NCBI GenBank assembly: GCA_963749705.1
Contig: CAVVNQ010000004.1
Location: forward strand, 96,001-160,000
Direction: 5' to 3'
DNA from: an uncultured Chloroflexia bacterium
GTDB taxonomy: Bacteria > Chloroflexota > Limnocylindria > Limnocylindrales > CSP1-4
Length of the DNA: 64,000 nucleotides
Both the position numbers and the translations under genes were made by a program. Shown here piece by piece: positions 1-64,000 of the stretch; the first letter of the stretch is position 1; each line of letters starts with the position of its first letter. The notes under the pieces are model-generated. The model did no database searches and had not been told where the DNA came from. It was given only the letters and a program-made list of their open reading frames with translations.

Positions 1-1947
1 CCCTTCGACTTCCTCGACCGTGGCTATTACGACTTCCGCCACCAGCTGCTGCGCGACGCCCTGTACGAGAGCGTGCCGGCCGCCGACCTGCGACGGATGC
101 ACGCGCGGGCCGGGGAGTTCGGCGCGCAGCTTGCGGGCGCCTCGGAGGTCCATGCATCCGTCCACTTCGAGCGAGCCGGCCTCAGGGCGCAGGCGTTCCG
201 CGCCGCCCTCGCCGGCGCGCGCGCGGCCGGAGCGATGACGAGCCGGCGCGAGTCATTCGAGCTGTACGCCAGGGCCGCGGCGAACATCCCCGAGGATCTC
301 CCGGCCCTCGAGCGCGCCGAGCTGTACGACGGCTACTTCGAGGCGGCCGCCGCGGTTGATGACGTCGCTGTGATGGTCGAGGCCGCCAGGCTGGCGCGCC
401 GCTGGTATGTCGAGGCCGGCCTGCCGGCCGGCGCGGCGGCTGCGCTGCTCAACGAGGCGGGCGTCGCGCGCCGGGACGTCCGGCCCGCGTCGGATCGCCT
501 GCGACTGCTCGACCAGGCCGAATCGGAGCTCCGCGAGCTGCCGGAATCGGCCGAGCGGGCGTCGCTCATGTCCGACCTCCGCCTGTTCCAGGCCCTCGTC
601 AGCCTTGACCGGGTCCAGCTCGACGAGGCCGCCTCGTTGATCGATGAGGCGCGATCGCTGTGGCTCGCGTCGGGGAACACCGACACGCGCGGCATCGACT
701 TCATCGCCGCGAGCGTGGACGTGCTGGCGGGGCAGGTCGACACCGGGCTCGCGACCATGCTCCGGATCGCGCGCGAGGCGCGCGACCTGCGCATGGAGAG
801 CACCGGTGTGACGGCGTACCGGTGGGCGGCCGCCGTCGCGATCCGGGTGATGGACTATCCGAGCGCGGAGGTCGGGCTTCGGGAGGGCCTGCGCTACGCG
901 GACGAGATCGAGCAGTCGTACTGTCGCCACGTGCTCGCGGCCACGTCGGCGCACGTTGCCTGGGCGCAGGGGCGATGGGACGATACGATCCCGGCCGCCG
1001 AGATCGAGATCGTCGAACCCGGCAGCCGCCGCGGCACGCTGGGCTCGCGTGACGCGCTCGGCTTCGTCGCGTTCGGTCGGGGGCAGGTGGATCGCGCCCG
1101 CGGCCTGTTCAACGCCTCGCTCGAGATCGGGCGCGCGACCGGCGAGGTCGAGCTGATCATGCCCGCGCTGTGGGGCATGGCCGAGACGGCGCTGGTGTCG
1201 GGCGAGCCGCAGGTCGCCATCGAGCGCTGCAGCGAGGCGCTGGAGCTGGCCGCCGCGACCGGCGAGCGGGCGCTGCTGATCCCGTTCCTGGTCACCGGCG
1301 TGCGAGCGCACCTCGCCGCTCGCCGACCCGAGGCCGCCGAGCGCTGGTCCGACCAGGTGCGGCCGATGCTCGCCGGATGGGGGCGGCGCGCGCAACCCGC
1401 CATCGACAACGCTGAGGGGTTGATCCGCCTTGCGGCGGGATCGACCGTGGCCGCCCGCACCGCGCTCGAGGCCGCGGTCGACGGCTGGGACGCCCTGGCC
1501 CGGATCTGGGAAGCGACGTGGGCCCGCCTCGACCTCGCTGCCTGCCTCCTGCGGGCCAACCGCCAGGCGGAGGCGATCCCGCTCATGCGCGACATCAAGG
1601 CGCTCGCCGAGCGCCTTGACAGCCCGCCGCTGCTCGCCCGGGCCGCGGAGCTGACCGACATCGCGCGCGGACGCGGCGGGGAGGAGGAACCGTGGCGGCC
1701 GCTGACGGCCCGGGAGTACGAGATCGCCCGGAGCGTCGCTGATGGCCTCACCAATGGCGAGATCGCGGGCCGGCTGGGCCTGTCGCCCAAGACCGTCAGC
1801 GCCCACGTCGAGCACATCCTGACCAAGCTCGGTGCCAGCCGGCGCTCCGAGATCGCCGCGTGGACCGTCGCGATCCGACCGGCGGCTGCCAGCGCCGCGG
1901 CACCGGCCACGTCGGTGACCGCGGCGGCAATCGGCGCCCGTCGCTGA
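1..1947 (+). CDS. Large ATP-binding LuxR-family (MalT/STAND-like) regulator; 5' end lies upstream of the window
   Basis: Frame is open from base 1 (PFDFLDRGYYDFRHQLLRDALY, matching DFRHALIRDALY in the paralog at 2803). Helical TPR-like middle. C-terminal LuxR HTH LTAREYEIARSVADGLTNGEIAGRLGLSPKTVSAHVEHILTKLG. Confidence 0.9.
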   Translation, partial: PFDFLDRGYYDFRHQLLRDALYESVPAADLRRMHARAGEFGAQLAGASEVHASVHFERAGLRAQAFRAALAGARAAGAMTSRRESFELYARAAANIPEDLPALERAELYDGYFEAAAAVDDVAVMVEAARLARRWYVEAGLPAGAAAALLNEAGVARRDVRPASDRLRLLDQAESELRELPESAERASLMSDLRLFQALVSLDRVQLDEAASLIDEARSLWLASGNTDTRGIDFIAASVDVLAGQVDTGLATMLRIAREARDLRMESTGVTAYRWAAAVAIRVMDYPSAEVGLREGLRYADEIEQSYCRHVLAATSAHVAWAQGRWDDTIPAAEIEIVEPGSRRGTLGSRDALGFVAFGRGQVDRARGLFNASLEIGRATGEVELIMPALWGMAETALVSGEPQVAIERCSEALELAAATGERALLIPFLVTGVRAHLAARRPEAAERWSDQVRPMLAGWGRRAQPAIDNAEGLIRLAAGSTVAARTALEAAVDGWDALARIWEATWARLDLAACLLRANRQAEAIPLMRDIKALAERLDSPPLLARAAELTDIARGRGGEEEPWRPLTAREYEIARSVADGLTNGEIAGRLGLSPKTVSAHVEHILTKLGASRRSEIAAWTVAIRPAAASAAAPATSVTAAAIGARR

Positions 1948-2040
1948 CTCTCTGTCCGGCGGCAGGATCCCGCGGGCATGGAACGGCCCCGGTCGCCCGC
2001 GACGGGAACGACCGGGGCCGGGGTGCCGGCGAAGTTGCGA

Positions 2041-2382
2041 CTACCCCTCGAAGGTGCTCAGGTTCGGATTGCAGGCGATGCCGGGGTTGAGCCCGATCAA
2101 CGTGAGCTGATCGCGGACCGCCTTGGGGATCTGGCCCCACGACTGGGCGTGACCCGGATCTCCCTTGGTTGCGACGGCCTTGAGCGTGGAGTCACTGTCA
2201 TCGGTGTACCACTGGAGGTCCTCCTGGCCCGAATAGGCGCAGTCGGATCGACCGTGGACATCCTTCAGCTGGCCGTTGCCGGTGATCTCGCCGGCCATCG
2301 CGGTGCCGGCAACCATGCTGAGGGCAAGGGCGGCGGTCGCGGCGGCGATGCCGAGCCTCGATGCGGTTCGGGTGTGCGTCAT
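2041..2382 (-). CDS. Small secreted hypothetical protein (113 aa, two Cys)
   Basis: ATG at 2382 with GGAGG RBS at 2393-2397. Sec-type signal MTHTRTASRLGIAAATAALALSMVAGTAMA|GEITGNG. Cys in GRSDCAYSG and PGIACNP. Confidence 0.8.
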   Translation of the reverse strand: MTHTRTASRLGIAAATAALALSMVAGTAMAGEITGNGQLKDVHGRSDCAYSGQEDLQWYTDDSDSTLKAVATKGDPGHAQSWGQIPKAVRDQLTLIGLNPGIACNPNLSTFEG

Positions 2383-2429
2383 TGAAATCGATCCTCCGTT
2401 GTCGTGGGAACTGTGTCGCGATCCAGGGT

Positions 2430-2678
2430 TCAGACCTCGACGCTGAGCTCGTAGACCTCGGGCGTGGGATGCCCCGCCTGCTCGTGGATCCGCATCACCG
2501 CCTCCTTCGAGGGGCCCGACGCGAGGCAGAACACCTTGCCCGCCTCGGGATCGAGCCACGCATGCTCGAAGTGCACGCCCTCCGTGTCCTCGATCGCGAG
2601 GTCGCGGTCGTGGGCCTCCTGGAGCTGCTCGCCGGTGACGCCGAAGAACCCTTCGTGCACATCCATGAACTTCGCCAT
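2430..2678 (-). CDS. DUF4242 / SCO4226-like putative nickel-binding protein (82 aa)
   Basis: MAKFMDVH...AHDRDLAIE...W.D...GKVFCL..GPSKEAV..IH..AGH pattern typical of this family; GGAGGTG RBS. Confidence 0.85.
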   Translation of the reverse strand: MAKFMDVHEGFFGVTGEQLQEAHDRDLAIEDTEGVHFEHAWLDPEAGKVFCLASGPSKEAVMRIHEQAGHPTPEVYELSVEV

Positions 2679-2746
2679 TTGCCACCTCCGGAATGTGGGA
2701 CGCCGGTCGTACCCTGCCCCGAGACTGGCTGATCGCGGCGAGTCCG

Positions 2747-2768
2747 TCATCGGTCGATCTACCGATGA
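2747..2768. promoter_or_regulatory. 22-bp near-perfect palindrome, candidate LuxR-type operator in the divergent intergenic region
   Basis: TCATCGGT-CGATCT-ACCGATGA, with 20 of 22 positions symmetric. Confidence 0.6.
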
Positions 2769-2802
2769 GGGGTCGCGAGATGCACGTAGACTCCACGGCG
2801 GG

Positions 2803-5775
2803 ATGGCGACGAACGAGCTCGTGATCTGCCCGGTCCTCGTGGGTCGCGACGACCTGCTGGCGCTGGCGGGCCGACGCCTGCGTGAAGCTGCCGCGTCGCG
2901 CGGCGGGTTGCTGTGCCTCGCCGGTGAAGCCGGGATCGGCAAGACGCGGCTGGCCGGGGCAATCGAGCGACGCGCCGTGTCGGCGGGCTTCGTGATCGCG
3001 AGAGGGATCGCCTACCCGCGTGACCTCGAGGTGGCCGGTGGCGTGTTCATCGACCTTGCGCGCTCCCTCGGCCGGATCCCCGGGCTCGACCGCGTCGGTG
3101 CGGCGCTGGGCGAGCTGCTCGGTGGGCCTGGCGACAGGGCGCCGACGGCGGGCGACGCGCATCGGCGGCGGCGCATCCTCATGCTGGACGTGGTCGATCT
3201 GCTCGCGGGTCTGCCGGCGCGGACGCCGGTGATGCTCACGCTCGAGGATCTCCACTGGGCGGACGACCTGACGCTGGAGATCGTCGGGGCGCTCGCGCGA
3301 CGGCTGCCGGAGCTGCCGCTCATGGTCCTCGCGACATACCGGAGCGACGAGCTGTACCCCCGCGTCCCGATGCGCGAGTGGCGCGCGCGGCTGCTGGCGG
3401 GGCGCCTCGCGGAGGAGACGCGCGTCAGCCGCCTGGATCGCGACGGGACGGCGTCCATGGCGACCCTGATCCTCGGAACCGGGCTGCCCGCGCCGCGAGA
3501 CCTGGTGATGTCGATCCACGAGCGCTCCGACGGCGTGCCACTGCACGTCGAGGAGCTCCTCGCGGTGGTGCGGGCGGCGGGTCCGGAAGCGATCGCGTCG
3601 ACGGTGGTCCCGGAAACGCTCGACGAGGCCATCCTGCTGCGAGCGGGGCGACTCTCCGTCCGGGCGCGCCGGGTGGCCGATGCCGCCGCCGTCATCGGCC
3701 GGTCGTTCGACGTGTCCCTCCTGGCGGGCGTCGTCGACCGCTCCGCGGACCAGCTGTCCGCACCGCTCCGGGAGCTCGAGACCGCGTACTTCGTGGCCGA
3801 GACGGCCGATGCGGGTCGCCTCGACTTTCGGCACGCGCTGATCCGCGACGCGCTGTACCGGCAGGTGCCGGCGCATGTGCGCCGTCGCCTGCACGGCCGC
3901 GTCGCCGACGCCGCGGCGACGGATCCACGGTTCGATGCCGCCTTCCGGTCGACCCACCTGGAGGAAGCCGGCCGCAGCGCCGAGGCCTTCGCGGCCGCGC
4001 TCGAGGGCGGGCGCCGCGCGGCCGCCATGTCCGCCCATCGCGAGGCGCTCGAGCTGCTCGAACGGGCGCGGCGGACCGCACCACCCGAGCTGCAGCCCCA
4101 GGACCGCGCTTCGATGCTCGCCGCGCTCGCCGACGAGGCGGCCGCCACCGACGCCAACGACAACGCCGACCGGAGCTACGAGGAGGCGATCGAGCTGCTG
4201 CGCCGCGTCGGTGATCTCCGGGCGGCATCGGCGCTCGTGCCGCGCCAGGTTGCCGTCCGACACCTGCTGGGCGACGACCTGCAGGCCCGGTCCGAGCGAC
4301 TGGAGGCCGCGGTCCGCGCACTGGAGGCGGTCCCCGACGACACCGCGACACGAGCCGTGCGCGCCAGGCTGCTGTCGGGGCTGGCGGCAGCCAACATGCT
4401 CGATCGCCGGCTCGAGACCGCGATCGCGTACGGCGAGGCGGGCCGTGAGCTGGCCATCGAGACCGGCGAGCAGGGCATCGAGCTGGACGTTGCCGCGACC
4501 GTCGGCTCGTGCCTGGTGTTCGCGGGGCGCATGGACGAGGGCTGGGCGCTGCTCGAGCGCGCGGTCGCCGAGGCCCGATCGGCGCACCGCGAGTCGGAGG
4601 CTGCCCGCGCGTACCGGATGATCGGCTCGTGCGCCTCGGTGCTCGTCGAGTACGGGCGCGCCGAACGCTGGCTCGGCGAGGGCATCGAGCTGGCAGAGCG
4701 CGTCGAGCTCTGGAACCATCGCCATTACATGGCCGCGCACCTCGGTCACGTACGCTGGGCGAGTGGCGCCTGGCCCGACGCCGAGCGGCTCGCGGCACAT
4801 GCCCTTGCCGACGGCCGGGGCGGCATCACGACCCGGATCACCGCGCTCCACGTGCTCGGCTACGTCAATGTCGGCCGCGGGCATCTCGACGATGCGCAAC
4901 GGATCCTCACGGAGGCGCTCGAGCTGGGCGAGCAGATGGCCGAGCTCCAGCGGATCTCGCCCGCCGTGTGGGGCCTGGCCGAGGCGGCGCTGCTCGCCGG
5001 CGATCCGCATCGCGCCATCGCCTGGTGCGAGAAGGGCGAAGCGGCCTCCGACGCCGTGGCCGACGCTGCCTACCTGTTCCCGTTCCTCGTCACGGGCGCG
5101 CGAGCGCATCTGGCGGCCGGCGATCCGGCCGCGGCGGCTGCCTGGACCACCCGGGTGTCCGCCGCCGTGGCCCATCGCGGGATCCCCGGCACCATGCCGG
5201 CGATCGACCATGCGCGCGGCCTGGTGGAGCTCGCAAACGGCGCCACGGGACGCGCACGTGCGTCGCTGGACATCGCGCGCCGCCAGTGGCACGAGCATCA
5301 ACGGACGTGGGAGGGATCCTGGGCGGCGCTCGACCTCGCGGTCGCGCTCGCGCGCTCCAACCTGCCGGGCGAGGCGCGGCGGATCGCGCTCGAGGCGGAG
5401 GGGATCGCCGACCAGCTGGACTCGGCGCCGCTGCGGCGGGCCGCAGCGGACCTGCTGGCCAGGCTGCGGTCACGCACCGGTCCGGTGCCTCCGTGGGCGC
5501 CGCTCACGGCACGCGAGTACACGGTCGCCCGGCTCATCGCGGCGGGGTCGACCAACAGCGAGATCGCGCTGGAGCTGGGCATCGCCCCGCGCACGGCCAC
5601 GTCGCACGTGGAGCACATCCTTGCCAAACTGGGGTTCACACGGCGGGCGGAGGTGGCGGCGTGGGTCGGCCGCACGGCGGCCGCACCGTCGATGCCCAGC
5701 GAGAACGCCGGTGGCGGTGCGTCGATGTCGCTCGTCGACACGCCACGCCGCCGGGCGACAGGGAGCGATCGATGA
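2803..5775 (+). CDS. Large ATP-binding LuxR-family (AAA_16 + TPR + HTH) regulator
   Basis: PVLVGRD start motif, Walker A GEAGIGKT, Walker B LEDLHWAD, C-terminal HTH LTAREYTVARLIAAGSTNSEIALELGIAPRTATSHVEHILAKLG. Confidence 0.92.
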   Translation: MATNELVICPVLVGRDDLLALAGRRLREAAASRGGLLCLAGEAGIGKTRLAGAIERRAVSAGFVIARGIAYPRDLEVAGGVFIDLARSLGRIPGLDRVGAALGELLGGPGDRAPTAGDAHRRRRILMLDVVDLLAGLPARTPVMLTLEDLHWADDLTLEIVGALARRLPELPLMVLATYRSDELYPRVPMREWRARLLAGRLAEETRVSRLDRDGTASMATLILGTGLPAPRDLVMSIHERSDGVPLHVEELLAVVRAAGPEAIASTVVPETLDEAILLRAGRLSVRARRVADAAAVIGRSFDVSLLAGVVDRSADQLSAPLRELETAYFVAETADAGRLDFRHALIRDALYRQVPAHVRRRLHGRVADAAATDPRFDAAFRSTHLEEAGRSAEAFAAALEGGRRAAAMSAHREALELLERARRTAPPELQPQDRASMLAALADEAAATDANDNADRSYEEAIELLRRVGDLRAASALVPRQVAVRHLLGDDLQARSERLEAAVRALEAVPDDTATRAVRARLLSGLAAANMLDRRLETAIAYGEAGRELAIETGEQGIELDVAATVGSCLVFAGRMDEGWALLERAVAEARSAHRESEAARAYRMIGSCASVLVEYGRAERWLGEGIELAERVELWNHRHYMAAHLGHVRWASGAWPDAERLAAHALADGRGGITTRITALHVLGYVNVGRGHLDDAQRILTEALELGEQMAELQRISPAVWGLAEAALLAGDPHRAIAWCEKGEAASDAVADAAYLFPFLVTGARAHLAAGDPAAAAAWTTRVSAAVAHRGIPGTMPAIDHARGLVELANGATGRARASLDIARRQWHEHQRTWEGSWAALDLAVALARSNLPGEARRIALEAEGIADQLDSAPLRRAAADLLARLRSRTGPVPPWAPLTAREYTVARLIAAGSTNSEIALELGIAPRTATSHVEHILAKLGFTRRAEVAAWVGRTAAAPSMPSENAGGGASMSLVDTPRRRATGSDR

Positions 5776-6674
5776 CGAGCCAATGGACCGGATCCTCGGG
5801 CGGCGTGGACTGGGTGCTGCGGCTCGACCGCGACCGGCTGCTGCCGGGGCGCCTCGTGGGCGGGCATGTGACGGTGGCCGCGCGGCGCGCGGTGGAGGCT
5901 CGCGGGCTGGTCGTGACGCTGCGCGGCGAGGAGCACTGGAAGTACCACGTCACGACGACGGACAGCGAGGGCCACAGCCACACGGAGACCCGCACCGGGC
6001 ACCAGGACCAGCCGCGCGTCCCGGTGCTCGCGGTGGCGCCCATCCGGCTCGCCGCGGGGGAGACCCGCGAGCTCGACATCCAGATCCCCGTCCCGGGTCT
6101 CGGCCCGGCCACGCTCGAAGCCGACGTCGCGGGCGTCTCCTGGGCCGTCGAGGCCAAGCTGGACATCGAGGGCGGACGCGACAGCTCGATCGAGGTGCCG
6201 GTGCGCATCCTCCAGCCGACCGCGCTGCTGCGCGCCGGCGTGGTCCACGTGGGCGAGTTCGCCCTGTTCGAGGCAGCGGACGCGCAGGCAGGCGGCGTCA
6301 CCGGCTCCATTCGCATCGACCCCGTCCCCCTGGTCCCGGGGGAGCCGTTCCGCGGCCAGCTCTCGCTGCGGCCTTCGTCGCCGATGCGACTCCAGGAGAT
6401 CCGGATGGAGCTCCGGGTGAGGGTCGAATCCACCGTCTCCGGCGGGTTCGACCAGACGCTCGTGCCCTGGTCGGCCGTCGTGGCACCCGCGATGGAGCTG
6501 GCGTCGGACCAGGTGGTCGAGGTCGCGGGGACCGTGCCGGATGTTGCCCTGCCCACGATCGAGCTGCCCCACGGGCGCGCCGCCGCCGAGCTGCACGTGA
6601 TCCTCGCGCGTGCCTGGGCGCGCGATCCACACCTCGTGCGGGACCTGGCGATCGCGACCACACGGGAGCTCTGA
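5772..6674 (+). CDS. Arrestin-fold / Spo0M-like protein (300 aa)
   Basis: ATGA overlap with the upstream stop. Two beta-rich repeats (LLPGRLVGGHVTV...LVVTLRGEE...PATL...VSWAVEAKLD; LVPGEPFRGQLSL...IRMELRVRVE...LPTI...LHVIL) resemble arrestin-N/Spo0M. Family recognised by eye. Confidence 0.6.
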   Translation: MTSQWTGSSGGVDWVLRLDRDRLLPGRLVGGHVTVAARRAVEARGLVVTLRGEEHWKYHVTTTDSEGHSHTETRTGHQDQPRVPVLAVAPIRLAAGETRELDIQIPVPGLGPATLEADVAGVSWAVEAKLDIEGGRDSSIEVPVRILQPTALLRAGVVHVGEFALFEAADAQAGGVTGSIRIDPVPLVPGEPFRGQLSLRPSSPMRLQEIRMELRVRVESTVSGGFDQTLVPWSAVVAPAMELASDQVVEVAGTVPDVALPTIELPHGRAAAELHVILARAWARDPHLVRDLAIATTREL

Positions 6675-6717
6675 CGCCGGCGCCCGCTCCCCCGCGGATG
6701 CGGCGGACGGGTGCCCG

Positions 6718-8136
6718 TCAGCCCTCGAGCCGGGACCTCGCCTCCGCCAGCGCCGCGGCAACGCGCGCCGGCGCCGTCCCACCGGTGACATCCGCGCTCG
6801 CCAGGGCTCCTTCGATCGTCGTCGCGGCGCGGAGCTGGGCCACGATCCCCTTCTGGCGACGGAGCCCCCGCGCGACCGGATCGTCGCTGCCGTCGAGCGC
6901 CGACCTGAACGCCTCGTCGGGCAGTGCCGCGAGCGTCGCAACTCCCTCGGCCTCGGCGCCCCCGACGAGCCCCCCGACGATGTGGTGGGCGGCACGGAAC
7001 GGGACCCCGCGCATGACCAGCGCGTCGGCAAGCGCGGTCGCCGTCGTGTAGCCCTCCTCCGCCGCGGCCTGCATTCGGGCCCGGTCGATGACGAGCGTCT
7101 CGATCAGCCCGGCCATCACCCCCAGCGACGCGTCGAGCGTCGACACGGCGGCGAACAGCGGCGGCTTGTCCTCCTGGAGGTCGCGCTGGTAGGCCAGCGG
7201 CAGCCCCTTGAGCAGCGTGAGCATGCCCGCCAGGGCGCCGATGACGCCGGCGGCGCGCCCGCGGACGAGCTCCGCCGGATCCGGGTTCTTCTTGTTGGGC
7301 ATCATCGACGACCCGGTCGAGAACGCGTCGGCGACGTGGACGAACCCGAACCGGGGGTTGGACCACCAGGTGATCTCCTCGGCCAGGCGGCTGAGGTGGA
7401 CCATCGCGAGGGCCACCGCTGCCAGCACCTCGACCACGAAGTCACGGTCGGACACGGCGTCGAGCGAGTTGGCCGTCACGCCGTCGAAGCCGAGCTCCGC
7501 GGCGGTGGTCTCGCGGTCGAGCGGGTATCCCGCGCCGGCCAGCGCACCGGCTCCCAGGGGCGAGACGTTGAGCCGGCGGCGGGCATCGAGGAGGCGGCCC
7601 CGGTCACGCTCGAGCATCTCGACGTAGGCCAGCAGGTGATGCGCGAGGAGCACCGGCTGGGCGGGCTGGATGTGGGTCGTGCCGGGCAGCACGGCGTCGC
7701 CCTCGCGCTCGGCGAGGTCCACCAGCGCCTGCTCCAGGCCGACGATCCCCGCGACGAGCCGGTCCACGGCACGCCGGGTCCACAGCCGGAGGTCGGTGGC
7801 GACCTGGTCGTTGCGCGAGCGTCCGGTATGCAGCTTGCCGCCCACGCTGCCGACGCGCTCGGTGAGCAGCGTCTCCAGGTTCATGTGGACGTCCTCGAGG
7901 GCCGGATCCCAGGCGATGGCTCCAGCTTCGACGTCCTCGCGCAGCCCGACCAGCCCGCGCTCGAGGACCGCGACCTCGTCCTCGGTCAGCAGCCCGGCGC
8001 GCCCGAGCCCGCGGACGTGCGCGATCGAGCCGGCGATGTCGTCCAGCGCGAGCACCGCATCGATCTCGATCGAGCGCGTGAACTCCGCCATCCGCGCGTC
8101 CGGCCCCTCGCCGAACCGACCGCCCCACAACTGCAT
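6718..8136 (-). CDS. argH: Argininosuccinate lyase
   Basis: MQLWGGRF, EDVH, HTGRSRNDQVATD, GSSMMPNKKNPD signature. Confidence 0.97.
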   Translation of the reverse strand: MQLWGGRFGEGPDARMAEFTRSIEIDAVLALDDIAGSIAHVRGLGRAGLLTEDEVAVLERGLVGLREDVEAGAIAWDPALEDVHMNLETLLTERVGSVGGKLHTGRSRNDQVATDLRLWTRRAVDRLVAGIVGLEQALVDLAEREGDAVLPGTTHIQPAQPVLLAHHLLAYVEMLERDRGRLLDARRRLNVSPLGAGALAGAGYPLDRETTAAELGFDGVTANSLDAVSDRDFVVEVLAAVALAMVHLSRLAEEITWWSNPRFGFVHVADAFSTGSSMMPNKKNPDPAELVRGRAAGVIGALAGMLTLLKGLPLAYQRDLQEDKPPLFAAVSTLDASLGVMAGLIETLVIDRARMQAAAEEGYTTATALADALVMRGVPFRAAHHIVGGLVGGAEAEGVATLAALPDEAFRSALDGSDDPVARGLRRQKGIVAQLRAATTIEGALASADVTGGTAPARVAAALAEARSRLEG

Positions 8137-8270
8137 GAAGCCTCCGTGCCGCGTAGGGAGCCATCGTACCGGGTGTCCATGGCGGGATCGGGCGGAACGC
8201 GGTCGCCGCGTGCCGCGGCCGGAGCGGTGCGACCGGGGCCACCGCGCGGTGGCCGCGGCCGATGGCGGCA

Positions 8271-8324
8271 AGGCTCAGCGCGCGGCCGACGGCGCGCGGC
8301 GAGGCTCAGCGCGCGGCCGACGGC
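8271..8324. repeat. 23-bp direct repeat duplicating the galT 3' end, including its stop codon
   Basis: AGGCTCAGCGCGCGGCCGACGGC at 8271-8293 and 8302-8324. Confidence 0.85.
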
Positions 8325-9364
8325 ACCACGGCGCGCAGGCGCTCGGCGGCCTCCTCGGCCGTCAGGTCCCGCTGCGGCTCGGCGAGCAGCTCGTAGCCGA
8401 CCATGAACTTGCGCACCGTGGCCCGCAGCAGCGGCGGGTAGAAGTGCGCGTGCACCTGCCAGTGCCCGGTCTCCGCGCTGCCGAACGGCGCCTGGTGCCA
8501 GCCCATCGAGTACGGGAACTGGCGCCCGAACAGCGCGTCGTAGCGGCGGGTGAGGTCCCGCAGCGCCGCCGCCAGCGCGTCGCGGTCCTCGTCGCCGACG
8601 TCGGCCAGCCGGGATGCCGGGAAGCGCGGGATGAGCAGCGTCTCGAACGGCCACGCGGCCCAGAACGGGACGACGGCCAGCCACGCCCCGTGGGCCGCGA
8701 CGACGCGCGGTCCGTCACGCTCGGCAGCCGCGTAGTCCGCGAGCAGGCGTCGTCCGTGGTCGGCGAGGTATCGCGACTGGGACTCGTCCTCGCGGGTCGC
8801 CTCCACCGGAAGCGCGTCGCCCGACCAGATCTGGCCGTGCGGGTGCGGGTTGGACGCGCCCATCGCCTCGCCCCGGTTCTCGAACACCTGGACCCACCGG
8901 TAGTCACGACCGAGCTCGGTCGTCTGCTCCGCCCAGACGTCGATGACGCCCCGGATCTCGGCCTCCGACATCCCCGCCAGGGTCAGGTCGTGACGCGGCG
9001 AGAAGCACACGACCCGGCACGTGCCACGCGTGCCCTGGGCACGGAACAGGCCGTCACCCAGGCGCACCGCCGACGTGTCCGGCCGGAGCGCGGCGAAGTC
9101 GTTGGTGAACACGAACGTGCGGTCGTAGGCCGGGTTGACCTCGCCGTTGACGCGGGTGTTGCCCGGACACAGGTAGCACTCCGGGTCGAATGCCGGCCGA
9201 TGCTCGGGCGGCTCCGGCTCCTCGGCGCCCAGCCACGGCCGGAGCGTCCGTCCCGCGGAGACCAGCACCCATTCGCCGGTCAGGGCGTTGAAACGGCGGT
9301 GGGGCTCGTCATCGAGCGCCCCGAGCGCCTCGTCGTCCGGCCTCGCAGCCGGGTCAGTTGGCAC
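8306..9364 (-). CDS. galT: Galactose-1-phosphate uridylyltransferase
   Basis: [40 protein letters not shown] (HPH catalytic motif), KFMVGYELL. Confidence 0.96.
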
Positions 9365-10212
9365 GGATCGACACCCCCATGGCCGAAAGCTCGTCGTCCG
9401 CGACCACTACGGCATCGGCTTCCTCCTGGGCGCCTTCGCCGGCATCGACGACGACGACCTCGGGGACCGCATCCCGGAGGATGCCCAGGGCCTCGTCCGT
9501 CCAGCCCACTGTCGGTAACCACGACATCCGCCTGGTCGAGACGCGCGATCGTCGCGATCCCGACGACCCCCCATTTCGCGTGATCCGCGACCACGATGAG
9601 CCGGCGGCTCGCGTCGATCAGCGCCCGGTCCGTCTCGGCCTCGCTCAGGTTGGGACACGTGAACCCGGCATGCGCATCCATCCCGTGGACGCCCATGAAC
9701 GCGAGATCGAGGTGGACGGTACGAATCTGGGCGACGGCGAACGGCCCGACCAGCGCCTCCGAGCGGGTGCGTACGCCGCCGGTGAGGATCACCGTCTGGT
9801 CGCGCCGCCCGGTGCGGTGCAGCACGTCCGCGACCCGGATGGAGTTGGTCACGATGGTCACGCCCGGCACCTCGGCGACCCTGCGCGCGAGCACGTGGGT
9901 GGTGGTCCCGGCCGAGATCGCGATCGACATGCCCGGCTCGACCAGCTCCACCGCGGCGGCGGCGATCGCCGACTTCTCTGCCTGCTGCAGCGAGGTCTTC
10001 GCGGTGAAGCCGGGCTCGTACGAGGCCAGCCCGGACAGCGCCGTCGCACCGCCGTGCACCTTCTCGAGCAGACCCTGCTCGTGGAGCACCTCGAGATCGC
10101 GACGAACCGTCATGTCGGAGACGTCGAGCTCCCGCGCGAGCTCGACCACGCGGACCGCGCCCGACGCGCGGACGCGATCGAGGATGAGTGCCTGACGCTG
10201 GCGGGCGAGCAT
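9354..10212 (-). CDS. DeoR/GlpR-family regulator with an apparent 1-nt frameshift near 9497
   Basis: [13 protein letters not shown]...KVHGGA and sensor motif ADHAKWG. Removing one C at 9497-9498 restores the tail [23 protein letters not shown]...RAN*, which overlaps the galT start. Confidence 0.88.
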
Positions 10213-10364
10213 CGCTCCGGCGTTTCCTCGAGGTCGTGTCGATCGCGCTGGGCCCGACGCTCCGGCCCGCGATCGACCGACCGGCGCATTATCATCTTGA
10301 TCCCGGAAAGCACCTAAGTCAACGCACTCGCACAAAAAAAGTTGTTCGAATCCGCGCGAGTCTC

Positions 10365-10393
10365 TTGACATTGCGCAATCTGGTCGCAACAAT
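10365..10393 (+). promoter_or_regulatory. Sigma70-type promoter of the sugar ABC operon with an overlapping palindrome
   Basis: TTGACA (10365-10370), 17-nt spacer, AACAAT (10388-10393). Perfect palindrome ATTGCGCAAT at 10370-10379. Locally AT-rich. Confidence 0.6.
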
Positions 10394-10451
10394 CCCACTT
10401 GTCGGCCCGGCCCGCATGTGCATCGCGGAAGGTCGCGGAGGAGGTTTCAGC

Positions 10452-11822
10452 ATGGCTGATCACGACGGCCACCTTTCCGTCACGCGCCGCCAGGTGCTCA
10501 AGGGAGGCGCTGCTGTCGCGGCGCTGGGCGGAGTCTCCGCCTTCCTCGCGGCCTGCGGCTCCGCGGGCGCGACCACGGCGCCCCCGGCCTCGTCAACCGC
10601 ACCGGCTGCGTCTGCTGCCCCGCCCGAGTCCATGGCCCCGGTCACGGGCAGCCTGACGTTCGGGTCGAACTACTCCGACCAGGTCCCCAAGGACGCGATG
10701 CAGGCCGTCGTCGACGCCTTCACCGCGAAGACGAGCATCACCGTCAACGTCAACACGGTCGAGCACGGCAAGTTCCAGGACACGATCAACGCGTACCTGC
10801 AGGCGACACCGGACGATGCGTTCACCTGGTTCGCCGGCTACCGGATGCAGTTCTTCGCCGCCCAGGGCCTGGCCCTCGATATCAGCGACGTCTGGAGTCA
10901 GGTCGGCTCGAACTTCACCGACCCCATCAAGGCCGCCTCGACCGGCGCCGACGGCAAGCAGTACTTCGTCCCGTTCTACAACTACCCGTGGGGCGTCGCG
11001 TACCGGAAGAGCTTCTTCACCGAGAAGGGCTACACGGTCCCCAAGACACTCAGCGAGTTCACGGCGCTTGGCGACAAGATGAAGGCCGATGGGCTCATCC
11101 CGCTCGCGTTCGGCGATAAGGACGGCTGGCCCGCGATGGGCACGTTCGACATCCTCAACATGCGGATGAACGGCTACGACTACCACATCGGGCTCATGGC
11201 CGGCAAGGAGAAGTGGACGGACGCGAAGACCAAGGCCGTGTTCCAGAAGTGGGCGGAGCTGCTCCCCTACTTCGATCCGCAACCGTTGGGCAAGACCTGG
11301 CAGGAGGCCTGCCAGGACATGCTCAGCAATAAGGCCGGCATGTACTTCCTCGGCACCTTCCTGGGCGAGCAGGCAACCGACCCGGCTGTCCATGACGATC
11401 TGGACATGTTCCCGTTCCCGGTCTTCGGGAACGAGTACGACAGCGAGATGGCGATCGACGCCCCGATCGACGGGTTCATGGTGGCCGCGAAGGCGGTCAA
11501 CGTGGACCAGGCGAAGGCGTTCCTGGAGTACCTGGCGACCGGCGAGGCCGAGGGCATCTTCCTCAAGTCGAGCCCCAACAACGTGTTTGTCGGCAAGGAC
11601 GGCGACACGAGCACCTACACGGCGTGGCAGACGACGGCGGCTGGGATCCTCGCCGGATCCAACAAGCTCGCCCAGTTCATGGACCGGGACACCAGGCCGG
11701 ACTTCGCGGGCGCGAACGGGATGCAGGGGTTCATCCAGAACTTCCTGGGCGACCCGTCGCAGGACCTGGACAAGTTCCTGTCCGGCATCCAGGACTTCTA
11801 CGACAGCCTGCCGCCGCAGTGA
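10452..11822 (+). CDS. Carbohydrate ABC transporter substrate-binding lipoprotein (Tat-exported)
   Basis: GGAGG RBS, TRRQVLKG twin-arginine motif, LAAC lipobox, CUT1 SBP motifs (DGKQYFVP, PIDGFM). Confidence 0.92.
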   Translation: MADHDGHLSVTRRQVLKGGAAVAALGGVSAFLAACGSAGATTAPPASSTAPAASAAPPESMAPVTGSLTFGSNYSDQVPKDAMQAVVDAFTAKTSITVNVNTVEHGKFQDTINAYLQATPDDAFTWFAGYRMQFFAAQGLALDISDVWSQVGSNFTDPIKAASTGADGKQYFVPFYNYPWGVAYRKSFFTEKGYTVPKTLSEFTALGDKMKADGLIPLAFGDKDGWPAMGTFDILNMRMNGYDYHIGLMAGKEKWTDAKTKAVFQKWAELLPYFDPQPLGKTWQEACQDMLSNKAGMYFLGTFLGEQATDPAVHDDLDMFPFPVFGNEYDSEMAIDAPIDGFMVAAKAVNVDQAKAFLEYLATGEAEGIFLKSSPNNVFVGKDGDTSTYTAWQTTAAGILAGSNKLAQFMDRDTRPDFAGANGMQGFIQNFLGDPSQDLDKFLSGIQDFYDSLPPQ

Positions 11823-11853
11823 TCACCAGCTGAGGCCAACGAACGAGCGCCCC

Positions 11854-12864
11854 ATGACGCAGTCCGTTCCGCAGAGCGCCCCGCCGGCCAGCACCGGCGG
11901 GGCGTCCCTGTCCCAGGGCCCATCGGCCACGGGTCCGCGTCGCTCACGGCGGCGGTTCAGCCTGCTCACGCGTCGCGACAAGGTGACCCTGGCGCTCATG
12001 GTCGGGATCCCGGCCTTCATCCACATCTTCCTGATCTGGCTGCCGACCCTGGGCTCGATCATCCTGTCATTCACCGACTGGAACGGCATCGGCGGGCTGG
12101 ACAAGATCAAGTTCGTCGGGCTCAAGAACTACGACACTCTGGTCAACCTCTACCAGCCGTTCTGGCCTGCGCTCCAGAACAACATCATCTGGCTGGTGGT
12201 GTTCCTGTTCATCGCCACGCCGCTGGGCATGCTGATGGCCGTGATCCTGGACCAGAACATCCGGGGCACCCGGATCTACCAGAGCGTGCTGTACATGCCG
12301 GTCGTGCTGTCACTGGCGATCGTCGGCTTCATCTGGGAGCTGATCTACTCCCCCGGCCAGGGGTTCATCAACAACATGCTGGTCCTGGTCACCGGCGACC
12401 AGCGGTGGGTCACATCGGGCACCACGATCGACTGGCTGGGGACCCGCGGGCTCAACTTCGCCGCCGTGATGGTCGCCGCCAGCTGGCGCCACGTCGGCTA
12501 CATCATGGTCCTCTACCTGGCGGGGCTGAAGAGCGTGGACAACACACTCCGGGAGGCGGCCTCGATCGACGGTGCGAACGCCCGCCAGACGTTCTTCCGG
12601 GTGGTGTTCCCGGTCCTCGCGCCGATCAACGTCGTGGTCCTGGTGGTGACCGTGATCGAGTCGCTGCGCGCGTTCGACATCGTGTACATCATCAACAAGG
12701 GCCTCAACGGCCTCGGTCTGCTGTCGGTCCTGATCACCACGAACCTGCTGGGTGAGGCGAGCCTGGTCGGGTTCGGGTCCGCGATCGCGGTGATCCTGCT
12801 GCTGATCTCGATCGGCCCGATCAGCTTCTACCTGTACCGGGTGCTGCGCGAGGAGCCGGCGTGA
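11854..12864 (+). CDS. Carbohydrate ABC permease
   Basis: Hydrophobic; SFTDWNG, FVGLKNY, EAA loop LREAASIDGA. Confidence 0.93.
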   Translation: MTQSVPQSAPPASTGGASLSQGPSATGPRRSRRRFSLLTRRDKVTLALMVGIPAFIHIFLIWLPTLGSIILSFTDWNGIGGLDKIKFVGLKNYDTLVNLYQPFWPALQNNIIWLVVFLFIATPLGMLMAVILDQNIRGTRIYQSVLYMPVVLSLAIVGFIWELIYSPGQGFINNMLVLVTGDQRWVTSGTTIDWLGTRGLNFAAVMVAASWRHVGYIMVLYLAGLKSVDNTLREAASIDGANARQTFFRVVFPVLAPINVVVLVVTVIESLRAFDIVYIINKGLNGLGLLSVLITTNLLGEASLVGFGSAIAVILLLISIGPISFYLYRVLREEPA

Positions 12865-13763
12865 CCGCGGCCACGCTCCCGCACGCCCAGGCCACCGTCG
12901 CCAGGAAGAAGGGGCGTCGGCCGAAGTACGGCACCCACGCGTTCCTGATCGCGATGTGCGTGCTGTGGATCTTCCCGCTCGCGTGGACGATCTACACCGC
13001 GTTCCGGCCCTACGGCGAGACGGCCCGGCTGGGCTACGTGTCGGTCGGCGGTGCCTACAACCTCGACAACTTCTTCAACGCCGCCAAGGGGATGGACCTG
13101 TGGCTGCACCTGTTCGACACGCTGATCGTGGTCGTGCCGGCGATGATCCTGGTCCTGTTCTTCGCGTCCATGATCGCGTTCGCGGTGTCGCGCTACAGCT
13201 TCCGGTTCAACGTCGCGATGCTGATGCTGTTCACGGCCGGCAACCTGCTGCCCCAGCAGGTCGTGATCACCCCGCTGTACCGGATGTACCTCGCGCTGCC
13301 GCTGTTCTCGCCGCTGGCCGACCGCGGGATCTGGTACGACACGTTCTTCGGGATGATCGCGATCCATATTGCGTTCCAGCTCGGGTTCTGCACGTTCGTG
13401 CTGTCCAACTACTTCAAGCAGGTTCCCAAGGAGATCAACGAGGCGGCAGTGATGGACGGGGCGTCCGTGTGGAAGACCTACTGGTCCGTGCTCCTGCCGC
13501 TCACCCGCCCGGCGCTGGCGGCGCTTGCCACGCTCGAGTTCACATGGATCTACAACGACTTCTTCTGGGGCCTCCTGCTCATGCGGACGGGCGCCAAGTT
13601 CCCGATCACCCCGGCCCTCAGCCAGCTGTCGGGCCAGTTCTTCACCGACAACAACCTGCTCGCGGCGGGGGCGCTTCTCGTTGCGTTGCCGACGCTGATC
13701 GTGTACTTCGCGCTCCAGAAGCACTTCGTCGCCGGCCTGACCCTGGGCTCGACCAAGGGCTGA
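12861..13763 (+). CDS. Carbohydrate ABC permease
   Basis: EINEAAVMDGAS, WIYNDFFW, QKHFVAGLTLGSTKG. Confidence 0.93.
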   Translation: MTAATLPHAQATVARKKGRRPKYGTHAFLIAMCVLWIFPLAWTIYTAFRPYGETARLGYVSVGGAYNLDNFFNAAKGMDLWLHLFDTLIVVVPAMILVLFFASMIAFAVSRYSFRFNVAMLMLFTAGNLLPQQVVITPLYRMYLALPLFSPLADRGIWYDTFFGMIAIHIAFQLGFCTFVLSNYFKQVPKEINEAAVMDGASVWKTYWSVLLPLTRPALAALATLEFTWIYNDFFWGLLLMRTGAKFPITPALSQLSGQFFTDNNLLAAGALLVALPTLIVYFALQKHFVAGLTLGSTKG

Positions 13764-13809
13764 CATGCGACCCCCGGCCACCTGGGCCGGGTCGAGGAGG
13801 AACCGCACG

Positions 13810-16800
13810 ATGTCGCCCGCGCCGTGGGCCGACCCGGAGCTGACCGGCCGTGGCCGGCTGCCGATGCATGCCGTCCCCCACCTCGACCGGCTCGAGCTCG
13901 ACGGGACCTGGCGGTTCCAGCTGCTCCACCGGCCGGACGATCCGGTCGGCGACGGCGACTCCTGGCGCGAGATCGACGTCCCGGGTTGCTGGACGATGCA
14001 GGACACCTGGGATGGCCCGATCTACACCAACGTCCAGATGCCGTTCCCCGACCGGCCGCCGGCCACGCCCGAGGAGAACCCGACGGGCGTCTACGAGCGC
14101 TCGTTCGAGGTGCCGGCCGCGTGGGCGGACCGTCGGATCGTGCTCCACGTCGGAGCTGCAGAGAGCGTGCTCGTCGCGCAGCTCAACGGCGTCGAGGTGG
14201 GCATCAGCAAGGACTCGCACCTGGCCGCCGAGTTCGAGATCAGCGGCCTGGCTGCGACCGGGCGCCAACGACCTGCGGCTGACCGTCGTCAAGTGGTCCG
14301 ACGCGTCGTTCATCGAGGACCAGGACCAGTGGTGGCACGGCGGGATCACCCGCTCTGTGTTCCTGTACGCGACCGGTCCGGTGCATCTGGCCGATCTCCG
14401 AATCGACACCGGGCTGGACCCGGATCTCGCGACCGGGACGCTGGAGCTCGAGGTCGCGCTGGGCTGGCCCGATGGCTCGGCGCTGGAGCCCGGCTGGCTG
14501 GTGGAGGCCGCGATCGAGGGCGTCGCGGCGCCGCTGGTCGCGGTCGTGCCGGACGCACCCACGGCCGATCGCGGTCCGGGCGCGTTCGTGGTGCCGGGGC
14601 CGCCCCGGCGCGGGATCCTCGACCTCCAAAGCCTCAACGCATCGGGCACGCTCACCGACCCGGAGGACCAGGCGCGATGGCGGGAGGCGGAAGCGGTGGT
14701 CCGGCCGCCCCGCGTCGGCCGCGCACGGCTCGGCGCCCGGATCGACGGCGTGACGCCGTGGTCCGCGGAGGTGCCCGCGCTGCGGACGCTGAGCGTCGTA
14801 CTCCGCGCGCCGGACGGCAAGGTCACGGAGCGGATCGAGCGCCCGATCGGCTTCCGGCGGATCGAGGTTCGCGGTGTCGAACTGCTGGTCAACGGGCGGG
14901 CCGTGCTCATCCGCGGCGTCAACCGCCACGACTTCGACCGCCGGACCGGAAGGGTGGTGTCGGCCGAGGACATGCTCGCCGATGTGATCGCGATGAAGCG
15001 GTGGGGCTTCAACGCGCTGCGCACCTCGCATTACCCCAACGACCCGTACCTGCTCGACGTGTGCGACGAGCTGGGGCTGTACGTCATCGACGAGGCGGAC
15101 ATCGAGTCCCACGGCTGGTACGACGACGTGTGCCACGACCCTCGCTACCGGGCGGCGTTCGTGGACCGGGTCGCGCGGATGATCGAACGCGACCGGCACC
15201 ACCCCTCGATCATCTCCTGGTCGCTGGGCAACGAATCGGGCTACGGCGCCAACCATGACGCGGCCGCCGGCTGGGCGCGTAGGGCGGACCCCTCGCGGCC
15301 GCTCCACTACGAGGGCGCGATCCGGTTCGACTGGACCAGCGCCCAGACGGCGAGCGACCTCACCTGCCCGATGTACCCGCCCATCTCGGCGATCGTCGCG
15401 CACGCCCGGTCAGGCCTCCAGCGGCACCCGCTGATCATGTGCGAGTTCAGCCACGCGATGGGCAACAGCAACGGCACGCTGGCCGAGCACTGGGACGCGA
15501 TCGAGGCCACGCCCGGGCTCCAGGGCGGGTTCATCTGGGAGTGGCGCGACCACGGCCTCGACCAGCTGCTGCCCGACGGGACGGTGCGCGCCGCCTACGG
15601 CGGCGACTTCGGCGACGTGCCCAACGACGGGACGTTCGTGCTCGACGGGATGGTGTTCCCGGACCGGCGGCCAAAGCCCGCGATGTTCGAGCACATGCAC
15701 CTCGCGTCTCCGGTCCGGGCCGCGACCGACGACACCGCCATCGCCGCCGCGCGCGAGGGACGAGCCGCCCTCGAGAACCGGGGCGAGTTCCGCGACAACG
15801 GCTGGCTGCGCGCCACCTGGGAGGTGACCGTCGACGGCGAGCCGGTCACCGGCGGCGACCTGCCGCTGCCCTCGATCGCCCCGGGTGACCGGGCCGAGGT
15901 GACCATCCCCGGCTGGCGCCTGCCACCGGAGGGCGGCGAACGCTGGCTCACCCTGCGGTTCCTGACCGCCGACGCCACCGGATGGGCGCCGGCGGGCCAC
16001 GAGATGGGCTGGGCACAGGTGCCGCTCGATGCGGCAACCGGGCCCGGCGCCGCCGCCTCGACGGCGGCGGGCTGGACCGGCGGCGTCGTCCTGAACGAAG
16101 CGGGGCAGCTCCTCCTCCCCGCGTTCGCGGCGCCGCCGGCCCTGTCCCTGTGGCGGGCGCCCACCGACAACGACCGGATCGGCGGCATGGCGCAGCGCTG
16201 GGCCGGCTGGGGACTGGCGAGCCTGACCCGTCGCCTGGAGAGCATCGAGCGCGCGGCCGATGCGGTGACGGTCCGGTCGACGTGGACGACCGGGACCGGG
16301 ATCGAGCTGGCGCACGTCCAGCGGATGGCGGTCGCGCCCGACGGCCGGATCCGTGTCGATGAGGCGGTCGAGGTGCCGGCGATCCTCGACGACCTGCCGC
16401 GGGTGGGGACCGTGCTCGAGCTGGCCGCCGGCCACGAGGACCTCGAATGGTTCGGTCGCGGGCCGCACGAGACGTACCCCGACCGCCGGCGCGGCGGGCA
16501 GGTCGGCCGATGGCGGTCGACGGTGACGGACGCGGCGACGCGCTACCTGCGGCCGCAGGAGAACGGCGGGCACGCCGACACGCGCTGGCTGCGCATCTCC
16601 GGACGCGGCGCCGGGGTCCGGCTCGACCTCGACCGGCCGCGCCAGGTCTCGGTCACGCACCTGCGGGCGGTCGACCTCGACGCGGCGGCCCATGACGACG
16701 AGCTGCGACCGTGCCCCGAGACGATCGTCCATCTCGATGCCGCGCATCGTGGCGTGGGCACCGCCAGCTGCGGGCCGGATACCCTCGAGCCGTACGTCCT

Positions 16801-16858
16801 GCGCCCGGGCACGTACCGCTGGGCGTGGACGATCTCGACGGAGACCACCCCCGCATGA
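13810..16858 (+). CDS. lacZ: GH2 beta-galactosidase (LacZ-like) with an apparent 1-nt frameshift near 14250
   Basis: YTNVQMPF, GISKDSHLAAEF in one frame; KWSDASFIEDQDQWW, GVNRHD, RTSHYPN, WSLGNES, CEFSHAMGNS in the next. Removing one G at 14250-14251 joins them. Confidence 0.88.
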
Positions 16859-16871
16859 GGATCCGCCCGAC

Positions 16872-19118
16872 ATGACGATCCACTGGGACGAGGACGCTCG
16901 CGAATGGCACCTCGCGAACGGCCGGATCAGCTATGCGCTGCGGGTGCTCGAGAACGGCTGGCTCGGCCATCTCCACGCGGGTGCGCCGCTGGCGGCCGGT
17001 GGCTCGCTGCGCCACCTCGGCCCCGACGCGTTCAGCGGGTTCTCGAACCGCGTCGGTGAGCCCGTCGCGCTCGAGGTCCCGGTCCCGGGCGTCGGCGACT
17101 GGCGGATCCCGGCGCTCGTCGTCGAGGCTGCGGACGGCTCGACCGTCCTCGACCTCCGCTACGCGGGCCATCGGATCCTGGCCGGCAAGCCGGACCTCCA
17201 GGGCCTGCCGTCGACGTACGTCGAAGATCCTGCCGAGGCGGAGACGCTCGAGATCGACCTCGACGACGCGCCCACCGGGCTGCGTGTCACGCTCCGCCTC
17301 ACGCTGTTCGCGGACCGGCCGATCGTGGCGCGCTCGATGATGCTGGCCAATCGCGGCGCGGCGGCGCTGACCGTGCGCTGCGCGATGAGCGCGTCGCTGG
17401 ACCTGCCCGACGCCGACTGGGCCCTGATGACGCTCAGCGGCGCCTGGGCACGCGAGCGTCACGTCCAGGACCGTCCGCTGGTTCCCGGCCGGCAGTCGGT
17501 GGGCAGCGCGCGGGGAGCGTCGGGCCTGGAGCACAACCCGTTCCTCGCCCTGCGCCGGGCGCACACGACCGAGGACACCGGCGAGGCACTCGGCCTGAGC
17601 CTTGTCTACTCGGGCAGCTTCCTGGCCGAGGCGGAGGTGGAGCCGCTGCGGACGGCGCGGCTGCGGATCGGCATCAACCCGGAGACGTTCGCCTGGCGGC
17701 TCGAGCCAGATGCCGCGTTCACCACGCCGGAAGCCGTCCTCGCCTGGTCCGGCGAGGGCCTCGGCGGCCTCAGCGAGGCGTTCCACGGCCTGTACGGATC
17801 CCGGCTCGTCCGCGGCCCGTGGCGCGACCGGCCCCGGCCGGTGGTGCTCAACAACTGGGAGGGCACGTTCTTCGACTTCGACCACGACCGGCTGGTCGCC
17901 ATGGCCACCAAGGCCCGGGAGCTGGGCGTCGAGCTGTTCGTGCTCGACGACGGCTGGTTCGGCCACCGCAACAACGACGACTCGTCGCTGGGCGACTGGA
18001 TCGTCGACCGGCGCAAGCTGCCCGGCGGGCTCGAGGCGCTCGCGCGCGACCTCCACGGGCTCGGGCTGCGCTTCGGCCTGTGGATCGAGCCCGAGATGGT
18101 CAACCCCGACAGCGACCTGTACCGCGCGCATCCCGACTGGGCGATCGGTGTGCCCGGCCGGCCGCACACCGAGAGCCGCCAGCAGCTCGTCCTCGACCTG
18201 TCGCGACCCGAGGTCGTCGACCACCTGGCCGACGCGCTGATCGCGGTCCTCTCGAGCGCGCCGATCGACTACGTCAAGTGGGACATGAACCGCAACATCA
18301 CCGAGCCATGGACGCCGTCGCTGCCCGCCGACCGCCAGGGCGAGCTGCTCCACCGCTACATCCTCGGCGTGTACGAGCTGTACCGACGGCTGGTCGAGCG
18401 GTTCCCGGACATCCTGTTCGAGTCGTGCGCCAGCGGCGGTGGGCGCTTCGACCCCGGCATGCTGGCCTACGCCCCGCAGACCTGGACCAGCGACGACACG
18501 GATGCGGTCGAGCGGCTCCGGATCCAGTGGGGCACGTCGCTCGTGTACCCGGTGTCGTCGATGGCGGCCCACGTGTCCGCCGTGCCCAACCATCAGACGG
18601 GCCGGATCGTCCCGATCTCGACCCGCGCCGCGGTCGCGATGTTCGGCGTGTTCGGGTACGAGCTGGATCCGACCGCGATGAGCGCGGCCGAGCACGATGC
18701 GGTCCGAACGCAGATCGCCTGGTACGTCGAGCGCCGCGAGCTCCTCCAGCACGGACGGTTCCTGCGGCTCCGGAGCCCGTTCGAGGGCGACGGCAACGAG
18801 ACGGCCTGGATGGTGGTCGATGGTGACGGGGGCCACGCGATCGTCGCCCACTACCGAGTCCTGTCCCACCCGCTGCCCGTGCGCAACCGGCTTCGGCTGC
18901 GCGGCCTCGATCCGGCCGCCCGGTACCGGGTCAGGGCATGGTCGGACAGCCTCGGGGCTCCTGACGGGGTGATGGACCGGGCCGGAGACGAGCTGATGGC
19001 CGTGGGGCTGGCGATCGAGCCCCGCGAGCCGCAGGCCGCGGGGGTCCGGATGCACGACGGGGAGCGCGTGATCCGGGGCGACTTCGAGGCGCGACTGTTC
19101 GAGCTCGATCGAGCCTGA
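16872..19118 (+). CDS. GH36 alpha-galactosidase
   Basis: NNWEGTFFDF, FVLDDGWFG, FGLWIEPEMV, YVKWDMNR, ESCASGGGRFD, WTSDDTD. Confidence 0.96.
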   Translation: MTIHWDEDAREWHLANGRISYALRVLENGWLGHLHAGAPLAAGGSLRHLGPDAFSGFSNRVGEPVALEVPVPGVGDWRIPALVVEAADGSTVLDLRYAGHRILAGKPDLQGLPSTYVEDPAEAETLEIDLDDAPTGLRVTLRLTLFADRPIVARSMMLANRGAAALTVRCAMSASLDLPDADWALMTLSGAWARERHVQDRPLVPGRQSVGSARGASGLEHNPFLALRRAHTTEDTGEALGLSLVYSGSFLAEAEVEPLRTARLRIGINPETFAWRLEPDAAFTTPEAVLAWSGEGLGGLSEAFHGLYGSRLVRGPWRDRPRPVVLNNWEGTFFDFDHDRLVAMATKARELGVELFVLDDGWFGHRNNDDSSLGDWIVDRRKLPGGLEALARDLHGLGLRFGLWIEPEMVNPDSDLYRAHPDWAIGVPGRPHTESRQQLVLDLSRPEVVDHLADALIAVLSSAPIDYVKWDMNRNITEPWTPSLPADRQGELLHRYILGVYELYRRLVERFPDILFESCASGGGRFDPGMLAYAPQTWTSDDTDAVERLRIQWGTSLVYPVSSMAAHVSAVPNHQTGRIVPISTRAAVAMFGVFGYELDPTAMSAAEHDAVRTQIAWYVERRELLQHGRFLRLRSPFEGDGNETAWMVVDGDGGHAIVAHYRVLSHPLPVRNRLRLRGLDPAARYRVRAWSDSLGAPDGVMDRAGDELMAVGLAIEPREPQAAGVRMHDGERVIRGDFEARLFELDRA

Positions 19119-19121
19119 GGG

Positions 19122-20390
19122 TCAGCCGCCGCAGCCTTCTCCGGCCACGACGGGCGGGACCGCCGGGCCCAGCGTGAACCCCTCGCCCAGCGCCGCGAGG
19201 AAGGCGGCTCGGAGCGTCGGATCGGCCGCGATCCGCCAGTCCACGACCGCGTCGACCTCGGCTTCCGTCTTGCGCCACTCGAACCAGTTGACCATCCGGA
19301 GCCACGGGAAGCGGACCGATGCCTGCGTCCCGAACACCTGACCAAGCCACGCACGCTTGATCTCCGACTCCCCCGCCCCACCCGCGCCGGGACGGTAGAA
19401 CGCGGCGGTCTCGACGATCGCCAGCGGCTTCGAGAACCGCTCCGCGTAGCCGGTGTAGAAGTCCGGAACCGACGCCGACCCCGTCATCAGGCCCACGAAC
19501 GCACCGTCAGGCGGGAGCTCGTTCTCGCCCCACGGATACGCCAGACCCCAGAAGTACAGGCTCATGCCGACCCAGTCCACGTACCCGGGTCCCGGCCAGT
19601 ACGGCGCGTACGGATCGTCGGTCGCGTCCAGGATCCCGTCGCCGTCGGTGTCAAGGGTCGTGGCCGCCGGGCTGCCGGGCGCGGCCCCGTACCGGCCGCC
19701 GGCGTATGGGTAGCCGTCTCCCTGGTTGGGCGCCCACAGCATCGCGGACGTCGGCGAGCCGGCGTGCACCGCATCGGCGACCCGACGGAACGCCGCGACA
19801 TAGGCCGCCGGATCCTGGCCCCACGGATACCAGCTGCCGTTCATCTCGTGCGCGAACCGGACGATCGTGGGCACACGTGCCGCGCCATAGCGGGCGAGCC
19901 GGGTCGCGAGATTCGCGGCGACGGCGTCGGTCACCGCGGCCAGCCCGCCCCATGGCTCGAGCGTGACGACCAGGACGGCCCCGGCGCTCGCGGCCTGGTC
20001 CGCCGCGGCGTCGAGGTTGGCCGCGTCGCCGTCGGTGAGCGGGAACGCCACGAAGCTCACGACGTCGGCGGGTGGCCGGCCCAGCTCCGCCTCGAGCTGT
20101 GCGACGGTCTGCGACCCCCAGTCGAGGTTCATCCCCACCCAGGCGCCCGTGTCCGGCCCGTGGCGGGCAAGGGCGCCGATCGCGTCCGCCGATGACGCGC
20201 TCGATGCGCACGGGCTGGTCGCGGCCGACGGGGTGCCGGCGCTCGGGGTGCCGGCGCTCGGGGCGCTCGCCCCCGTCGATGCGGCGGGGTCGGCCGCGGG
20301 CGTCGCCGGGCCCGCGGCACACGCGGCGATGGTGACCGCGAGCACCAGGACGCGACCGGCGCGACGTACGGGAACAACGATGTGCAGCAT
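19122..20390 (-). CDS. GH26 glycoside hydrolase (beta-mannanase-like) lipoprotein
   Basis: IAAC lipobox, RFAHEMNGSWYPW, LWAPN, YWPG..YVDWVGMSLY, KPLAIVET. Start codon uncertain. Confidence 0.85.
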   Translation of the reverse strand: MLHIVVPVRRAGRVLVLAVTIAACAAGPATPAADPAASTGASAPSAGTPSAGTPSAATSPCASSASSADAIGALARHGPDTGAWVGMNLDWGSQTVAQLEAELGRPPADVVSFVAFPLTDGDAANLDAAADQAASAGAVLVVTLEPWGGLAAVTDAVAANLATRLARYGAARVPTIVRFAHEMNGSWYPWGQDPAAYVAAFRRVADAVHAGSPTSAMLWAPNQGDGYPYAGGRYGAAPGSPAATTLDTDGDGILDATDDPYAPYWPGPGYVDWVGMSLYFWGLAYPWGENELPPDGAFVGLMTGSASVPDFYTGYAERFSKPLAIVETAAFYRPGAGGAGESEIKRAWLGQVFGTQASVRFPWLRMVNWFEWRKTEAEVDAVVDWRIAADPTLRAAFLAALGEGFTLGPAVPPVVAGEGCGG

Positions 20391-20468
20391 GGGATCGTTG
20401 GCCACTGTGGAAGGCGGGTGCGACGCCGTCAACGGGACGATCGTCCGGCGGACGCCGCCAGGCTGCGA

Positions 20469-21674
20469 TCAGGCGAGCCGCCGCGCCCCCGCGTTCGCCT
20501 CGACCGGGAACACCCGCGGCACCAGCCCCGTCCGGGCCGGGTAGTCGCGCAGCACCGCCTCGCGCAGCGCGTCCACCGCGTCCCGGCGCACGAGGTTGAT
20601 CGTGCAGCCGCCGAACCCCGCCCCGGTCAGCCGGGCGCCGATCACCCCCGGCGTCGCCCGCGCGATCTCCACCAGCGCGTCGAGCTCCGGGCTGCTCACC
20701 TCGTACAGGTCGCGGAGCGACGCGTGGCTCGCGTAGAACAGGCGGCCCACGGTGTCGAGGTCGCCGGCCTCGAATGCCGCGATCGAGTCCAGCACCCGCT
20801 GGTTCTCGGCGACGATGTGCTCGGCCCGGCGGGCGGCGACCGGGGCCAGCCGGTCTCGCACCCGGTCGAGCATCGAGGGCGTGACGTCACGCAGGGCGGT
20901 CACCCCAGGCTCGACCGCGGCGATCGCCGCGACGGCCGCCTCGCACTGCGCGCGACGCTCGTTGTACGCGGATGCCTCGAGCTTGCGCGGCGATCCCGAG
21001 TGGCAGGCGACCAGCGCGACGTCGTCCAGCGGCAGCGGCACCGACCGGTGCTCGAGCGACCGGCAGTCGAGCAGGAGCGCCCGGCCCGGCTCGCCGAAGA
21101 CGCACGCGAACTGATCCATGATCCCGTTGTTGAGCCCGATGTAGCCGTTCTCCGAGCGCTGGACGACATGGACCAGGCGCATCGGGTCGAGCGGCGGCCG
21201 GTCACCGCCGGACAGCGCCCAGGCGGCCACCACCTCGATCGCCGCCGACGATGACAGCCCGGCGGCCTGCGGGAGGTCCGAGGCGAGCAACCCGCGAAAC
21301 CCGCGCGGCCCGGTGCCCGCCTCGTCCAGGGCCCAGGCCATGCCGGCCACGTAGTCGAGCCACGAGTCCCGCCGCTCACCCACCGCATGGACGTCGAACC
21401 CGCCGGTCTCGCCGCTCGCCGCCAGCGTCAGCGCCACCCGGTCGTCGTCGGTGGGGACGAGGGCGATCGAGATCCCGAGGTCGATCGCGAACGGGAGCAC
21501 GAACCCCTCGTTGTAGTCCGTGTGCTCGCCGATCAGGTTCACGCGCCCGGGCGCATGCACGACGCGCACGTCGTCGGGCCGAGCGGCGGCGACCGGATCG
21601 AGCCTGACCAGCGCATCGCGAAGCGCCGCAGGGTCGCGCGCGAGGGCCGCCTCCGACGCGGCATCGAGGCTCAT
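20469..21674 (-). CDS. galK: Galactokinase
   Basis: APGRVNLIGEHTDYNEG, GLSSSAA, GIMDQF, GARLTGAGFGG. Confidence 0.97.
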   Translation of the reverse strand: MSLDAASEAALARDPAALRDALVRLDPVAAARPDDVRVVHAPGRVNLIGEHTDYNEGFVLPFAIDLGISIALVPTDDDRVALTLAASGETGGFDVHAVGERRDSWLDYVAGMAWALDEAGTGPRGFRGLLASDLPQAAGLSSSAAIEVVAAWALSGGDRPPLDPMRLVHVVQRSENGYIGLNNGIMDQFACVFGEPGRALLLDCRSLEHRSVPLPLDDVALVACHSGSPRKLEASAYNERRAQCEAAVAAIAAVEPGVTALRDVTPSMLDRVRDRLAPVAARRAEHIVAENQRVLDSIAAFEAGDLDTVGRLFYASHASLRDLYEVSSPELDALVEIARATPGVIGARLTGAGFGGCTINLVRRDAVDALREAVLRDYPARTGLVPRVFPVEANAGARRLA

Positions 21675-21675
21675 G

Positions 21676-22803
21676 TCACGCCACGTCGCGGCGGATCGTG
21701 AGCGACGCGATCACGGCGAAGAACACGGCGATCAGCGCGAGCACGCCGAGATCGAGCTGGAGCTCGGGCGTCGCGAGGTCCGCACCCCGGATCAGCACCT
21801 GGCGCAGGCCGTCCACCGCGTACGTGACGGGCATCACCGCGGCCAGCGGCTGCAGCAGCCCCGGCAGGCCGCTGATCGGGATCAGGATCCCGGACAGCAG
21901 GAACTGGGGGACGATCACGAGCGGGATGAACTGGACGATCTGGAGCTCGGTCCGGGCGAACGTCGACAGGAAGATGCCCAGGCTCACGGCGCCGATGGCG
22001 ACCAGCAGCACCACCAGGAACGCGACCAGCGGGCTGCCCGCCAGCTCGACCCCGAGGCCGATCGAGAACGCGGGCAGCGGCCCGATCGAGGCGACGTGCA
22101 CCGTCCCCAGCGTCCAGGTGAGCAGGATCGCGACCTGGAGCGTCGCGAACAGGGCAAAGCCCAGCGTGTACCCGGCGACGACCTCGCCGCGCGTGACCGG
22201 CGTCGCCATCAGGCGCTCGAGCGTGCCACCGGTCCGCTCCCGCAGGAAGCTGACCCCGGTCAGGATATACACGAAGAAGTAGACGAAGAACCCGATGATC
22301 GCCGGTGCGTACGGCGCGATCGGGTCCGCGCTGGGCGTCCCGTACACCGTGACGTGCTCGATCGCCGGCATCGCGCCCGACGTCATCACGCCGATGAGCG
22401 CCTTGGTCACGATGCCCACCTGGGTGGCCTCCGCGAATGGATCGAGGCCGTTGGTGATCAGGGTGACCGTGCTCCCGACCCCCTTGTCGGCCGGCAGGAT
22501 GATCCCGATCGACGCCGTCCCGTCCGCGACGGCGGCCCGAGCCGCTGCCTCGTCCGGCACCTGCGTCACCGTCCCACCATCGGCAGCGACGCCGAGCCGG
22601 AGGTTCTGGACGAAGACCGTCGCGGGAACCCCGGTCTCGACCACGGCGACGTTGACCGCCGGGGTTTCGCCCTCGCGCAGGATGAACGTGAGCAGCCCGG
22701 TCATCAGGACGGGCGCGATGAACAGGAGGGCGAGCGACGGACGGTCGCGCCGGATCTCCTGGACGACGCGCCGGAACAGGGCTCGCAGGCGACGCGGGTT
22801 CAT
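21676..22803 (-). CDS. ABC-2 type exporter permease
   Basis: RRDRPSLALL, LRERTGGTLERLMATP, PQFLLSG; multiple TM helices. Confidence 0.9.
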   Translation of the reverse strand: MNPRRLRALFRRVVQEIRRDRPSLALLFIAPVLMTGLLTFILREGETPAVNVAVVETGVPATVFVQNLRLGVAADGGTVTQVPDEAAARAAVADGTASIGIILPADKGVGSTVTLITNGLDPFAEATQVGIVTKALIGVMTSGAMPAIEHVTVYGTPSADPIAPYAPAIIGFFVYFFVYILTGVSFLRERTGGTLERLMATPVTRGEVVAGYTLGFALFATLQVAILLTWTLGTVHVASIGPLPAFSIGLGVELAGSPLVAFLVVLLVAIGAVSLGIFLSTFARTELQIVQFIPLVIVPQFLLSGILIPISGLPGLLQPLAAVMPVTYAVDGLRQVLIRGADLATPELQLDLGVLALIAVFFAVIASLTIRRDVA

Positions 22804-23564
22804 CGGGCGGCCTCCGTCTCGCCGGCGAACTGGAGGAAGGCCTGCTCGAGGTCGTCGGTGGCGGCGGCGGCCCGCAGGTCACCTCCGGTGCCGCGCGCGA
22901 TGATCCGGCCCGCTCGCATGAACAGCAGCTCGTCGCACCGATCGGCCTCGTCCATCACGTGGCTCGATACGATCAGGGTGATCCCGTCCGCGGCGAGCTT
23001 GCGGAAGTGGGTCCAGAACTCGACCCGGAGCAGCGGGTCGATGCCCACCGTCGGCTCATCGAGGAACAGGATCGTCGGGCGGTGGACGAGCGCGCACGCC
23101 AGCGACAGCCGGCGACGCTGGCCACCCGACAGCGTGCCCGCGACCGACTCGGTTCGATCGGCCAGGTTGACGAGCTCGAGCGCCTCGACCACCGGCGCGT
23201 CGCCATCGACGCCGTAGACCGCGGCGAAGAACCGCGCGTTCTCGCCTACGGTCAGCGCCGGGTAGATCCCGTCGCTCTGGGTCATGTACCCGATCCGGCT
23301 CAGGTTGGACCGCGATGGCATCCGGACGCCCAGCACCTCGGTGTGGCCGGACGTGGCGCGCGCCATCCCCGTCAGCAGCCGGATCAGCGTCGTCTTGCCG
23401 GATCCGTTGGGGCCCAGGATCCCGTAGATGCGGCCGGGCGCGAGCTCGAACGACACCCCATCGACCGCGCGCAACGGACCGAAGGCCTTGACCAGGTCGA
23501 CCGCGCGGACCGCGGGCCGGGCCGCGGCCGCCGCGTCAGCTTGGGAGGGCGCCACGCTGTGCAC
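22800..23564 (-). CDS. ABC exporter ATP-binding protein
   Basis: GPNGSGKT, LSGGQ, FLDEPTVG; GTG start at 23564 with GGAG upstream. Confidence 0.92.
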   Translation of the reverse strand: MHSVAPSQADAAAAARPAVRAVDLVKAFGPLRAVDGVSFELAPGRIYGILGPNGSGKTTLIRLLTGMARATSGHTEVLGVRMPSRSNLSRIGYMTQSDGIYPALTVGENARFFAAVYGVDGDAPVVEALELVNLADRTESVAGTLSGGQRRRLSLACALVHRPTILFLDEPTVGIDPLLRVEFWTHFRKLAADGITLIVSSHVMDEADRCDELLFMRAGRIIARGTGGDLRAAAATDDLEQAFLQFAGETEAAR

Positions 23565-23693
23565 TGTTGGCTCCAGGTGCGGGAAGCCGCCACCGACGAT
23601 TCGTCGGTTGATGAATTCTAGGTCGGCCGGCGGAGCCGACCACGGGCCGCCGGACACCGCGCGGCGGTCCGGACGGCGCGTCGGCACGGGCGA

Positions 23694-24884
23694 TCAGTCC
23701 CTGAGCGCATCGCCGCCGCCCAGCGGCACATCGGTCCGACGCCACCGACGCGCGCCCCTGGCCGGGAGATAGCGCCAACCCACCAGCGCGCCCGCCACGG
23801 CGAGCAACGCGGAGATCCCGAACAGGACCTGGGGCCCGCCCTCGGCGTACAGGAGCCCGCCGACGACGTTGGCCAGGAACGCCGCCACCCCCGCCGTGGT
23901 GATCGAGATCAACGCCTGCCCCGATCCCTGGAGGCGCGGCGGCATCACCTGCTGGATGGTCATCACGCTCGCGATCCACAGCCCCGCAAACCCGACCCCC
24001 GAGATCAGCCGGGAGGCAACGATCGCGAGCGCCGACCCGAGCACCGCCCACAGCAGGAACGCCGACACGTACAGGGCCACCGACACCACGAACAGGCCCC
24101 GGATCCCGATCCGGGGCACCGCACGGCCAGCGGCGACCATGGCACCGACCTCGGCGGCGGCCGCGACCGCGGATGACAGGGCCACCTCGGGCGCCCCGCC
24201 GCCCAGCTCGACGATCCGCAGCGACAGGAACGTGAAGCCGGCGAACACGCCGACGTACGCCAGGCCGACCGCGACCAGGACCCGGGGCATGGCCGGGTCG
24301 ACCGCGAATGCCTCGCGGATCGCGCCGCCGCGACGGTGCGCGGTGAGCTGCGCGCGCCCCAGGTCCGGGATCCGGCGCGCGACCAGCGCGATCGCGACCG
24401 CCAACACGAGGAACATGACCCCGGCCGGCCAGTACCCGAGCGCCCCGTACAGCACCCCGAATGCGACCGCCGCGACCGCGAACGCCGCGCTCGACCCACT
24501 GCGGACCCGCCCGTACTCGCGCCCGGGGTCACGCATCGCGTTGACCGCCAGCGCATCGGACAGGGGTCCCGCGGCGCCGTAGCAGGCGGCATACGCGACA
24601 TAGGCGGCCCCCACCGCAAGCGGCGGCAACGGAAGCAGGAACAGCACCAGCAGCCCCGCCGCCAGCAGGATCGACACGCTGAGCGCCCGGGCGCGCCCGA
24701 GCACGACATCGCCCAGGTGGCCCCACACGGACACCGACACGATGAACGCGACCGAGGTGAGCGCCGTCACCAGGCCGATCACGGCCGGGCTGAACCCACG
24801 GCCCGCGAGGATCACGGAGGCGAACGGACCCAGCACGGCAATCTCGGCGCCGTTGAGCACGAACAGCAGGCGAATGCGGACCAT
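23694..24884 (-). CDS. MFS transporter (nucleoside:H+ symporter / YwbF-like)
   Basis: About 12 hydrophobic segments; WGHLGDV, YGRVRS.GS, PRLQGSGQAL motifs. Confidence 0.82.
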   Translation of the reverse strand: MVRIRLLFVLNGAEIAVLGPFASVILAGRGFSPAVIGLVTALTSVAFIVSVSVWGHLGDVVLGRARALSVSILLAAGLLVLFLLPLPPLAVGAAYVAYAACYGAAGPLSDALAVNAMRDPGREYGRVRSGSSAAFAVAAVAFGVLYGALGYWPAGVMFLVLAVAIALVARRIPDLGRAQLTAHRRGGAIREAFAVDPAMPRVLVAVGLAYVGVFAGFTFLSLRIVELGGGAPEVALSSAVAAAAEVGAMVAAGRAVPRIGIRGLFVVSVALYVSAFLLWAVLGSALAIVASRLISGVGFAGLWIASVMTIQQVMPPRLQGSGQALISITTAGVAAFLANVVGGLLYAEGGPQVLFGISALLAVAGALVGWRYLPARGARRWRRTDVPLGGGDALRD

Positions 24885-24938
24885 CGTGGACCCGTCCAGG
24901 GCGCCGAAGCGCGATGCCGCCGGCGCGGCGGCGTGGCG

Positions 24939-25943
24939 TCAGCCGAAGCGCTCGCGAAGCCTCGGCAGGATGACCTTCCCGTAGCGCGCGATGGCCGTCT
25001 CCTGGTCGTTGCCCGGGAAGTGGAACACGAGGTGGTTGAGCCCGTAGGAGAGGTACGGGGCGATCTGGTCCACGTGCTCGTCGGGATCGTCGGACACGAG
25101 CCAGCGGGTGTGCGCGTAGGGCTCGGCGTGCTTGGCGAGGATCTCCATCTGGCGCGGGTCGTGGACGCCGACCTTCATCTCGCCCGGCAGGGCCAGCGCC
25201 GCCCAGACCTTGGTGTCCTCCATCGCCCGCGAACGATCGGGGTCGAAGCTGACCTTCATCTCGATCATCCGGTCCATCGCCGCGGCGTCCCGCCCGACCT
25301 TCGCGGCCCCCTCGGCGAGCGCCGGCAGGAGGGTGTCGGTGTACAGCTCGGCACCCTTGCCGCTGGTGCAGATGAACCCGTCGGCGATCCGCCCGGCGAG
25401 CCTCGCCGCGGCCGGACCCGAGGCCGCGATGTAGATCGGGACGGGCGTGTCCGGGCGATCATAGACCGTCGCCTCGTGGGTGCGGAAGAACTCGCCGCTG
25501 AAGTCGACGAACTCCTCGCGCCATAGCCGCCCGATGAGGGTCACCGCCTCCTTGAGCCGCGCGAACCGCTCCTTCTGTTCGGGCCAGTCCACGCCTACGG
25601 GGACCTCGTTCATCGACTCCCCGGTGCCGACGCCCAGGATCACCCGTCCGGGGGCCAGGCAGGCCAGGGTCGCGAACGCCTGGGCAACGATCGCGGGGTT
25701 GTATCGGAATGAAGGGGTGAGCACGCTCGTACCCAGCGTCACCCGCTGGGTCGCCTGGGTCGCGGCACCCAGCCAGACGAGCGCGTTGGGGGCATGACCG
25801 TCGGTGTGGCGCCAGGGCTGGAAGTGGTCGCTCGTCCATACGGAGTCGAACCCCGCGGCCTCGGCCGCCACCGCGAGGTCCAGCAGGCGGCGGGGCGGAA
25901 ACTGCTCTGCGGACGCCTTGTAGCCGAGGGTCAGTCGGGGCAT
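24939..25943 (-). CDS. fgd: F420-dependent glucose(sugar)-6-phosphate dehydrogenase (luciferase-like fold)
   Basis: LGYKASAEQF, SDHFQPWRH, LGTSVLTP, GVGTGESMNE, FICTSGKG closely match mycobacterial FGD1. Confidence 0.9.
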   Translation of the reverse strand: MPRLTLGYKASAEQFPPRRLLDLAVAAEAAGFDSVWTSDHFQPWRHTDGHAPNALVWLGAATQATQRVTLGTSVLTPSFRYNPAIVAQAFATLACLAPGRVILGVGTGESMNEVPVGVDWPEQKERFARLKEAVTLIGRLWREEFVDFSGEFFRTHEATVYDRPDTPVPIYIAASGPAAARLAGRIADGFICTSGKGAELYTDTLLPALAEGAAKVGRDAAAMDRMIEMKVSFDPDRSRAMEDTKVWAALALPGEMKVGVHDPRQMEILAKHAEPYAHTRWLVSDDPDEHVDQIAPYLSYGLNHLVFHFPGNDQETAIARYGKVILPRLRERFG

Positions 25944-25971
25944 TCGGGACCTCTGTGCGTTCTGGGCATGC

Positions 25972-26868
25972 TCAGCGGGCGATGGCGAGCACGCCGGCTC
26001 CCGCCAGGACCAGCATAGCCCCGACGATCCGGCGGGACACCTCGCCGGGGTCCCGGGCCTCGCGCAGCCGGACGACGCCCCAGGTGGTGGCGAGGAGCAC
26101 GGCGGACTCGCGGAGCGGGGCCACCACGGCGAGCGGTGCGCGCTGCAGGGCCGCCAGGACCAGCCCGTACGCGGCGACCGTGAGCACGCCCGCCGACACC
26201 GCGCGCCGGCGGGCTGCCCCGACCCCCATCGTGGCGACTGGAAGATCGCCGCGCCGGGCCCGGACGATGGCGATCAGGCCAAGCCCGAGCGCGCCCGTCG
26301 GCCACAGGATCCCCGCGTACAGCCACGGTGGCACGAGCTGGACGCCCACGCGATCGATGGCCGAGTACGAGGCGATCATCGCGCCCGTGAGCAGCGCGAA
26401 CCCGGCCGCGGATCGATCGTCGCGCGCCTCTGCCGCGCGCAGCAGGCGCCACGGCCGTTGGACGATGAGCAGGCTCGCGACCAGGAGCGCGACGCCCAGG
26501 ATCGCCCCGGGCGCCAGTCGCTCGCCCAGGACGCCGACACCCAGGATGATCGCGAGCAGCGGTGCGCTGCCGCGCGCGAGCGGGTACACGAGCGACAGGT
26601 CGCCGCGACGGTAGGCCGCGGCGAGGAACAGGAAGTACACCACCTCCACCCCGCCCGAGGCCACGCCAAGCAGCCACGCGTCGTTGGGGATCGCGGGCCG
26701 TCCCAGCGTCAGCCACCCCACCGCCACCGCGGGCACGAGCACCACGGACACCGCGACGAGCCCGACCGTCGCGGTCCACAGCGGGTCGTCCGCGGTCTTG
26801 AGCAGCACGTTCCACGCGGCGTGGAGGACCGCCGCCAGCGCGATGAAGGCGAGGGCGAGCGGATCCAC
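25972..26868 (-). CDS. EamA/DMT family transporter
   Basis: LHAAWNVLLK, AYRRGDLSLVYPLARG, APLRES motifs. Confidence 0.9.
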   Translation of the reverse strand: MDPLALAFIALAAVLHAAWNVLLKTADDPLWTATVGLVAVSVVLVPAVAVGWLTLGRPAIPNDAWLLGVASGGVEVVYFLFLAAAYRRGDLSLVYPLARGSAPLLAIILGVGVLGERLAPGAILGVALLVASLLIVQRPWRLLRAAEARDDRSAAGFALLTGAMIASYSAIDRVGVQLVPPWLYAGILWPTGALGLGLIAIVRARRGDLPVATMGVGAARRRAVSAGVLTVAAYGLVLAALQRAPLAVVAPLRESAVLLATTWGVVRLREARDPGEVSRRIVGAMLVLAGAGVLAIAR

Positions 26869-26966
26869 GCGCGAAGTCTAGGGTCCGGACCCTGGCCGGC
26901 GGACCGCTCGTTGCGGGTCGGCGAAGCACTCGCCGGATGCGTGTTCGCCGCCGCCGGTTCGCCCGA

Positions 26967-27932
26967 CTACCCGGATCCGGCCGCCGGCCAGCCGCCGAGC
27001 TCGGCGAGCGTCGGCGGATCGGCGCCGGCTCGCTCGCAGGCCATCGCGGACGCGCGGACCGCGAACCGCGCCGCGTCGAGCGCCGACCGGGCGTCATGGA
27101 GGCCTGCTCGTCCCACCCCGGCGCGGACGATGGCGGCGAGGAAGGCACCGCCGAACGTATCGCCCGCACCCACCGTGTCGACGACCCGCACCCTCGGGAC
27201 CGGCACCACGTGGTTCGCACCCCCCGCGTGCACCGTGACCGAGCGACCGCCGTCGGTGAGCAGGACGACCCGGTCGCCATCCCCGGCCAGCCGGGCGACC
27301 GCCTCGGGCAGCGGGACCCCCGGCTGCAGGTAGGCGAGGTCGTCGGCGCTGACCTTGACCACGTCGGTCCGCTCCATCACGCGCGCCACCCGCGCCCGGT
27401 AGCCATCCGGATCGGCGGTGATCGATGGCCGGCAGTTGGGATCGACCATGAGGATCACGTCATCGGGAAGCGTCGCCGCCAGCGATTCCAGCGTGGTGGC
27501 CATCGGCTCGAGCACGAACCCCAGCGTGCCCAGGTGCACGGCGCGCGTCGCTGCCGGCAGCCCGGCTTGGAGCGGCCCGATGTCCACCGCCGGCGCGGAC
27601 GTCCCATCCACGTAGAACCGGTACGCCGCGACGCCGTGCTCGTCGAGCTCGGCCAGGGCGAGCGTCGTCGGCAGGTCAGTTCGCTGGACGTGGTCGAGCG
27701 ACACGCCGTCGCGGACGAGCCCGGTCTCCAGCATCCGCCCGAAGCGATCCGACGACAGCCCGCCGATCCAGGCCACCGGAACCCCCAGGCGGGCGACGGC
27801 CCGGGCAGTGTTGTACGGTCCGCCACCGGGTGCCGGCACCAGCCGTCCGTCGGCGAGCACGATCAGGTCGATCAGCGCCTCGCCGGCGACCACGATCAGC
27901 GCCGGTTCGCCGGACGTTTCCTGGCTGGTCAT
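26967..27932 (-). CDS. PfkB-family carbohydrate kinase
   Basis: GEALID, PGGGPYN, DPNCR, VKVSADD, DTVGAGDTF. Confidence 0.93.
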   Translation of the reverse strand: MTSQETSGEPALIVVAGEALIDLIVLADGRLVPAPGGGPYNTARAVARLGVPVAWIGGLSSDRFGRMLETGLVRDGVSLDHVQRTDLPTTLALAELDEHGVAAYRFYVDGTSAPAVDIGPLQAGLPAATRAVHLGTLGFVLEPMATTLESLAATLPDDVILMVDPNCRPSITADPDGYRARVARVMERTDVVKVSADDLAYLQPGVPLPEAVARLAGDGDRVVLLTDGGRSVTVHAGGANHVVPVPRVRVVDTVGAGDTFGGAFLAAIVRAGVGRAGLHDARSALDAARFAVRASAMACERAGADPPTLAELGGWPAAGSG

Positions 27933-28025
27933 GGCTGGAGGCTACTGCCTCGCGGCGGGCCGCGCCAACCCGCCGGAGCGCAGGCCCGTCGACGCCACGA
28001 CCGCCCGCGGCAGCGGATCGGCAGG

Positions 28026-28054
28026 TTGACACGGCTCGTGGCCGGACCTAGCAT
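28026..28054 (+). promoter_or_regulatory. Sigma70 promoter of the microcompartment operon
   Basis: TTGACA (28026-28031), 17-nt spacer, TAGCAT (28049-28054). Confidence 0.75.
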
Positions 28055-28060
28055 GCGACC

Positions 28061-28094
28061 TGCACATATGAGCATTGATGTACGCACATGAGCA
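28061..28094. promoter_or_regulatory. Tandem operator candidate for the SorC-family repressor
   Basis: TGCACATATGAGCA (28061-28074, near-palindrome) and a degenerate copy TACGCACATGAGCA (28081-28094), 20-bp period, over the predicted transcription start. Confidence 0.6.
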
Positions 28095-28107
28095 ACGCGG
28101 GGCGCGC

Positions 28108-29103
28108 GTGACGACCGTCGCTGCCCCGGTTCGCGGCGCCTCGGATCCGCGCCTGCTCGTTCGCGTCGCGCGGATGTACTACGGCATGGCGCTGACCCAG
28201 GAGGAGATCGGCGCGAGGCTCGGTCTGAGCCGGTTCAAGGTCGGCAGGCTGCTGGACCGGGCGGTCCGCGAGTCGATCGTGCGGATCGAGATCGTCCACC
28301 CCGCCGCCCGGCTGGTCGAGATCGAGGAGCAGCTGGTCGCCCGCTTCGGGCTGCGCGCGGCGGTCGTCGCCGACGCCGGGTCCGGTCCGGTCACCGCGGA
28401 GGGGTCGGTCGAGGCCGCGACCGCCGTCGCGCGGGAGGCGGTGGCCAGGGCTGCCGCCCGGTATCTCGCCGAGATCCGACCGACGGGCGCGATCGGCGTG
28501 TCGTGGGGCCGGACGATGCTCGAGCTGGCCCGTGCCCTGGAGCCGGGCTGGACGACCGCGACCGAGATCGTCCAGCTCAACGGGGCGACGTCACGCTCGG
28601 CGACGCCGACGCGTGCCGGCGAGATCGTGGACCGGTTCGGGGTCACCAGCGGCGGATCGATCCGGCTCATGCCCGCGCCGGCGATCGTGGGGTCGGCCGC
28701 GCTGCGGACCGCGCTCGAGGCGGACCCGTCCGTGGGCGACACGCTGCAGGCGGCCCGGCGGGCGCCGTTCGCCGTGTTCAGCCTCGGCATCCCGGAGCCC
28801 GGCAGCGTCCTCGTGGAGTCCGGGTTCGTGGCGCCCGCGGACCGGAAGCTCCTGCGCCGGGCGGGCGCGGTCGGCGACATCCTGGGCCGGTTCCTCGCAC
28901 CCGACGGCCGGATCGCGCTGCCGGACCTCGACCAGCGCACGGTCGGCCTGCCGCTCGACGAGCTCGCGGCCAAGGACCACACCATCGGGCTCGCCGCCGG
29001 ACCCGGTCGCGGTCCCATCGCGCTCGCGGCCATCCGCGCGGGCTGCGTGAACACCCTGATCACCGACGAAGGAACGGCTGACTGGCTGGTTGCGCATGGC
29101 TGA
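28108..29103 (+). CDS. SorC/LsrR-family sugar-phosphate-binding transcriptional regulator
   Basis: VARMYYGMALTQEEIGARLGLSRFKVGRLL HTH, IGVSWGRT, GAVGDILGRF, LITDE. Confidence 0.92.
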   Translation: MTTVAAPVRGASDPRLLVRVARMYYGMALTQEEIGARLGLSRFKVGRLLDRAVRESIVRIEIVHPAARLVEIEEQLVARFGLRAAVVADAGSGPVTAEGSVEAATAVAREAVARAAARYLAEIRPTGAIGVSWGRTMLELARALEPGWTTATEIVQLNGATSRSATPTRAGEIVDRFGVTSGGSIRLMPAPAIVGSAALRTALEADPSVGDTLQAARRAPFAVFSLGIPEPGSVLVESGFVAPADRKLLRRAGAVGDILGRFLAPDGRIALPDLDQRTVGLPLDELAAKDHTIGLAAGPGRGPIALAAIRAGCVNTLITDEGTADWLVAHG

Positions 29104-29719
29104 GCCGCGGATCCGCCCCACCGAGCAGGACGTGCGGGACGTGGTCCGGCGCATCGTCGACGCCGTGTACGTACCCTCGGCCACGGTCGCCCCGACGACG
29201 GCGGCCGCACACATCGATGCCGGGGCCGCCGACGGGCAGCGTCCGTCCTCCATCGCCATCGGCGCCGACCATGGCGGCTTCCGGCTCAAGGAGCAGCTCC
29301 GGCAGGCGCTGGCCGAGCGCGGCCACGCGGTCCACGACTGCGGGACCGGCAGCGAGGACGCGGTCGACTACCCGGATCTCGCGCTGGCCGTCGCGAAGCT
29401 GGTCGCCGACGGCACGTGCAGCGTCGGGATCGTCGTGGACGGCGCCGGCATCGGCTCGTGCATGGCCGCCAACAAGGTGCCCGGCGTACGCGCCGCCATG
29501 TGCTACGACCTCTCAACGGCACGCAACAGCCGCGAGCACAATCACGCCAACGTGCTCACGCTCGGGGCGCGGCTCATCGGCGCCGGGCTTGCGCTCGACA
29601 TCGTGACCGAGTGGCTGGCCACGCCCTGGGGGCCGGGTCGCCACGCGGCCCGCGTCGACAAGATCACCGCCATCGAGCGGCACTACCTGAAGGACGGCAC
29701 CGGGGTTGGGACGCGATGA
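29096..29719 (+). CDS. rpiB: RpiB-family sugar-phosphate isomerase with N-terminal encapsulation peptide
   Basis: [41 protein letters not shown]-terminal amphipathic helix [15 protein letters not shown] plus Ala/Pro/Thr linker. Confidence 0.9.
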
Positions 29720-30582
29720 CGACGATCGATGACCGGGACCTGCTGATCGAGACGATCACGCGGGAGGTGCTGGCGACGTTCTCGCTGGGCGGCGAGACGT
29801 GCATCAACTGCGGCGGGTCGTGCGCCGCGCATTGCGCGGACAAGGTCCGCGACGTCGTGACCAACGGCGCCAGCCGGATCGCGTACCACGGCCGGGGCAG
29901 CGACGTGCCGCTGGACCTCGCCGGCTACATCGACCACACCCTGCTCCGCCCCGACGCCACCGCGGCCGACATCGACCGCCTGTGCGCGGAGGCCGTCGAG
30001 CACCACTTCGCGGCGGTGTGCATCAACCCCACCTGGATCCGACGCGCGGCGGACAACGTGCGCGGGACCGATGTCGCGGTCGCCTCGGTGATCGGCTTCC
30101 CGTTCGGCGCCGCGACGACCGAGGTCAAGGCCATGGAGGCGCGCCGCGCCATCCGCGACGGGGCGCGCGAGATCGACATGGTGATCAACATCGGGGCGCT
30201 CAAGAGCGGCATGCTGGACGCGGTCCGCGAGGACATCGATCGCGTCTCCGACGCATGCCACGAGTCCGGGGCCCTCAACAAGGTGATCATCGAGACCGCG
30301 CTCCTCACCGACGAGGAGAAGGTCATCGCGTGTCACCTCGCGAAGGAGGCCAAGGCTGACTTCGTCAAGACCTCCACCGGCTACGCCTCGGGTGGCGCGA
30401 CCGTGTTCGACGTCGCCCTCATGCGCGAGGCGGTGGGCTCACGGATGGGCGTCAAGGCCTCGGGCGGGATCCGTACCGCCGAGGATGTCCAGGACATGAT
30501 CGCCGCCGGCGCCACCCGGATCGGGGCCTCCGCCGGCGTCAAGATCGTCACAGGAGAGAGGGGAGCGCGTGAGCAATATTGA
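29716..30582 (+). CDS. deoC: Deoxyribose-phosphate aldolase with encapsulation peptide and Cys-rich extension
   Basis: [49 protein letters not shown]-terminus [14 protein letters not shown] then [12 protein letters not shown]. Confidence 0.93.
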
Positions 30583-31198
30583 CCTTCGCGCCTATGTCTT
30601 CCTCGACAGCCTCCAGGCGCAGTACGCCGCGTTCCTGGGGACCGTCGCGCAGGGGTTCCTGCCGCTGGCCGGCGATGCGTCGCTGTCGATCGAGGTGTCG
30701 CCGGGCATCGAGATCAACCGGCTGACGGACATCGCCCTCAAGTCCACCTCGGTCAAGCCGGGGATGCAGATCATCGAGCGCTACTACGGCATGCTCGAGG
30801 TCCACTCCCCCTCGCAGGCGGAGGTCCGGGCGGCCGGGGCGGCCATCCTGCGCGAGATCGGGCTCGAGGAGACGGACCGGATCAAGCCCCGGATCCTGTC
30901 CAGCCAGATCATCCGCCGCATCGACGATCACCAGGCGCAGCTGATCAACCGCACCCGCCACGGCCAGATGCTGATCCCGGGCGAGACGCTGTACGTGCTC
31001 GAGCTCGAGCCCGCGGCCTACGCGGCCCTCGCCGCCAACGAGGCGGAGAAGGCGGCCCACATCAACATCCTCGAGGTCCGCTCGTTCGGCTCGATGGGCC
31101 GGATCTACCTGGGCGGCGAGGAACGGGACATCGACGTCGGCTGGCGCGCGGCGCTGGCCTCGATCGAGGGCCTCGACGGCCGCGAGGCCAAGAGCTGA
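30569..31198 (+). CDS. BMC shell trimer (BMC-T, CcmP/CsoS1D-like permuted tandem domain)
   Basis: [16 protein letters not shown]...GFLP..GD....[19 protein letters not shown] motifs characteristic of CcmP/CsoS1D. Confidence 0.88.
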
Positions 31199-31244
31199 CA
31201 CCCACCACCAATACCGGCAATCACAACGGCGAAGGAGAGGATCG

Positions 31245-31553
31245 ATGGCTGAAGCACTGGGCATGATCGAGGCGCGCGGGTTCGCCGCGATGGTCGAGGC
31301 GGCCGACGCGATGGTCAAGGCGGCCAAGGTCGAGCTGGTGAGCTACGAGAAGACCGGCGGCGGCTACGTGACCGCGGTCGTGCGCGGTGACGTCGCGGCG
31401 GTCAAGGCGGCCGTCGAGGCGGGCGTCCGGGCCGCCACCAAGGTCGGCGAGGTGGTCACCAGCCACGTCATCGCGCGGCCGCACAGCAACGTGGACCTCG
31501 TCCTCCCGCTCGGTCGTGCCGAGCAGGCCAAGGGCGAGAAGGGCGACGACTGA
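31245..31553 (+). CDS. BMC shell hexamer (BMC-H, EutM/PduA-like)
   Basis: ALGMIEARG...[12 protein letters not shown]...[21 protein letters not shown]...HVIARPH; AAGGAG RBS. Confidence 0.96.
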
Positions 31554-31611
31554 CGTTCGCACCAGGGGCCGCGGTCGCAGCGCGATCGCGGCCCGGACCC
31601 GGGAGGAAGCC

Positions 31612-31899
31612 ATGCTCCTTGGACGGGTGGCCGGAACGGTCGTCTCCAGCCGCAAGGAACCGCTGATCGAGGGCTGGAAGCTGCTCCTCGTGCGCCAGCT
31701 CGACACCGACAACCACGAGGGCGGCGGCTACGTCGTCGCCGCCGACGCCGTGGGCGCCGGGGTGGGCGAGGTCGTCCTGTACGCGACGGGCAGCTCCGCG
31801 CGCCAGACCGAGATGACCAGGGATCGACCGTGCGACGCCGTGATCATGGCGATCGTCGACACCTGGGAGGTCGGCGGTCGTGAGATCTATCGGAAGTAG
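31612..31899 (+). CDS. BMC vertex pentamer 1 (EutN/CcmL family)
   Basis: [15 protein letters not shown]...KLLLV...[20 protein letters not shown]...DAVIMAIVD. Confidence 0.95.
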
Positions 31900-31902
31900 C
31901 CG

Positions 31903-33363
31903 ATGAGCGACCTCAGCGAGCGCGACATCCAGGACATCATCGAGCGCGTCAGGCGGCGGATCGACGCCGCCTCCGAGGGCCGGGTGGGCACGGCGCTGCG
32001 CGCCGAGGCCGAGCTGGCCGCCGCGCCCACCGAGCTGGGCGACGGGATCCACGCCACGATCGACGACGCGGTCGCGGCGGCCACCGGCGCGTTCCGCGAG
32101 TTCCAGTCCATGGGCCTCGACGGGCGGCGGGTGATCATCGAGGCGATCCGGCAGTCGATGCTCGACCACGCGGAGCAGCTCGCGCGGATGGCCCATCAGG
32201 AGACGCACCTCGGGCGGTACGAGGACAAGGTCGTCAAGAACCGCCTGGTGACGATGAAGGCGGCGGGCCCCGAGGACCTCGAGGTCGAGGCGGTGTCCGG
32301 CAGCCTGGGCATGATGGTCACGGAGTGGGCGCCGTTCGGTGTCGTGGCCGCGATCACGCCGGTCACCAACCCGACCTCCACGGTGATCAACAACACGATC
32401 AGCATCGTGTCCGCCGGCAACGCGGTCGTGTTCAACGCCCACCCCAACGCGAAACGAAGCTCCGCGGAGACGATCCGCCTGATCAACCGCGCGATCGTCG
32501 GCGCCGGCGGCCCGTCGGACCTGGTGACCGCGATCGTGGAGCCGACGATCGACAGCGCCCGGGCCCTGATGAGCCACCCCGGCGTCCGGGTGCTGCTGGT
32601 CACCGGTGGTCCGGGCGTCGTCCGCGAGGCGCTGCGGACCGACAAGCGGGCGATCACGGCCGGCCCCGGCAACCCGCCCGCGGTGGTCGACCAGACGGCG
32701 GACGTCGAGCGCGCGGGCCGCGACATCGTGCGCGGCGCGTCGTTCGACAACAACATCATCTGCACCGACGAGAAGGTCGTGCTGGTCGTGGACTCGGTCG
32801 CGGACCGGCTGATCCGCGCGATGACCCACAACGGCGCCTACCTGCTCAAGGAGCACGAGCTCCGACGCCTGGAGCGGGTGATCTTCCGGGAGCTCGGCGA
32901 GCCGGGCAAGCCCGGCGTCATCAACCCCGCCTGGATCGGCCGCGACGCCGCGAAGATCCTGGCCGAGATCGGGGTCAGCGTGGAGCCCGAGCCGCGGCTG
33001 CTGATCGCGGAGGTGCCGCGGGATCACAGCCTGGTGTGGACCGAGCAGATGATGCCGGTGCTCCCCGTGGTGCGGGTCGGGACCGTCGACCAGGCGATCG
33101 ACCTCGCCGTCCGAGCCGAGCATGGGTTCCGGCACACCGCGTCGATCCACTCGACCAACGTGGACACGATCACGCGCATGGCCCGGGCCATGAACTGCAG
33201 CATCTTCGTGGCCAACGGACCCAACTTCGCGGGGCTGGGCGAGGGCGGCGAGGGGTTCTCGTCGTTCTCCATCGCCTCCCCCACCGGCGACGGCCTGACC
33301 CGGCCGCGGACCTTCTCGCGCGAGCGGCGGATCACCGTCGTCGGCGCGCTCCGGATCGTCTGA
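31903..33363 (+). CDS. CoA-acylating aldehyde dehydrogenase (EutE/PduP-like) with encapsulation peptide
   Basis: PFGVVAAITPVTNP, VTGGPGVV, AGPGNPP, SFDNNIICTDEK (catalytic Cys), EQMMP, IASPTGDG. N-terminal helix SERDIQDIIERVRRRI. Confidence 0.94.
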   Translation: MSDLSERDIQDIIERVRRRIDAASEGRVGTALRAEAELAAAPTELGDGIHATIDDAVAAATGAFREFQSMGLDGRRVIIEAIRQSMLDHAEQLARMAHQETHLGRYEDKVVKNRLVTMKAAGPEDLEVEAVSGSLGMMVTEWAPFGVVAAITPVTNPTSTVINNTISIVSAGNAVVFNAHPNAKRSSAETIRLINRAIVGAGGPSDLVTAIVEPTIDSARALMSHPGVRVLLVTGGPGVVREALRTDKRAITAGPGNPPAVVDQTADVERAGRDIVRGASFDNNIICTDEKVVLVVDSVADRLIRAMTHNGAYLLKEHELRRLERVIFRELGEPGKPGVINPAWIGRDAAKILAEIGVSVEPEPRLLIAEVPRDHSLVWTEQMMPVLPVVRVGTVDQAIDLAVRAEHGFRHTASIHSTNVDTITRMARAMNCSIFVANGPNFAGLGEGGEGFSSFSIASPTGDGLTRPRTFSRERRITVVGALRIV

Positions 33364-33365
33364 CC

Positions 33366-33956
33366 ATGCAGCCGGCCATCGCCCTGCTCGAGCTCGACTC
33401 GATCGCCGTCGGGATCGAGACCGGCGATGCGATGGCCAAGCGCTCCCCCATCGACGTCATCTACGCCGGGACCGTCCACCCCGGCAAGTACCTGGTGCTC
33501 GTGGGCGGGGCGGTCGCGGACGTCGAGGAGGCGCTCGAGGCCGGGCGCGCCGTCGGCGGACCATCGATCCTCGACGTCGTCCTGCTCCCGGACGTCCATC
33601 CCCAGGTGGTGGCCGCGATCCGCGGCACCCGGCGAGCATCTTCGGGCGAGGCACTGGGGATCATCGAGACCCAGACGGTGGCCGCGATCATCGATGCGGC
33701 CGACGCCGGGGTGAAGGGCGCGCGGGTCCGGCTGCTCGAGCTTCGCCTCGCCGACGGCATCGGCGGCAAGGCGTACCTGCTGTTCGGCGGCGGCGTAGCC
33801 GATGTCGAGGCGGCGGTCGAGCTTGGCCGCGACCGGATCGGCGCCGCCGCGCGCTCGATCTCCCGCGTGATCCCCCAGCTCCATGGCGAGATGCGCGTCA
33901 ACCTCGAGGCCGACTCCCGGTTCCGCGACCGGATTGCCGCTCGAGAGGACGCCTGA
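33366..33956 (+). CDS. BMC shell trimer (PduT-like tandem domain)
   Basis: AIALLELDSIAVG...DAMAK...GTVHPGKYLVLVGG...ALGIIET..VAA...ADAGVKGA...LADGIGGKAY. Confidence 0.9.
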   Translation: MQPAIALLELDSIAVGIETGDAMAKRSPIDVIYAGTVHPGKYLVLVGGAVADVEEALEAGRAVGGPSILDVVLLPDVHPQVVAAIRGTRRASSGEALGIIETQTVAAIIDAADAGVKGARVRLLELRLADGIGGKAYLLFGGGVADVEAAVELGRDRIGAAARSISRVIPQLHGEMRVNLEADSRFRDRIAAREDA

Positions 33957-33957
33957 G

Positions 33958-34338
33958 ATGCAGCTCGCGCGGGTCATCGGCACCGTCGTGGCGACGATCA
34001 AGTCGCCCGGGCTCGAGGGCGTCCCGCTGCTGATCGTGCAGCCGCTCGACCGGCGGCAGCAGGCCGAGGGGACGCCGGTCGTCGCCGCGGACGCGGTCCG
34101 GATGGCCGGACCCGGCGAGCTCGTGTACATCGTCGCCGCCCGCGAGGCGTCGCTCGCCCTGGACGAGCCGTTCGTACCGGTCGACCATGCGATCGTGGGC
34201 ATCGTGGACGCGGTCGCCACCGATGGGGAGCGCGACCCACGCGGAACCGGCGAACCACGCGGAGCGGGGGCGCCATCCGCCGGCCATCCCGCGACGCGCC
34301 GGAAGCGGGCGCCGTCACGCGGAAGGGGCACGCCATGA
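33958..34338 (+). CDS. BMC vertex pentamer 2 with basic C-terminal tail
   Basis: MQLARVIGTVVATIK...VAADAV.AGPGELV...REA...PVDHAIVGIVD followed by a ~38-aa Gly/Pro/Arg tail. Confidence 0.92.
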   Translation: MQLARVIGTVVATIKSPGLEGVPLLIVQPLDRRQQAEGTPVVAADAVRMAGPGELVYIVAAREASLALDEPFVPVDHAIVGIVDAVATDGERDPRGTGEPRGAGAPSAGHPATRRKRAPSRGRGTP

Positions 34339-34682
34339 AGCTCGCGCGGGTGGTCGCCACGGTCACCTCGACGATCAACGTGCCGCTGTTCGACGGCCGC
34401 AAGCTGCTGCTGTGCGACCTGCTCGATCCTGAGGGCGCCGACGCGGGCGGGTACCTGATCGCCGTCGACACCGTGGGTGCCGGCCCGGGCGAGACGGTGC
34501 TGCTCATGGACGAAGGGAACTCCGCGCGCCAGATCCTGGACGCGCGGGACGCGCCGGTCCGCACGCTGGTGGTGGGGATCGTCGACGCGGTGGAGCTCGC
34601 GAAGCCGGTGGGCGATGCGTCGACGGTGGCGCGGCGCACGCCCAACCGCGCTCGACCCGCACGCCGCCGCGCGGCCGAATGA
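34335..34682 (+). CDS. BMC vertex pentamer 3 with Arg-rich tail
   Basis: MKLARVVATVTST...KLLL...IAVDTVGAGPGETVL..EGNSAR...VVGIVD. Confidence 0.93.
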   Translation: MKLARVVATVTSTINVPLFDGRKLLLCDLLDPEGADAGGYLIAVDTVGAGPGETVLLMDEGNSARQILDARDAPVRTLVVGIVDAVELAKPVGDASTVARRTPNRARPARRRAAE

Positions 34683-35119
34683 CCCCGGACGACGGGGTCC
34701 CCCGGCGCGTCCGCCTTGCCGCCTACGCGTGGATCGAGGACGACGGGCGGGTGGTCCTGGTCCGTGTCGCCGCCGGGTCGCCGGGAGCCGGCGAGTGGAC
34801 GCTGCCCGGGGGCGGGCTCCGGTTCGGGGAGGACCCGGTCGACGGCGTCGTCCGCGAGGTGGCCGAGGAGACCGGCCTGACGGTCAGGGTCGGCAGCCTC
34901 GTCGCGGTCCGATCGACCGTGCTCGAGCCCGGGGAGACGCCGAGCGGCGACCGAATCCACGCGGTCGGGCTCGTGTACCGGGCGAGCGCCGACGACGGCG
35001 AGCTTCGCCACGAGGCTGACGGATCCACCGACATGGCGGCGTGGATCTCGTTCGACGAGCTCGATGCGCTCGCGTCGGCGCGGCTGCTGCGCTGGGCGCG
35101 GAGCGTGGTTGGTCGATGA
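34679..35119 (+). CDS. NUDIX hydrolase
   Basis: Nudix box GGGLRFGEDPVDGVVREVAEETGL; ATGA overlap with BMC-P 3. Confidence 0.9.
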   Translation: MTPDDGVPRRVRLAAYAWIEDDGRVVLVRVAAGSPGAGEWTLPGGGLRFGEDPVDGVVREVAEETGLTVRVGSLVAVRSTVLEPGETPSGDRIHAVGLVYRASADDGELRHEADGSTDMAAWISFDELDALASARLLRWARSVVGR

Positions 35120-35157
35120 CCCGAACGACGCCCCCCTCCGCGCGCTACCCTGCCGCC

Positions 35158-37011
35158 ATGTCGAACCTTCCGTTGTGGGAGCGCCGTTTCCGCGCGCCCG
35201 TCCTGTCCTTTCCGTCATGGTCAGCGGAGGCGCCGGACAGGATCGTGGTCGCCTCCACCGAGAGCGGGAGCTACCAGCTCCACACCTGGGACCGGGCCAC
35301 CGGCCGTCGCCGGCAGGTCACCCGGGACCCCGTCGGGGTCACCGAGGGCCGGCCGACCCGCGATGGCACGGGGGTGATCTGGTTCCGCGACGACACGGGA
35401 GATGAGACAGGTACCTTCGTGATCGCCCCGTTCGACGAGGACGTCGCGCCCGAGCCGTTGATCGAAGGGTTGCCCAGGGGCTGGTCCGAGGGCCTCGCGA
35501 TCGGCCGGACGCGCTCGGTCGCCGTGGTCAGCTCGATCGACGGGTTCTCGGTGTGGACCGCGGCCAACGGCTCGGCTGCGCGCCGGATCCACGCCCACCG
35601 GCAGCCGGTCCGGCTGGCCGGAGGCTGGGGCGTGATCGCGTCGGTGGACCGCAACGCCCTGTCGGCCGACGACGCGGTCGTCGTGCTCGAGATCATGGAG
35701 GACGGCGACGTCCTGCACCCGTCGCTGCGGGCGATCGACGCCGACACCGGCGAGACCGTCCGCGACCTGCGGGATCCGGGGCTCGAGCTCGCGGGGTTCG
35801 GCTTCTCGCCCGTGCCCGGCGACCGCCGCATCGCGATCACGCACGAGCGGACCGGCGATCGGCGGCCGGCCCTGTGGGACACGGACAGCGGTGAGGTCAT
35901 CGACCTCGACATCGACCTCGAGGGGCCGGTGGAGCCGGTCGGCTGGTGGCCGGATGGCTCGGCGCTCCTCCTGCAGCAGCTCGTCGAGGGCCGCCACCGC
36001 CTCCATCGCTACGACCTGGCCGGCGGACGCGTCGAGGCCCTCGACACGGTGCTGGGCTCGATCACCGCCGCGGCCGTCCGGCCCGACGGCTCCGTGTGGT
36101 ATCGCGTCCATGCCGGCGAGCATCCGGCGATGCTCCTGGCGGTGGGCTCGCCGACGCCGCTCCTGGTCGCCGATGGAGCCCCGGCGCCGGCGGGCCGGCC
36201 GTTCGAATCCTGGTGGTTCGCCAATCCCGACGGGCAGCAAGTGCACGGCTTCCTCGTCCACCCCGAGGGGCCCGGGCCGCACCCCGTGATGATGCGCGTG
36301 CACGGTGGCCCGCAATCCACCGACATGGACCGGTGGGCGCCCGACATCCAGGCACACGTGGACGCCGGCTTCCTGGTCGCGATGGTCAACTACCGTGGAT
36401 CCGAGGGGTTCGGCCGGCAATGGCGCGATGCGCTCACCGGCAACGTCGGCTTCCTCGAGCTCGAGGACGTCCTTGCCGGGCTCGACGACCTCGTCGCCCG
36501 GGGCCTCGCGGACCCGTCTCGAGCGGTGCTCGCCGGCTGGTCATGGGGCGGGTACATCACGCTGCTGGGCATGGGCCGCCACCCTGGGCGCTGGGTCGCC
36601 GGCATCGGCGGCGTGCCCGTGGCCGACTACATCGCGGCCTACGAGGACGAGGCTCCCACCCTGCAGGCGCTCGACCGTGCGCTGTTCGGCGGGTCGCCCG
36701 AGACGGTGCCGGACCTGTTCGTGGAGCGCAACCCGATCACGTACGCCGACGATGTCCGCGCACCGCTGCTGATCCTCGCCGGCGAGAACGACAGCCGCTG
36801 CCCGATCCGCCAGGTGTGGAACTACGTCGAGCGGCTGCGCGCGCGTGGCGTCGAGCCGCAGGTGTACACGTACGCGACGGGACATGCGTCGTACGACATC
36901 GAGGAACGGGTCCGCCAGACGCGGATCGTGCTCGAGTTCCTGGCCAGGACCGTGCCGGGCGTGCGGCGGCTCGACGGGCTGGACGCTCCGCTGGAGGCGG
37001 CGCCGGCGTAG
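35158..37011 (+). CDS. S9 (prolyl oligopeptidase family) peptidase
   Basis: VHGGP, NYRGSEGFG, GWSWGG nucleophile, DSRCP, GH. Alternative start at 35116. Confidence 0.92.
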   Translation: MSNLPLWERRFRAPVLSFPSWSAEAPDRIVVASTESGSYQLHTWDRATGRRRQVTRDPVGVTEGRPTRDGTGVIWFRDDTGDETGTFVIAPFDEDVAPEPLIEGLPRGWSEGLAIGRTRSVAVVSSIDGFSVWTAANGSAARRIHAHRQPVRLAGGWGVIASVDRNALSADDAVVVLEIMEDGDVLHPSLRAIDADTGETVRDLRDPGLELAGFGFSPVPGDRRIAITHERTGDRRPALWDTDSGEVIDLDIDLEGPVEPVGWWPDGSALLLQQLVEGRHRLHRYDLAGGRVEALDTVLGSITAAAVRPDGSVWYRVHAGEHPAMLLAVGSPTPLLVADGAPAPAGRPFESWWFANPDGQQVHGFLVHPEGPGPHPVMMRVHGGPQSTDMDRWAPDIQAHVDAGFLVAMVNYRGSEGFGRQWRDALTGNVGFLELEDVLAGLDDLVARGLADPSRAVLAGWSWGGYITLLGMGRHPGRWVAGIGGVPVADYIAAYEDEAPTLQALDRALFGGSPETVPDLFVERNPITYADDVRAPLLILAGENDSRCPIRQVWNYVERLRARGVEPQVYTYATGHASYDIEERVRQTRIVLEFLARTVPGVRRLDGLDAPLEAAPA

Positions 37012-37211
37012 CGGGCCGCCGTATGCCCACCACGTTTAGCGAGCGCCAGAACCCGGCCGATCGGGCACGCGAGCACCGGGAACGACCCCACGACCCGTTC
37101 GCGACACGCTCACGGCGCTCGATTCGGCGGCACAGGAGTCCTTCGGGCGCCGCATTTCCGGCCCGGTAAGCGTGGTACGCATGCGAGGGGCAGCCACCAA
37201 GCCGCCGCGCC

Positions 37212-38315
37212 TCAGTCGAACCGGAACCGGCCCTCGCGGCCGAGGCAGGGCTGTCCGCGCCCGTACCTGATCTCGCCCGCGGTGACGTCGGCGACACACC
37301 AGAACGCGGTGGTCGAGGTCTCCGCACCGTCGTCGTGGCGACAGATCGATGGCGTCGACGCGTGATCGGACAGGGCCGCGAGCAACGTGTCCGCCGTGAT
37401 TGAACCCGCAGCCGGCCCTTCGCGGTCCGGGCCATCCAGCAGCTCCAGGGCGCGCCCCAGCCGAACCGCGGAGCGGCGCGCGTACGCCGGATCACCCTCA
37501 TAGCGAAGCATCGGCTCGCACGCGTAGTGGTTCGTGTGTGCGAACGTCCCGCCGCGGGTCAACCCGCCCAGCTCGGCATCGGTGGCCGATCCCTCGACGT
37601 TGACGACGCGCCCGTCGCGGTGCGCGAGCACGGTGTTGTACGAGGACGCACGGTCGGGCCGCAGCGTCATCCGCACGGCCTCGTCGAGCGAGGTCGCGGT
37701 GAGCTGCTCGCGGACCATCAGCAGGCGCGGGACCCCGACCCGCTCATCGTTGGGTGACAGCTCGTTGCCGGTCAGCGACAGGCCGGCCGCGTTCCAGCCG
37801 ACGCTGATCCAGGGGCCGATCCCGAGCGAGAACACGACCGGCTCCCCGGGCACCCGCCACTCGATGGCGATGATCGAATCCTCCGAGGCCGGGGCCAGGT
37901 CGTTGTTGTGCGCGATCAACACGTGGCCGTCGGCGGTCGCCGGGGGCCCCGCAACCAGGTCCGTGCAGCGGCCGTCCACGACCGCACCCGCGGTCGCCTG
38001 CGACGGACGGATCGACCAGATCTCCTCGATCGAGGCGGCGAACAGGGCGATCGGATCGACTCGCGCGCCGTCCGCAGCGCCGTCGATCTCGTCCACCAGC
38101 CATGGCGTCGCGCGGAGCGTCGCATCGCGGTACGCCGTCGCGAGCGCGAGCTGCTGGTCACGGGTCCGGCCGGCCGGTAGCTCGTCGTCGAAGGCGACCG
38201 CCTGCCGGAGGACCTCGGCGGTCGCCTCGCCGACCTGGCGGCCGACATCGCGATGCGATCCGCGCACGCTAAGGAACGGGATGCCCGGGCTCATGAACGG
38301 GATGCCCGGGCTCAT
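37212..38315 (-). CDS. C45 family (AAT / Ntn-hydrolase) peptidase/acyltransferase
   Basis: GR|CTDL self-cleavage Cys, AHNNDL, GWNAAGLSLTGNEL, AHTNHY, SICRH. Confidence 0.85.
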   Translation of the reverse strand: MSPGIPFMSPGIPFLSVRGSHRDVGRQVGEATAEVLRQAVAFDDELPAGRTRDQQLALATAYRDATLRATPWLVDEIDGAADGARVDPIALFAASIEEIWSIRPSQATAGAVVDGRCTDLVAGPPATADGHVLIAHNNDLAPASEDSIIAIEWRVPGEPVVFSLGIGPWISVGWNAAGLSLTGNELSPNDERVGVPRLLMVREQLTATSLDEAVRMTLRPDRASSYNTVLAHRDGRVVNVEGSATDAELGGLTRGGTFAHTNHYACEPMLRYEGDPAYARRSAVRLGRALELLDGPDREGPAAGSITADTLLAALSDHASTPSICRHDDGAETSTTAFWCVADVTAGEIRYGRGQPCLGREGRFRFD

Positions 38316-38330
38316 GAACGGGTGCCCGGC
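38274..38330. repeat. 21-bp tandem repeat over the C45 start (two full copies + one degenerate)
   Basis: GAACGGGATGCCCGGGCTCAT x2 then GAACGGGTGCCCGGC; encodes MSPGIPF-MSPGIPF. Confidence 0.9.
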
Positions 38331-38449
38331 TTGGCGCCGGTCGGCTGGATGGTCATTGGATCGCGACTGTACGCCGGTCGCCGGCCGGCCGCACCCGCGA
38401 ACGGGGTCGCCCGGCCGTTCTGACCCGCCGGCGCCGAGCCAGACCGCCG

Positions 38450-40576
38450 TCAGGCGCCCGCGCGGTTCCTCGGCGCGGGCGGCAGGCGCCGCGCACCGTG
38501 GACCAGGAAGTGGACGAACCAGTCGCGGACCTGGACCAGGTTCTCGGCGCGGCGGAACGGCACCCCGCCGCGGGTCAGCTCGTGGGACTCCTCCGGGACG
38601 CGCATGAAGCGCACCGGCCGCCGCAGCGAGCGCAGGACGGTGAACAGGGCCTCGGCCTGGCCGATGGTCGTCCGGATGTCGCGCTCCGAGTGCTGGATCA
38701 GCAGCGGCGTGTGGATGTCGGGAGCCCGCGAGATCGGCGAGATCGAATCGAAGTACGCAGGGTCGTCCCATGGCCGGCGACCGAACTCGGTCCACGCCCA
38801 CTCGGCGTTCGAGATGTCGCCGGTCAGGAACAGCATCCGCATGTCCGCGACCGAGCGGCAGGTGACCGCGGCACGGAAGCGGTTGGTCCGGCCCACGATC
38901 CAGTTCGTGAGGTAGCCGCCGTAGGAGCCGCCCGTGATGCCCAGGCGATCCGGGTCGGCGAGGCCGTCGGCGATCGCCTGGTCGACGCCGGCGAGCACGT
39001 CCGCCATCGGGCCATCGCCCCAGTCGCCGAGGTTCGCGCGGTTGAAGGCCTCGCCGTATCCCTCCGACCCGCGCGGGTTGGCGGCGAGCACCGAGACGCC
39101 GGCACCCGCGAGGATCTGCCACTCGAGGGTCGGCGCCCAGCCGTAGAGCGTGTGGGGACCGCCGTGGATCTCGAGTGCGAGAGGCTGCCGGCCCGCTCCG
39201 GCGGGCAGCAGCCAGCCCTGGATCTCGCGTCCGTCGCTCGTCCAGCGGCGCTCGACCGGGGCGACCCAGTCGATCTCCCCCGCGAGCACGGTGTTGAGGT
39301 TGCTCAGCGGCCGCGCACCGGCCGCGTGACCGCCGCCATGCAGGTCGTAGACGACGACCTCGGGGAACGACACGGCCGTCGACCGCACGGCGACGATCGC
39401 GTCGCGGCCGGCGACCCGGCCATGATCCCAGCCCGACAGGTAGTGGTGATCCGTGGTCAGGCGCTCGGGTGCGGAACCACCGCCCACCGGGACGCGCCAT
39501 GCCTCGACGCTGCCCTCGATCGGCGCCGTGAACAGGACGTGCTCGCCATCGGCCGAGACGGCAAGCCGCGAGCGTTCACCCATCGCGACGTCGCTGTTCA
39601 TCCCGGCATCGGGCTTGAGCTCGCTCGTCGCCAGCAGGTCCTCGCCGCCGTTTCGGCCGGCATCCGCACCGTCGGCGGCGAACCGCCAGATCCCGGTCCG
39701 GTACTCGCCCCGCGGGAACCGGTCACCGAGCGCGACGATCGCCGACCCGTCGGGCAGCCATGCCGGCTCCCGGAACAGCGGGTCCGGGCCCCCGGCGATG
39801 GTGGTGACGGTCCCGGTGGCGACGTCGACCGCGTAGATCCCCGATCGGGACTCGACGTCCGGGTGCCGGCCGCGGTTGGCCGCGAACGCGATCCTGCTCC
39901 CATCGGGCGACCACGCCGGCGATTCGACCGACGTGCCTCCGACGACGAGCGGGCGTGCCGCTCCCGTTGCCACGTCGACCAGCCACAGGTGCGCGATGCG
40001 ATCGTCGACGAAACCGACCCCGTTGGCCATGTAGTGGAGGCGGTCGATGTACCGGAAGTCGGACCGCGGCACGGCCCCCGGCGCGGGCTTGGGTGGCCGG
40101 CGCCGACGCCGCTTCTCCTCGTCCATCGTCGCCCCGACCGAGTAGGTCAGGACCGCGATCATCCGGCCATCGGGCGACCACGAGAGCGCCTCGACACCGC
40201 GCGGCAGGTCCGTGAGCCGATGGGCCTCGCCGCCGTCGAGCGGGAGCAGGTGGACCTGGAAGCAGTCGTCTCGATCCCTCGGGTCCTTCGGTCGGCCCGG
40301 CTCATCTTCGGCGAACAGTCGCCGGTCGCTGACGAAGGCCAGCGTGGTCCCGTCGGGCGAGAAGCGCGCCTGGCTGTCGTTCCGGGCGCCGATCGTGAGC
40401 CGGCGAGCGTCGCCCGAGCCGTCGGCCGGGGCCGCCCAGATCGCCGACCGATACGCGTCACTGCCGGGCGCCGTCGTCCTGACGCTGAATGCGACCATCC
40501 GGCCGTCGGGCGACAGCCTGGGGTCGAATGGAATGCGGAGGCGGTACAGGTCCTCCGGGCGTGCGGGTCTGGGCAC
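38450..40576 (-). CDS. S9 acylaminoacyl peptidase (YuxL-like)
   Basis: SPDG propeller repeats, IHGGPH, NPRGSEGYG, GGSYGG, catalytic D (ERDIRT) and H (ESHEL). Confidence 0.93.
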   Translation of the reverse strand: MPRPARPEDLYRLRIPFDPRLSPDGRMVAFSVRTTAPGSDAYRSAIWAAPADGSGDARRLTIGARNDSQARFSPDGTTLAFVSDRRLFAEDEPGRPKDPRDRDDCFQVHLLPLDGGEAHRLTDLPRGVEALSWSPDGRMIAVLTYSVGATMDEEKRRRRRPPKPAPGAVPRSDFRYIDRLHYMANGVGFVDDRIAHLWLVDVATGAARPLVVGGTSVESPAWSPDGSRIAFAANRGRHPDVESRSGIYAVDVATGTVTTIAGGPDPLFREPAWLPDGSAIVALGDRFPRGEYRTGIWRFAADGADAGRNGGEDLLATSELKPDAGMNSDVAMGERSRLAVSADGEHVLFTAPIEGSVEAWRVPVGGGSAPERLTTDHHYLSGWDHGRVAGRDAIVAVRSTAVSFPEVVVYDLHGGGHAAGARPLSNLNTVLAGEIDWVAPVERRWTSDGREIQGWLLPAGAGRQPLALEIHGGPHTLYGWAPTLEWQILAGAGVSVLAANPRGSEGYGEAFNRANLGDWGDGPMADVLAGVDQAIADGLADPDRLGITGGSYGGYLTNWIVGRTNRFRAAVTCRSVADMRMLFLTGDISNAEWAWTEFGRRPWDDPAYFDSISPISRAPDIHTPLLIQHSERDIRTTIGQAEALFTVLRSLRRPVRFMRVPEESHELTRGGVPFRRAENLVQVRDWFVHFLVHGARRLPPAPRNRAGA

Positions 40577-40679
40577 GGGCCCCTCCGGGTGGGCGGGCGG
40601 CCGGCCCGCAGCGGGCGCCAGGGTGCGCCGGGGATTGCCGGCAGTCTAGCGCGGAGGGACGGGCTACCATCGGGGCTCG

Positions 40680-41453
40680 ATGGCCGAGCAGCTCTCTCTC
40701 CGGCTCGATCCGGCGCTCCCCCGCCCCGGTGACGTGGCCCCGATGTGGCCCACGGCCGTTGCCGATGCCTTCGACGCGCCTGACTTCCTGTTCGAGCCCA
40801 CCTGGGGCGGTCACCGGGTCCTGGCCTTCGTCGGGCCCGCGGACCGGGCGGGCGGCGGCGACGTACGGCTGGTCGATCCCAACGGGCTGGAGCTGGTCGA
40901 GCGGCTGCCGGAGCTCGCCGGGCTTGCCGTGCGCGTGGCGGCGCGCTCCGCGGTGCTCGACGGCGAGCTCGTCCTGGTCGACGGGCGAGGGCGCGCCGAC
41001 GACCAGGCGCTGCGCGAACGGCTGAGCGGGCGGCCGGGGCGTCCGGTCGCGTTCCTCGTGTTCGACATCCTCCACCTCGACGGCCGGTGGCTGCTCAACC
41101 AGCCGCTCGACAAGCGGCGCCAGCAGCTGCGCGCCGTCCTGCGACCGGGCGACGAGGTCGTGGTCGTGCCCGCGATCGTCGGCGAGGGCCGGGCGCTGTT
41201 CGACGCGGTCGTCGCCCAGGGGATCGCCGGGGTGCTGGCCCGGCGGCGGTCGAGCCCGTACCTGCCCGGCGTCCGGAGCACGCTGTGGCGGTCGATCCTC
41301 GCGACCCCCGGTGCGGTCGCGGGCGAGGGCGAAACCGAGGCCGAGGCGGGGATGACCGGCGACGGCGGGATCGACGGCCCGGCGCCCAGCGGCACCGCGC
41401 CCGTCCTCGCGCTGTTCCGACGCCTCCCGTTCGACGACGACCCGGACGGGTAA
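40680..41453 (+). CDS. ATP-dependent DNA ligase (LigD/LigC-like) adenylation domain homolog, catalytically degenerate
   Basis: Motifs III (LDGELV) and IIIa (VFDILHLDG) intact. Motif I EPTWGGHR lacks Lys and Asp; motif IV AGVLAR; motif V WRSIL. No OB domain. Confidence 0.8.
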   Translation: MAEQLSLRLDPALPRPGDVAPMWPTAVADAFDAPDFLFEPTWGGHRVLAFVGPADRAGGGDVRLVDPNGLELVERLPELAGLAVRVAARSAVLDGELVLVDGRGRADDQALRERLSGRPGRPVAFLVFDILHLDGRWLLNQPLDKRRQQLRAVLRPGDEVVVVPAIVGEGRALFDAVVAQGIAGVLARRRSSPYLPGVRSTLWRSILATPGAVAGEGETEAEAGMTGDGGIDGPAPSGTAPVLALFRRLPFDDDPDG

Positions 41454-41497
41454 CCCGGCCGCGGCGGGTCGCCGGGGGCGCCTGGCCGGACGGGTCG

Positions 41498-42883
41498 CTA
41501 GCCGCGGACCGCCCGCGCGAACGCGCGGAGCCCCGGCGGCTGCCCGTACATCAGGACGCCGGCGCGGAACACGCGGATCGAGAACCACATCGCCAGCGGC
41601 ACCGTCAGCAGCAACAGCCCGATCGAGAGCGCCAGCTCCCAGGGCTCCACGCGCCCGACCGAGAGCCGGGACAGCATCACGAACGGGCTCCAGATCGGGA
41701 TGTAGGACGCGATCCGGATGATCGACGAGCTGCCGCCGCTCAGGGCGAGCACCGCGGGCAGGTACCCGGCGATCGCCGGGATCGACAGGGGCAGCGCGAT
41801 GACCTGGAGATCCTCCGCGCGACTGAGCAGCGAGCCGGCACCCGCGTACAGCGACGCATAGAGCGCGAACCCGAGCACGAAGTAGACGAGGAACGCCGCC
41901 AGGAGTCCGGGCGACAGCCCCGCCAGGGACGACGCGGACCCCGGGTCCTCGCCCAGCAGCGCGTTGCCGATCCTGCCCGACAGGAGCAGTGCCGCGAGCG
42001 CCGGCGCCAGCACGAGCGCCACCTGGGTCAACCCGGACAGGCCGATCCCGAGGATCTTGCCCAGCACCAGCTGCGGTGCGGTGCCCGCCGAGATGAGCAG
42101 CTCCATGACCCGGCTGGCCTTCTCGGCGACCACGCCCGCGGCGACCCACAGGCCGTAGAACACGAGGGTTAGGAACGACAGGACCACGAACACGATGCCC
42201 ACGATGCGGCGACTCGCGTACTCGGCGGTGTCGATGGTGTCGCCGCCACCGGCGCCGCCCGTGGCGCCCGGATCCACGACGTTGAACGTGGGTGCGACGA
42301 ACTGCCGGCTGCTGGGCGGCTGGGTCGCCGTCCAGTCGAGGATCCCAACGGCGAACGCCCCGATCTGCAGCAGCTGCGCGCGATCCTGGCTCAGCGCCCC
42401 CACGGTCAGCACCCGGAAGTCGAGGCCGCCATCCGGGCCGCGCGTGATCAGCACGGCACCCGCCAGCGATCCGTCCCGGACCTCGGCGGCCGCGGCGGCG
42501 GCGTCGTCCTGGCGCTCGAAGTCGAAGCGGCGGCTGGCCGCGGCGCCGGAGTCGAGCCGTGCGTTGAGGAAGCCGTCCATGACCGACACGGCCCGGTCCC
42601 CGAGCGTCTGCTCGTCGGCGACCACCGCGATCCGGGTCACCGTGACCTGGTCCACGAACCGGACCGCGAGCGGGATGAGCGCGATCATCACGGCCAGGCC
42701 TGCGAGCAGCACCGTCGAGAACACGAATGCCCGGGCCCGGACCCGCTCGGCGTACTCGCGCCGCGCGACCAGCCCGATGTTGCCGAGCCCGATGCTGCCG
42801 AGCCCGATGCTGCCGAGCCCGACGTCGGGCCGCACGTCGACGCGCGGATCCTGCTCGACGCGCGGATCCTGCTCGCCGCTCAT
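41498..42883 (-). CDS. ABC-2 permease (NatB/YhaP-like)
   Basis: VARREY..RVR, VVAEKASRVMELLIS, GKILG, IPIWSPFVM. Confidence 0.9.
   Translation of the reverse strand: MSGEQDPRVEQDPRVDVRPDVGLGSIGLGSIGLGNIGLVARREYAERVRARAFVFSTVLLAGLAVMIALIPLAVRFVDQVTVTRIAVVADEQTLGDRAVSVMDGFLNARLDSGAAASRRFDFERQDDAAAAAAEVRDGSLAGAVLITRGPDGGLDFRVLTVGALSQDRAQLLQIGAFAVGILDWTATQPPSSRQFVAPTFNVVDPGATGGAGGGDTIDTAEYASRRIVGIVFVVLSFLTLVFYGLWVAAGVVAEKASRVMELLISAGTAPQLVLGKILGIGLSGLTQVALVLAPALAALLLSGRIGNALLGEDPGSASSLAGLSPGLLAAFLVYFVLGFALYASLYAGAGSLLSRAEDLQVIALPLSIPAIAGYLPAVLALSGGSSSIIRIASYIPIWSPFVMLSRLSVGRVEPWELALSIGLLLLTVPLAMWFSIRVFRAGVLMYGQPPGLRAFARAVRG
42770..42876. repeat. Short tandem repeats in the permease N-terminus
   Basis: 15-bp unit (GLGSI/GLGNI) x3 and 18-bp unit (EQDPRV) x2. 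Confidence 0.85.
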
Positions 42884-43851
42884 GCCGCGTCCCCGACACG
42901 AGACTCGGGCGAGTCGGGGTCACCGGGCGCGAGACGGCGCTCGTCCTCCGGGGGATGGCCGACATGGTCGATGAACACCTGCTCGAGGGTCGGATCGGCT
43001 GCCTCGAAGTGGAGCACGCGGGCGCCGGCGGCGACGGCCGCCAGCAGCACCGACTCCGGCTCGACCCCGGGATCGAGCTCCACCGACGAGCGATCCATCC
43101 CCGCCTGGATGATCCGCGTCCCGGGCACCGCGCTCAGCCACGGGAGGCGATGGTCGCCGGCAACCGAGATCCGGACCAGCCGCCGGCCGGTCGACCGGCG
43201 GACCTCGCGCACCGGACCCCCGACGACCATCCTGCCCCGGTCGACGATCGCGACCGCCTCGCACAGCGATTCCGCGACGTCCATCGAATGGGTCGAGAAC
43301 ACGACGGTCCGGCCGCGGTCGCGGAGCTCGAGGAACGCCTCGCGCAGGAGCATCACGTTGACCGGATCGAGCCCCGAGAACGGCTCGTCCATGAGCAGCA
43401 CCTGGGGATCGTGCAGGACCGCGGCGATGAACTGGACCTTCTGCTGGTTGCCCTTGGACAGCTGCTCGGCCTTGCGTCCGACGAGATCCTCCGCGCGGAA
43501 CCGCCGGAGCCACGCCAGCGCCTCCCGCCGGGCACGCTCGCGCGGCATCCCGTGGAGTCCGGCGAAGAACAGCAGCTGGTCGAGCACCCGCATCCGGGGG
43601 TACAGGCCGCGCTCCTCGGGGAGGTAGCCCCAGGTCGATCGCGGCAGCCGGGCGCTCGGCATCCCGCGCCACGTCACCTGCCCCGCGTCGGGCTCGAGCA
43701 CGCCGACCGCGATCCGCATGGTCGTCGTCTTGCCCGCGCCATTCGCCCCGAGGAATCCGAACACCTGGCCCGGGGCGACCTCGAACGTGAGGTCATCGAC
43801 GGCCACGACGGCTCCGAACCGCTTGGACAGGTGATCGACCACGAGCGCCAT
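42880..43851 (-). CDS. ABC ATP-binding protein (NatA/YhaQ-like)
   Basis: GANGAGKT, GYLPEERGLY, LSKGNQQK, DEPFSGLD. Confidence 0.93.
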   Translation of the reverse strand: MALVVDHLSKRFGAVVAVDDLTFEVAPGQVFGFLGANGAGKTTTMRIAVGVLEPDAGQVTWRGMPSARLPRSTWGYLPEERGLYPRMRVLDQLLFFAGLHGMPRERARREALAWLRRFRAEDLVGRKAEQLSKGNQQKVQFIAAVLHDPQVLLMDEPFSGLDPVNVMLLREAFLELRDRGRTVVFSTHSMDVAESLCEAVAIVDRGRMVVGGPVREVRRSTGRRLVRISVAGDHRLPWLSAVPGTRIIQAGMDRSSVELDPGVEPESVLLAAVAAGARVLHFEAADPTLEQVFIDHVGHPPEDERRLAPGDPDSPESRVGDAA

Positions 43852-44006
43852 TCGCGCCCGAGCATACCGGGGCCCCGGCCCGAGGCCATTGCGGGATAGT
43901 CCGCATCGACGACACGATGAAGGTCCCGGTGGCGGCCCGGCCCCGCACGGTGGACACGGCCCGGTGCCGCACGGTGCCCGCGGCCCGGCGAGAGTACGAT
44001 CGGAGC

Positions 44007-44417
44007 GTGCAGGACCCGAGATCGACGACACCCGTCCGCATCGACGCGGACCGCACGGCCGGGACGCTCCGGCTGGAGTGGGCGGACGGGCACCAGACGG
44101 CATACGACGCCGCGACCCTGCGCTGGCTGTGCCCCTGCGCGTACTGTCGCGGCGAGGCGGGCCAGCCGGGCTGGCTCGACACCAACCCGACGCTCACGCC
44201 GGACCAGACGACGCTGGTCGATGTCGCCCTGGTGGGTTCCTATGCGGTCCAGGTGACCTGGGGCGACGGACACCACACGGGCTATCACACGTTCATGCTG
44301 CTGCGCGACCGCTGCCCGTGCGCCGAGTGCACGCGCGCCCGCGCCCAGCGTCACGAGCACGAGCCCCGGGCGACCGCTCAGGCGAGCGACCGCCACTGGC
44401 ATGGAGGAGACCAATGA
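44007..44417 (+). CDS. DUF971 (GBBH-like N-terminal) protein with two CPCxxC motifs
   Basis: W.DGH...LRWLCPCAYC...VGSYAVQVTWGDGHHTGY, then a second CPCAEC and a His-rich tail. Confidence 0.85.
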   Translation: MQDPRSTTPVRIDADRTAGTLRLEWADGHQTAYDAATLRWLCPCAYCRGEAGQPGWLDTNPTLTPDQTTLVDVALVGSYAVQVTWGDGHHTGYHTFMLLRDRCPCAECTRARAQRHEHEPRATAQASDRHWHGGDQ

Positions 44418-44758
44418 TCATCTCGACTGCGCCGTTCATCGCCGGCCACCGCGTGACCGAGACCAAGGGCCAGGTGTTCGGCCTCGTCGTCCGCAGCCGC
44501 GGCCTGGGCGGGAACCTGGTCGCGAGCCTTCGCTCGATCGCCGGCGGCGAGATCCACGAGTACACCAGCCTGCTCGAGGACACCCGCCGCCAGGCCGTCG
44601 ACCGCATGGTCCAGAACGCGACCATGATGGGCGCCAACGGCGTCATCTCGATGCGCTTCGACTCCTCGGAGATGGCATCGACCATGACCGAGATCGTCGC
44701 CTACGGGACCGCGGTCGTGGTCACGCCGGACGCGGGCGCCGCACAGCCGCTGGAATAG
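44414..44758 (+). CDS. YbjQ / UPF0145 family protein
   Basis: GLVVRSR, GGEIHEYTSLL, GANGVISMRFD, EIVAYGTAV. Confidence 0.92.
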   Translation: MIISTAPFIAGHRVTETKGQVFGLVVRSRGLGGNLVASLRSIAGGEIHEYTSLLEDTRRQAVDRMVQNATMMGANGVISMRFDSSEMASTMTEIVAYGTAVVVTPDAGAAQPLE

Positions 44759-44761
44759 CCC

Positions 44762-45115
44762 GTGGGCGTGGCGCTCGCTCGAGCCGTCATCGGGACGGCC
44801 GGCGTCCTGCTCCTGGTCGGCGGCATCGCGGTGGCCGCGACCACCGGCCCGTCCGGTGACGCGTTCTCGGCCCTGTTCCTGTTCGTTCCCGGTGCGCTGC
44901 TGATCGCCGCCGTGATCCTCGAGCGGACCCGCTACCGCTCGCTCACGGCGGAGCAGTCGGGCGATGGCCACGGCCTGGGAGGCGGCGAAACGGCCGTCCC
45001 GGATGCGCGCTTCCAGCCGACCGACGAACGGTTCGTGGATCCAACGACGCGCGTCCCGATGCGCGTGTTCGTCGACCCGCGCACCGGCGAGCGGCGGTAC
45101 GTCGCGGAGCGGTAG
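44762..45115 (+). CDS. Small two-TM membrane protein with a conserved-looking C-terminal domain
   Basis: Two hydrophobic helices, ER.RY, then FQPTDERFVDPTT..MRVFVDPRTGERRYV. Confidence 0.7.
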   Translation: MGVALARAVIGTAGVLLLVGGIAVAATTGPSGDAFSALFLFVPGALLIAAVILERTRYRSLTAEQSGDGHGLGGGETAVPDARFQPTDERFVDPTTRVPMRVFVDPRTGERRYVAER

Positions 45116-45281
45116 CCGGGGCTTCACCCTGGCCCGGTCGAGGCTCCGGGCCGGGCGACCGAACGGGGGCCGCGTGCGGCTGCGTGCTATTCTCGGCCGT
45201 CCGACCGGGTTCGGGTGACGTGGCTCGCGTCACGCCCGCGTCCCCCGTCTCGCGCCCGGCGGGCACGCCTGCGAGAGGATC

Positions 45282-47453
45282 ATGACCGCCGTTCGACCCG
45301 CTCCCGGACCCCGCGCCGCGTCCCGCGGCCGACGGCGGGCGGTGCACGACCATAAGGCCCCGATCCTCAACCGCGAGCTGTCGTGGATCGAGTTCAACGC
45401 CCGCGTGCTCCACGAGGCCCGCGACACGCGCAACCCGATCCTCGAGCGCGTCAAGTTCCTCGCGATCTTCGCGTCCAACCTCGACGAGTTCTTCCAGGTT
45501 CGCGTGTCCGGGTTGCGCCGGCAGGACCTGGCCGGCTCGCAGCACCTGTCCTCGGACGGCCTGACCCCGGCCAAGCAGCTGGACGCGATCCGGGCCCGGG
45601 TCCGGGACCTCGTCGCCGAGCATTCCCTGATCTTCGCCACGATCCGCGAGGAGCTCGCCGGCGAGGGCGTCGAGATCGTGGACTACGACGACGTTCCCGA
45701 GCACCACGACACGCTCCGGCGCCGGTTCCACGACGAGATCTTCCCGGTCCTGACGCCGCTCGCCGTGGATCCGGGACACCCGTTCCCGTACATCAGCACC
45801 CTGTCGCTCTCGATCGCGGTCGGGCTGCGGGACCCCGAGACGGGCGAGAAGCGGTTCGCGCGGGTCAAGATCCCGCCGATCCTGCCCCGCCTGTTCGAGG
45901 TCGAGCGCGACCGGTTCGTGCTCCTGGACCAGGTCATCGAGGCCAACCTCGACGAGCTGTTCCGGGGCATGGAGATCCTCGAGACGCACCTGTTCCGGGT
46001 CACCCGCGACGCGGACATCGCGATCGAGGAGGACGAGGCGGACGACCTGCTGCTCGCGATCGAGGAAGAGGTCCGGCGGCGGCGGTTCGGCGAGGCGGTC
46101 CGGCTCGAGGTCGAGCGCTCGATGCCGGAGCTGACGCGCAAGATCCTGATCAACGGCATCGGGCTGCGCGAGGACGACAGCTTCGAGGTCGCCGGGATGA
46201 TGGACCTCACGGCGCTGTGGCAGCTCGCCGAGCTCGACCGTCCCGACCTCAAGGCGCCGACCTTCACGCCGGTCGTGCCCCAGCGGCTGCTGCCGCCGGA
46301 CGAGGACGAGCCGGTCGACGTGTTCGCGCAGATGCGGGCCGGGGACCTGCTCCTCCATCACCCGTACGACTCGTTCACCGCCTCGGTCGAGCGGTTCATC
46401 TCGCAGGCCGCGGACGACCCCCTGGTGCTGACCATCAAGCAGACCCTGTACCGGACGTCGGGCGACTCGCCCATCGTCAAGGCGCTGATCCGCGCGGCGG
46501 AGCAGGGCAAGCAGGTCGTGGTCCTGGTCGAGATCAAGGCGCGCTTCGACGAGGAGGTCAACATCGTCTGGGCGCGCAAGCTTGAGCAGGCGGGCGCCCA
46601 CGTCGTGTACGGGCTGGTCGGCCTCAAGACCCACTGCAAGGTCGCGCTCGTCGTCCGGCGCGAGGGCAACGGGCTCCGGCGCTACGTCCACATCGGCACC
46701 GGCAACTACAACTCGCGGACGGCGCGCCTGTACGTGGATCTCGGCCTGCTCTCGTGCCGCGAGGAGCTGGGCGCGGACGTCACGGACCTGTTCAACGTGC
46801 TCACCGGGCTGTCACGCCAGAGCGTGTTCCGCCGCCTGCTCGTGGCGCCGATGACGCTCCGGTCGCGCTTCCTCGAGCTGGTCGAGCGGGAGGCGGCGAA
46901 TGCCCGTGCGGGCCAGCAGGCCCGGATCGTGATCAAGGTCAACTCGCTGGTCGACACCCAGGTGGTCGAGGCGCTGTACGAGGCGGCGCGGGCGGGCGTC
47001 GAGATCGAGTGCATCATCCGGGGCGCGTGCTGCCTGGTCCCCGGCGTCCCCGGTGCCTCCGAGCGGGCGCGCGCGCGCTCGATCATCGGCGAGTTCCTGG
47101 AGCACTCGCGGATCTGGATGTTCGCCAACGGCGGGCGCCCTGAGTGGTACATCGGGTCGGCGGACCTGATGGAGCGCAACCTCGATCGGCGGGTCGAGGT
47201 CGTGACCCCGGTCGAGGATCACGAGGCGCAGGTCCGGCTCGCGCGGATCATCGAGGTCATGCTGGCCGATGACCGCCGCTCGTGGCAGCTGCAGTCCGAC
47301 GGCCGATGGGTCCGGACCGAGGTGCTGACGTCGGCCGCGGGCGAGATCGACACGTTCGCCGTGCTCAAGCAGGATGCCGCGGCCGCCGCAGCCGCCGCGG
47401 ACGTGCCCAGACGGCCGCACTCGAACGTCGGATCGATGGACCCGCGCGCGTGA
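45282..47453 (+). CDS. ppk1: Polyphosphate kinase 1
   Basis: NRELSWIEFNARV, HPFPYIS, HHPYDSF, KARFDEE, KTHCK, GTGNYN, LEHSRI, SADLMERNLDRRVE. Confidence 0.97.
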   Translation: MTAVRPAPGPRAASRGRRRAVHDHKAPILNRELSWIEFNARVLHEARDTRNPILERVKFLAIFASNLDEFFQVRVSGLRRQDLAGSQHLSSDGLTPAKQLDAIRARVRDLVAEHSLIFATIREELAGEGVEIVDYDDVPEHHDTLRRRFHDEIFPVLTPLAVDPGHPFPYISTLSLSIAVGLRDPETGEKRFARVKIPPILPRLFEVERDRFVLLDQVIEANLDELFRGMEILETHLFRVTRDADIAIEEDEADDLLLAIEEEVRRRRFGEAVRLEVERSMPELTRKILINGIGLREDDSFEVAGMMDLTALWQLAELDRPDLKAPTFTPVVPQRLLPPDEDEPVDVFAQMRAGDLLLHHPYDSFTASVERFISQAADDPLVLTIKQTLYRTSGDSPIVKALIRAAEQGKQVVVLVEIKARFDEEVNIVWARKLEQAGAHVVYGLVGLKTHCKVALVVRREGNGLRRYVHIGTGNYNSRTARLYVDLGLLSCREELGADVTDLFNVLTGLSRQSVFRRLLVAPMTLRSRFLELVEREAANARAGQQARIVIKVNSLVDTQVVEALYEAARAGVEIECIIRGACCLVPGVPGASERARARSIIGEFLEHSRIWMFANGGRPEWYIGSADLMERNLDRRVEVVTPVEDHEAQVRLARIIEVMLADDRRSWQLQSDGRWVRTEVLTSAAGEIDTFAVLKQDAAAAAAAADVPRRPHSNVGSMDPRA

Positions 47454-49174
47454 CCGATGTCGCCATCCCGCGACCCGGCGGCGTGGTCGAGGTCGAGCTC
47501 AAGTTCCGCATGTCCGGGACGGGCGCCGGGACCCGGCTGATCGCCGCCGACGACCTGGCCGGGTTCGCCGCGCTGGCGCCCGCGGCGACGGTCCGGCACG
47601 AGGACCGGTACGTCGACACGGCCGACGGCCGGCTGGCGGCGGCCGGCTACGCGGGACGGTTCCGGTCGGCGGGCGATGTCACGGTGCTCACGCTCAAGTC
47701 CCTCCGCTCTGACGCCGAGGACGGCGCGCTCCACCGGCGCGAGGAGCTGGAGGGCCCGGCGATCGCCGAGGTCCCACCCGATGCGTGGCCCGACTCCGCG
47801 GCTCGCACCGCCGTGCTCGAGCTGCTGGGCGGTGCGCCGCTGAGCGACCTCGTGACCGTCCGGCAGACACGGCACAAGCGAACGTACGGGCGCGAGGGGG
47901 TCGTCGTCGAGCTGTCCGTCGATGACGTGGAGATCGTGGCCGGCGAGCGGGTGCTGGACCGGTTCGCCGAGCTCGAGGTGGAGCTCATCGAGGGCGGCGA
48001 GGCGGCGCTCGAACCGCTCGCTGACCTGCTCGCCGAGGTCGAGGAGCTGGTCCCCGCCGAATCGTCGAAGCTCGAACGGGCGCTGGAGGCCGTCGCCCAC
48101 GACCGGGCGGGCACGGGCGACCTTCGCGAGGCACCCCAGGGCCCCCGGACGAGCGTGGCTGCCGGACCGGTCGAGGTGCCCGCGTCGGGCACGGACGTGA
48201 CCGCGACCCAGGCGCCGGAGCCGGCCGTCCCGCGGATCACCGTCCCCAAGGCGCCGGGTGTCATCTCCGAGGACCACCTCGCCGAGGCGGGTCGGAAGGT
48301 GCTCCGGTTCCACCTGGCCCGGATGATCGCCCGCGAGCCCGGCACCCGCGTCGGCCGCGACGACGCGGAGCTGCACGCGATGCGCGTGGCGACGCGGCGA
48401 CAGCGCGCCGCCTGGCGCGTGTTCGGCGAGGCGTTCGACCGCAAGGCGACGGCCCGCCACCGGGTCCGGCTGCGCGAGGTCGCCCGGGACCTGGGTGCGG
48501 TCCGGGACCTCGATGTGCTGATCGGGGCCGCCGAGATGCATCGTGCCCAGCTGCCGGCACGCGAGGCGGCGGCCTTCGACCGGCTGATCCAGGGGTGGCG
48601 CGGGCAGCGCGAAGGTGCCCGCGAGGTCCTGCTCCGGGAGCTCGACTCGGGCCGCTACCGCAAATGGGTCGACGGGTACGTGGAGTTCGTCCAGGCCGAG
48701 GGAGCGGGCGCTCTCCCGGTCGGGCCGACCCAGCCCCACCGCGTGCGGGACACGATGCCGTCGCGGATCTGGGCGGCGTACGAGGGCGTTCGCGCCTACG
48801 AGCCCGTGCTCAGGTGGGCCGACGTGACCACCCTCCACGACCTCCGGATCGCGGCCAAGTGGCTGCGCTACACGCTGGAGTTCGTGCGCGAGGCGCTGGG
48901 ACGTGACGCCGGCCCGGTCATCGAGAAGATCGTCGCGCTCCAGGACCACCTCGGCTGGCTCCACGACGCGGACGTGGCGGCGGCCCTTGCGCGCCAGTAC
49001 CTGGTGGAGCACGCGGGCGACCTCACGGAGCTCGAGAGCGCGGCGATCGGCCGCTATCTCGTCGATCGGGAGCGGGAGCTCGCGCGGCTCCGGCGGACCG
49101 TCGGCGGACCCTGGCGCGGGTTGTCGAGCCTCGCCTTCCGTCGCGCGCTCGGCCGGCTCGTGGCGGGCCTGTAG
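47450..49174 (+). CDS. CYTH + CHAD domain protein
   Basis: EVELKF (ExExK), YVDTAD, ELEVEL, SKLERA (CYTH); LHAMRVATRR, LGAVRDLDV, LHDLRIAAKWLRY, LQDHLGWLHD (CHAD). Confidence 0.92.
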   Translation: MTDVAIPRPGGVVEVELKFRMSGTGAGTRLIAADDLAGFAALAPAATVRHEDRYVDTADGRLAAAGYAGRFRSAGDVTVLTLKSLRSDAEDGALHRREELEGPAIAEVPPDAWPDSAARTAVLELLGGAPLSDLVTVRQTRHKRTYGREGVVVELSVDDVEIVAGERVLDRFAELEVELIEGGEAALEPLADLLAEVEELVPAESSKLERALEAVAHDRAGTGDLREAPQGPRTSVAAGPVEVPASGTDVTATQAPEPAVPRITVPKAPGVISEDHLAEAGRKVLRFHLARMIAREPGTRVGRDDAELHAMRVATRRQRAAWRVFGEAFDRKATARHRVRLREVARDLGAVRDLDVLIGAAEMHRAQLPAREAAAFDRLIQGWRGQREGAREVLLRELDSGRYRKWVDGYVEFVQAEGAGALPVGPTQPHRVRDTMPSRIWAAYEGVRAYEPVLRWADVTTLHDLRIAAKWLRYTLEFVREALGRDAGPVIEKIVALQDHLGWLHDADVAAALARQYLVEHAGDLTELESAAIGRYLVDRERELARLRRTVGGPWRGLSSLAFRRALGRLVAGL

Positions 49175-49176
49175 GC

Positions 49177-51189
49177 CTAGCCCTCCCAGCCGCCGGCCAG
49201 GACGGGCAACCGGTCCCGCCAGGCACGACCCGCGATGGCACTCACCAGGATCGCCCCTTCCCGGATGCCCGCCTCGGACACGCGCAGGCGGTCGACGCCG
49301 TACCGGTCCAGGATCGCGTCCACGATCACGGCGCCGGCCGGCAGGATCCTGGCCCGGGTGTGGCGGAGCGTGTGACGCGCCGCGGTGTCGGCACTGGTCC
49401 CGACCGTCAGCATCGCGAGCGCGATCGTCACGCGGCGGCTGGTGAGGATGCTGTCGGACGTCCGTCCCGGCAGGATCCGCAACAGGTTGGACGCGGTTCC
49501 GCCGACCGCGACCATCTCCTCGGGACGGGCGTCGGGCGCGTCGGCGATGACGCGTCGAGCGTCGATGACCATGGCGTCGATCTCGTCCATCGTGGGCGGA
49601 TCGGATCGAACGTGATCCTGCGTCAGGCGCGCTGATCCGAGCGGCAGGCCGATGCACCGGGCGGGCTCGCCCGGCGAGGAGACGACGATCTCGGAGCTGC
49701 CGCCGCCGATGTCGACGACCATGATCTCGCGACCGGCGGCCCGTCCCATCGTGACGCCCGCCAGCGTGAGCATGCCCTCTTCACGGTGGTCGAGGACGTA
49801 CAGCGGCAGGCCAGTACGCGCCTCGACGTCGCGGACGAGGATCGCGGCATCGGCGGCGCGCCGGATCGGCTCGGTGCCCATCAGCACGACCTCGACGGCA
49901 CCGAGGTTCCGGGCGGCCTCCGCGTATGTCGCCAGGGCAGCGACGAGGTCATCGCGCGCGGTCGCACCGAGGAAGCCATCCGTCGCCACGCGATCGCCCA
50001 GCCCGAGGAACACCAATTCGTCGAGCATCGGATCGAGCTGGTGGCCCCCGGCCGCGGCGACCAGGAGATGGACGCTGTTGGCGCCGATGTCGATGGATGC
50101 ACCGACGACGAGCTCGGGACCGGTCACCAGCAGCGGCCGGGAGATCTCGATCACGGTCACCGACGGTCCCTGGGGCTCCAACCCGGCGGCGGCTGCCGGC
50201 GGCAGGTCAGCTGCGAGCTCCGGCTCGGCGGCGGTGGACGGTTCGGGGGCGGCGGACGGTTCGTCCGGCGCGACGGGGGCCACGTCGTAGGCGTCCGGAA
50301 CATCGTCATCGGGACTCGACATGTACGGCGGCGCGACCTGGGCGTCAAAGGCGAAGCCGGTTCGATCGGGTGACATGGCGAATGGCGGCTCGACCGGCCA
50401 CGGATCGGACGGCGTTGCGAACGCCGGCTGCCGTGGTCCTGGCTCGGGTTCGGGTTCCGCCTCGAGGGGCGGCTCAGGTTCGAGCTCGAGGGCCGGCTCG
50501 GGCTCAGACTCCGGTTCCGGCTCCAGGGCGAGTTCGGGCTCGGGTTCGGGCTCGAGGGCGAGTTCGGGCTCCGGCTCGATGGCAGGTTCGGGCTCGAGGG
50601 CGAGTTCGGGCTCCGGCTCGATGGCCGGTTCGGGCTCGAGGGCAGGTTCGGGTTCGGGCTCGGGTTCGGGCTCGGGCTCGGGCGCCGATCCGACCTCGGG
50701 TTCCGATTCGACCTCGGCCTCCGGTTCGGGGTCGCGCTCGCGCCGCCCGACACGGTCGACGATCCGCGACGCAGCGGGCTCAGCGGTCTGGCGGACGAGA
50801 TCGGCGACCTCCTGGAGCACCGCTTCGGCAGCTGCGGCCATCTCGCCCGATTGCTCTGCCTGCTCCGGTACGGGCTCGGGCGCGGGCACGGCGACCCGCG
50901 CCGCGCGCTCTCGCTTGACCCGCCGAGCATCCGCATGCACATCGACCGCCGTTGCGGCGACGTCCGCGGCCGTTCGTTCGATCCTGCGGGCTGCTTTCGC
51001 CGCCCGCTTTGCTGCCTTGGCCGCCCGTTGCGCCGCCTTCTCGGCGGCGGCCGCCTCCCGCCGCGCCGCCCTGGCCCGCCGTTTCGCTTCCTTCCTTATG
51101 GCCTTCCGTTCCGCCTTGCGCGCGGCCTTGCGGGCGGCTTTCGCCTTCTTCGCGGCGCGCCTGCCGGCCTTTGCCTCGCGCTTCGACAT
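49177..51189 (-). CDS. ppx: Ppx/GppA-family phosphatase with a very long charged N-terminal extension
   Basis: C-terminal ~300 aa: [36 protein letters not shown]. In-frame Lys/Arg/Ala block and Glu-Pro repeats. Start could lie further upstream (frame open to 51375). Confidence 0.82.
50440..50735 (-). repeat. Glu-Pro low-complexity repeat with [14 protein letters not shown] higher-order units
   Basis: Repeated TTCGGGCTCGAG/CTCGGG units encoding [30 protein letters not shown]. Confidence 0.92.
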
Positions 51190-51491
51190 TGCGTCGTCGG
51201 CCGGCTCCTGGTCCGGCGTCTCGCGGACGCCGCCCGCGCGCGGCAACCCTGTGCCCGTCGGCGGCACGTCCAGACCACCCGGCGCGCCCGCAAACGGGTT
51301 GTCGAGCCCGCTCGTCTCGCCGCTCCGACGCCAGTCGGTCCTGTCGTGATCACCCACCGCACAAGTCTGCCCCACCCGCGGCCACCCTGCGAGGCCGGCG
51401 TGACCGCATGACGTGCTGCGGCGCCCGATCGCTCACGTTCGATGACCGACCCGGAACGGGACCGCGATTCGTGCACGGATCCCGAGCGGCA

Positions 51492-51524
51492 TCCACCGAA
51501 GCGTTAACCCGCACTTAACGGTCC
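51492..51524 (+). promoter_or_regulatory. PHO-box-like 11-bp direct repeats upstream of pstS
   Basis: TCCACCGAAGC / GTTAACCCGCA / CTTAACGGTCC, with TTAAC at 51504 and 51515; resembles the actinobacterial GTTCACC PhoP repeat. Confidence 0.7.
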
Positions 51525-51622
51525 GCACATCAGCCGTTGACGGCCGGGCTCGAACGTGAGAGCGGCAAGAGACGGAATCACTGCACGGCGCGTGGCGCCG
51601 GCCAACCCACGGAGGAGTCCTG

Positions 51623-52774
51623 GTGACCATCACCCCTGCGAGGCGCCTCGGCGCGATCGCCCTCGCCGCGACCATGTTCGTCGCCGCCTGCGGCGGCTCC
51701 GGCGCCACCACCGCGCCCACCGACCAGTCGGCGGCAAGCATGGCTCCCGGATCCTCGGGCGACGCGATGACCGGACCCGAGCCCGGCACGGCGAGCCTCG
51801 TGCTCCAGGGCGCCGGTGCCACCTTCCCGGCCCCCCTGTACCAGGTCTGGTTCGAGAAGTACACGGAGCTGCACGGCAACATCCAGTTCGACTACCAGGC
51901 GATCGGCTCCGGCGGTGGCATCAAGGCCATCACCGAGCAGACCGTGGACTTCGGCGCATCCGATGCAGCGATGAAGGACAGCGAGATCTCCGCGCTCCCG
52001 GCCGGCGTCACGCTGCTCCATGTCCCGACCGCGCTGGGCGCCGTCGTGGTGATCTTTAACGTCCCGGGCGTGACCGACCTGAACCTCGACGCCGACGCGG
52101 TGGCCGGGATCTTCCTGGGCACGATCACCAACTGGAACGACCCGAAGATCGCGGCGCTCAATCCCGGCGTCACGCTCCCCGACCTCGCGGTCACGGTCGT
52201 CCATCGCAGCGACGGCTCGGGCACGACCAACGCCTTCACCACCTACCTCGACACGGTCAGCCCTGACTGGCACGCGGGTCCCGGTGCGGGCAAGGAGGTC
52301 AACTGGCCGGTGGGCATCGGTGCCCCGGGCAACGACGGCGTCGCCGGCGGCGTCAAGCAGACCGACGGGACGGTGGGCTACGTCGAGCTCAACTACGCCG
52401 CGCAGGCCGGGCTGACGTCGGCCAAGGTCAAGAACGCCGACGGCCAGTTCGTCGCCGGATCGACCGCCGGCGTCACCGCTGCCGCGGAAGCCGCCGCCAC
52501 CACCTTCCCCGCCGACTTCCGCCAGGCCCCGATCATCAACGGTGCGGGCGCCTCGACCTATCCGATCGCTTCCTACACCTACCTGCTGATCCCGGTCGAC
52601 TGGACCGACGCTGACAAGGCGCAGGCGATGGTCGCGTTCACCTACTGGGCGCTGACCGACGGCCAGGCGGACGAGGACGGGCTGGGCTACGCACCGCTCC
52701 CCGCCCCGATCCAGCAGAAGTCGCTCGACGAGCTCCACAAGGTCATGGCCAACGGGTCCGCCGTCTGGCCCTGA
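51623..52774 (+). CDS. pstS: Phosphate ABC substrate-binding lipoprotein
   Basis: VAAC lipobox, GAGATFPAPLY, GSGGGI, DFGASD, HRSDGSGTT, YPIASYTY. Confidence 0.96.
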   Translation: MTITPARRLGAIALAATMFVAACGGSGATTAPTDQSAASMAPGSSGDAMTGPEPGTASLVLQGAGATFPAPLYQVWFEKYTELHGNIQFDYQAIGSGGGIKAITEQTVDFGASDAAMKDSEISALPAGVTLLHVPTALGAVVVIFNVPGVTDLNLDADAVAGIFLGTITNWNDPKIAALNPGVTLPDLAVTVVHRSDGSGTTNAFTTYLDTVSPDWHAGPGAGKEVNWPVGIGAPGNDGVAGGVKQTDGTVGYVELNYAAQAGLTSAKVKNADGQFVAGSTAGVTAAAEAAATTFPADFRQAPIINGAGASTYPIASYTYLLIPVDWTDADKAQAMVAFTYWALTDGQADEDGLGYAPLPAPIQQKSLDELHKVMANGSAVWP

Positions 52775-52800
52775 GCCAATCCCTCGCACTCCCTCCTCCG

Positions 52801-52836
52801 CCGACCGGTCCCGCATCTCGGAGCGGGACCGGTCGG
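52801..52836 (+). terminator. GC hairpin between pstS and pstC (partial terminator or mRNA stabiliser)
   Basis: Perfect 14-bp stem CCGACCGGTCCCGC / GCGGGACCGGTCGG with an 8-nt loop; no U-tract. Confidence 0.7.
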
Positions 52837-52897
52837 TCCCGTTCGTCGGCACTACCCTTGGCAACGTGACCCTTCCCCGCCATTCGAGGATCACCGC

Positions 52898-53860
52898 ATG
52901 ACGACGCTCCAGGTCCCCGGACGACGGCTTGCCTCCGGCTCGGGCAAGGTCGCCGACCGCCTGTTCCGTGGCGGATCGGGCCTCGCCGCGTATGCGGTCG
53001 TCGGGATCCTGATCCTGCTGGCGGCGATGCTGACGCTGAGCAGCACCGAGGCCCTGACGCACTTCGGGATCGTCGAGTTCATCACGGGCACGACCTGGGA
53101 CCCGGTCAACCGGATCTTCGGTGCGCTGCCGTACATCGTCGGCACGCTCCTGTCCGCCGCGATCGCGCTGGTCATCGCCACACCGATCGCGCTGCTCACC
53201 GCGATCTACCTCTCGGAGCTCGCGCCGCGCCGGGTCGCGATCCCGCTCACGTTCCTGGTCGAGCTGATCGCAGCGGTCCCATCCGTCGTCATCGGCCTGT
53301 GGGGCGTGTTCGTGCTGACGCCGTTCCTCAAGCTGACCGTCGAGTCCTTCCTCGTGAGCACCCTCGGCGGCTCGATCAGCATCTTCGAGGGGCCGCCGCT
53401 GGGGATCGGGCTGTTCGCCGCCGGCGTCATCCTCGCGATCATGATCCTGCCCACCATCGTGTCCGTCTCGCGCGAGGTCATCACCTCGGTGCCGATGGCC
53501 CAGCGCGAAGCAATGTTCGCCCTCGGCGCCACGCGCTGGGAGGTGGTCACCAGGGCCGTCCTGCCGGCGGCCAGGTCGGGCATCGCCGGGGCGGTGATCC
53601 TGGGCCTGGGCCGCGCGCTGGGCGAGACGATGGCCGTGACCATGGTCATCGGCAACGCGCAGGACATCCCGACGTCGCTGTTCGACCAGTCGCAGACCAT
53701 CGCGTCCAAGATCGCGACGACCTTCAACGAGGCGTCGGTCGGGCTCCAGACCTCGAGCCTCATCGCCCTCGGCCTGATCCTGCTGGTGCTGACGATCGGG
53801 CTCAACATCGTGGCCCGGTTGCTGGTGTGGCGGGTCGCCGGCGCGGTCGGCACGGAGTGA
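52898..53860 (+). CDS. pstC: Phosphate ABC permease
   Basis: WDP, ELIAAVPSVVIGLWG, ALGATRWE, GRALGETMAV. Confidence 0.95.
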   Translation: MTTLQVPGRRLASGSGKVADRLFRGGSGLAAYAVVGILILLAAMLTLSSTEALTHFGIVEFITGTTWDPVNRIFGALPYIVGTLLSAAIALVIATPIALLTAIYLSELAPRRVAIPLTFLVELIAAVPSVVIGLWGVFVLTPFLKLTVESFLVSTLGGSISIFEGPPLGIGLFAAGVILAIMILPTIVSVSREVITSVPMAQREAMFALGATRWEVVTRAVLPAARSGIAGAVILGLGRALGETMAVTMVIGNAQDIPTSLFDQSQTIASKIATTFNEASVGLQTSSLIALGLILLVLTIGLNIVARLLVWRVAGAVGTE

Positions 53861-53864
53861 TGGC

Positions 53865-54753
53865 ATGACCGCAGGCTCCCCCGCCGTCGCTGCCCGGGGC
53901 GTGCTCAGGAGGTCGGCGTCCGATCGTCGCCGCAGCCTGGTCGACCGCACGTTCCGCGCCATCGCGCTGCTCGCAGCGATCAGCGGGATCGTGCCGCTCG
54001 CGTTCATCGTCGCGTTCGTGACGATCAACGGCATCGGTGCCCTCAACCTCGACCTGCTGACCAGGCCGCCGAAGGCGCTTGGGCGTCGGCGGGGGTGCGC
54101 TGGCGGCGATCCTTGGCTCGCTCCAGCTGGTCGGCCTGGCCACGCTGCTGGCGGTCCCGTTCGGGATCCTCGCCGGCGTGTACGTCAACGAGTTCAGCGA
54201 CCGGCGGTCCGCCCGCGTGATCCGGTTCGCGGCCGACGTCCTGGTGGGCGTCCCGTCGATCCTGGTCGGGATCTTCGTGTTCAGCTTCCTGGTGCTGCCG
54301 TTCAAGCAGTTCAACGCGTTCGCCGGCGCGGTGGCCCTGGCCGTGATCATGGTCCCGGTGATCATGCGCACGACCGAGGAGATGCTCAAGATCGTCCCCG
54401 GCACGCTCCGGGAGGCGTCGCTGTCGCTGGGCATCCCGGTCTGGCGGACGGTGCTCTCGGTCGTCATCCCCACCGGGCTGTCCGGGATCCTGACCGGCCT
54501 CATGCTGGCCATCGCCCGCGCGATGGGCGAGACTGCTCCCCTGCTGTTCACGGCACTCGGCAGCCGCCTCGTGAACGTGGGTGACTTCGGGCGGCCGATG
54601 GACGCCCTGCCGATCTTCATCTATGTCAATGCCCGGCAGCCGTACGAGGCGCTGAACCAGCAGGCCTGGGGTGCCGCATTCCTGCTGCTGGCATTCGTGC
54701 TCGTGATCAACGTCCTGGTGCGGTTCCGCACCTGGGGCCAGCGGGCCGGTTGA
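53865..54753 (+). CDS. pstA: Phosphate ABC permease with an apparent 1-nt frameshift at 54081-54083
   Basis: N-terminal TM in the 53865 frame; [11 protein letters not shown]...GVPSIL...[11 protein letters not shown] in the next frame. Removing one G joins them. Confidence 0.9.
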
Positions 54754-54760
54754 GGGAGCC

Positions 54761-55738
54761 ATGACCGTGAACCTGACCACACCGCCGAACCTCGAGCCGT
54801 CGACCGAGCCGGGGACGGCGCCGTCGACCGAGCCGGGCGGGGCGTCGCACCAGCCCGCGCGCGATCCCGCGACCCCGTCGGCGTCGGAGGGCGCGGTCGT
54901 CCGGCGCGCGGTGCCGCCCGATCCGGCCGCCCGGGACACGCCGGCGCCGGGTGCCGCCGAGGCGACGAGCGGCAGGATCGAGATCCGGGGCCTGTCCGCG
55001 TACTACGGCTCGTTCAGGGCCGTGCGCGACGTCTCGATGACCATCCGGCCGCACGCGGTCACGGCCATCATCGGGCCGTCCGGCTGTGGCAAGAGCACGT
55101 TCCTGCGAAGCCTCAACCGGATGCACGAGCTGGTCCCCGGCGCCCACATCGAGGGCCAGCTGCTGCTCGACGGCATCGACCTGTACGCCGACGACGTGGA
55201 CCCGGTCCAGCTGCGGCGGGTGATCGGGATGGTGTTCCAGCGGCCGAACCCGTTCCCCACCATGTCGATCTACGACAACGTGGTCGCGGGGCTGCGGCTC
55301 ACGGGGCGTCACCCCCGGTCATTGCTCGACGAGACGGTCGAGCGCTGCCTCCGGTCCGCGGCCCTGTGGGACGACGTGAAGGACAAGCTCCGGCAGCCCG
55401 GAACGTCGCTGTCGGGCGGCCAGCAGCAGCGGCTGTGCATCGCGCGCGCCCTGGCGGTGGACCCGGCCGTGCTGCTGATGGACGAGCCGGCGTCCGCGCT
55501 CGACCCGGTCGCGACGCTGCGGATCGAGGAGCTGATGCACGAGCTGCGGGCCAACTACACGATCGTGATCGTGACCCACAACATGCAGCAGGCGGCCCGG
55601 GTGAGCGATCAGACGGCGTTCTTCAACATGGACGACGACCGGGCGGGCTACCTTGTGGAGATGGCCGACACGACCACGATCTTCACCAACCCGGCCGACC
55701 GGCTGACCGAGGACTACGTGTCCGGCCGGTTCGGCTGA
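54761..55738 (+). CDS. pstB: Phosphate ABC ATPase
   Basis: [47 protein letters not shown]. Confidence 0.97.
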
Positions 55739-55752
55739 GACGGGAGGCGACG

Positions 55753-56517
55753 ATGACGGACAACGAGACGCCGACCGCGGCCAGCCTCGAGGCGGAGGTC
55801 GCCGCCCTGGCAGAGGCGGCCCGCGACGCGACCATCCCCCTCCCGGCCGAGCCGCGGCACCCGATCCGATCGACGTACGACCGCGAGATCGGCGAGGTCA
55901 AGGACAACGTCCTGCGCATGGGCTCGCTGGTCGAGTCGCAGATCCGTGCCGCGATCGCCGCGCTGATCGCACACGACGCGGATGCGGCGCTGCGGGTGAT
56001 CATCGACGACCGGCAGATCAACGAGGTGCAGCGCAAGGCGACCGCGATGATCGCCGCCGTGATCGCCACCCAGAACCCGGTCGCGCGCGACCTTCGCTAC
56101 CTGCTCACGCTGGACCATGTCTCGTACGAGCTGGAGCGGATGGGCGACCACGCCGGCTCGGTCGCCAAGCAGGCGCGCAAGCTGGCCCCGTATCCCCCGA
56201 TGGGGAACTTCGTGGACCTCCCGACCCTCGGCGAGCGGGTGGCCGAGCTGGTGCACGGGATCATTCGCGCGCTGGTCGAGGTGGACGAGGCCCAGGCGCG
56301 CGAGGTCGCCAGGCTGGACGACCAGGTCGACGACCTGTACCACGCGATCTTCGACCGGGTGCTGGTGCTGATGCGCGACGACCCCGCGAACGTGGAGCCC
56401 GGCACCCGGATCCTGTTCGCCTCGCACTACCTGGAGCGCATCGGGGATCGGGTCACGAACATCGCGGAGGACATCGTGTTCCTGGCCTCCGGCGAGGTCG
56501 AGGACCTCAACCCGTGA
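55753..56517 (+). CDS. phoU: Phosphate signalling protein PhoU
   Basis: QNPVARDLR, LERMGDH, DDQVDDLY, LERIGDRVTNIAE. Confidence 0.95.
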   Translation: MTDNETPTAASLEAEVAALAEAARDATIPLPAEPRHPIRSTYDREIGEVKDNVLRMGSLVESQIRAAIAALIAHDADAALRVIIDDRQINEVQRKATAMIAAVIATQNPVARDLRYLLTLDHVSYELERMGDHAGSVAKQARKLAPYPPMGNFVDLPTLGERVAELVHGIIRALVEVDEAQAREVARLDDQVDDLYHAIFDRVLVLMRDDPANVEPGTRILFASHYLERIGDRVTNIAEDIVFLASGEVEDLNP

Positions 56518-57014
56518 CCGCCGATCCGGGGGTCCACCCGCTGTTCCTGCTCCGCCATGCCCACGCCGGCAACCCCCAGCGCTGGCAGGGCGACGACGCG
56601 GATCGTCCCCTGTCCGACAAGGGGCGCGGCCAGGCCGAGCGGCTGGGCCGGCTGCTCGCCGCCATCGACGAGCCGCCGGACCTGTTCATCACCTCGCCCA
56701 AGGTGCGTGCAGAGGAGACGGCACGGATCGTGGCGGCGGCCGTCGGCGCCCCGGTCGCTGTCGATGCCCGCCTGACCGGCCCGCTGGACGCGTCGGTGCT
56801 CGATGACATCCTGGGTGCCGCCGGGCCGGTCGACCGGCCGTGCATCGTCGGCCACGACCCCGACTTCTCGGAGCTGCTGGGCGAGCTGGTCGGGCTGCCG
56901 GGCCTGCCGATGCGCAAGGGCGCGCTCGCCCGGGTGGACCTGCCAGGACGCGCGCCCGCGGGTCGCGGGATCCTGCGCTACCTGGTGCCGCCGGAGCTCG
57001 TGCCGGGCGGGTGA
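56514..57014 (+). CDS. sixA: SixA-like phosphohistidine phosphatase
   Basis: LLRHA, DADRPLS, TSPKVRAEETA, VGHDP. Confidence 0.85.
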   Translation: MTADPGVHPLFLLRHAHAGNPQRWQGDDADRPLSDKGRGQAERLGRLLAAIDEPPDLFITSPKVRAEETARIVAAAVGAPVAVDARLTGPLDASVLDDILGAAGPVDRPCIVGHDPDFSELLGELVGLPGLPMRKGALARVDLPGRAPAGRGILRYLVPPELVPGG

Positions 57015-57050
57015 GACCGCGGGCGCGGCGGTCGGGGCCGGCGCCGTCCC

Positions 57051-57878
57051 TCAGGCGCGCGTCCACCGCCAGCGCATCTTGTGGGTCAACGGTGACCCCG
57101 GGCCGACCACGTCCGCCTCCCCGTTCAGGGCGTCCGGCGGCCCGCTCTGGGGCTCCACGCAGATCGAGTCATCCGGCTCCGTGTACACGACCCACCAGGC
57201 ACAGTCGGACGACAGCTCGAGCCGCAGCTGGCCGGGCCACACGAGCACCGGGTCACGCTGGAGCCCCGTGAACGCATCGTCCCATGGGCCCGCCGAGGGC
57301 GGCACCCGCCGGCCGCTGGGCATCCCTTCCGCGTCTCGGACCAGCATCTCGTCCGCGGCGAGGTCCAGCGCGACCGGGACCTCGCCGGGCTCGAGGACCC
57401 GGCGGAACCACGGGTGCCAGCCGATCGTCGCGGGCATCGGCTCCGCGGCCTCGAGGGTCATCGTCACCTCGAGCCCGTCCTCGTCCAGCGCGAAATGCTG
57501 CGTCACGGAGCCCTGGAACGGCCACCTGGCGTCGAGGTCGATCGCGATGGTCTTGGGGTCCACCACGCGCCACGGACGGTCGTAGACGACGCCGTGGATG
57601 GCGTGCGGCGGCATGCCCAACGGGAGCTGGTGCTCGCGGCCCGCGAACGAGAACCGGCCATGGCGGACCCGGCCCGCCCACGGGGCCATCGGAAACGCGC
57701 CCCAGTACATGGGCCCGCGGTCGCGATCCGTCACCAGGAGCTCCCGGCTCGCGACGAGCACGGAGGCGAGCCGGCCACCGTGGTGCGCATCGACGACCAC
57801 GCGCGCACCGGCCGCCTCGAGGACGAGGGCGTCCTCTCCCCGGCTGCCATCGCGCACCCCTGCCCGGTTGATCGCCAT
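57051..57878 (-). CDS. Aldose 1-epimerase family protein
   Basis: PWAGRV, HAIHG, GWHPWF, ICVEPQ. Confidence 0.88.
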   Translation of the reverse strand: MAINRAGVRDGSRGEDALVLEAAGARVVVDAHHGGRLASVLVASRELLVTDRDRGPMYWGAFPMAPWAGRVRHGRFSFAGREHQLPLGMPPHAIHGVVYDRPWRVVDPKTIAIDLDARWPFQGSVTQHFALDEDGLEVTMTLEAAEPMPATIGWHPWFRRVLEPGEVPVALDLAADEMLVRDAEGMPSGRRVPPSAGPWDDAFTGLQRDPVLVWPGQLRLELSSDCAWWVVYTEPDDSICVEPQSGPPDALNGEADVVGPGSPLTHKMRWRWTRA

Positions 57879-57901
57879 GTTCGTGCTCCGATCGTGGCGG
57901 A

Positions 57902-59056
57902 CTACGGCTGGCCTCCGAGCTGGGCGGGCGTGAAGTGCCCGCTGTCGACCAGCACCTGTCGCGCGTTGTCCATGGTCACGCCGACCACGTCAACCAGGAA
58001 CGATGGAACGATCTTGGTCCCGTTGTTCCAGGTCGACGTGTCATTGACGTCGACCGTCGTGCCCTTGATCGCCTGGTCGACCATCGTCGCGGCCTCGGCC
58101 GCGAGCACGCGCCCGTCCTCGAACACGGTCGAGGTCTGCTCGCCCGCGAGGATGGACTGCGTCGATGCCAGCTCCGCGTCCCGTCCGGTGACCACGGGGC
58201 CGGGCTGGTCTGTGGTGTAGTAGCCGGCCTGCTTGAGCGACGCGATGAGGGCCCGGCTGATGGCGTCGGACGGTGCCAGGACCGCGTCGAGTCGCGTGCC
58301 GGCGTAGTGCTTGGCCAGGATGCCGGCGAGTCGCGTGCCGGCGGTGGCGGGGTCCCAGCCGAGCGTGGCCACCTGCGCCGGGAACTCCGTCTCACCGGAC
58401 TGGACGACGAGCGCGCCGCGGTCGATGAACGGCTGGAGGATCGACATCGCGCCGTCGTGCTGGAGCGCGGCCGTGGCATCGTCGGGTGCGCCGGCGAACA
58501 GCTCGATGTTGAACGGCCCGGCGGCGTTCCTGAGGTCGAGCGTATCGACGATGGACCTTGCCTGGAGGACGCCGACCTTGAAGTCGTCGAAGGTCACGAA
58601 GTAGTCGACGTTCGGCGAGCTCCGGATCAGGCGGGCGTAGGCGACGACCCGGATGCCGGCATCCGAGGCGTGCTGCAGGGTGTCGGTCAGCGTCGTGCCA
58701 TCGACGGGCGCGATCACGAGGGCCTTCGCGCCCTCCTTGATCATCTGCTCGACCTGGGACACCTGGGTTGCCGGGTCATCCGCGGCGAACTGCAGGTCGG
58801 CGGCATGGCCGAGCGCCGACAGCTCGCTCACGAGGCTGTCGCCGGCGGCGGACCAGCGCGATGACGCGCTGGCCGGCAGGGCGATCCCGACCAGCGGACC
58901 CGTCGCGGGGCTCGCGGAACCGGCGGCTGCGGTCGGGGCCCCCGGCGATGGCGTCGGCGTTGCCGTGCCATCGCCGCACGCGGCGACGACGAGGATGCCG
59001 GCCAGCAGGGCGCCGCCGAGCAGCCGCTTCATCCGATGCCGGTTCGCAGTTCCCAT
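57902..59056 (-). CDS. ChvE-like sugar-binding lipoprotein (no adjacent permease)
   Basis: VAAC lipobox, QVSQVEQMI, AYARLI, FDDFKVGVLQA, NIELFAG, VVTGRDAE. Alternative start MKRLL at 59032. Confidence 0.85.
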   Translation of the reverse strand: MGTANRHRMKRLLGGALLAGILVVAACGDGTATPTPSPGAPTAAAGSASPATGPLVGIALPASASSRWSAAGDSLVSELSALGHAADLQFAADDPATQVSQVEQMIKEGAKALVIAPVDGTTLTDTLQHASDAGIRVVAYARLIRSSPNVDYFVTFDDFKVGVLQARSIVDTLDLRNAAGPFNIELFAGAPDDATAALQHDGAMSILQPFIDRGALVVQSGETEFPAQVATLGWDPATAGTRLAGILAKHYAGTRLDAVLAPSDAISRALIASLKQAGYYTTDQPGPVVTGRDAELASTQSILAGEQTSTVFEDGRVLAAEAATMVDQAIKGTTVDVNDTSTWNNGTKIVPSFLVDVVGVTMDNARQVLVDSGHFTPAQLGGQP

Positions 59057-59110
59057 CGCCGCTCACGGTACCCGATCATCCGCGACGGCCTGCGGCGGCC
59101 ACGATGGCGG

Positions 59111-59854
59111 CTATCGCGCGGCGTCGAGCGCGTCGCCCTCGACGCACGCTGCCGCCACCCCGAGCGCAGCCAGCCGCTCGACCGCCCCGCGGGTCGGCAC
59201 GGTCCACGCGGCCAGCCCGAGCCCGACCGCGCGAACGCGAGCCAGCGACGCGGGCGTGATCGCGGTCCAGCGAACGGAGATCGCCCGGCAGCCGAGCCGG
59301 ACCGCGCGGGCGATCGTCGCCGGCGCCAGTTCATCGGCGTTGAGCCAGCGCGTCCAGCCGGGAAGGTGCGCCGCCATCGCCGCCAGCGTCGAGTCCTCGA
59401 AGGACGAGATCACGGCCGTGCCGGGATGCTCGCCACGGGCCTCGCGCAGGATCGTCGCGGTCGCCGGCCCGTGGTCCGTCCCCTTGAGCTCGACGTCGAG
59501 GAACGTCGCGGGAGGGAGCGCACGCAGCACCGAGGCGAGGTCGGGGACGCCGGCCGCACCGAGCTCCGCTGCGGCGAGCTCGTCCACGCGCTCCGGTCGG
59601 TGCTGGACGCGGGCGAGCGTCCGGTCGTGGAGCAGGACCGGGACGCCGTCGCCCGCGATCCGGACGTCGAGCTCGACGCCGTCGCAGCCCGCGATCGCGG
59701 TTGCCGCGAGGAGGGCGGCGAGCGAGTTCTCCGGCGCGTGCCGCCAGTCGCCGCGATGGGCCAGGCGGAGGATCCGGGTCCCCGCGTCCGGGCCGGGGTC
59801 GTCCGCGATCAGGTCCCGGTCCCCCGCACCCGGACCGGGGTCGTCTGCGATCAG
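59111..59854 (-). CDS. Glycerophosphodiester phosphodiesterase family protein (start codon unclear)
   Basis: AHRG...PENS, GVELDVR, LLHD, DVELK, ISSF, WTV. No in-frame ATG/GTG near the expected start. Confidence 0.8.
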   Translation of the reverse strand: MIADDPGPGAGDRDLIADDPGPDAGTRILRLAHRGDWRHAPENSLAALLAATAIAGCDGVELDVRIAGDGVPVLLHDRTLARVQHRPERVDELAAAELGAAGVPDLASVLRALPPATFLDVELKGTDHGPATATILREARGEHPGTAVISSFEDSTLAAMAAHLPGWTRWLNADELAPATIARAVRLGCRAISVRWTAITPASLARVRAVGLGLAAWTVPTRGAVERLAALGVAAACVEGDALDAAR

Positions 59855-59869
59855 GTCCCGGTCCCCCGC
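59779..59869. repeat. 42-bp tandem duplication at the EEP/GDPD junction
   Basis: GATCAGGTCCCGGTCCCCCGC at 59807 and 59849; encodes AGDRDLIADDPGP twice. Confidence 0.88.
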
Positions 59870-60612
59870 CCGATCGCGACGTGCGCGGCGATCCCCAGGT
59901 GGTCCGACGGGTAGAGCGTCGGGTCCTCCACCGCCGGCCGGTCGAACGCGAGCCGGGCCCCGTCCACCTGCACGGCCCCGCGAACCCAGATGTAGTCGAG
60001 GCAGCCGGGTTCCCCATCCGCGTCCATGGCCGGCGCCTGGAGGCCGGACGGCCAGGTGACCTCGGGCTCGGCGCCGTTCGCCTCCGCAAACGCGGACCGG
60101 AAGCCGGCGGCCAGCATCCGGGCATGAGCCGGATCGCCGGGGCGCGCGTTGAAGTCGCCGACGACGATCATCGCGTCGTGGGCCAGTGATCCATCCAGCC
60201 ATGGCAGCAGCGCATCGACCTGGCGCAGGCGCAACTCGTGGTCGGCGGTCAGATGGTGGAGATGCGTGACCGCGAACACCAGCGTGGCGCCTTCGGGCAA
60301 CACGATCCGGGCGCGGTGTGCCGCGCGCGAGAGGCCCAGGTCCAGCCGATCGACGTCGACCGCGGCAAGCCCGGAGCGCACCAGCAGGCTGTTGCCGTAC
60401 TCGGGCCGCCCCGCCCAGCCGCGAACGGCCTCGTAGCGGCCCTCACCCGCCGCACCGAGCAGCCGGTCCTGCTGCATCGGGTAGACCACCTCCTGGAGCC
60501 CGATCAGGTCCGGCTGGAGGGCCGCCATGTCCGCCAGCAGCAGCGGCAGCCGCTCCGCCCAGCGATCCGCGAGGTTGAGGATGTTGAGCGTGGCGACGAG
60601 CAGGCGATCCAT
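59851..60612 (-). CDS. Endonuclease/exonuclease/phosphatase (EEP) family protein
   Basis: ATLNI, GLQEV, THLH, GDFN, LDYI, SDH; GGAGG RBS. Confidence 0.92.
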   Translation of the reverse strand: MDRLLVATLNILNLADRWAERLPLLLADMAALQPDLIGLQEVVYPMQQDRLLGAAGEGRYEAVRGWAGRPEYGNSLLVRSGLAAVDVDRLDLGLSRAAHRARIVLPEGATLVFAVTHLHHLTADHELRLRQVDALLPWLDGSLAHDAMIVVGDFNARPGDPAHARMLAAGFRSAFAEANGAEPEVTWPSGLQAPAMDADGEPGCLDYIWVRGAVQVDGARLAFDRPAVEDPTLYPSDHLGIAAHVAIGRGTGT

Positions 60613-60638
60613 CCGCCCTCCATGACGTGCGGCCGGGT

Positions 60639-61961
60639 TCATCGTTCGGGGTGTTGCGGCGGGAGGTCCGGCGACGGGAGGTCCGGCGCCGGCCCGCCGC
60701 CCGTCGCGGCCGGTGCGACCGCCAGCGCGGGGATCGCGAACGCGAACGTGGAGCCACGTCCCTCCTCCGACGCAACCCAGATGCGGCCGCCGTGACGCTC
60801 CACGACGTGGCGGGCGATCGCGAGCCCCAGGCCAGTCCCGCCGCCGCGCACGCGGGCGCGATCGGCCTTGTAGAAGCGCTCGAAGATCCGGGCGGCGTCG
60901 GTGGCCGAGATCCCGATCCCGTGGTCGGTGACCGACACGACCACGTCACCGGCGTCCGAGCGGACGTCGACGGTGACCACGCCCCCGTCGGGGCTGAACT
61001 TGACCGCGTTGTGGACCAGGTTGACGACCACCTGCCCCAACCGCTCTTCGTCGCCACGGACCGGCGGCGCGGCCGGGTCCACCTCGACGGTCAGGTCCAC
61101 GCCCTGGCGCTCGGCGAACAGCCGCAGCCGGTCCGTCGACGCGGCTGCCAGCTGGCCCAGGTCCACGTCGTCGGCCAGGCGGATCTCGGTGCCGCCCTCG
61201 ATCCTCGCCAGGTCGAGCAGCTCGCTGACCATCTGGACGAGGTGGCCGGTCTCGACCTCGACCTTCGCGATCCGCTCGCGCATGCGTGGCGGGACGTCGG
61301 CGCTCTCTGCATCGCGGGCCAGGGTCTCCGCCAGCAGGCTGACCGTGGTCAGCGGGGTCCGCAGCTCATGGCTCAGGTTGTCGATGAACTCGGCCCGGAT
61401 CTGCTGCAGGCGGCGGAGCTCGGTCACGTCCTCGAGCACGATCCAGGTGCCACCGTCGAGCGGGCGGTGGACCCGGAGGACCACCGTGCGCGGCTCGCGT
61501 GCACCGACCCTCGTCTCGCCGGTGGCCGTGCCGCCGTCGGGGACGCCGTCGACCAGCGCCTCGACGCGGGCGTCGAGGAACGTCTCCATGACGGTCCGGC
61601 CGATCAGCCGACCGGGACGGATCTCGAGCAGGGCGTGCGCCCGGTCGCTTGCCCGGTCGACGCGCCGGTCTGCGTCGAAGTGGAGCACCCCGACCGGCAT
61701 CAGGCCCTCGAGCGGCTCGGGTCCCTGGTCATCCGGCGCCGCAGGCCCCGGATGCAGGTCAGCGAGGGCCGGACGCGACCCGGCAGGCGCGCCCGAACCG
61801 GCGGGCGCGCCGGATCCGTCGACTGCCCCCGACCCGGCGGGTCCCCGTGACCCGGCGGCGACGAGGTCGTCCATCTCGGCGGCGCGATTGCGCAGCGCAA
61901 CCAGCGCCGCGACGAGCGCGAGCGAGAGCCCGGCGACGGCGATGACGAACACGGCATCCAT
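60639..61961 (-). CDS. PhoR-like sensor histidine kinase (TM + PAS + HisKA + HATPase)
   Basis: SHELRTPLT, NLVHNAVKF, DHGIGI, FERFYK, GTGLGLAI. Confidence 0.9.
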   Translation of the reverse strand: MDAVFVIAVAGLSLALVAALVALRNRAAEMDDLVAAGSRGPAGSGAVDGSGAPAGSGAPAGSRPALADLHPGPAAPDDQGPEPLEGLMPVGVLHFDADRRVDRASDRAHALLEIRPGRLIGRTVMETFLDARVEALVDGVPDGGTATGETRVGAREPRTVVLRVHRPLDGGTWIVLEDVTELRRLQQIRAEFIDNLSHELRTPLTTVSLLAETLARDAESADVPPRMRERIAKVEVETGHLVQMVSELLDLARIEGGTEIRLADDVDLGQLAAASTDRLRLFAERQGVDLTVEVDPAAPPVRGDEERLGQVVVNLVHNAVKFSPDGGVVTVDVRSDAGDVVVSVTDHGIGISATDAARIFERFYKADRARVRGGGTGLGLAIARHVVERHGGRIWVASEEGRGSTFAFAIPALAVAPAATGGGPAPDLPSPDLPPQHPER

Positions 61962-62051
61962 CGCGCAACAGGATCGCACGGGGGTGGCCGAGCGCGTGCC
62001 GCAGGACGCACCTGTGACCGAGCAGACGCCGCGACCGGGCAGCCGCGCGAC

Positions 62052-63161
62052 TCAGCGCGTCCGCGACACCCCCGGGGGCGGCACCGGGCGCGTCGTCTCC
62101 GCGCCCGTCGCCTCGGCGAACGGCGCAAGCAGCGTCGCGTAGGCCGCGCGCGGGAACGCGTGCCGCAGCGCGACCACGTGGCCCAGGCGCGCGAGGAGCC
62201 GCCGGCCGCGGGTCACCGCGGCCGGCGACAGGCCCGCGACCGGCATCGCCGCTGCCACGTCCCGCGCCGCGAGCACCGCCGAGATCCTGAGCGCCTCGTC
62301 CTCATCGAGGCTCAGCGCGGCCGGCCAGGGCCGGTCGTCGCCGGCGATCCCCTGCGATCGGCGGATCAGCGTGGCGACCTCGCCGGCGGTGAGCGTCCCG
62401 GCCCTCGAGCGGAACGCGACCACGTCAGCGCCGTTGGGTCCGTACCGGGGCTGGTCAATGGAGGCTTCCCACGCTCGCAGCAGCCGCTCGCGGGCGCGTC
62501 CCCGGAAGGGCTCCGCCAGCATGTCGTCGAGGAACGCCGCCAGGACCACCTCCGCGGCGACGCCAAGCAGGCCTTCGCGCACGCCCGCCTCTGCCCATCG
62601 CTCGTGCGGCACCCGCTTGGCGAGCACGGCCTCCGCATCGGCAAAGGCGGCCCGCGCGTCGGGCGCGAGGAACCGGCGGATCGTGGCCAGGAACGCGATC
62701 GGCGGCGGCTCCGACTCGGCGAGCCGGTCCAGCTCGTCGCCGGTCAGGCGCTCCACCCGCGCGAGGAACCGGGCAAGCACGGTCGTGGGGTCGCCGCGGA
62801 ACAGGCTGGGACGGGTCGGCCGTGCCCGACGGGCTGCCGGTGCACGCGCGGACGGAGGCGGCACGGGCGCGGCCGACGCGGCCCGACGCGGAGAGCGTCC
62901 GTGCCGGACACCGGTGCGGCCGCCGGTGAGCCCGAGATGCTCACGGTCGTAGCGCGCCCGAAGGCCGGGGTCGCTCAGCCAGTCGTGGGCGACGTTGATC
63001 CGCTTGGCCCGCTCCAGCGACGCCGCGTCCTCGCCGGCGACGTCCGGGTGATGCCGCTTGAGCAGCGCGCGCCAGGCAAGCTCGATCGCCTCGGGCGAGG
63101 CGTCGACCGCCACCTCGAGCCGGGCGTACAGGTCCTCGTCGGGTACCAGCGGGCGCGGCAT
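62052..63161 (-). CDS. J-domain protein with an uncharacterised helical C-terminal domain
   Basis: DLYARLEV...WRALLKRHHPD...INVAHDWLSDP..RARYD. Confidence 0.85.
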   Translation of the reverse strand: MPRPLVPDEDLYARLEVAVDASPEAIELAWRALLKRHHPDVAGEDAASLERAKRINVAHDWLSDPGLRARYDREHLGLTGGRTGVRHGRSPRRAASAAPVPPPSARAPAARRARPTRPSLFRGDPTTVLARFLARVERLTGDELDRLAESEPPPIAFLATIRRFLAPDARAAFADAEAVLAKRVPHERWAEAGVREGLLGVAAEVVLAAFLDDMLAEPFRGRARERLLRAWEASIDQPRYGPNGADVVAFRSRAGTLTAGEVATLIRRSQGIAGDDRPWPAALSLDEDEALRISAVLAARDVAAAMPVAGLSPAAVTRGRRLLARLGHVVALRHAFPRAAYATLLAPFAEATGAETTRPVPPPGVSRTR

Positions 63162-63188
63162 CGGGCCGGATCGTCCCGGGCGCCGGCC

Positions 63189-64000
63189 TCAGGCCGGGCT
63201 CGCCGCCTGCCCGGTGAGGAACGCGGTGACCTCGTCCAGGGAGCGGACGGACCGTTCGCCCGTGGCCCGGTTGGTGACCTCGATCCCGCCCGCCGCCAGC
63301 GACCGCGGGCTGACGGTCAGGATCCAGGGCATTCCCAGCAGCTCCGCGTCGGTCAGCTTGACGCCCGGCGATTCGTCGCGGTCGTCGTACAGGATCTCGC
63401 GGCGCGGTCCGGCCGCCGCGGCGGTCGCGTGCAGCGCCTCGGCGACCTCGGTCACCTTCGGCTCCCGGTTCGCGCCCAGGGCGACCAGGTGCGCGCGATA
63501 GGGCGCGACCTCGGCCGGCCAGGCGATTCCCTTCTCGTCGTGGTGGGCCTCGACGATGCAGGCGACGTTGCGCCCGACCCCGATCCCGTACGAGCCCATG
63601 ACGATGGGGTGGGCCTGGCCGTCCTCGCCCAGGTAGGTCGCGCCGGCGGCGTCGGTGAACTTGGTGCCGAGCTTGAAGATGTTGCCGACCTCGATCCCGT
63701 TGCGCAGGATCACGGGCTCCCCGCAGGTGGGGCACGGGTCGCCCTCGCGGGCGTTCGTGATGTCGGCCGTCGTGTCGGGCGTGAAGTCGCGCCCGACGTT
63801 GACGTTCCGGTAGTGGAACCCGACGCGGTTGGCGCCCGCGACGAGGTTCGGCGAGCGGGCGACGAGCTCGTCGACGACGACCACGGTGCCGTGTGCCCCG
63901 ATCGGCGACCCGTACCCCGGCTCCATGCCGGCGGCCTGGATCTCCTCGGCGGTCGCCGGCCGGAGGCCCGTGCTGGCGCCCACCGCGTTGGCCAGCTTGG
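63189..64000 (-). CDS. proS: Prolyl-tRNA synthetase (3' part; continues beyond the window)
   Basis: GAN...H insertion-domain end, GIEVGNIFKLGTK, MGSYGIG, GIAWP..VAPY, YDDR..SPGVK..DAELLG. Confidence 0.95.
   Translation of the reverse strand, partial: KLANAVGASTGLRPATAEEIQAAGMEPGYGSPIGAHGTVVVVDELVARSPNLVAGANRVGFHYRNVNVGRDFTPDTTADITNAREGDPCPTCGEPVILRNGIEVGNIFKLGTKFTDAAGATYLGEDGQAHPIVMGSYGIGVGRNVACIVEAHHDEKGIAWPAEVAPYRAHLVALGANREPKVTEVAEALHATAAAAGPRREILYDDRDESPGVKLTDAELLGMPWILTVSPRSLAAGGIEVTNRATGERSVRSLDEVTAFLTGQAASPA

Follow-up and report, generated by a model that had tools for sequence, protein, structure and literature searches.

A probable sugar-phosphate-utilisation metabolosome operon of SPU3 architecture in an uncultured Chloroflexia bacterium

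A run of shell-protein genes interspersed with genes for three peptide-tagged enzymes lies in the 64 kb stretch of DNA analyzed here (the window), raising two questions: what type of bacterial microcompartment (BMC) it encodes, and how such an organelle would handle its cofactors. Our analysis identifies a genuine cluster of genes encoding a bacterial organelle with a protein shell and with a sugar phosphate of DNA as its predicted substrate. Taken as a whole, the locus is best explained, with good confidence, as an autoregulated operon encoding a sugar-phosphate-utilisation (SPU) metabolosome of SPU3 architecture.

Organization of the locus

The operon holds eleven genes, coding for a SorC/DeoR-like regulator, an RpiB-like protein, a deoxyribose-phosphate aldolase (DERA), an aldehyde dehydrogenase (AldDH), a BMC-Tdp, a BMC-H, a BMC-Ts, three BMC-P proteins and a NUDIX hydrolase. 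All eleven had been listed and placed in an earlier note on this DNA, and family profile matches bear them out. The features of the operon and its neighbors are as follows.

26967..27932, minus strand: divergent PfkB-family sugar kinase (PF00294, 127 bits), a neighbor with an unproven link to the operon
28026..35119, plus strand: operon span, from the promoter of the SorC regulator through the NUDIX stop
28026..28054, plus strand: sigma-70-like promoter TTGACA-17-TAGCAT, 5' of the regulator gene
28062..28093, plus strand: pair of GCACA(N0-2)TGAGC motifs 22 nt apart, immediately 3' of the -10 box; putative SorC operator
28075..29103, plus strand: SorC/DeoR-subfamily regulator (PF04198, 167 bits; start possibly 28078 or 28108)
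29090..29719, plus strand: RpiB-like protein (PF02502, 178 bits, residues 55-192)
29716..30582, plus strand: DERA (TIGR00126, the deoC equivalog, 283 bits against a cut-off of 117)
30569..31198, plus strand: BMC-Tdp, CcmP-like (CcmP 4ht5, E 2e-86, residues 3-206)
31245..31553, plus strand: BMC-H hexamer protein (PF00936, 104 bits)
31612..31899, plus strand: BMC-P pentamer protein 1 (PF03319, 99 bits)
31903..33363, plus strand: CoA-acylating AldDH of the EutE/PduP type (NF011927, 618 bits against a cut-off of 403)
33366..33956, plus strand: BMC-Ts tandem protein, PduT-like (PduT 3n79, E 1e-38)
33958..34338, plus strand: BMC-P pentamer protein 2 (PF03319, 88 bits, residues 1-84 of 126)
34335..34682, plus strand: BMC-P pentamer protein 3 (PF03319, 84.5 bits, residues 1-84 of 115)
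34679..35119, plus strand: NUDIX hydrolase (PF00293, 74 bits), its start overlapping the stop of BMC-P protein 3 by 4 nt
35116..37011, plus strand: S9 (prolyl-oligopeptidase family) peptidase (PF00326, 131 bits), a neighbor whose ATG overlaps the NUDIX stop

The single promoter and tight coupling claimed in the earlier note were likewise recovered. Intergenic gaps range from -14 to 58 nt (regulator to RpiB -14, RpiB to DERA -4, DERA to Tdp -14, Tdp to H 46, H to P1 58, P1 to AldDH 3, AldDH to Ts 2, Ts to P2 1, P2 to P3 -4 and P3 to NUDIX -4), and a motif scan of positions 27500-37500 returned one sigma-70-like site, where 0.3 were expected, and no terminator-like site.

Comparison with described SPU systems

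The SPU class assignment made previously agrees with the published descriptions (Sutter et al. 2021, PMC8217296; Dwyer, Sutter and Kerfeld 2024, PMC11585597), which are also our sources for SPU3. The locus shares with SPU3, as described in PMC11585597, the N-terminal EP on DERA, RPI and AldDH; the absence of PTAC and AlcDH; an Asp at the RpiB Cys66 position, as in all SPU RPIs; and a shell set of CcmP-like BMC-Tdp plus BMC-Ts, one BMC-H and a BMC-P triplet. The host taxa of the core-bearing loci also match the SPU3 list given in Dataset S1 of the same paper. Differences are nevertheless apparent. PduS, published as frequent in all subtypes except SPU6, is missing here from locus, flanks and genome, and the SPU3 label for this PduS-less clade therefore denotes architecture and taxa, not the output of the authors' classifier. 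Moreover, RpiB and DERA are encoded by individual genes, while 20 SPU3 loci have them fused; a SorC/DeoR-type regulator with a conserved repeat is present, while neither 'SorC' nor 'DeoR' occurs in the main text of PMC11585597; and NUDIX and S9 peptidase genes follow the operon on its 3' side.

The experimentally studied SPU6 system of Chloroflexi bacterium GWB2_54_36 (PMC11585597) has the same cargo trio, helix motifs on RPI and DERA, the Asp in RPI, and BMC-Tdp with three BMC-P, and it too is devoid of PTAC and PduS. It differs in gene order (RpiB-DERA-P-AldDH-H-Tdp-P-P in SPU6-type loci, L079 among them), in the AldDH of such loci, which is only 30-36% identical to that of the operon and has an EP reported as C-terminal, in a regulator of the GntR/UTRA type, and in the absence of BMC-Ts from the locus as described.

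The lack of recycling enzymes had earlier been regarded as unusual. This view does not hold, because the SPU literature already contains N-terminal tags, missing PTAC and AlcDH (SPU3 is listed without either by Dwyer et al. 2024, PMC11585597) and acetyl-CoA passage via a gated BMC-Tdp. With its type, tagged enzymes and absent cofactor-recycling enzymes already published, the locus represents a further example of a described system; its additions are small, namely a conserved operator-like repeat, a BMC-Ts lacking the Fe-S cysteine, a Cys4 motif in the DERA extension and a hint of transcription.

The three tagged enzymes

The N-terminal helices ascribed to the three enzymes in the earlier note are all present, and the extensions are kept in related loci. 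The RpiB-like protein begins with an amphipathic helix conserved in relatives (muH 0.82, the most amphipathic 14-mer, rank 1/196), followed by an Ala/Pro-rich linker. Its alignment to the RpiB structures 3he8 and 3ph3 places Asp at the catalytic Cys (VDGAG for ICGTG) and shows that the His of REHN is retained. By analogy with the characterized SPU6 homologue, which had negligible ribose-5-P isomerase activity and for which a DERA-RPI complex was shown (PMC11585597), this protein is most likely a partner of DERA in packaging rather than a ribose-5-P isomerase.

The DERA carries an N-terminal extension of ~65 residues, consisting of a moderately amphipathic helix (rank 28/275 of 14-mers) followed by Cys29/32/36/40, the Cys4 motif; DERAs in the PDB align from residue 66 onward. 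In an AF2 model, the core has pLDDT values >90 and helix 4-25 values of 64-68. No extension of this type was found in the non-BMC DERAs of L072, L076, L077, L082 and L085. The IDMV, KVIIE and VKTSTG motifs (Asp/Lys/Lys) are invariant in alignment A1. The AldDH, which matches the BMC aldehyde dehydrogenase 5jfl (E 5e-128), retains the Cys of the NNxxC motif and bears the amphipathic helix RDIQDIIERVRRRI at its N-terminus (muH 0.89, rank 1/473), again conserved in relatives.

Promoter, putative operator and regulator

In 6/6 related SorC-bearing loci, TTGACA and a TA-rich -10 element occupy the same place. The two GCACA(N0-2)TGAGC copies are the only matches in the window (expected 0.45; 8/100 shuffles reach 2), and a pair of this motif, direct or inverted, is equivalently placed in L006, L007, L010, L011, L016 and L040. 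We consider the pair a putative SorC operator.

The regulator gene lies upstream in 12/12 same-genus loci. Among NCBIfam models it scores best with Bacillus DeoR NF053881 (210.9 bits, under the cut-off of 420), and in the alignment Asn replaces the Lys of the QLKGG motif of B. subtilis DeoR. This Lys is K141, to which deoxyribose-5-P binds covalently. Given both the sub-threshold score and the Asn, the regulator provides no independent pointer to deoxyribose-5-P. B. subtilis DeoR is its best solved relative (8r7y, E 1e-33, full length). DeoR represses dra-nupC-pdp (PMC11229326; PDB 8r7y, 4oqp), also an operon with a deoxyribose-phosphate aldolase, and its operator has two half-sites, as does the putative one here; the two systems differ in the repeat sequence and in its position, which is upstream of the -10 box for DeoR and 3' of it here. 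SorC repressors are tetramers that bind two half-operators (PMC11229326), and the SorC/DeoR-like repressor of this operon probably sits on both repeats 3' of the promoter, from which the binding of a sugar phosphate would free it.

Proposed pathway and substrate

In the proposed mechanism, the amphipathic N-terminal helices would recruit the three cargo proteins to a shell predicted to comprise one BMC-H, three BMC-P, a gated CcmP-like BMC-Tdp and a PduT-like BMC-Ts that lacks an Fe-S site. DERA would then cleave deoxyribose-5-P to G3P and acetaldehyde, a chemistry that the earlier note had already assigned to DeoC and that fits the published SPU description (PMC8217296, PMC11585597), and the acylating AldDH would convert acetaldehyde to acetyl-CoA, with reduction of NAD+.

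An unlikely alternative is that the organelle acts on a different sugar phosphate or aldehyde source, with isomerisation by the RpiB-like protein feeding or following the aldolase. The deoC equivalog score and intact Asp/Lys/Lys motifs of DERA argue against it, although neither deoB (TIGR01696) nor a PYNP_C domain, the C-terminal domain of pyrimidine-nucleoside phosphorylase, was detected in the 88.18%-complete genome as the classical source of deoxyribose-5-P. The regulator without a Lys aligned to K141 of B. subtilis DeoR would also suit a different substrate, as would the divergent kinase, which is fructokinase-like and not ribokinase-like (its best NCBIfam model is fructokinase, 127 bits, under the cut-off of 450). 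The RpiB-like gene, moreover, is retained in nearly all related loci despite the negligible activity of its SPU6 homologue; the SPU6 DERA, on the other hand, was measured to be active on deoxyribose-5-P (PMC11585597). Gene neighborhoods also count against another substrate, with genes for thymidine and purine nucleoside phosphorylases located 1.5 kb downstream in L007 and a cytosine/purine permease gene directly 3' of the locus in L014.

Shell proteins and proposed cofactor exchange

BMC-Tdp scores only 19.6 bits against Pfam BMC, and its further structural matches are 5lsr (CcmP, E 2e-86), the H. ochraceum BMC-T 5v76 (E 4e-71) and CsoS1D 3f56 (E 8e-51); identity is 95% in L006, L007, L008 and L016. 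BMC-Ts has no pore cysteine, reading HPGK where the Fe-S motif is CP(G/S)K, and the pore position in 21 related loci is occupied by H (9), Q (11) or T (1), never by Cys. Proteins 2 and 3 of the BMC-P set end in basic C-terminal tails of ~40 and ~30 residues, respectively.

As the earlier note had stated, the locus itself contains no PTAC, AlcDH, Pta or AckA. The same note offered distal genes as one way of recycling cofactors and proposed a search of the genome (88.18% complete, 22 contigs), which did not reveal them: PduL had 0 matches, the sole PTA_PTB match was PlsX, RnfC_N reached 21.8 bits only, under its cut-off, and BMC-domain genes were confined to the locus. One Fe-ADH over the cut-off lies ~70 kb away on the same contig and has no EP-like helix, and AckA adjoins a phosphoketolase, an enzyme that yields acetyl-P by itself. 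These results make it very improbable that the locus belongs to a conventional metabolosome with PduL/Pta, a tagged AlcDH, or PduS plus an Fe-S BMC-T encoded elsewhere in the genome, notwithstanding an assembly only 88% complete, the Fe-ADH and acetate kinase just described, and the known satellite loci of SPU3 and SPU6 (PMC8217296). Around the 10 closest loci, too, no PduS, PTAC or Fe-ADH was found among 80 flank ORFs (~5 kb).

Since PTAC, PduS/MNdh, an Fe-S BMC-T and a tagged AlcDH were found in neither locus nor genome, CoA/acetyl-CoA and NAD+/NADH most likely pass through the shell, and the pore of BMC-Tdp is the candidate route. A BMC-Tdp gene is typical of SPU loci that lack PTAC, and its product was proposed as the exit for acetyl-CoA (Dwyer et al. 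2024, PMC11585597), a passage that we infer as that paper did. The SPU3-type operon likewise resembles the metabolosomes without alcohol dehydrogenase or MNdh/BMC-T(SE) (Sutter et al. 2024, PMC11626177) in having an AldDH and no known NAD+-regenerating module, and in a BMC-Ts that lacks the CP(G/S)K cysteine, as was reported for BMC-Ts proteins unpaired with MNdh. That group, as listed there, comprises ARO, EUT3, MIC2/3, PVM-like, RMM/AAUM and SPU6, with SPU3 not included; the present clade of SPU3 architecture would extend the list.

Conservation, neighboring genes and transcription

All nine genes of the core occur in the order RpiB-DERA-Tdp-H-P-AldDH-Ts-P-P in 15/80 related loci (L007-L016, L037, L039, L057, L071 and L080). 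This order begins in 10 others that reach a contig end or have one gene undetected, and is found in 12/12 same-genus loci; Tdp was detected in 15/24 other genomes of the genus. The core occurs in MAGs labelled Chloroflexi, Acidimicrobiia, Thermoanaerobaculia and others.

The PfkB kinase adjoins the operon in 3/12 same-genus loci (L092, L094 and L095), with a homologue 4.4 kb off in L093 and only a 29%-identical match in L097. The S9 peptidase gene is downstream in 5/12, directly 3' of P3 in two of these. The NUDIX gene, which the earlier note had counted as part of the system, is a lineage-specific, co-oriented neighbor and not a conserved organelle part: it follows P3 directly in only 3/12 same-genus loci, the three closest (NUDIX identity 59-88%, as compared with 93-99% for their DERA and Tdp), and in 0/10 of the closest named loci that include a downstream flank. 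That it serves the organelle as a functional accessory, for instance in sugar phosphate release from a nucleotide derivative or in damaged-cofactor clearance, is most improbable, for its 4-nt overlap with the last shell gene, its retention in those three loci and a 51%-identical homologue in L007 (2.2 kb upstream of the regulator, on the opposite strand) are set against its absence after P3 in 9/12 same-genus loci, tblastn matches in L007 only among 80 named loci, faster divergence than the BMC genes, the lack of an N-terminal EP-like helix and of any specific NCBIfam model at or above its cut-off, and the same coupling in the adjacent S9 peptidase gene.

Finally, pieces of metatranscriptome X1 match the operon with 0-1 differences at 28761-29303, 30294-30516, 31677-32067 and 33190-33589. 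The summed depth is 1.5-39 in bins 28608 to 34947, as compared with 0-0.35 in bins 24804 to 28607 and 0 in bins 36216 to 38751. The X1 contigs come from a run found with this same stretch, so they can only hint that the operon is transcribed.

Gene content and shell of the operon

Gene calls combined with Pfam and NCBIfam searches placed eleven co-oriented genes on the + strand at 28075-35119, in a window with a GC content of 0.66-0.76. Together with structure matches, these results bear out the eleven-gene content that an earlier note had named from the bare sequence.

Genes of the operon and the evidence for each
+ strand, SorC-type regulator (Pfam/NCBIfam)
+ strand, RpiB-family protein, pfam02502 (Pfam/NCBIfam)
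+ strand, deoxyribose-phosphate aldolase (DERA, pfam01791; TIGR00126, 283 bits against a cut-off of 117)
30569-31198, + strand, CcmP-like BMC-Tdp of 209 residues (CcmP 4ht5, E 2e-86, residues 3-206)
+ strand, one BMC-H and three EutN/CcmL pentamer proteins, BMC-P (Pfam/NCBIfam)
+ strand, acylating aldehyde dehydrogenase (AldDH) of EutE/PduP type (NF011927, 618 bits against a cut-off of 403; 5jfl, E 5e-128)
33366-33956, + strand, tandem-BMC protein, PduT-like BMC-Ts (PduT 3n79, E 1e-38)
+ strand, NUDIX hydrolase (Pfam)

One promoter and tight gene coupling had also been proposed, and both were recovered: a sigma-70-like site at 28026-28054 was the single match in a scan of 27500-37500, which returned no terminator-like site, and neighbouring genes of the operon overlap or are separated by gaps of at most 58 nt.

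The locus encodes a complete shell set, i.e., BMC-H, BMC-T and a BMC-P triplet. The protein encoded at 30569-31198 scored below the Pfam BMC threshold, yet aligned end to end with cyanobacterial CcmP; because this alignment spans the whole length, the label of CcmP-like BMC-T assigned in the earlier note is correct. The BMC-Ts protein displays HPGK at the pore, whereas Fe-S BMC-T(SE) proteins have CP(G/S)K—the motif bearing the cluster-binding cysteine in PduT-type BMC-T(SE) (PMC11626177)—and in this respect it falls outside the PduT-type Fe-S group. Across 21 related loci, the pore position was occupied by His (nine), Gln (11) or Thr (one), and in none by Cys. According to the available text of Sutter et al. 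2024 (PMC11626177), BMC-Ts proteins without a paired MNdh have no pore cysteine. We also observed that BMC-P2 (126 aa) and BMC-P3 (115 aa) carry Arg/Pro-rich C-terminal tails of some 30-40 residues (34210-34338 and 34590-34682, respectively), extending past an EutN domain that comprises residues 1-84; the homologous frames picked in relatives were mostly shorter (87-122 aa).

Putative encapsulation tags and catalytic residues of the three enzymes

The RpiB-like protein, DERA and AldDH each have an N-terminal helix, as expected for the three tagged enzymes of the earlier note. Solved DERA structures align with the window DERA from residue 66 onward only, and RpiB structures from approximately residue 51-55 of the RpiB-like protein. 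In the RpiB-like protein and in AldDH, the helix is the top-ranking amphipathic 14-mer of the whole protein; that of DERA is less amphipathic (rank 28 of 275). Frames upstream of homologues in related loci preserve a motif for every tag, namely xLVExITREVL for DERA, [DE]x[IV]RxhVxRhV for the RpiB-like protein and [DE]xEIQxIIERV for AldDH, while five non-BMC DERAs (L072, L076, L077, L082 and L085) have no such extension and begin at the catalytic domain. An AlphaFold2 model of DERA, built on a 63-sequence alignment, comprised a confident barrel and a helix at residues 4-25 (pLDDT 64-68). In 12 loci (L037, L039, L043, L044, L051, L053, L057, L058, L064, L071, L073 and L074), the frame upstream of the RpiB-like domain had no short EP helix and displayed an alternative conserved stretch with (I/V)TP(L/S)AR...G(I/V).

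DERA retains its Asp motif and both of its Lys motifs, and AldDH retains its catalytic Cys. In the RpiB-like protein, VDGAG aligned to ICGTG of RpiB, placing Asp at the position of E. coli Cys66, and the His of REHN (His99) is kept.

Assignment to SPU3 and distribution of the architecture

Few microcompartments are as widespread as the SPU organelles, of which, to our knowledge, none has been isolated so far. The class comprises >280 loci from 26 phyla in seven subtypes, with a proposed role in the catabolism of DNA-derived deoxyribose phosphate (Sutter et al. 2021, PMC8217296). As described by Dwyer et al. 2024 (PMC11585597), all SPU RPIs carry Asp for Cys66; an SPU6 RPI had negligible ribose-5-P isomerase activity, and an SPU6 DERA was active on deoxyribose-5-P and seen in a DERA-RPI complex. 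The SPU assignment made in the earlier note is correct, as DERA with its extension, the acylating AldDH, the Asp-bearing RpiB-like protein and the full shell set are all present.

A DERA search kept 80 public loci among 591 confirmed relatives, and the window proteins were compared with them by tblastn. The nine-gene order RpiB-DERA-Tdp-H-P-AldDH-Ts-P-P was complete in 15 of the 80 loci (L007-L016, L037, L039, L057, L071 and L080) and started in 10 further loci that end early or have one gene undetected. These loci belong to MAGs labelled Chloroflexi/Chloroflexia, Acidimicrobiia, Thermoanaerobaculia, Ardenticatenaceae, Promineifilaceae, Calditrichia and Neomarinimicrobiota; the closest, with identities of 77-80% for DERA and 95% for Tdp, bear the labels Chloroflexia, Chloroflexi and Anaerolineaceae. 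About 20 other loci follow the order RpiB-DERA-P-AldDH-H-Tdp-P-P. One of them, L079, comes from Chloroflexi bacterium RBG_16_51_16, which Dwyer et al. 2024 (PMC11585597) list as SPU6 in their Dataset S1.

SPU3 has N-terminal EPs on DERA, RPI and AldDH, a Tdp of CcmP or CsoS1D kind alongside BMC-Ts, and neither PTAC nor AlcDH (Dwyer et al. 2024, PMC11585597); these features were all matched here, the Tdp being CcmP-like. SPU6 possesses an EUT3-like AldDH with a C-terminal EP, whereas the EP of the window AldDH is N-terminal; the gene order also differs, with BMC-P and AldDH directly following DERA in SPU6, and AldDH of SPU6 type is just 30-36% identical. The SPU3 hosts in Dataset S1 (PMC11585597) include Actinobacteria, high-GC Chloroflexi, Acidobacteria, Calditrichaeota, Marinimicrobia, Promineofilum and Ardenticatenia. 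We therefore file the locus as SPU3 by its architecture and by the match of its relatives' host taxa to that dataset, not by the authors' locus clustering or BMC Caller HMMs.

Within the genus, each of the 12 loci compared carries the regulator together with the nine core genes. The BMC-Tdp gene occurs in 15 of 24 genomes of the genus, whereas all 16 small genomes (G025-G040, 1.0-1.4 Mb) from a sister family of the same order lack it. The organelle thus tracks the lineage with larger genomes. In three loci labelled Ardenticatenaceae (L039, 9471-10595), Chloroflexi CFX4 (L057, 12728-13846) and Promineifilaceae (L064, 13557-14684), two additional genes separate AldDH from BMC-Ts, encoding a response-regulator receiver fused to a ParA/MinD-like ATPase and a 175-179-residue protein without a Pfam match. 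The ATPase could be part of an organelle positioning system.

No known cofactor-recycling module found in the locus or the assembled genome

To recycle CoA and NAD+, canonical PDU/EUT metabolosomes contain PTAC and AlcDH, or MNdh with an Fe-S BMC-T; neither pair was found here, in a genome 88% complete. The earlier note had allowed for reliance on distal genes, with PduL/Pta, AckA and an EP-bearing ADH as the set to search for; of this set, only an AckA emerged from the assembly (3.6 Mb, 22 contigs, 88.18% complete). PduL gave no match in it, and the single PTA_PTB match, considered as a candidate Pta, was identified as PlsX (L001, G000:C15). A phosphoketolase gene with XFP domains immediately precedes that of the one acetate kinase (L002, G000:C3:312121-316035). 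Because AckA adjoins the XFP gene and the only PTA_PTB match in the 88% assembled is PlsX, its acetyl-P would come from phosphoketolase, not from acetyl-CoA. The one Fe-ADH above cut-off is located ~70 kb away and has no EP-like helix. RnfC_N gave no match above cut-off, hence no PduS/MNdh was seen in this genome, and BMC domains are confined to this locus.

The ten closest loci have no PTAC, Fe-ADH or PduS among their 80 flank ORFs. PduS as a partner in SPU3-like relatives was set aside, as only the Myxococcales locus L021, of nine further annotated loci, had it—alongside a second BMC-Ts.

The absence of recycling enzymes, which the earlier note had called unusual, is already in print for SPU3 (Dwyer et al. 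2024, PMC11585597), and so is the essence of its idea of cofactor exchange through a gated BMC-T: PTAC-less SPU loci typically encode BMC-Tdp, and acetyl-CoA exit through Tdp was suggested in the same paper. Both the claimed oddity and its explanation are thus reported there, and that account goes as far as any offered to date. For types with neither system, NAD+ regeneration "has yet to be determined" (Sutter et al. 2024, PMC11626177); the list of types without AlcDH and MNdh, in the available part of that paper, names SPU6, not SPU3. The SPU3-architecture clade would extend this list as it stands there, which is the main, if small, addition made here. The locus adds no new principle of its own. 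It is a compact, apparently transcribed ten-gene locus (the regulator and nine core genes) in a genome where known recycling genes were not found, and it could therefore offer a minimal system in which to test whether cofactors cross the shell by way of a CcmP-like protein.

A cysteine motif between the DERA tag and barrel

A C-x2-C-x3-C-x3-C motif occupies DERA residues 29-40 (window 29800-29835), between the tag helix and the barrel. We counted cysteines in the last 50 residues before the barrel in 78 homologue frames, read upstream from stop to stop with unverified starts: 48 had at least four, four had three, 12 had two, nine had at most one and five had no extension. The cysteines are lost in some SPU6-type and Thermoanaerobaculia homologues. 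The main text of Dwyer et al. 2024 (PMC11585597) makes no mention of the motif, and open-access papers and bioRxiv gave no relevant match. The AlphaFold2 model was discarded as evidence on metal binding, the cysteine region having only low confidence (pLDDT 50-58). Given that the genome searches turned up no known module for cofactor recycling, this clade might have a new means of cofactor regeneration or hand-over built into its conserved cargo. The Cys4 knuckle and the Asp-variant RpiB-like partner, for instance, might jointly provide a metal or redox site or, at the CcmP-like pore, a docking module, and so be more than packaging tags; we regard this as very improbable.

Neighbouring genes

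The last BMC-P gene overlaps NUDIX at its stop, and NUDIX overlaps the next gene, an S9 peptidase, in the same manner. The inclusion of NUDIX in the microcompartment system was not supported. The gene is 3' of the operon in only three of 12 same-genus loci, where its identity is 59-88% (against 93-99% for DERA and Tdp), and it has neither a tag helix nor a specific family assignment; the sole homologue that tblastn detected across the 80 named loci is in L007, upstream on the opposite strand. We read NUDIX as a lineage-specific neighbour. The S9 peptidase is 3' of the operon in five of the 12.

A divergent row on the - strand (23694-27932) encodes a kinase of the PfkB family, a transporter of EamA type, an F420-dependent glucose-6-phosphate dehydrogenase (TIGR03554, 442 bits; cut-off 420) and an MFS transporter that weakly matches a nucleoside-symporter model. 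As a supply route these genes were rejected, with no homologue in the 80 named loci (tblastn, E 1e-5); an EamA gene found by Pfam beside L009 is unrelated to that of the window. Of the same-genus loci, only L092, the closest, has all four next to the operon. The PfkB kinase, which is fructokinase-like, is adjacent in three of the 12 same-genus loci and farther off in a fourth.

Substrate, expression and regulation

The best model and best solved relative of the regulator is B. subtilis DeoR. Its score against the Bacillus-type DeoR model NF053881 is 210.9 bits (cut-off 420), and an Asn aligns with the Lys of DeoR QLKGG, which we take to be the covalent deoxyribose-5-P site. According to PMC11229326, DeoR is the repressor of a deoxyribose-phosphate aldolase operon and forms a covalent bond with deoxyribose-5-P. 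Given the low score and the Asn, the DeoR likeness was dropped as an independent pointer to deoxyribose-5-P. In a rival reading, which we consider improbable, the organelle substrate is something other than nucleoside-derived deoxyribose-5-P; this is favoured by finding neither deoB nor a PYNP_C domain in the genome. However, nucleoside phosphorylase genes lie near the locus in L007, and L014 has a cytosine/purine permease gene.

The sediment metatranscriptome X1 contained 52% of the sampled operon words, and its pieces with 0-1 differences cover several operon genes. The summed depth was 1.5-39 over 28608-34947, 0-0.35 in the 24804-28607 bins and 0 over 36216-38751, with the caveat that uncovered parts prove nothing. 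Because the X1 data are contigs of a run found with this same stretch, they amount to a hint that the operon is transcribed. A soil run (listed possibly as DNA, its library not on record) also covers the flanks. Further runs with small word shares (X3-X20) are no evidence of habitat.

Open-access papers and bioRxiv gave nothing relevant on SorC with SPU microcompartments. Two copies of GCACA(N0-2)TGAGC, 22 nt apart and the sole matches in the window, lie just 3' of the -10 box, and a repeat pair is found at the same place, direct or inverted, in all six related loci with a SorC >55% identical. We propose the pair as a putative operator, in keeping with the two-half-site operators of SorC tetramers. 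The repeats enclose a seven-codon ATG...TGA mini-frame (28068-28091), present as the same 21 nt in L006, L007 and L016; it is probably caused by the fixed repeat spacing and, less probably, encodes a leader peptide.
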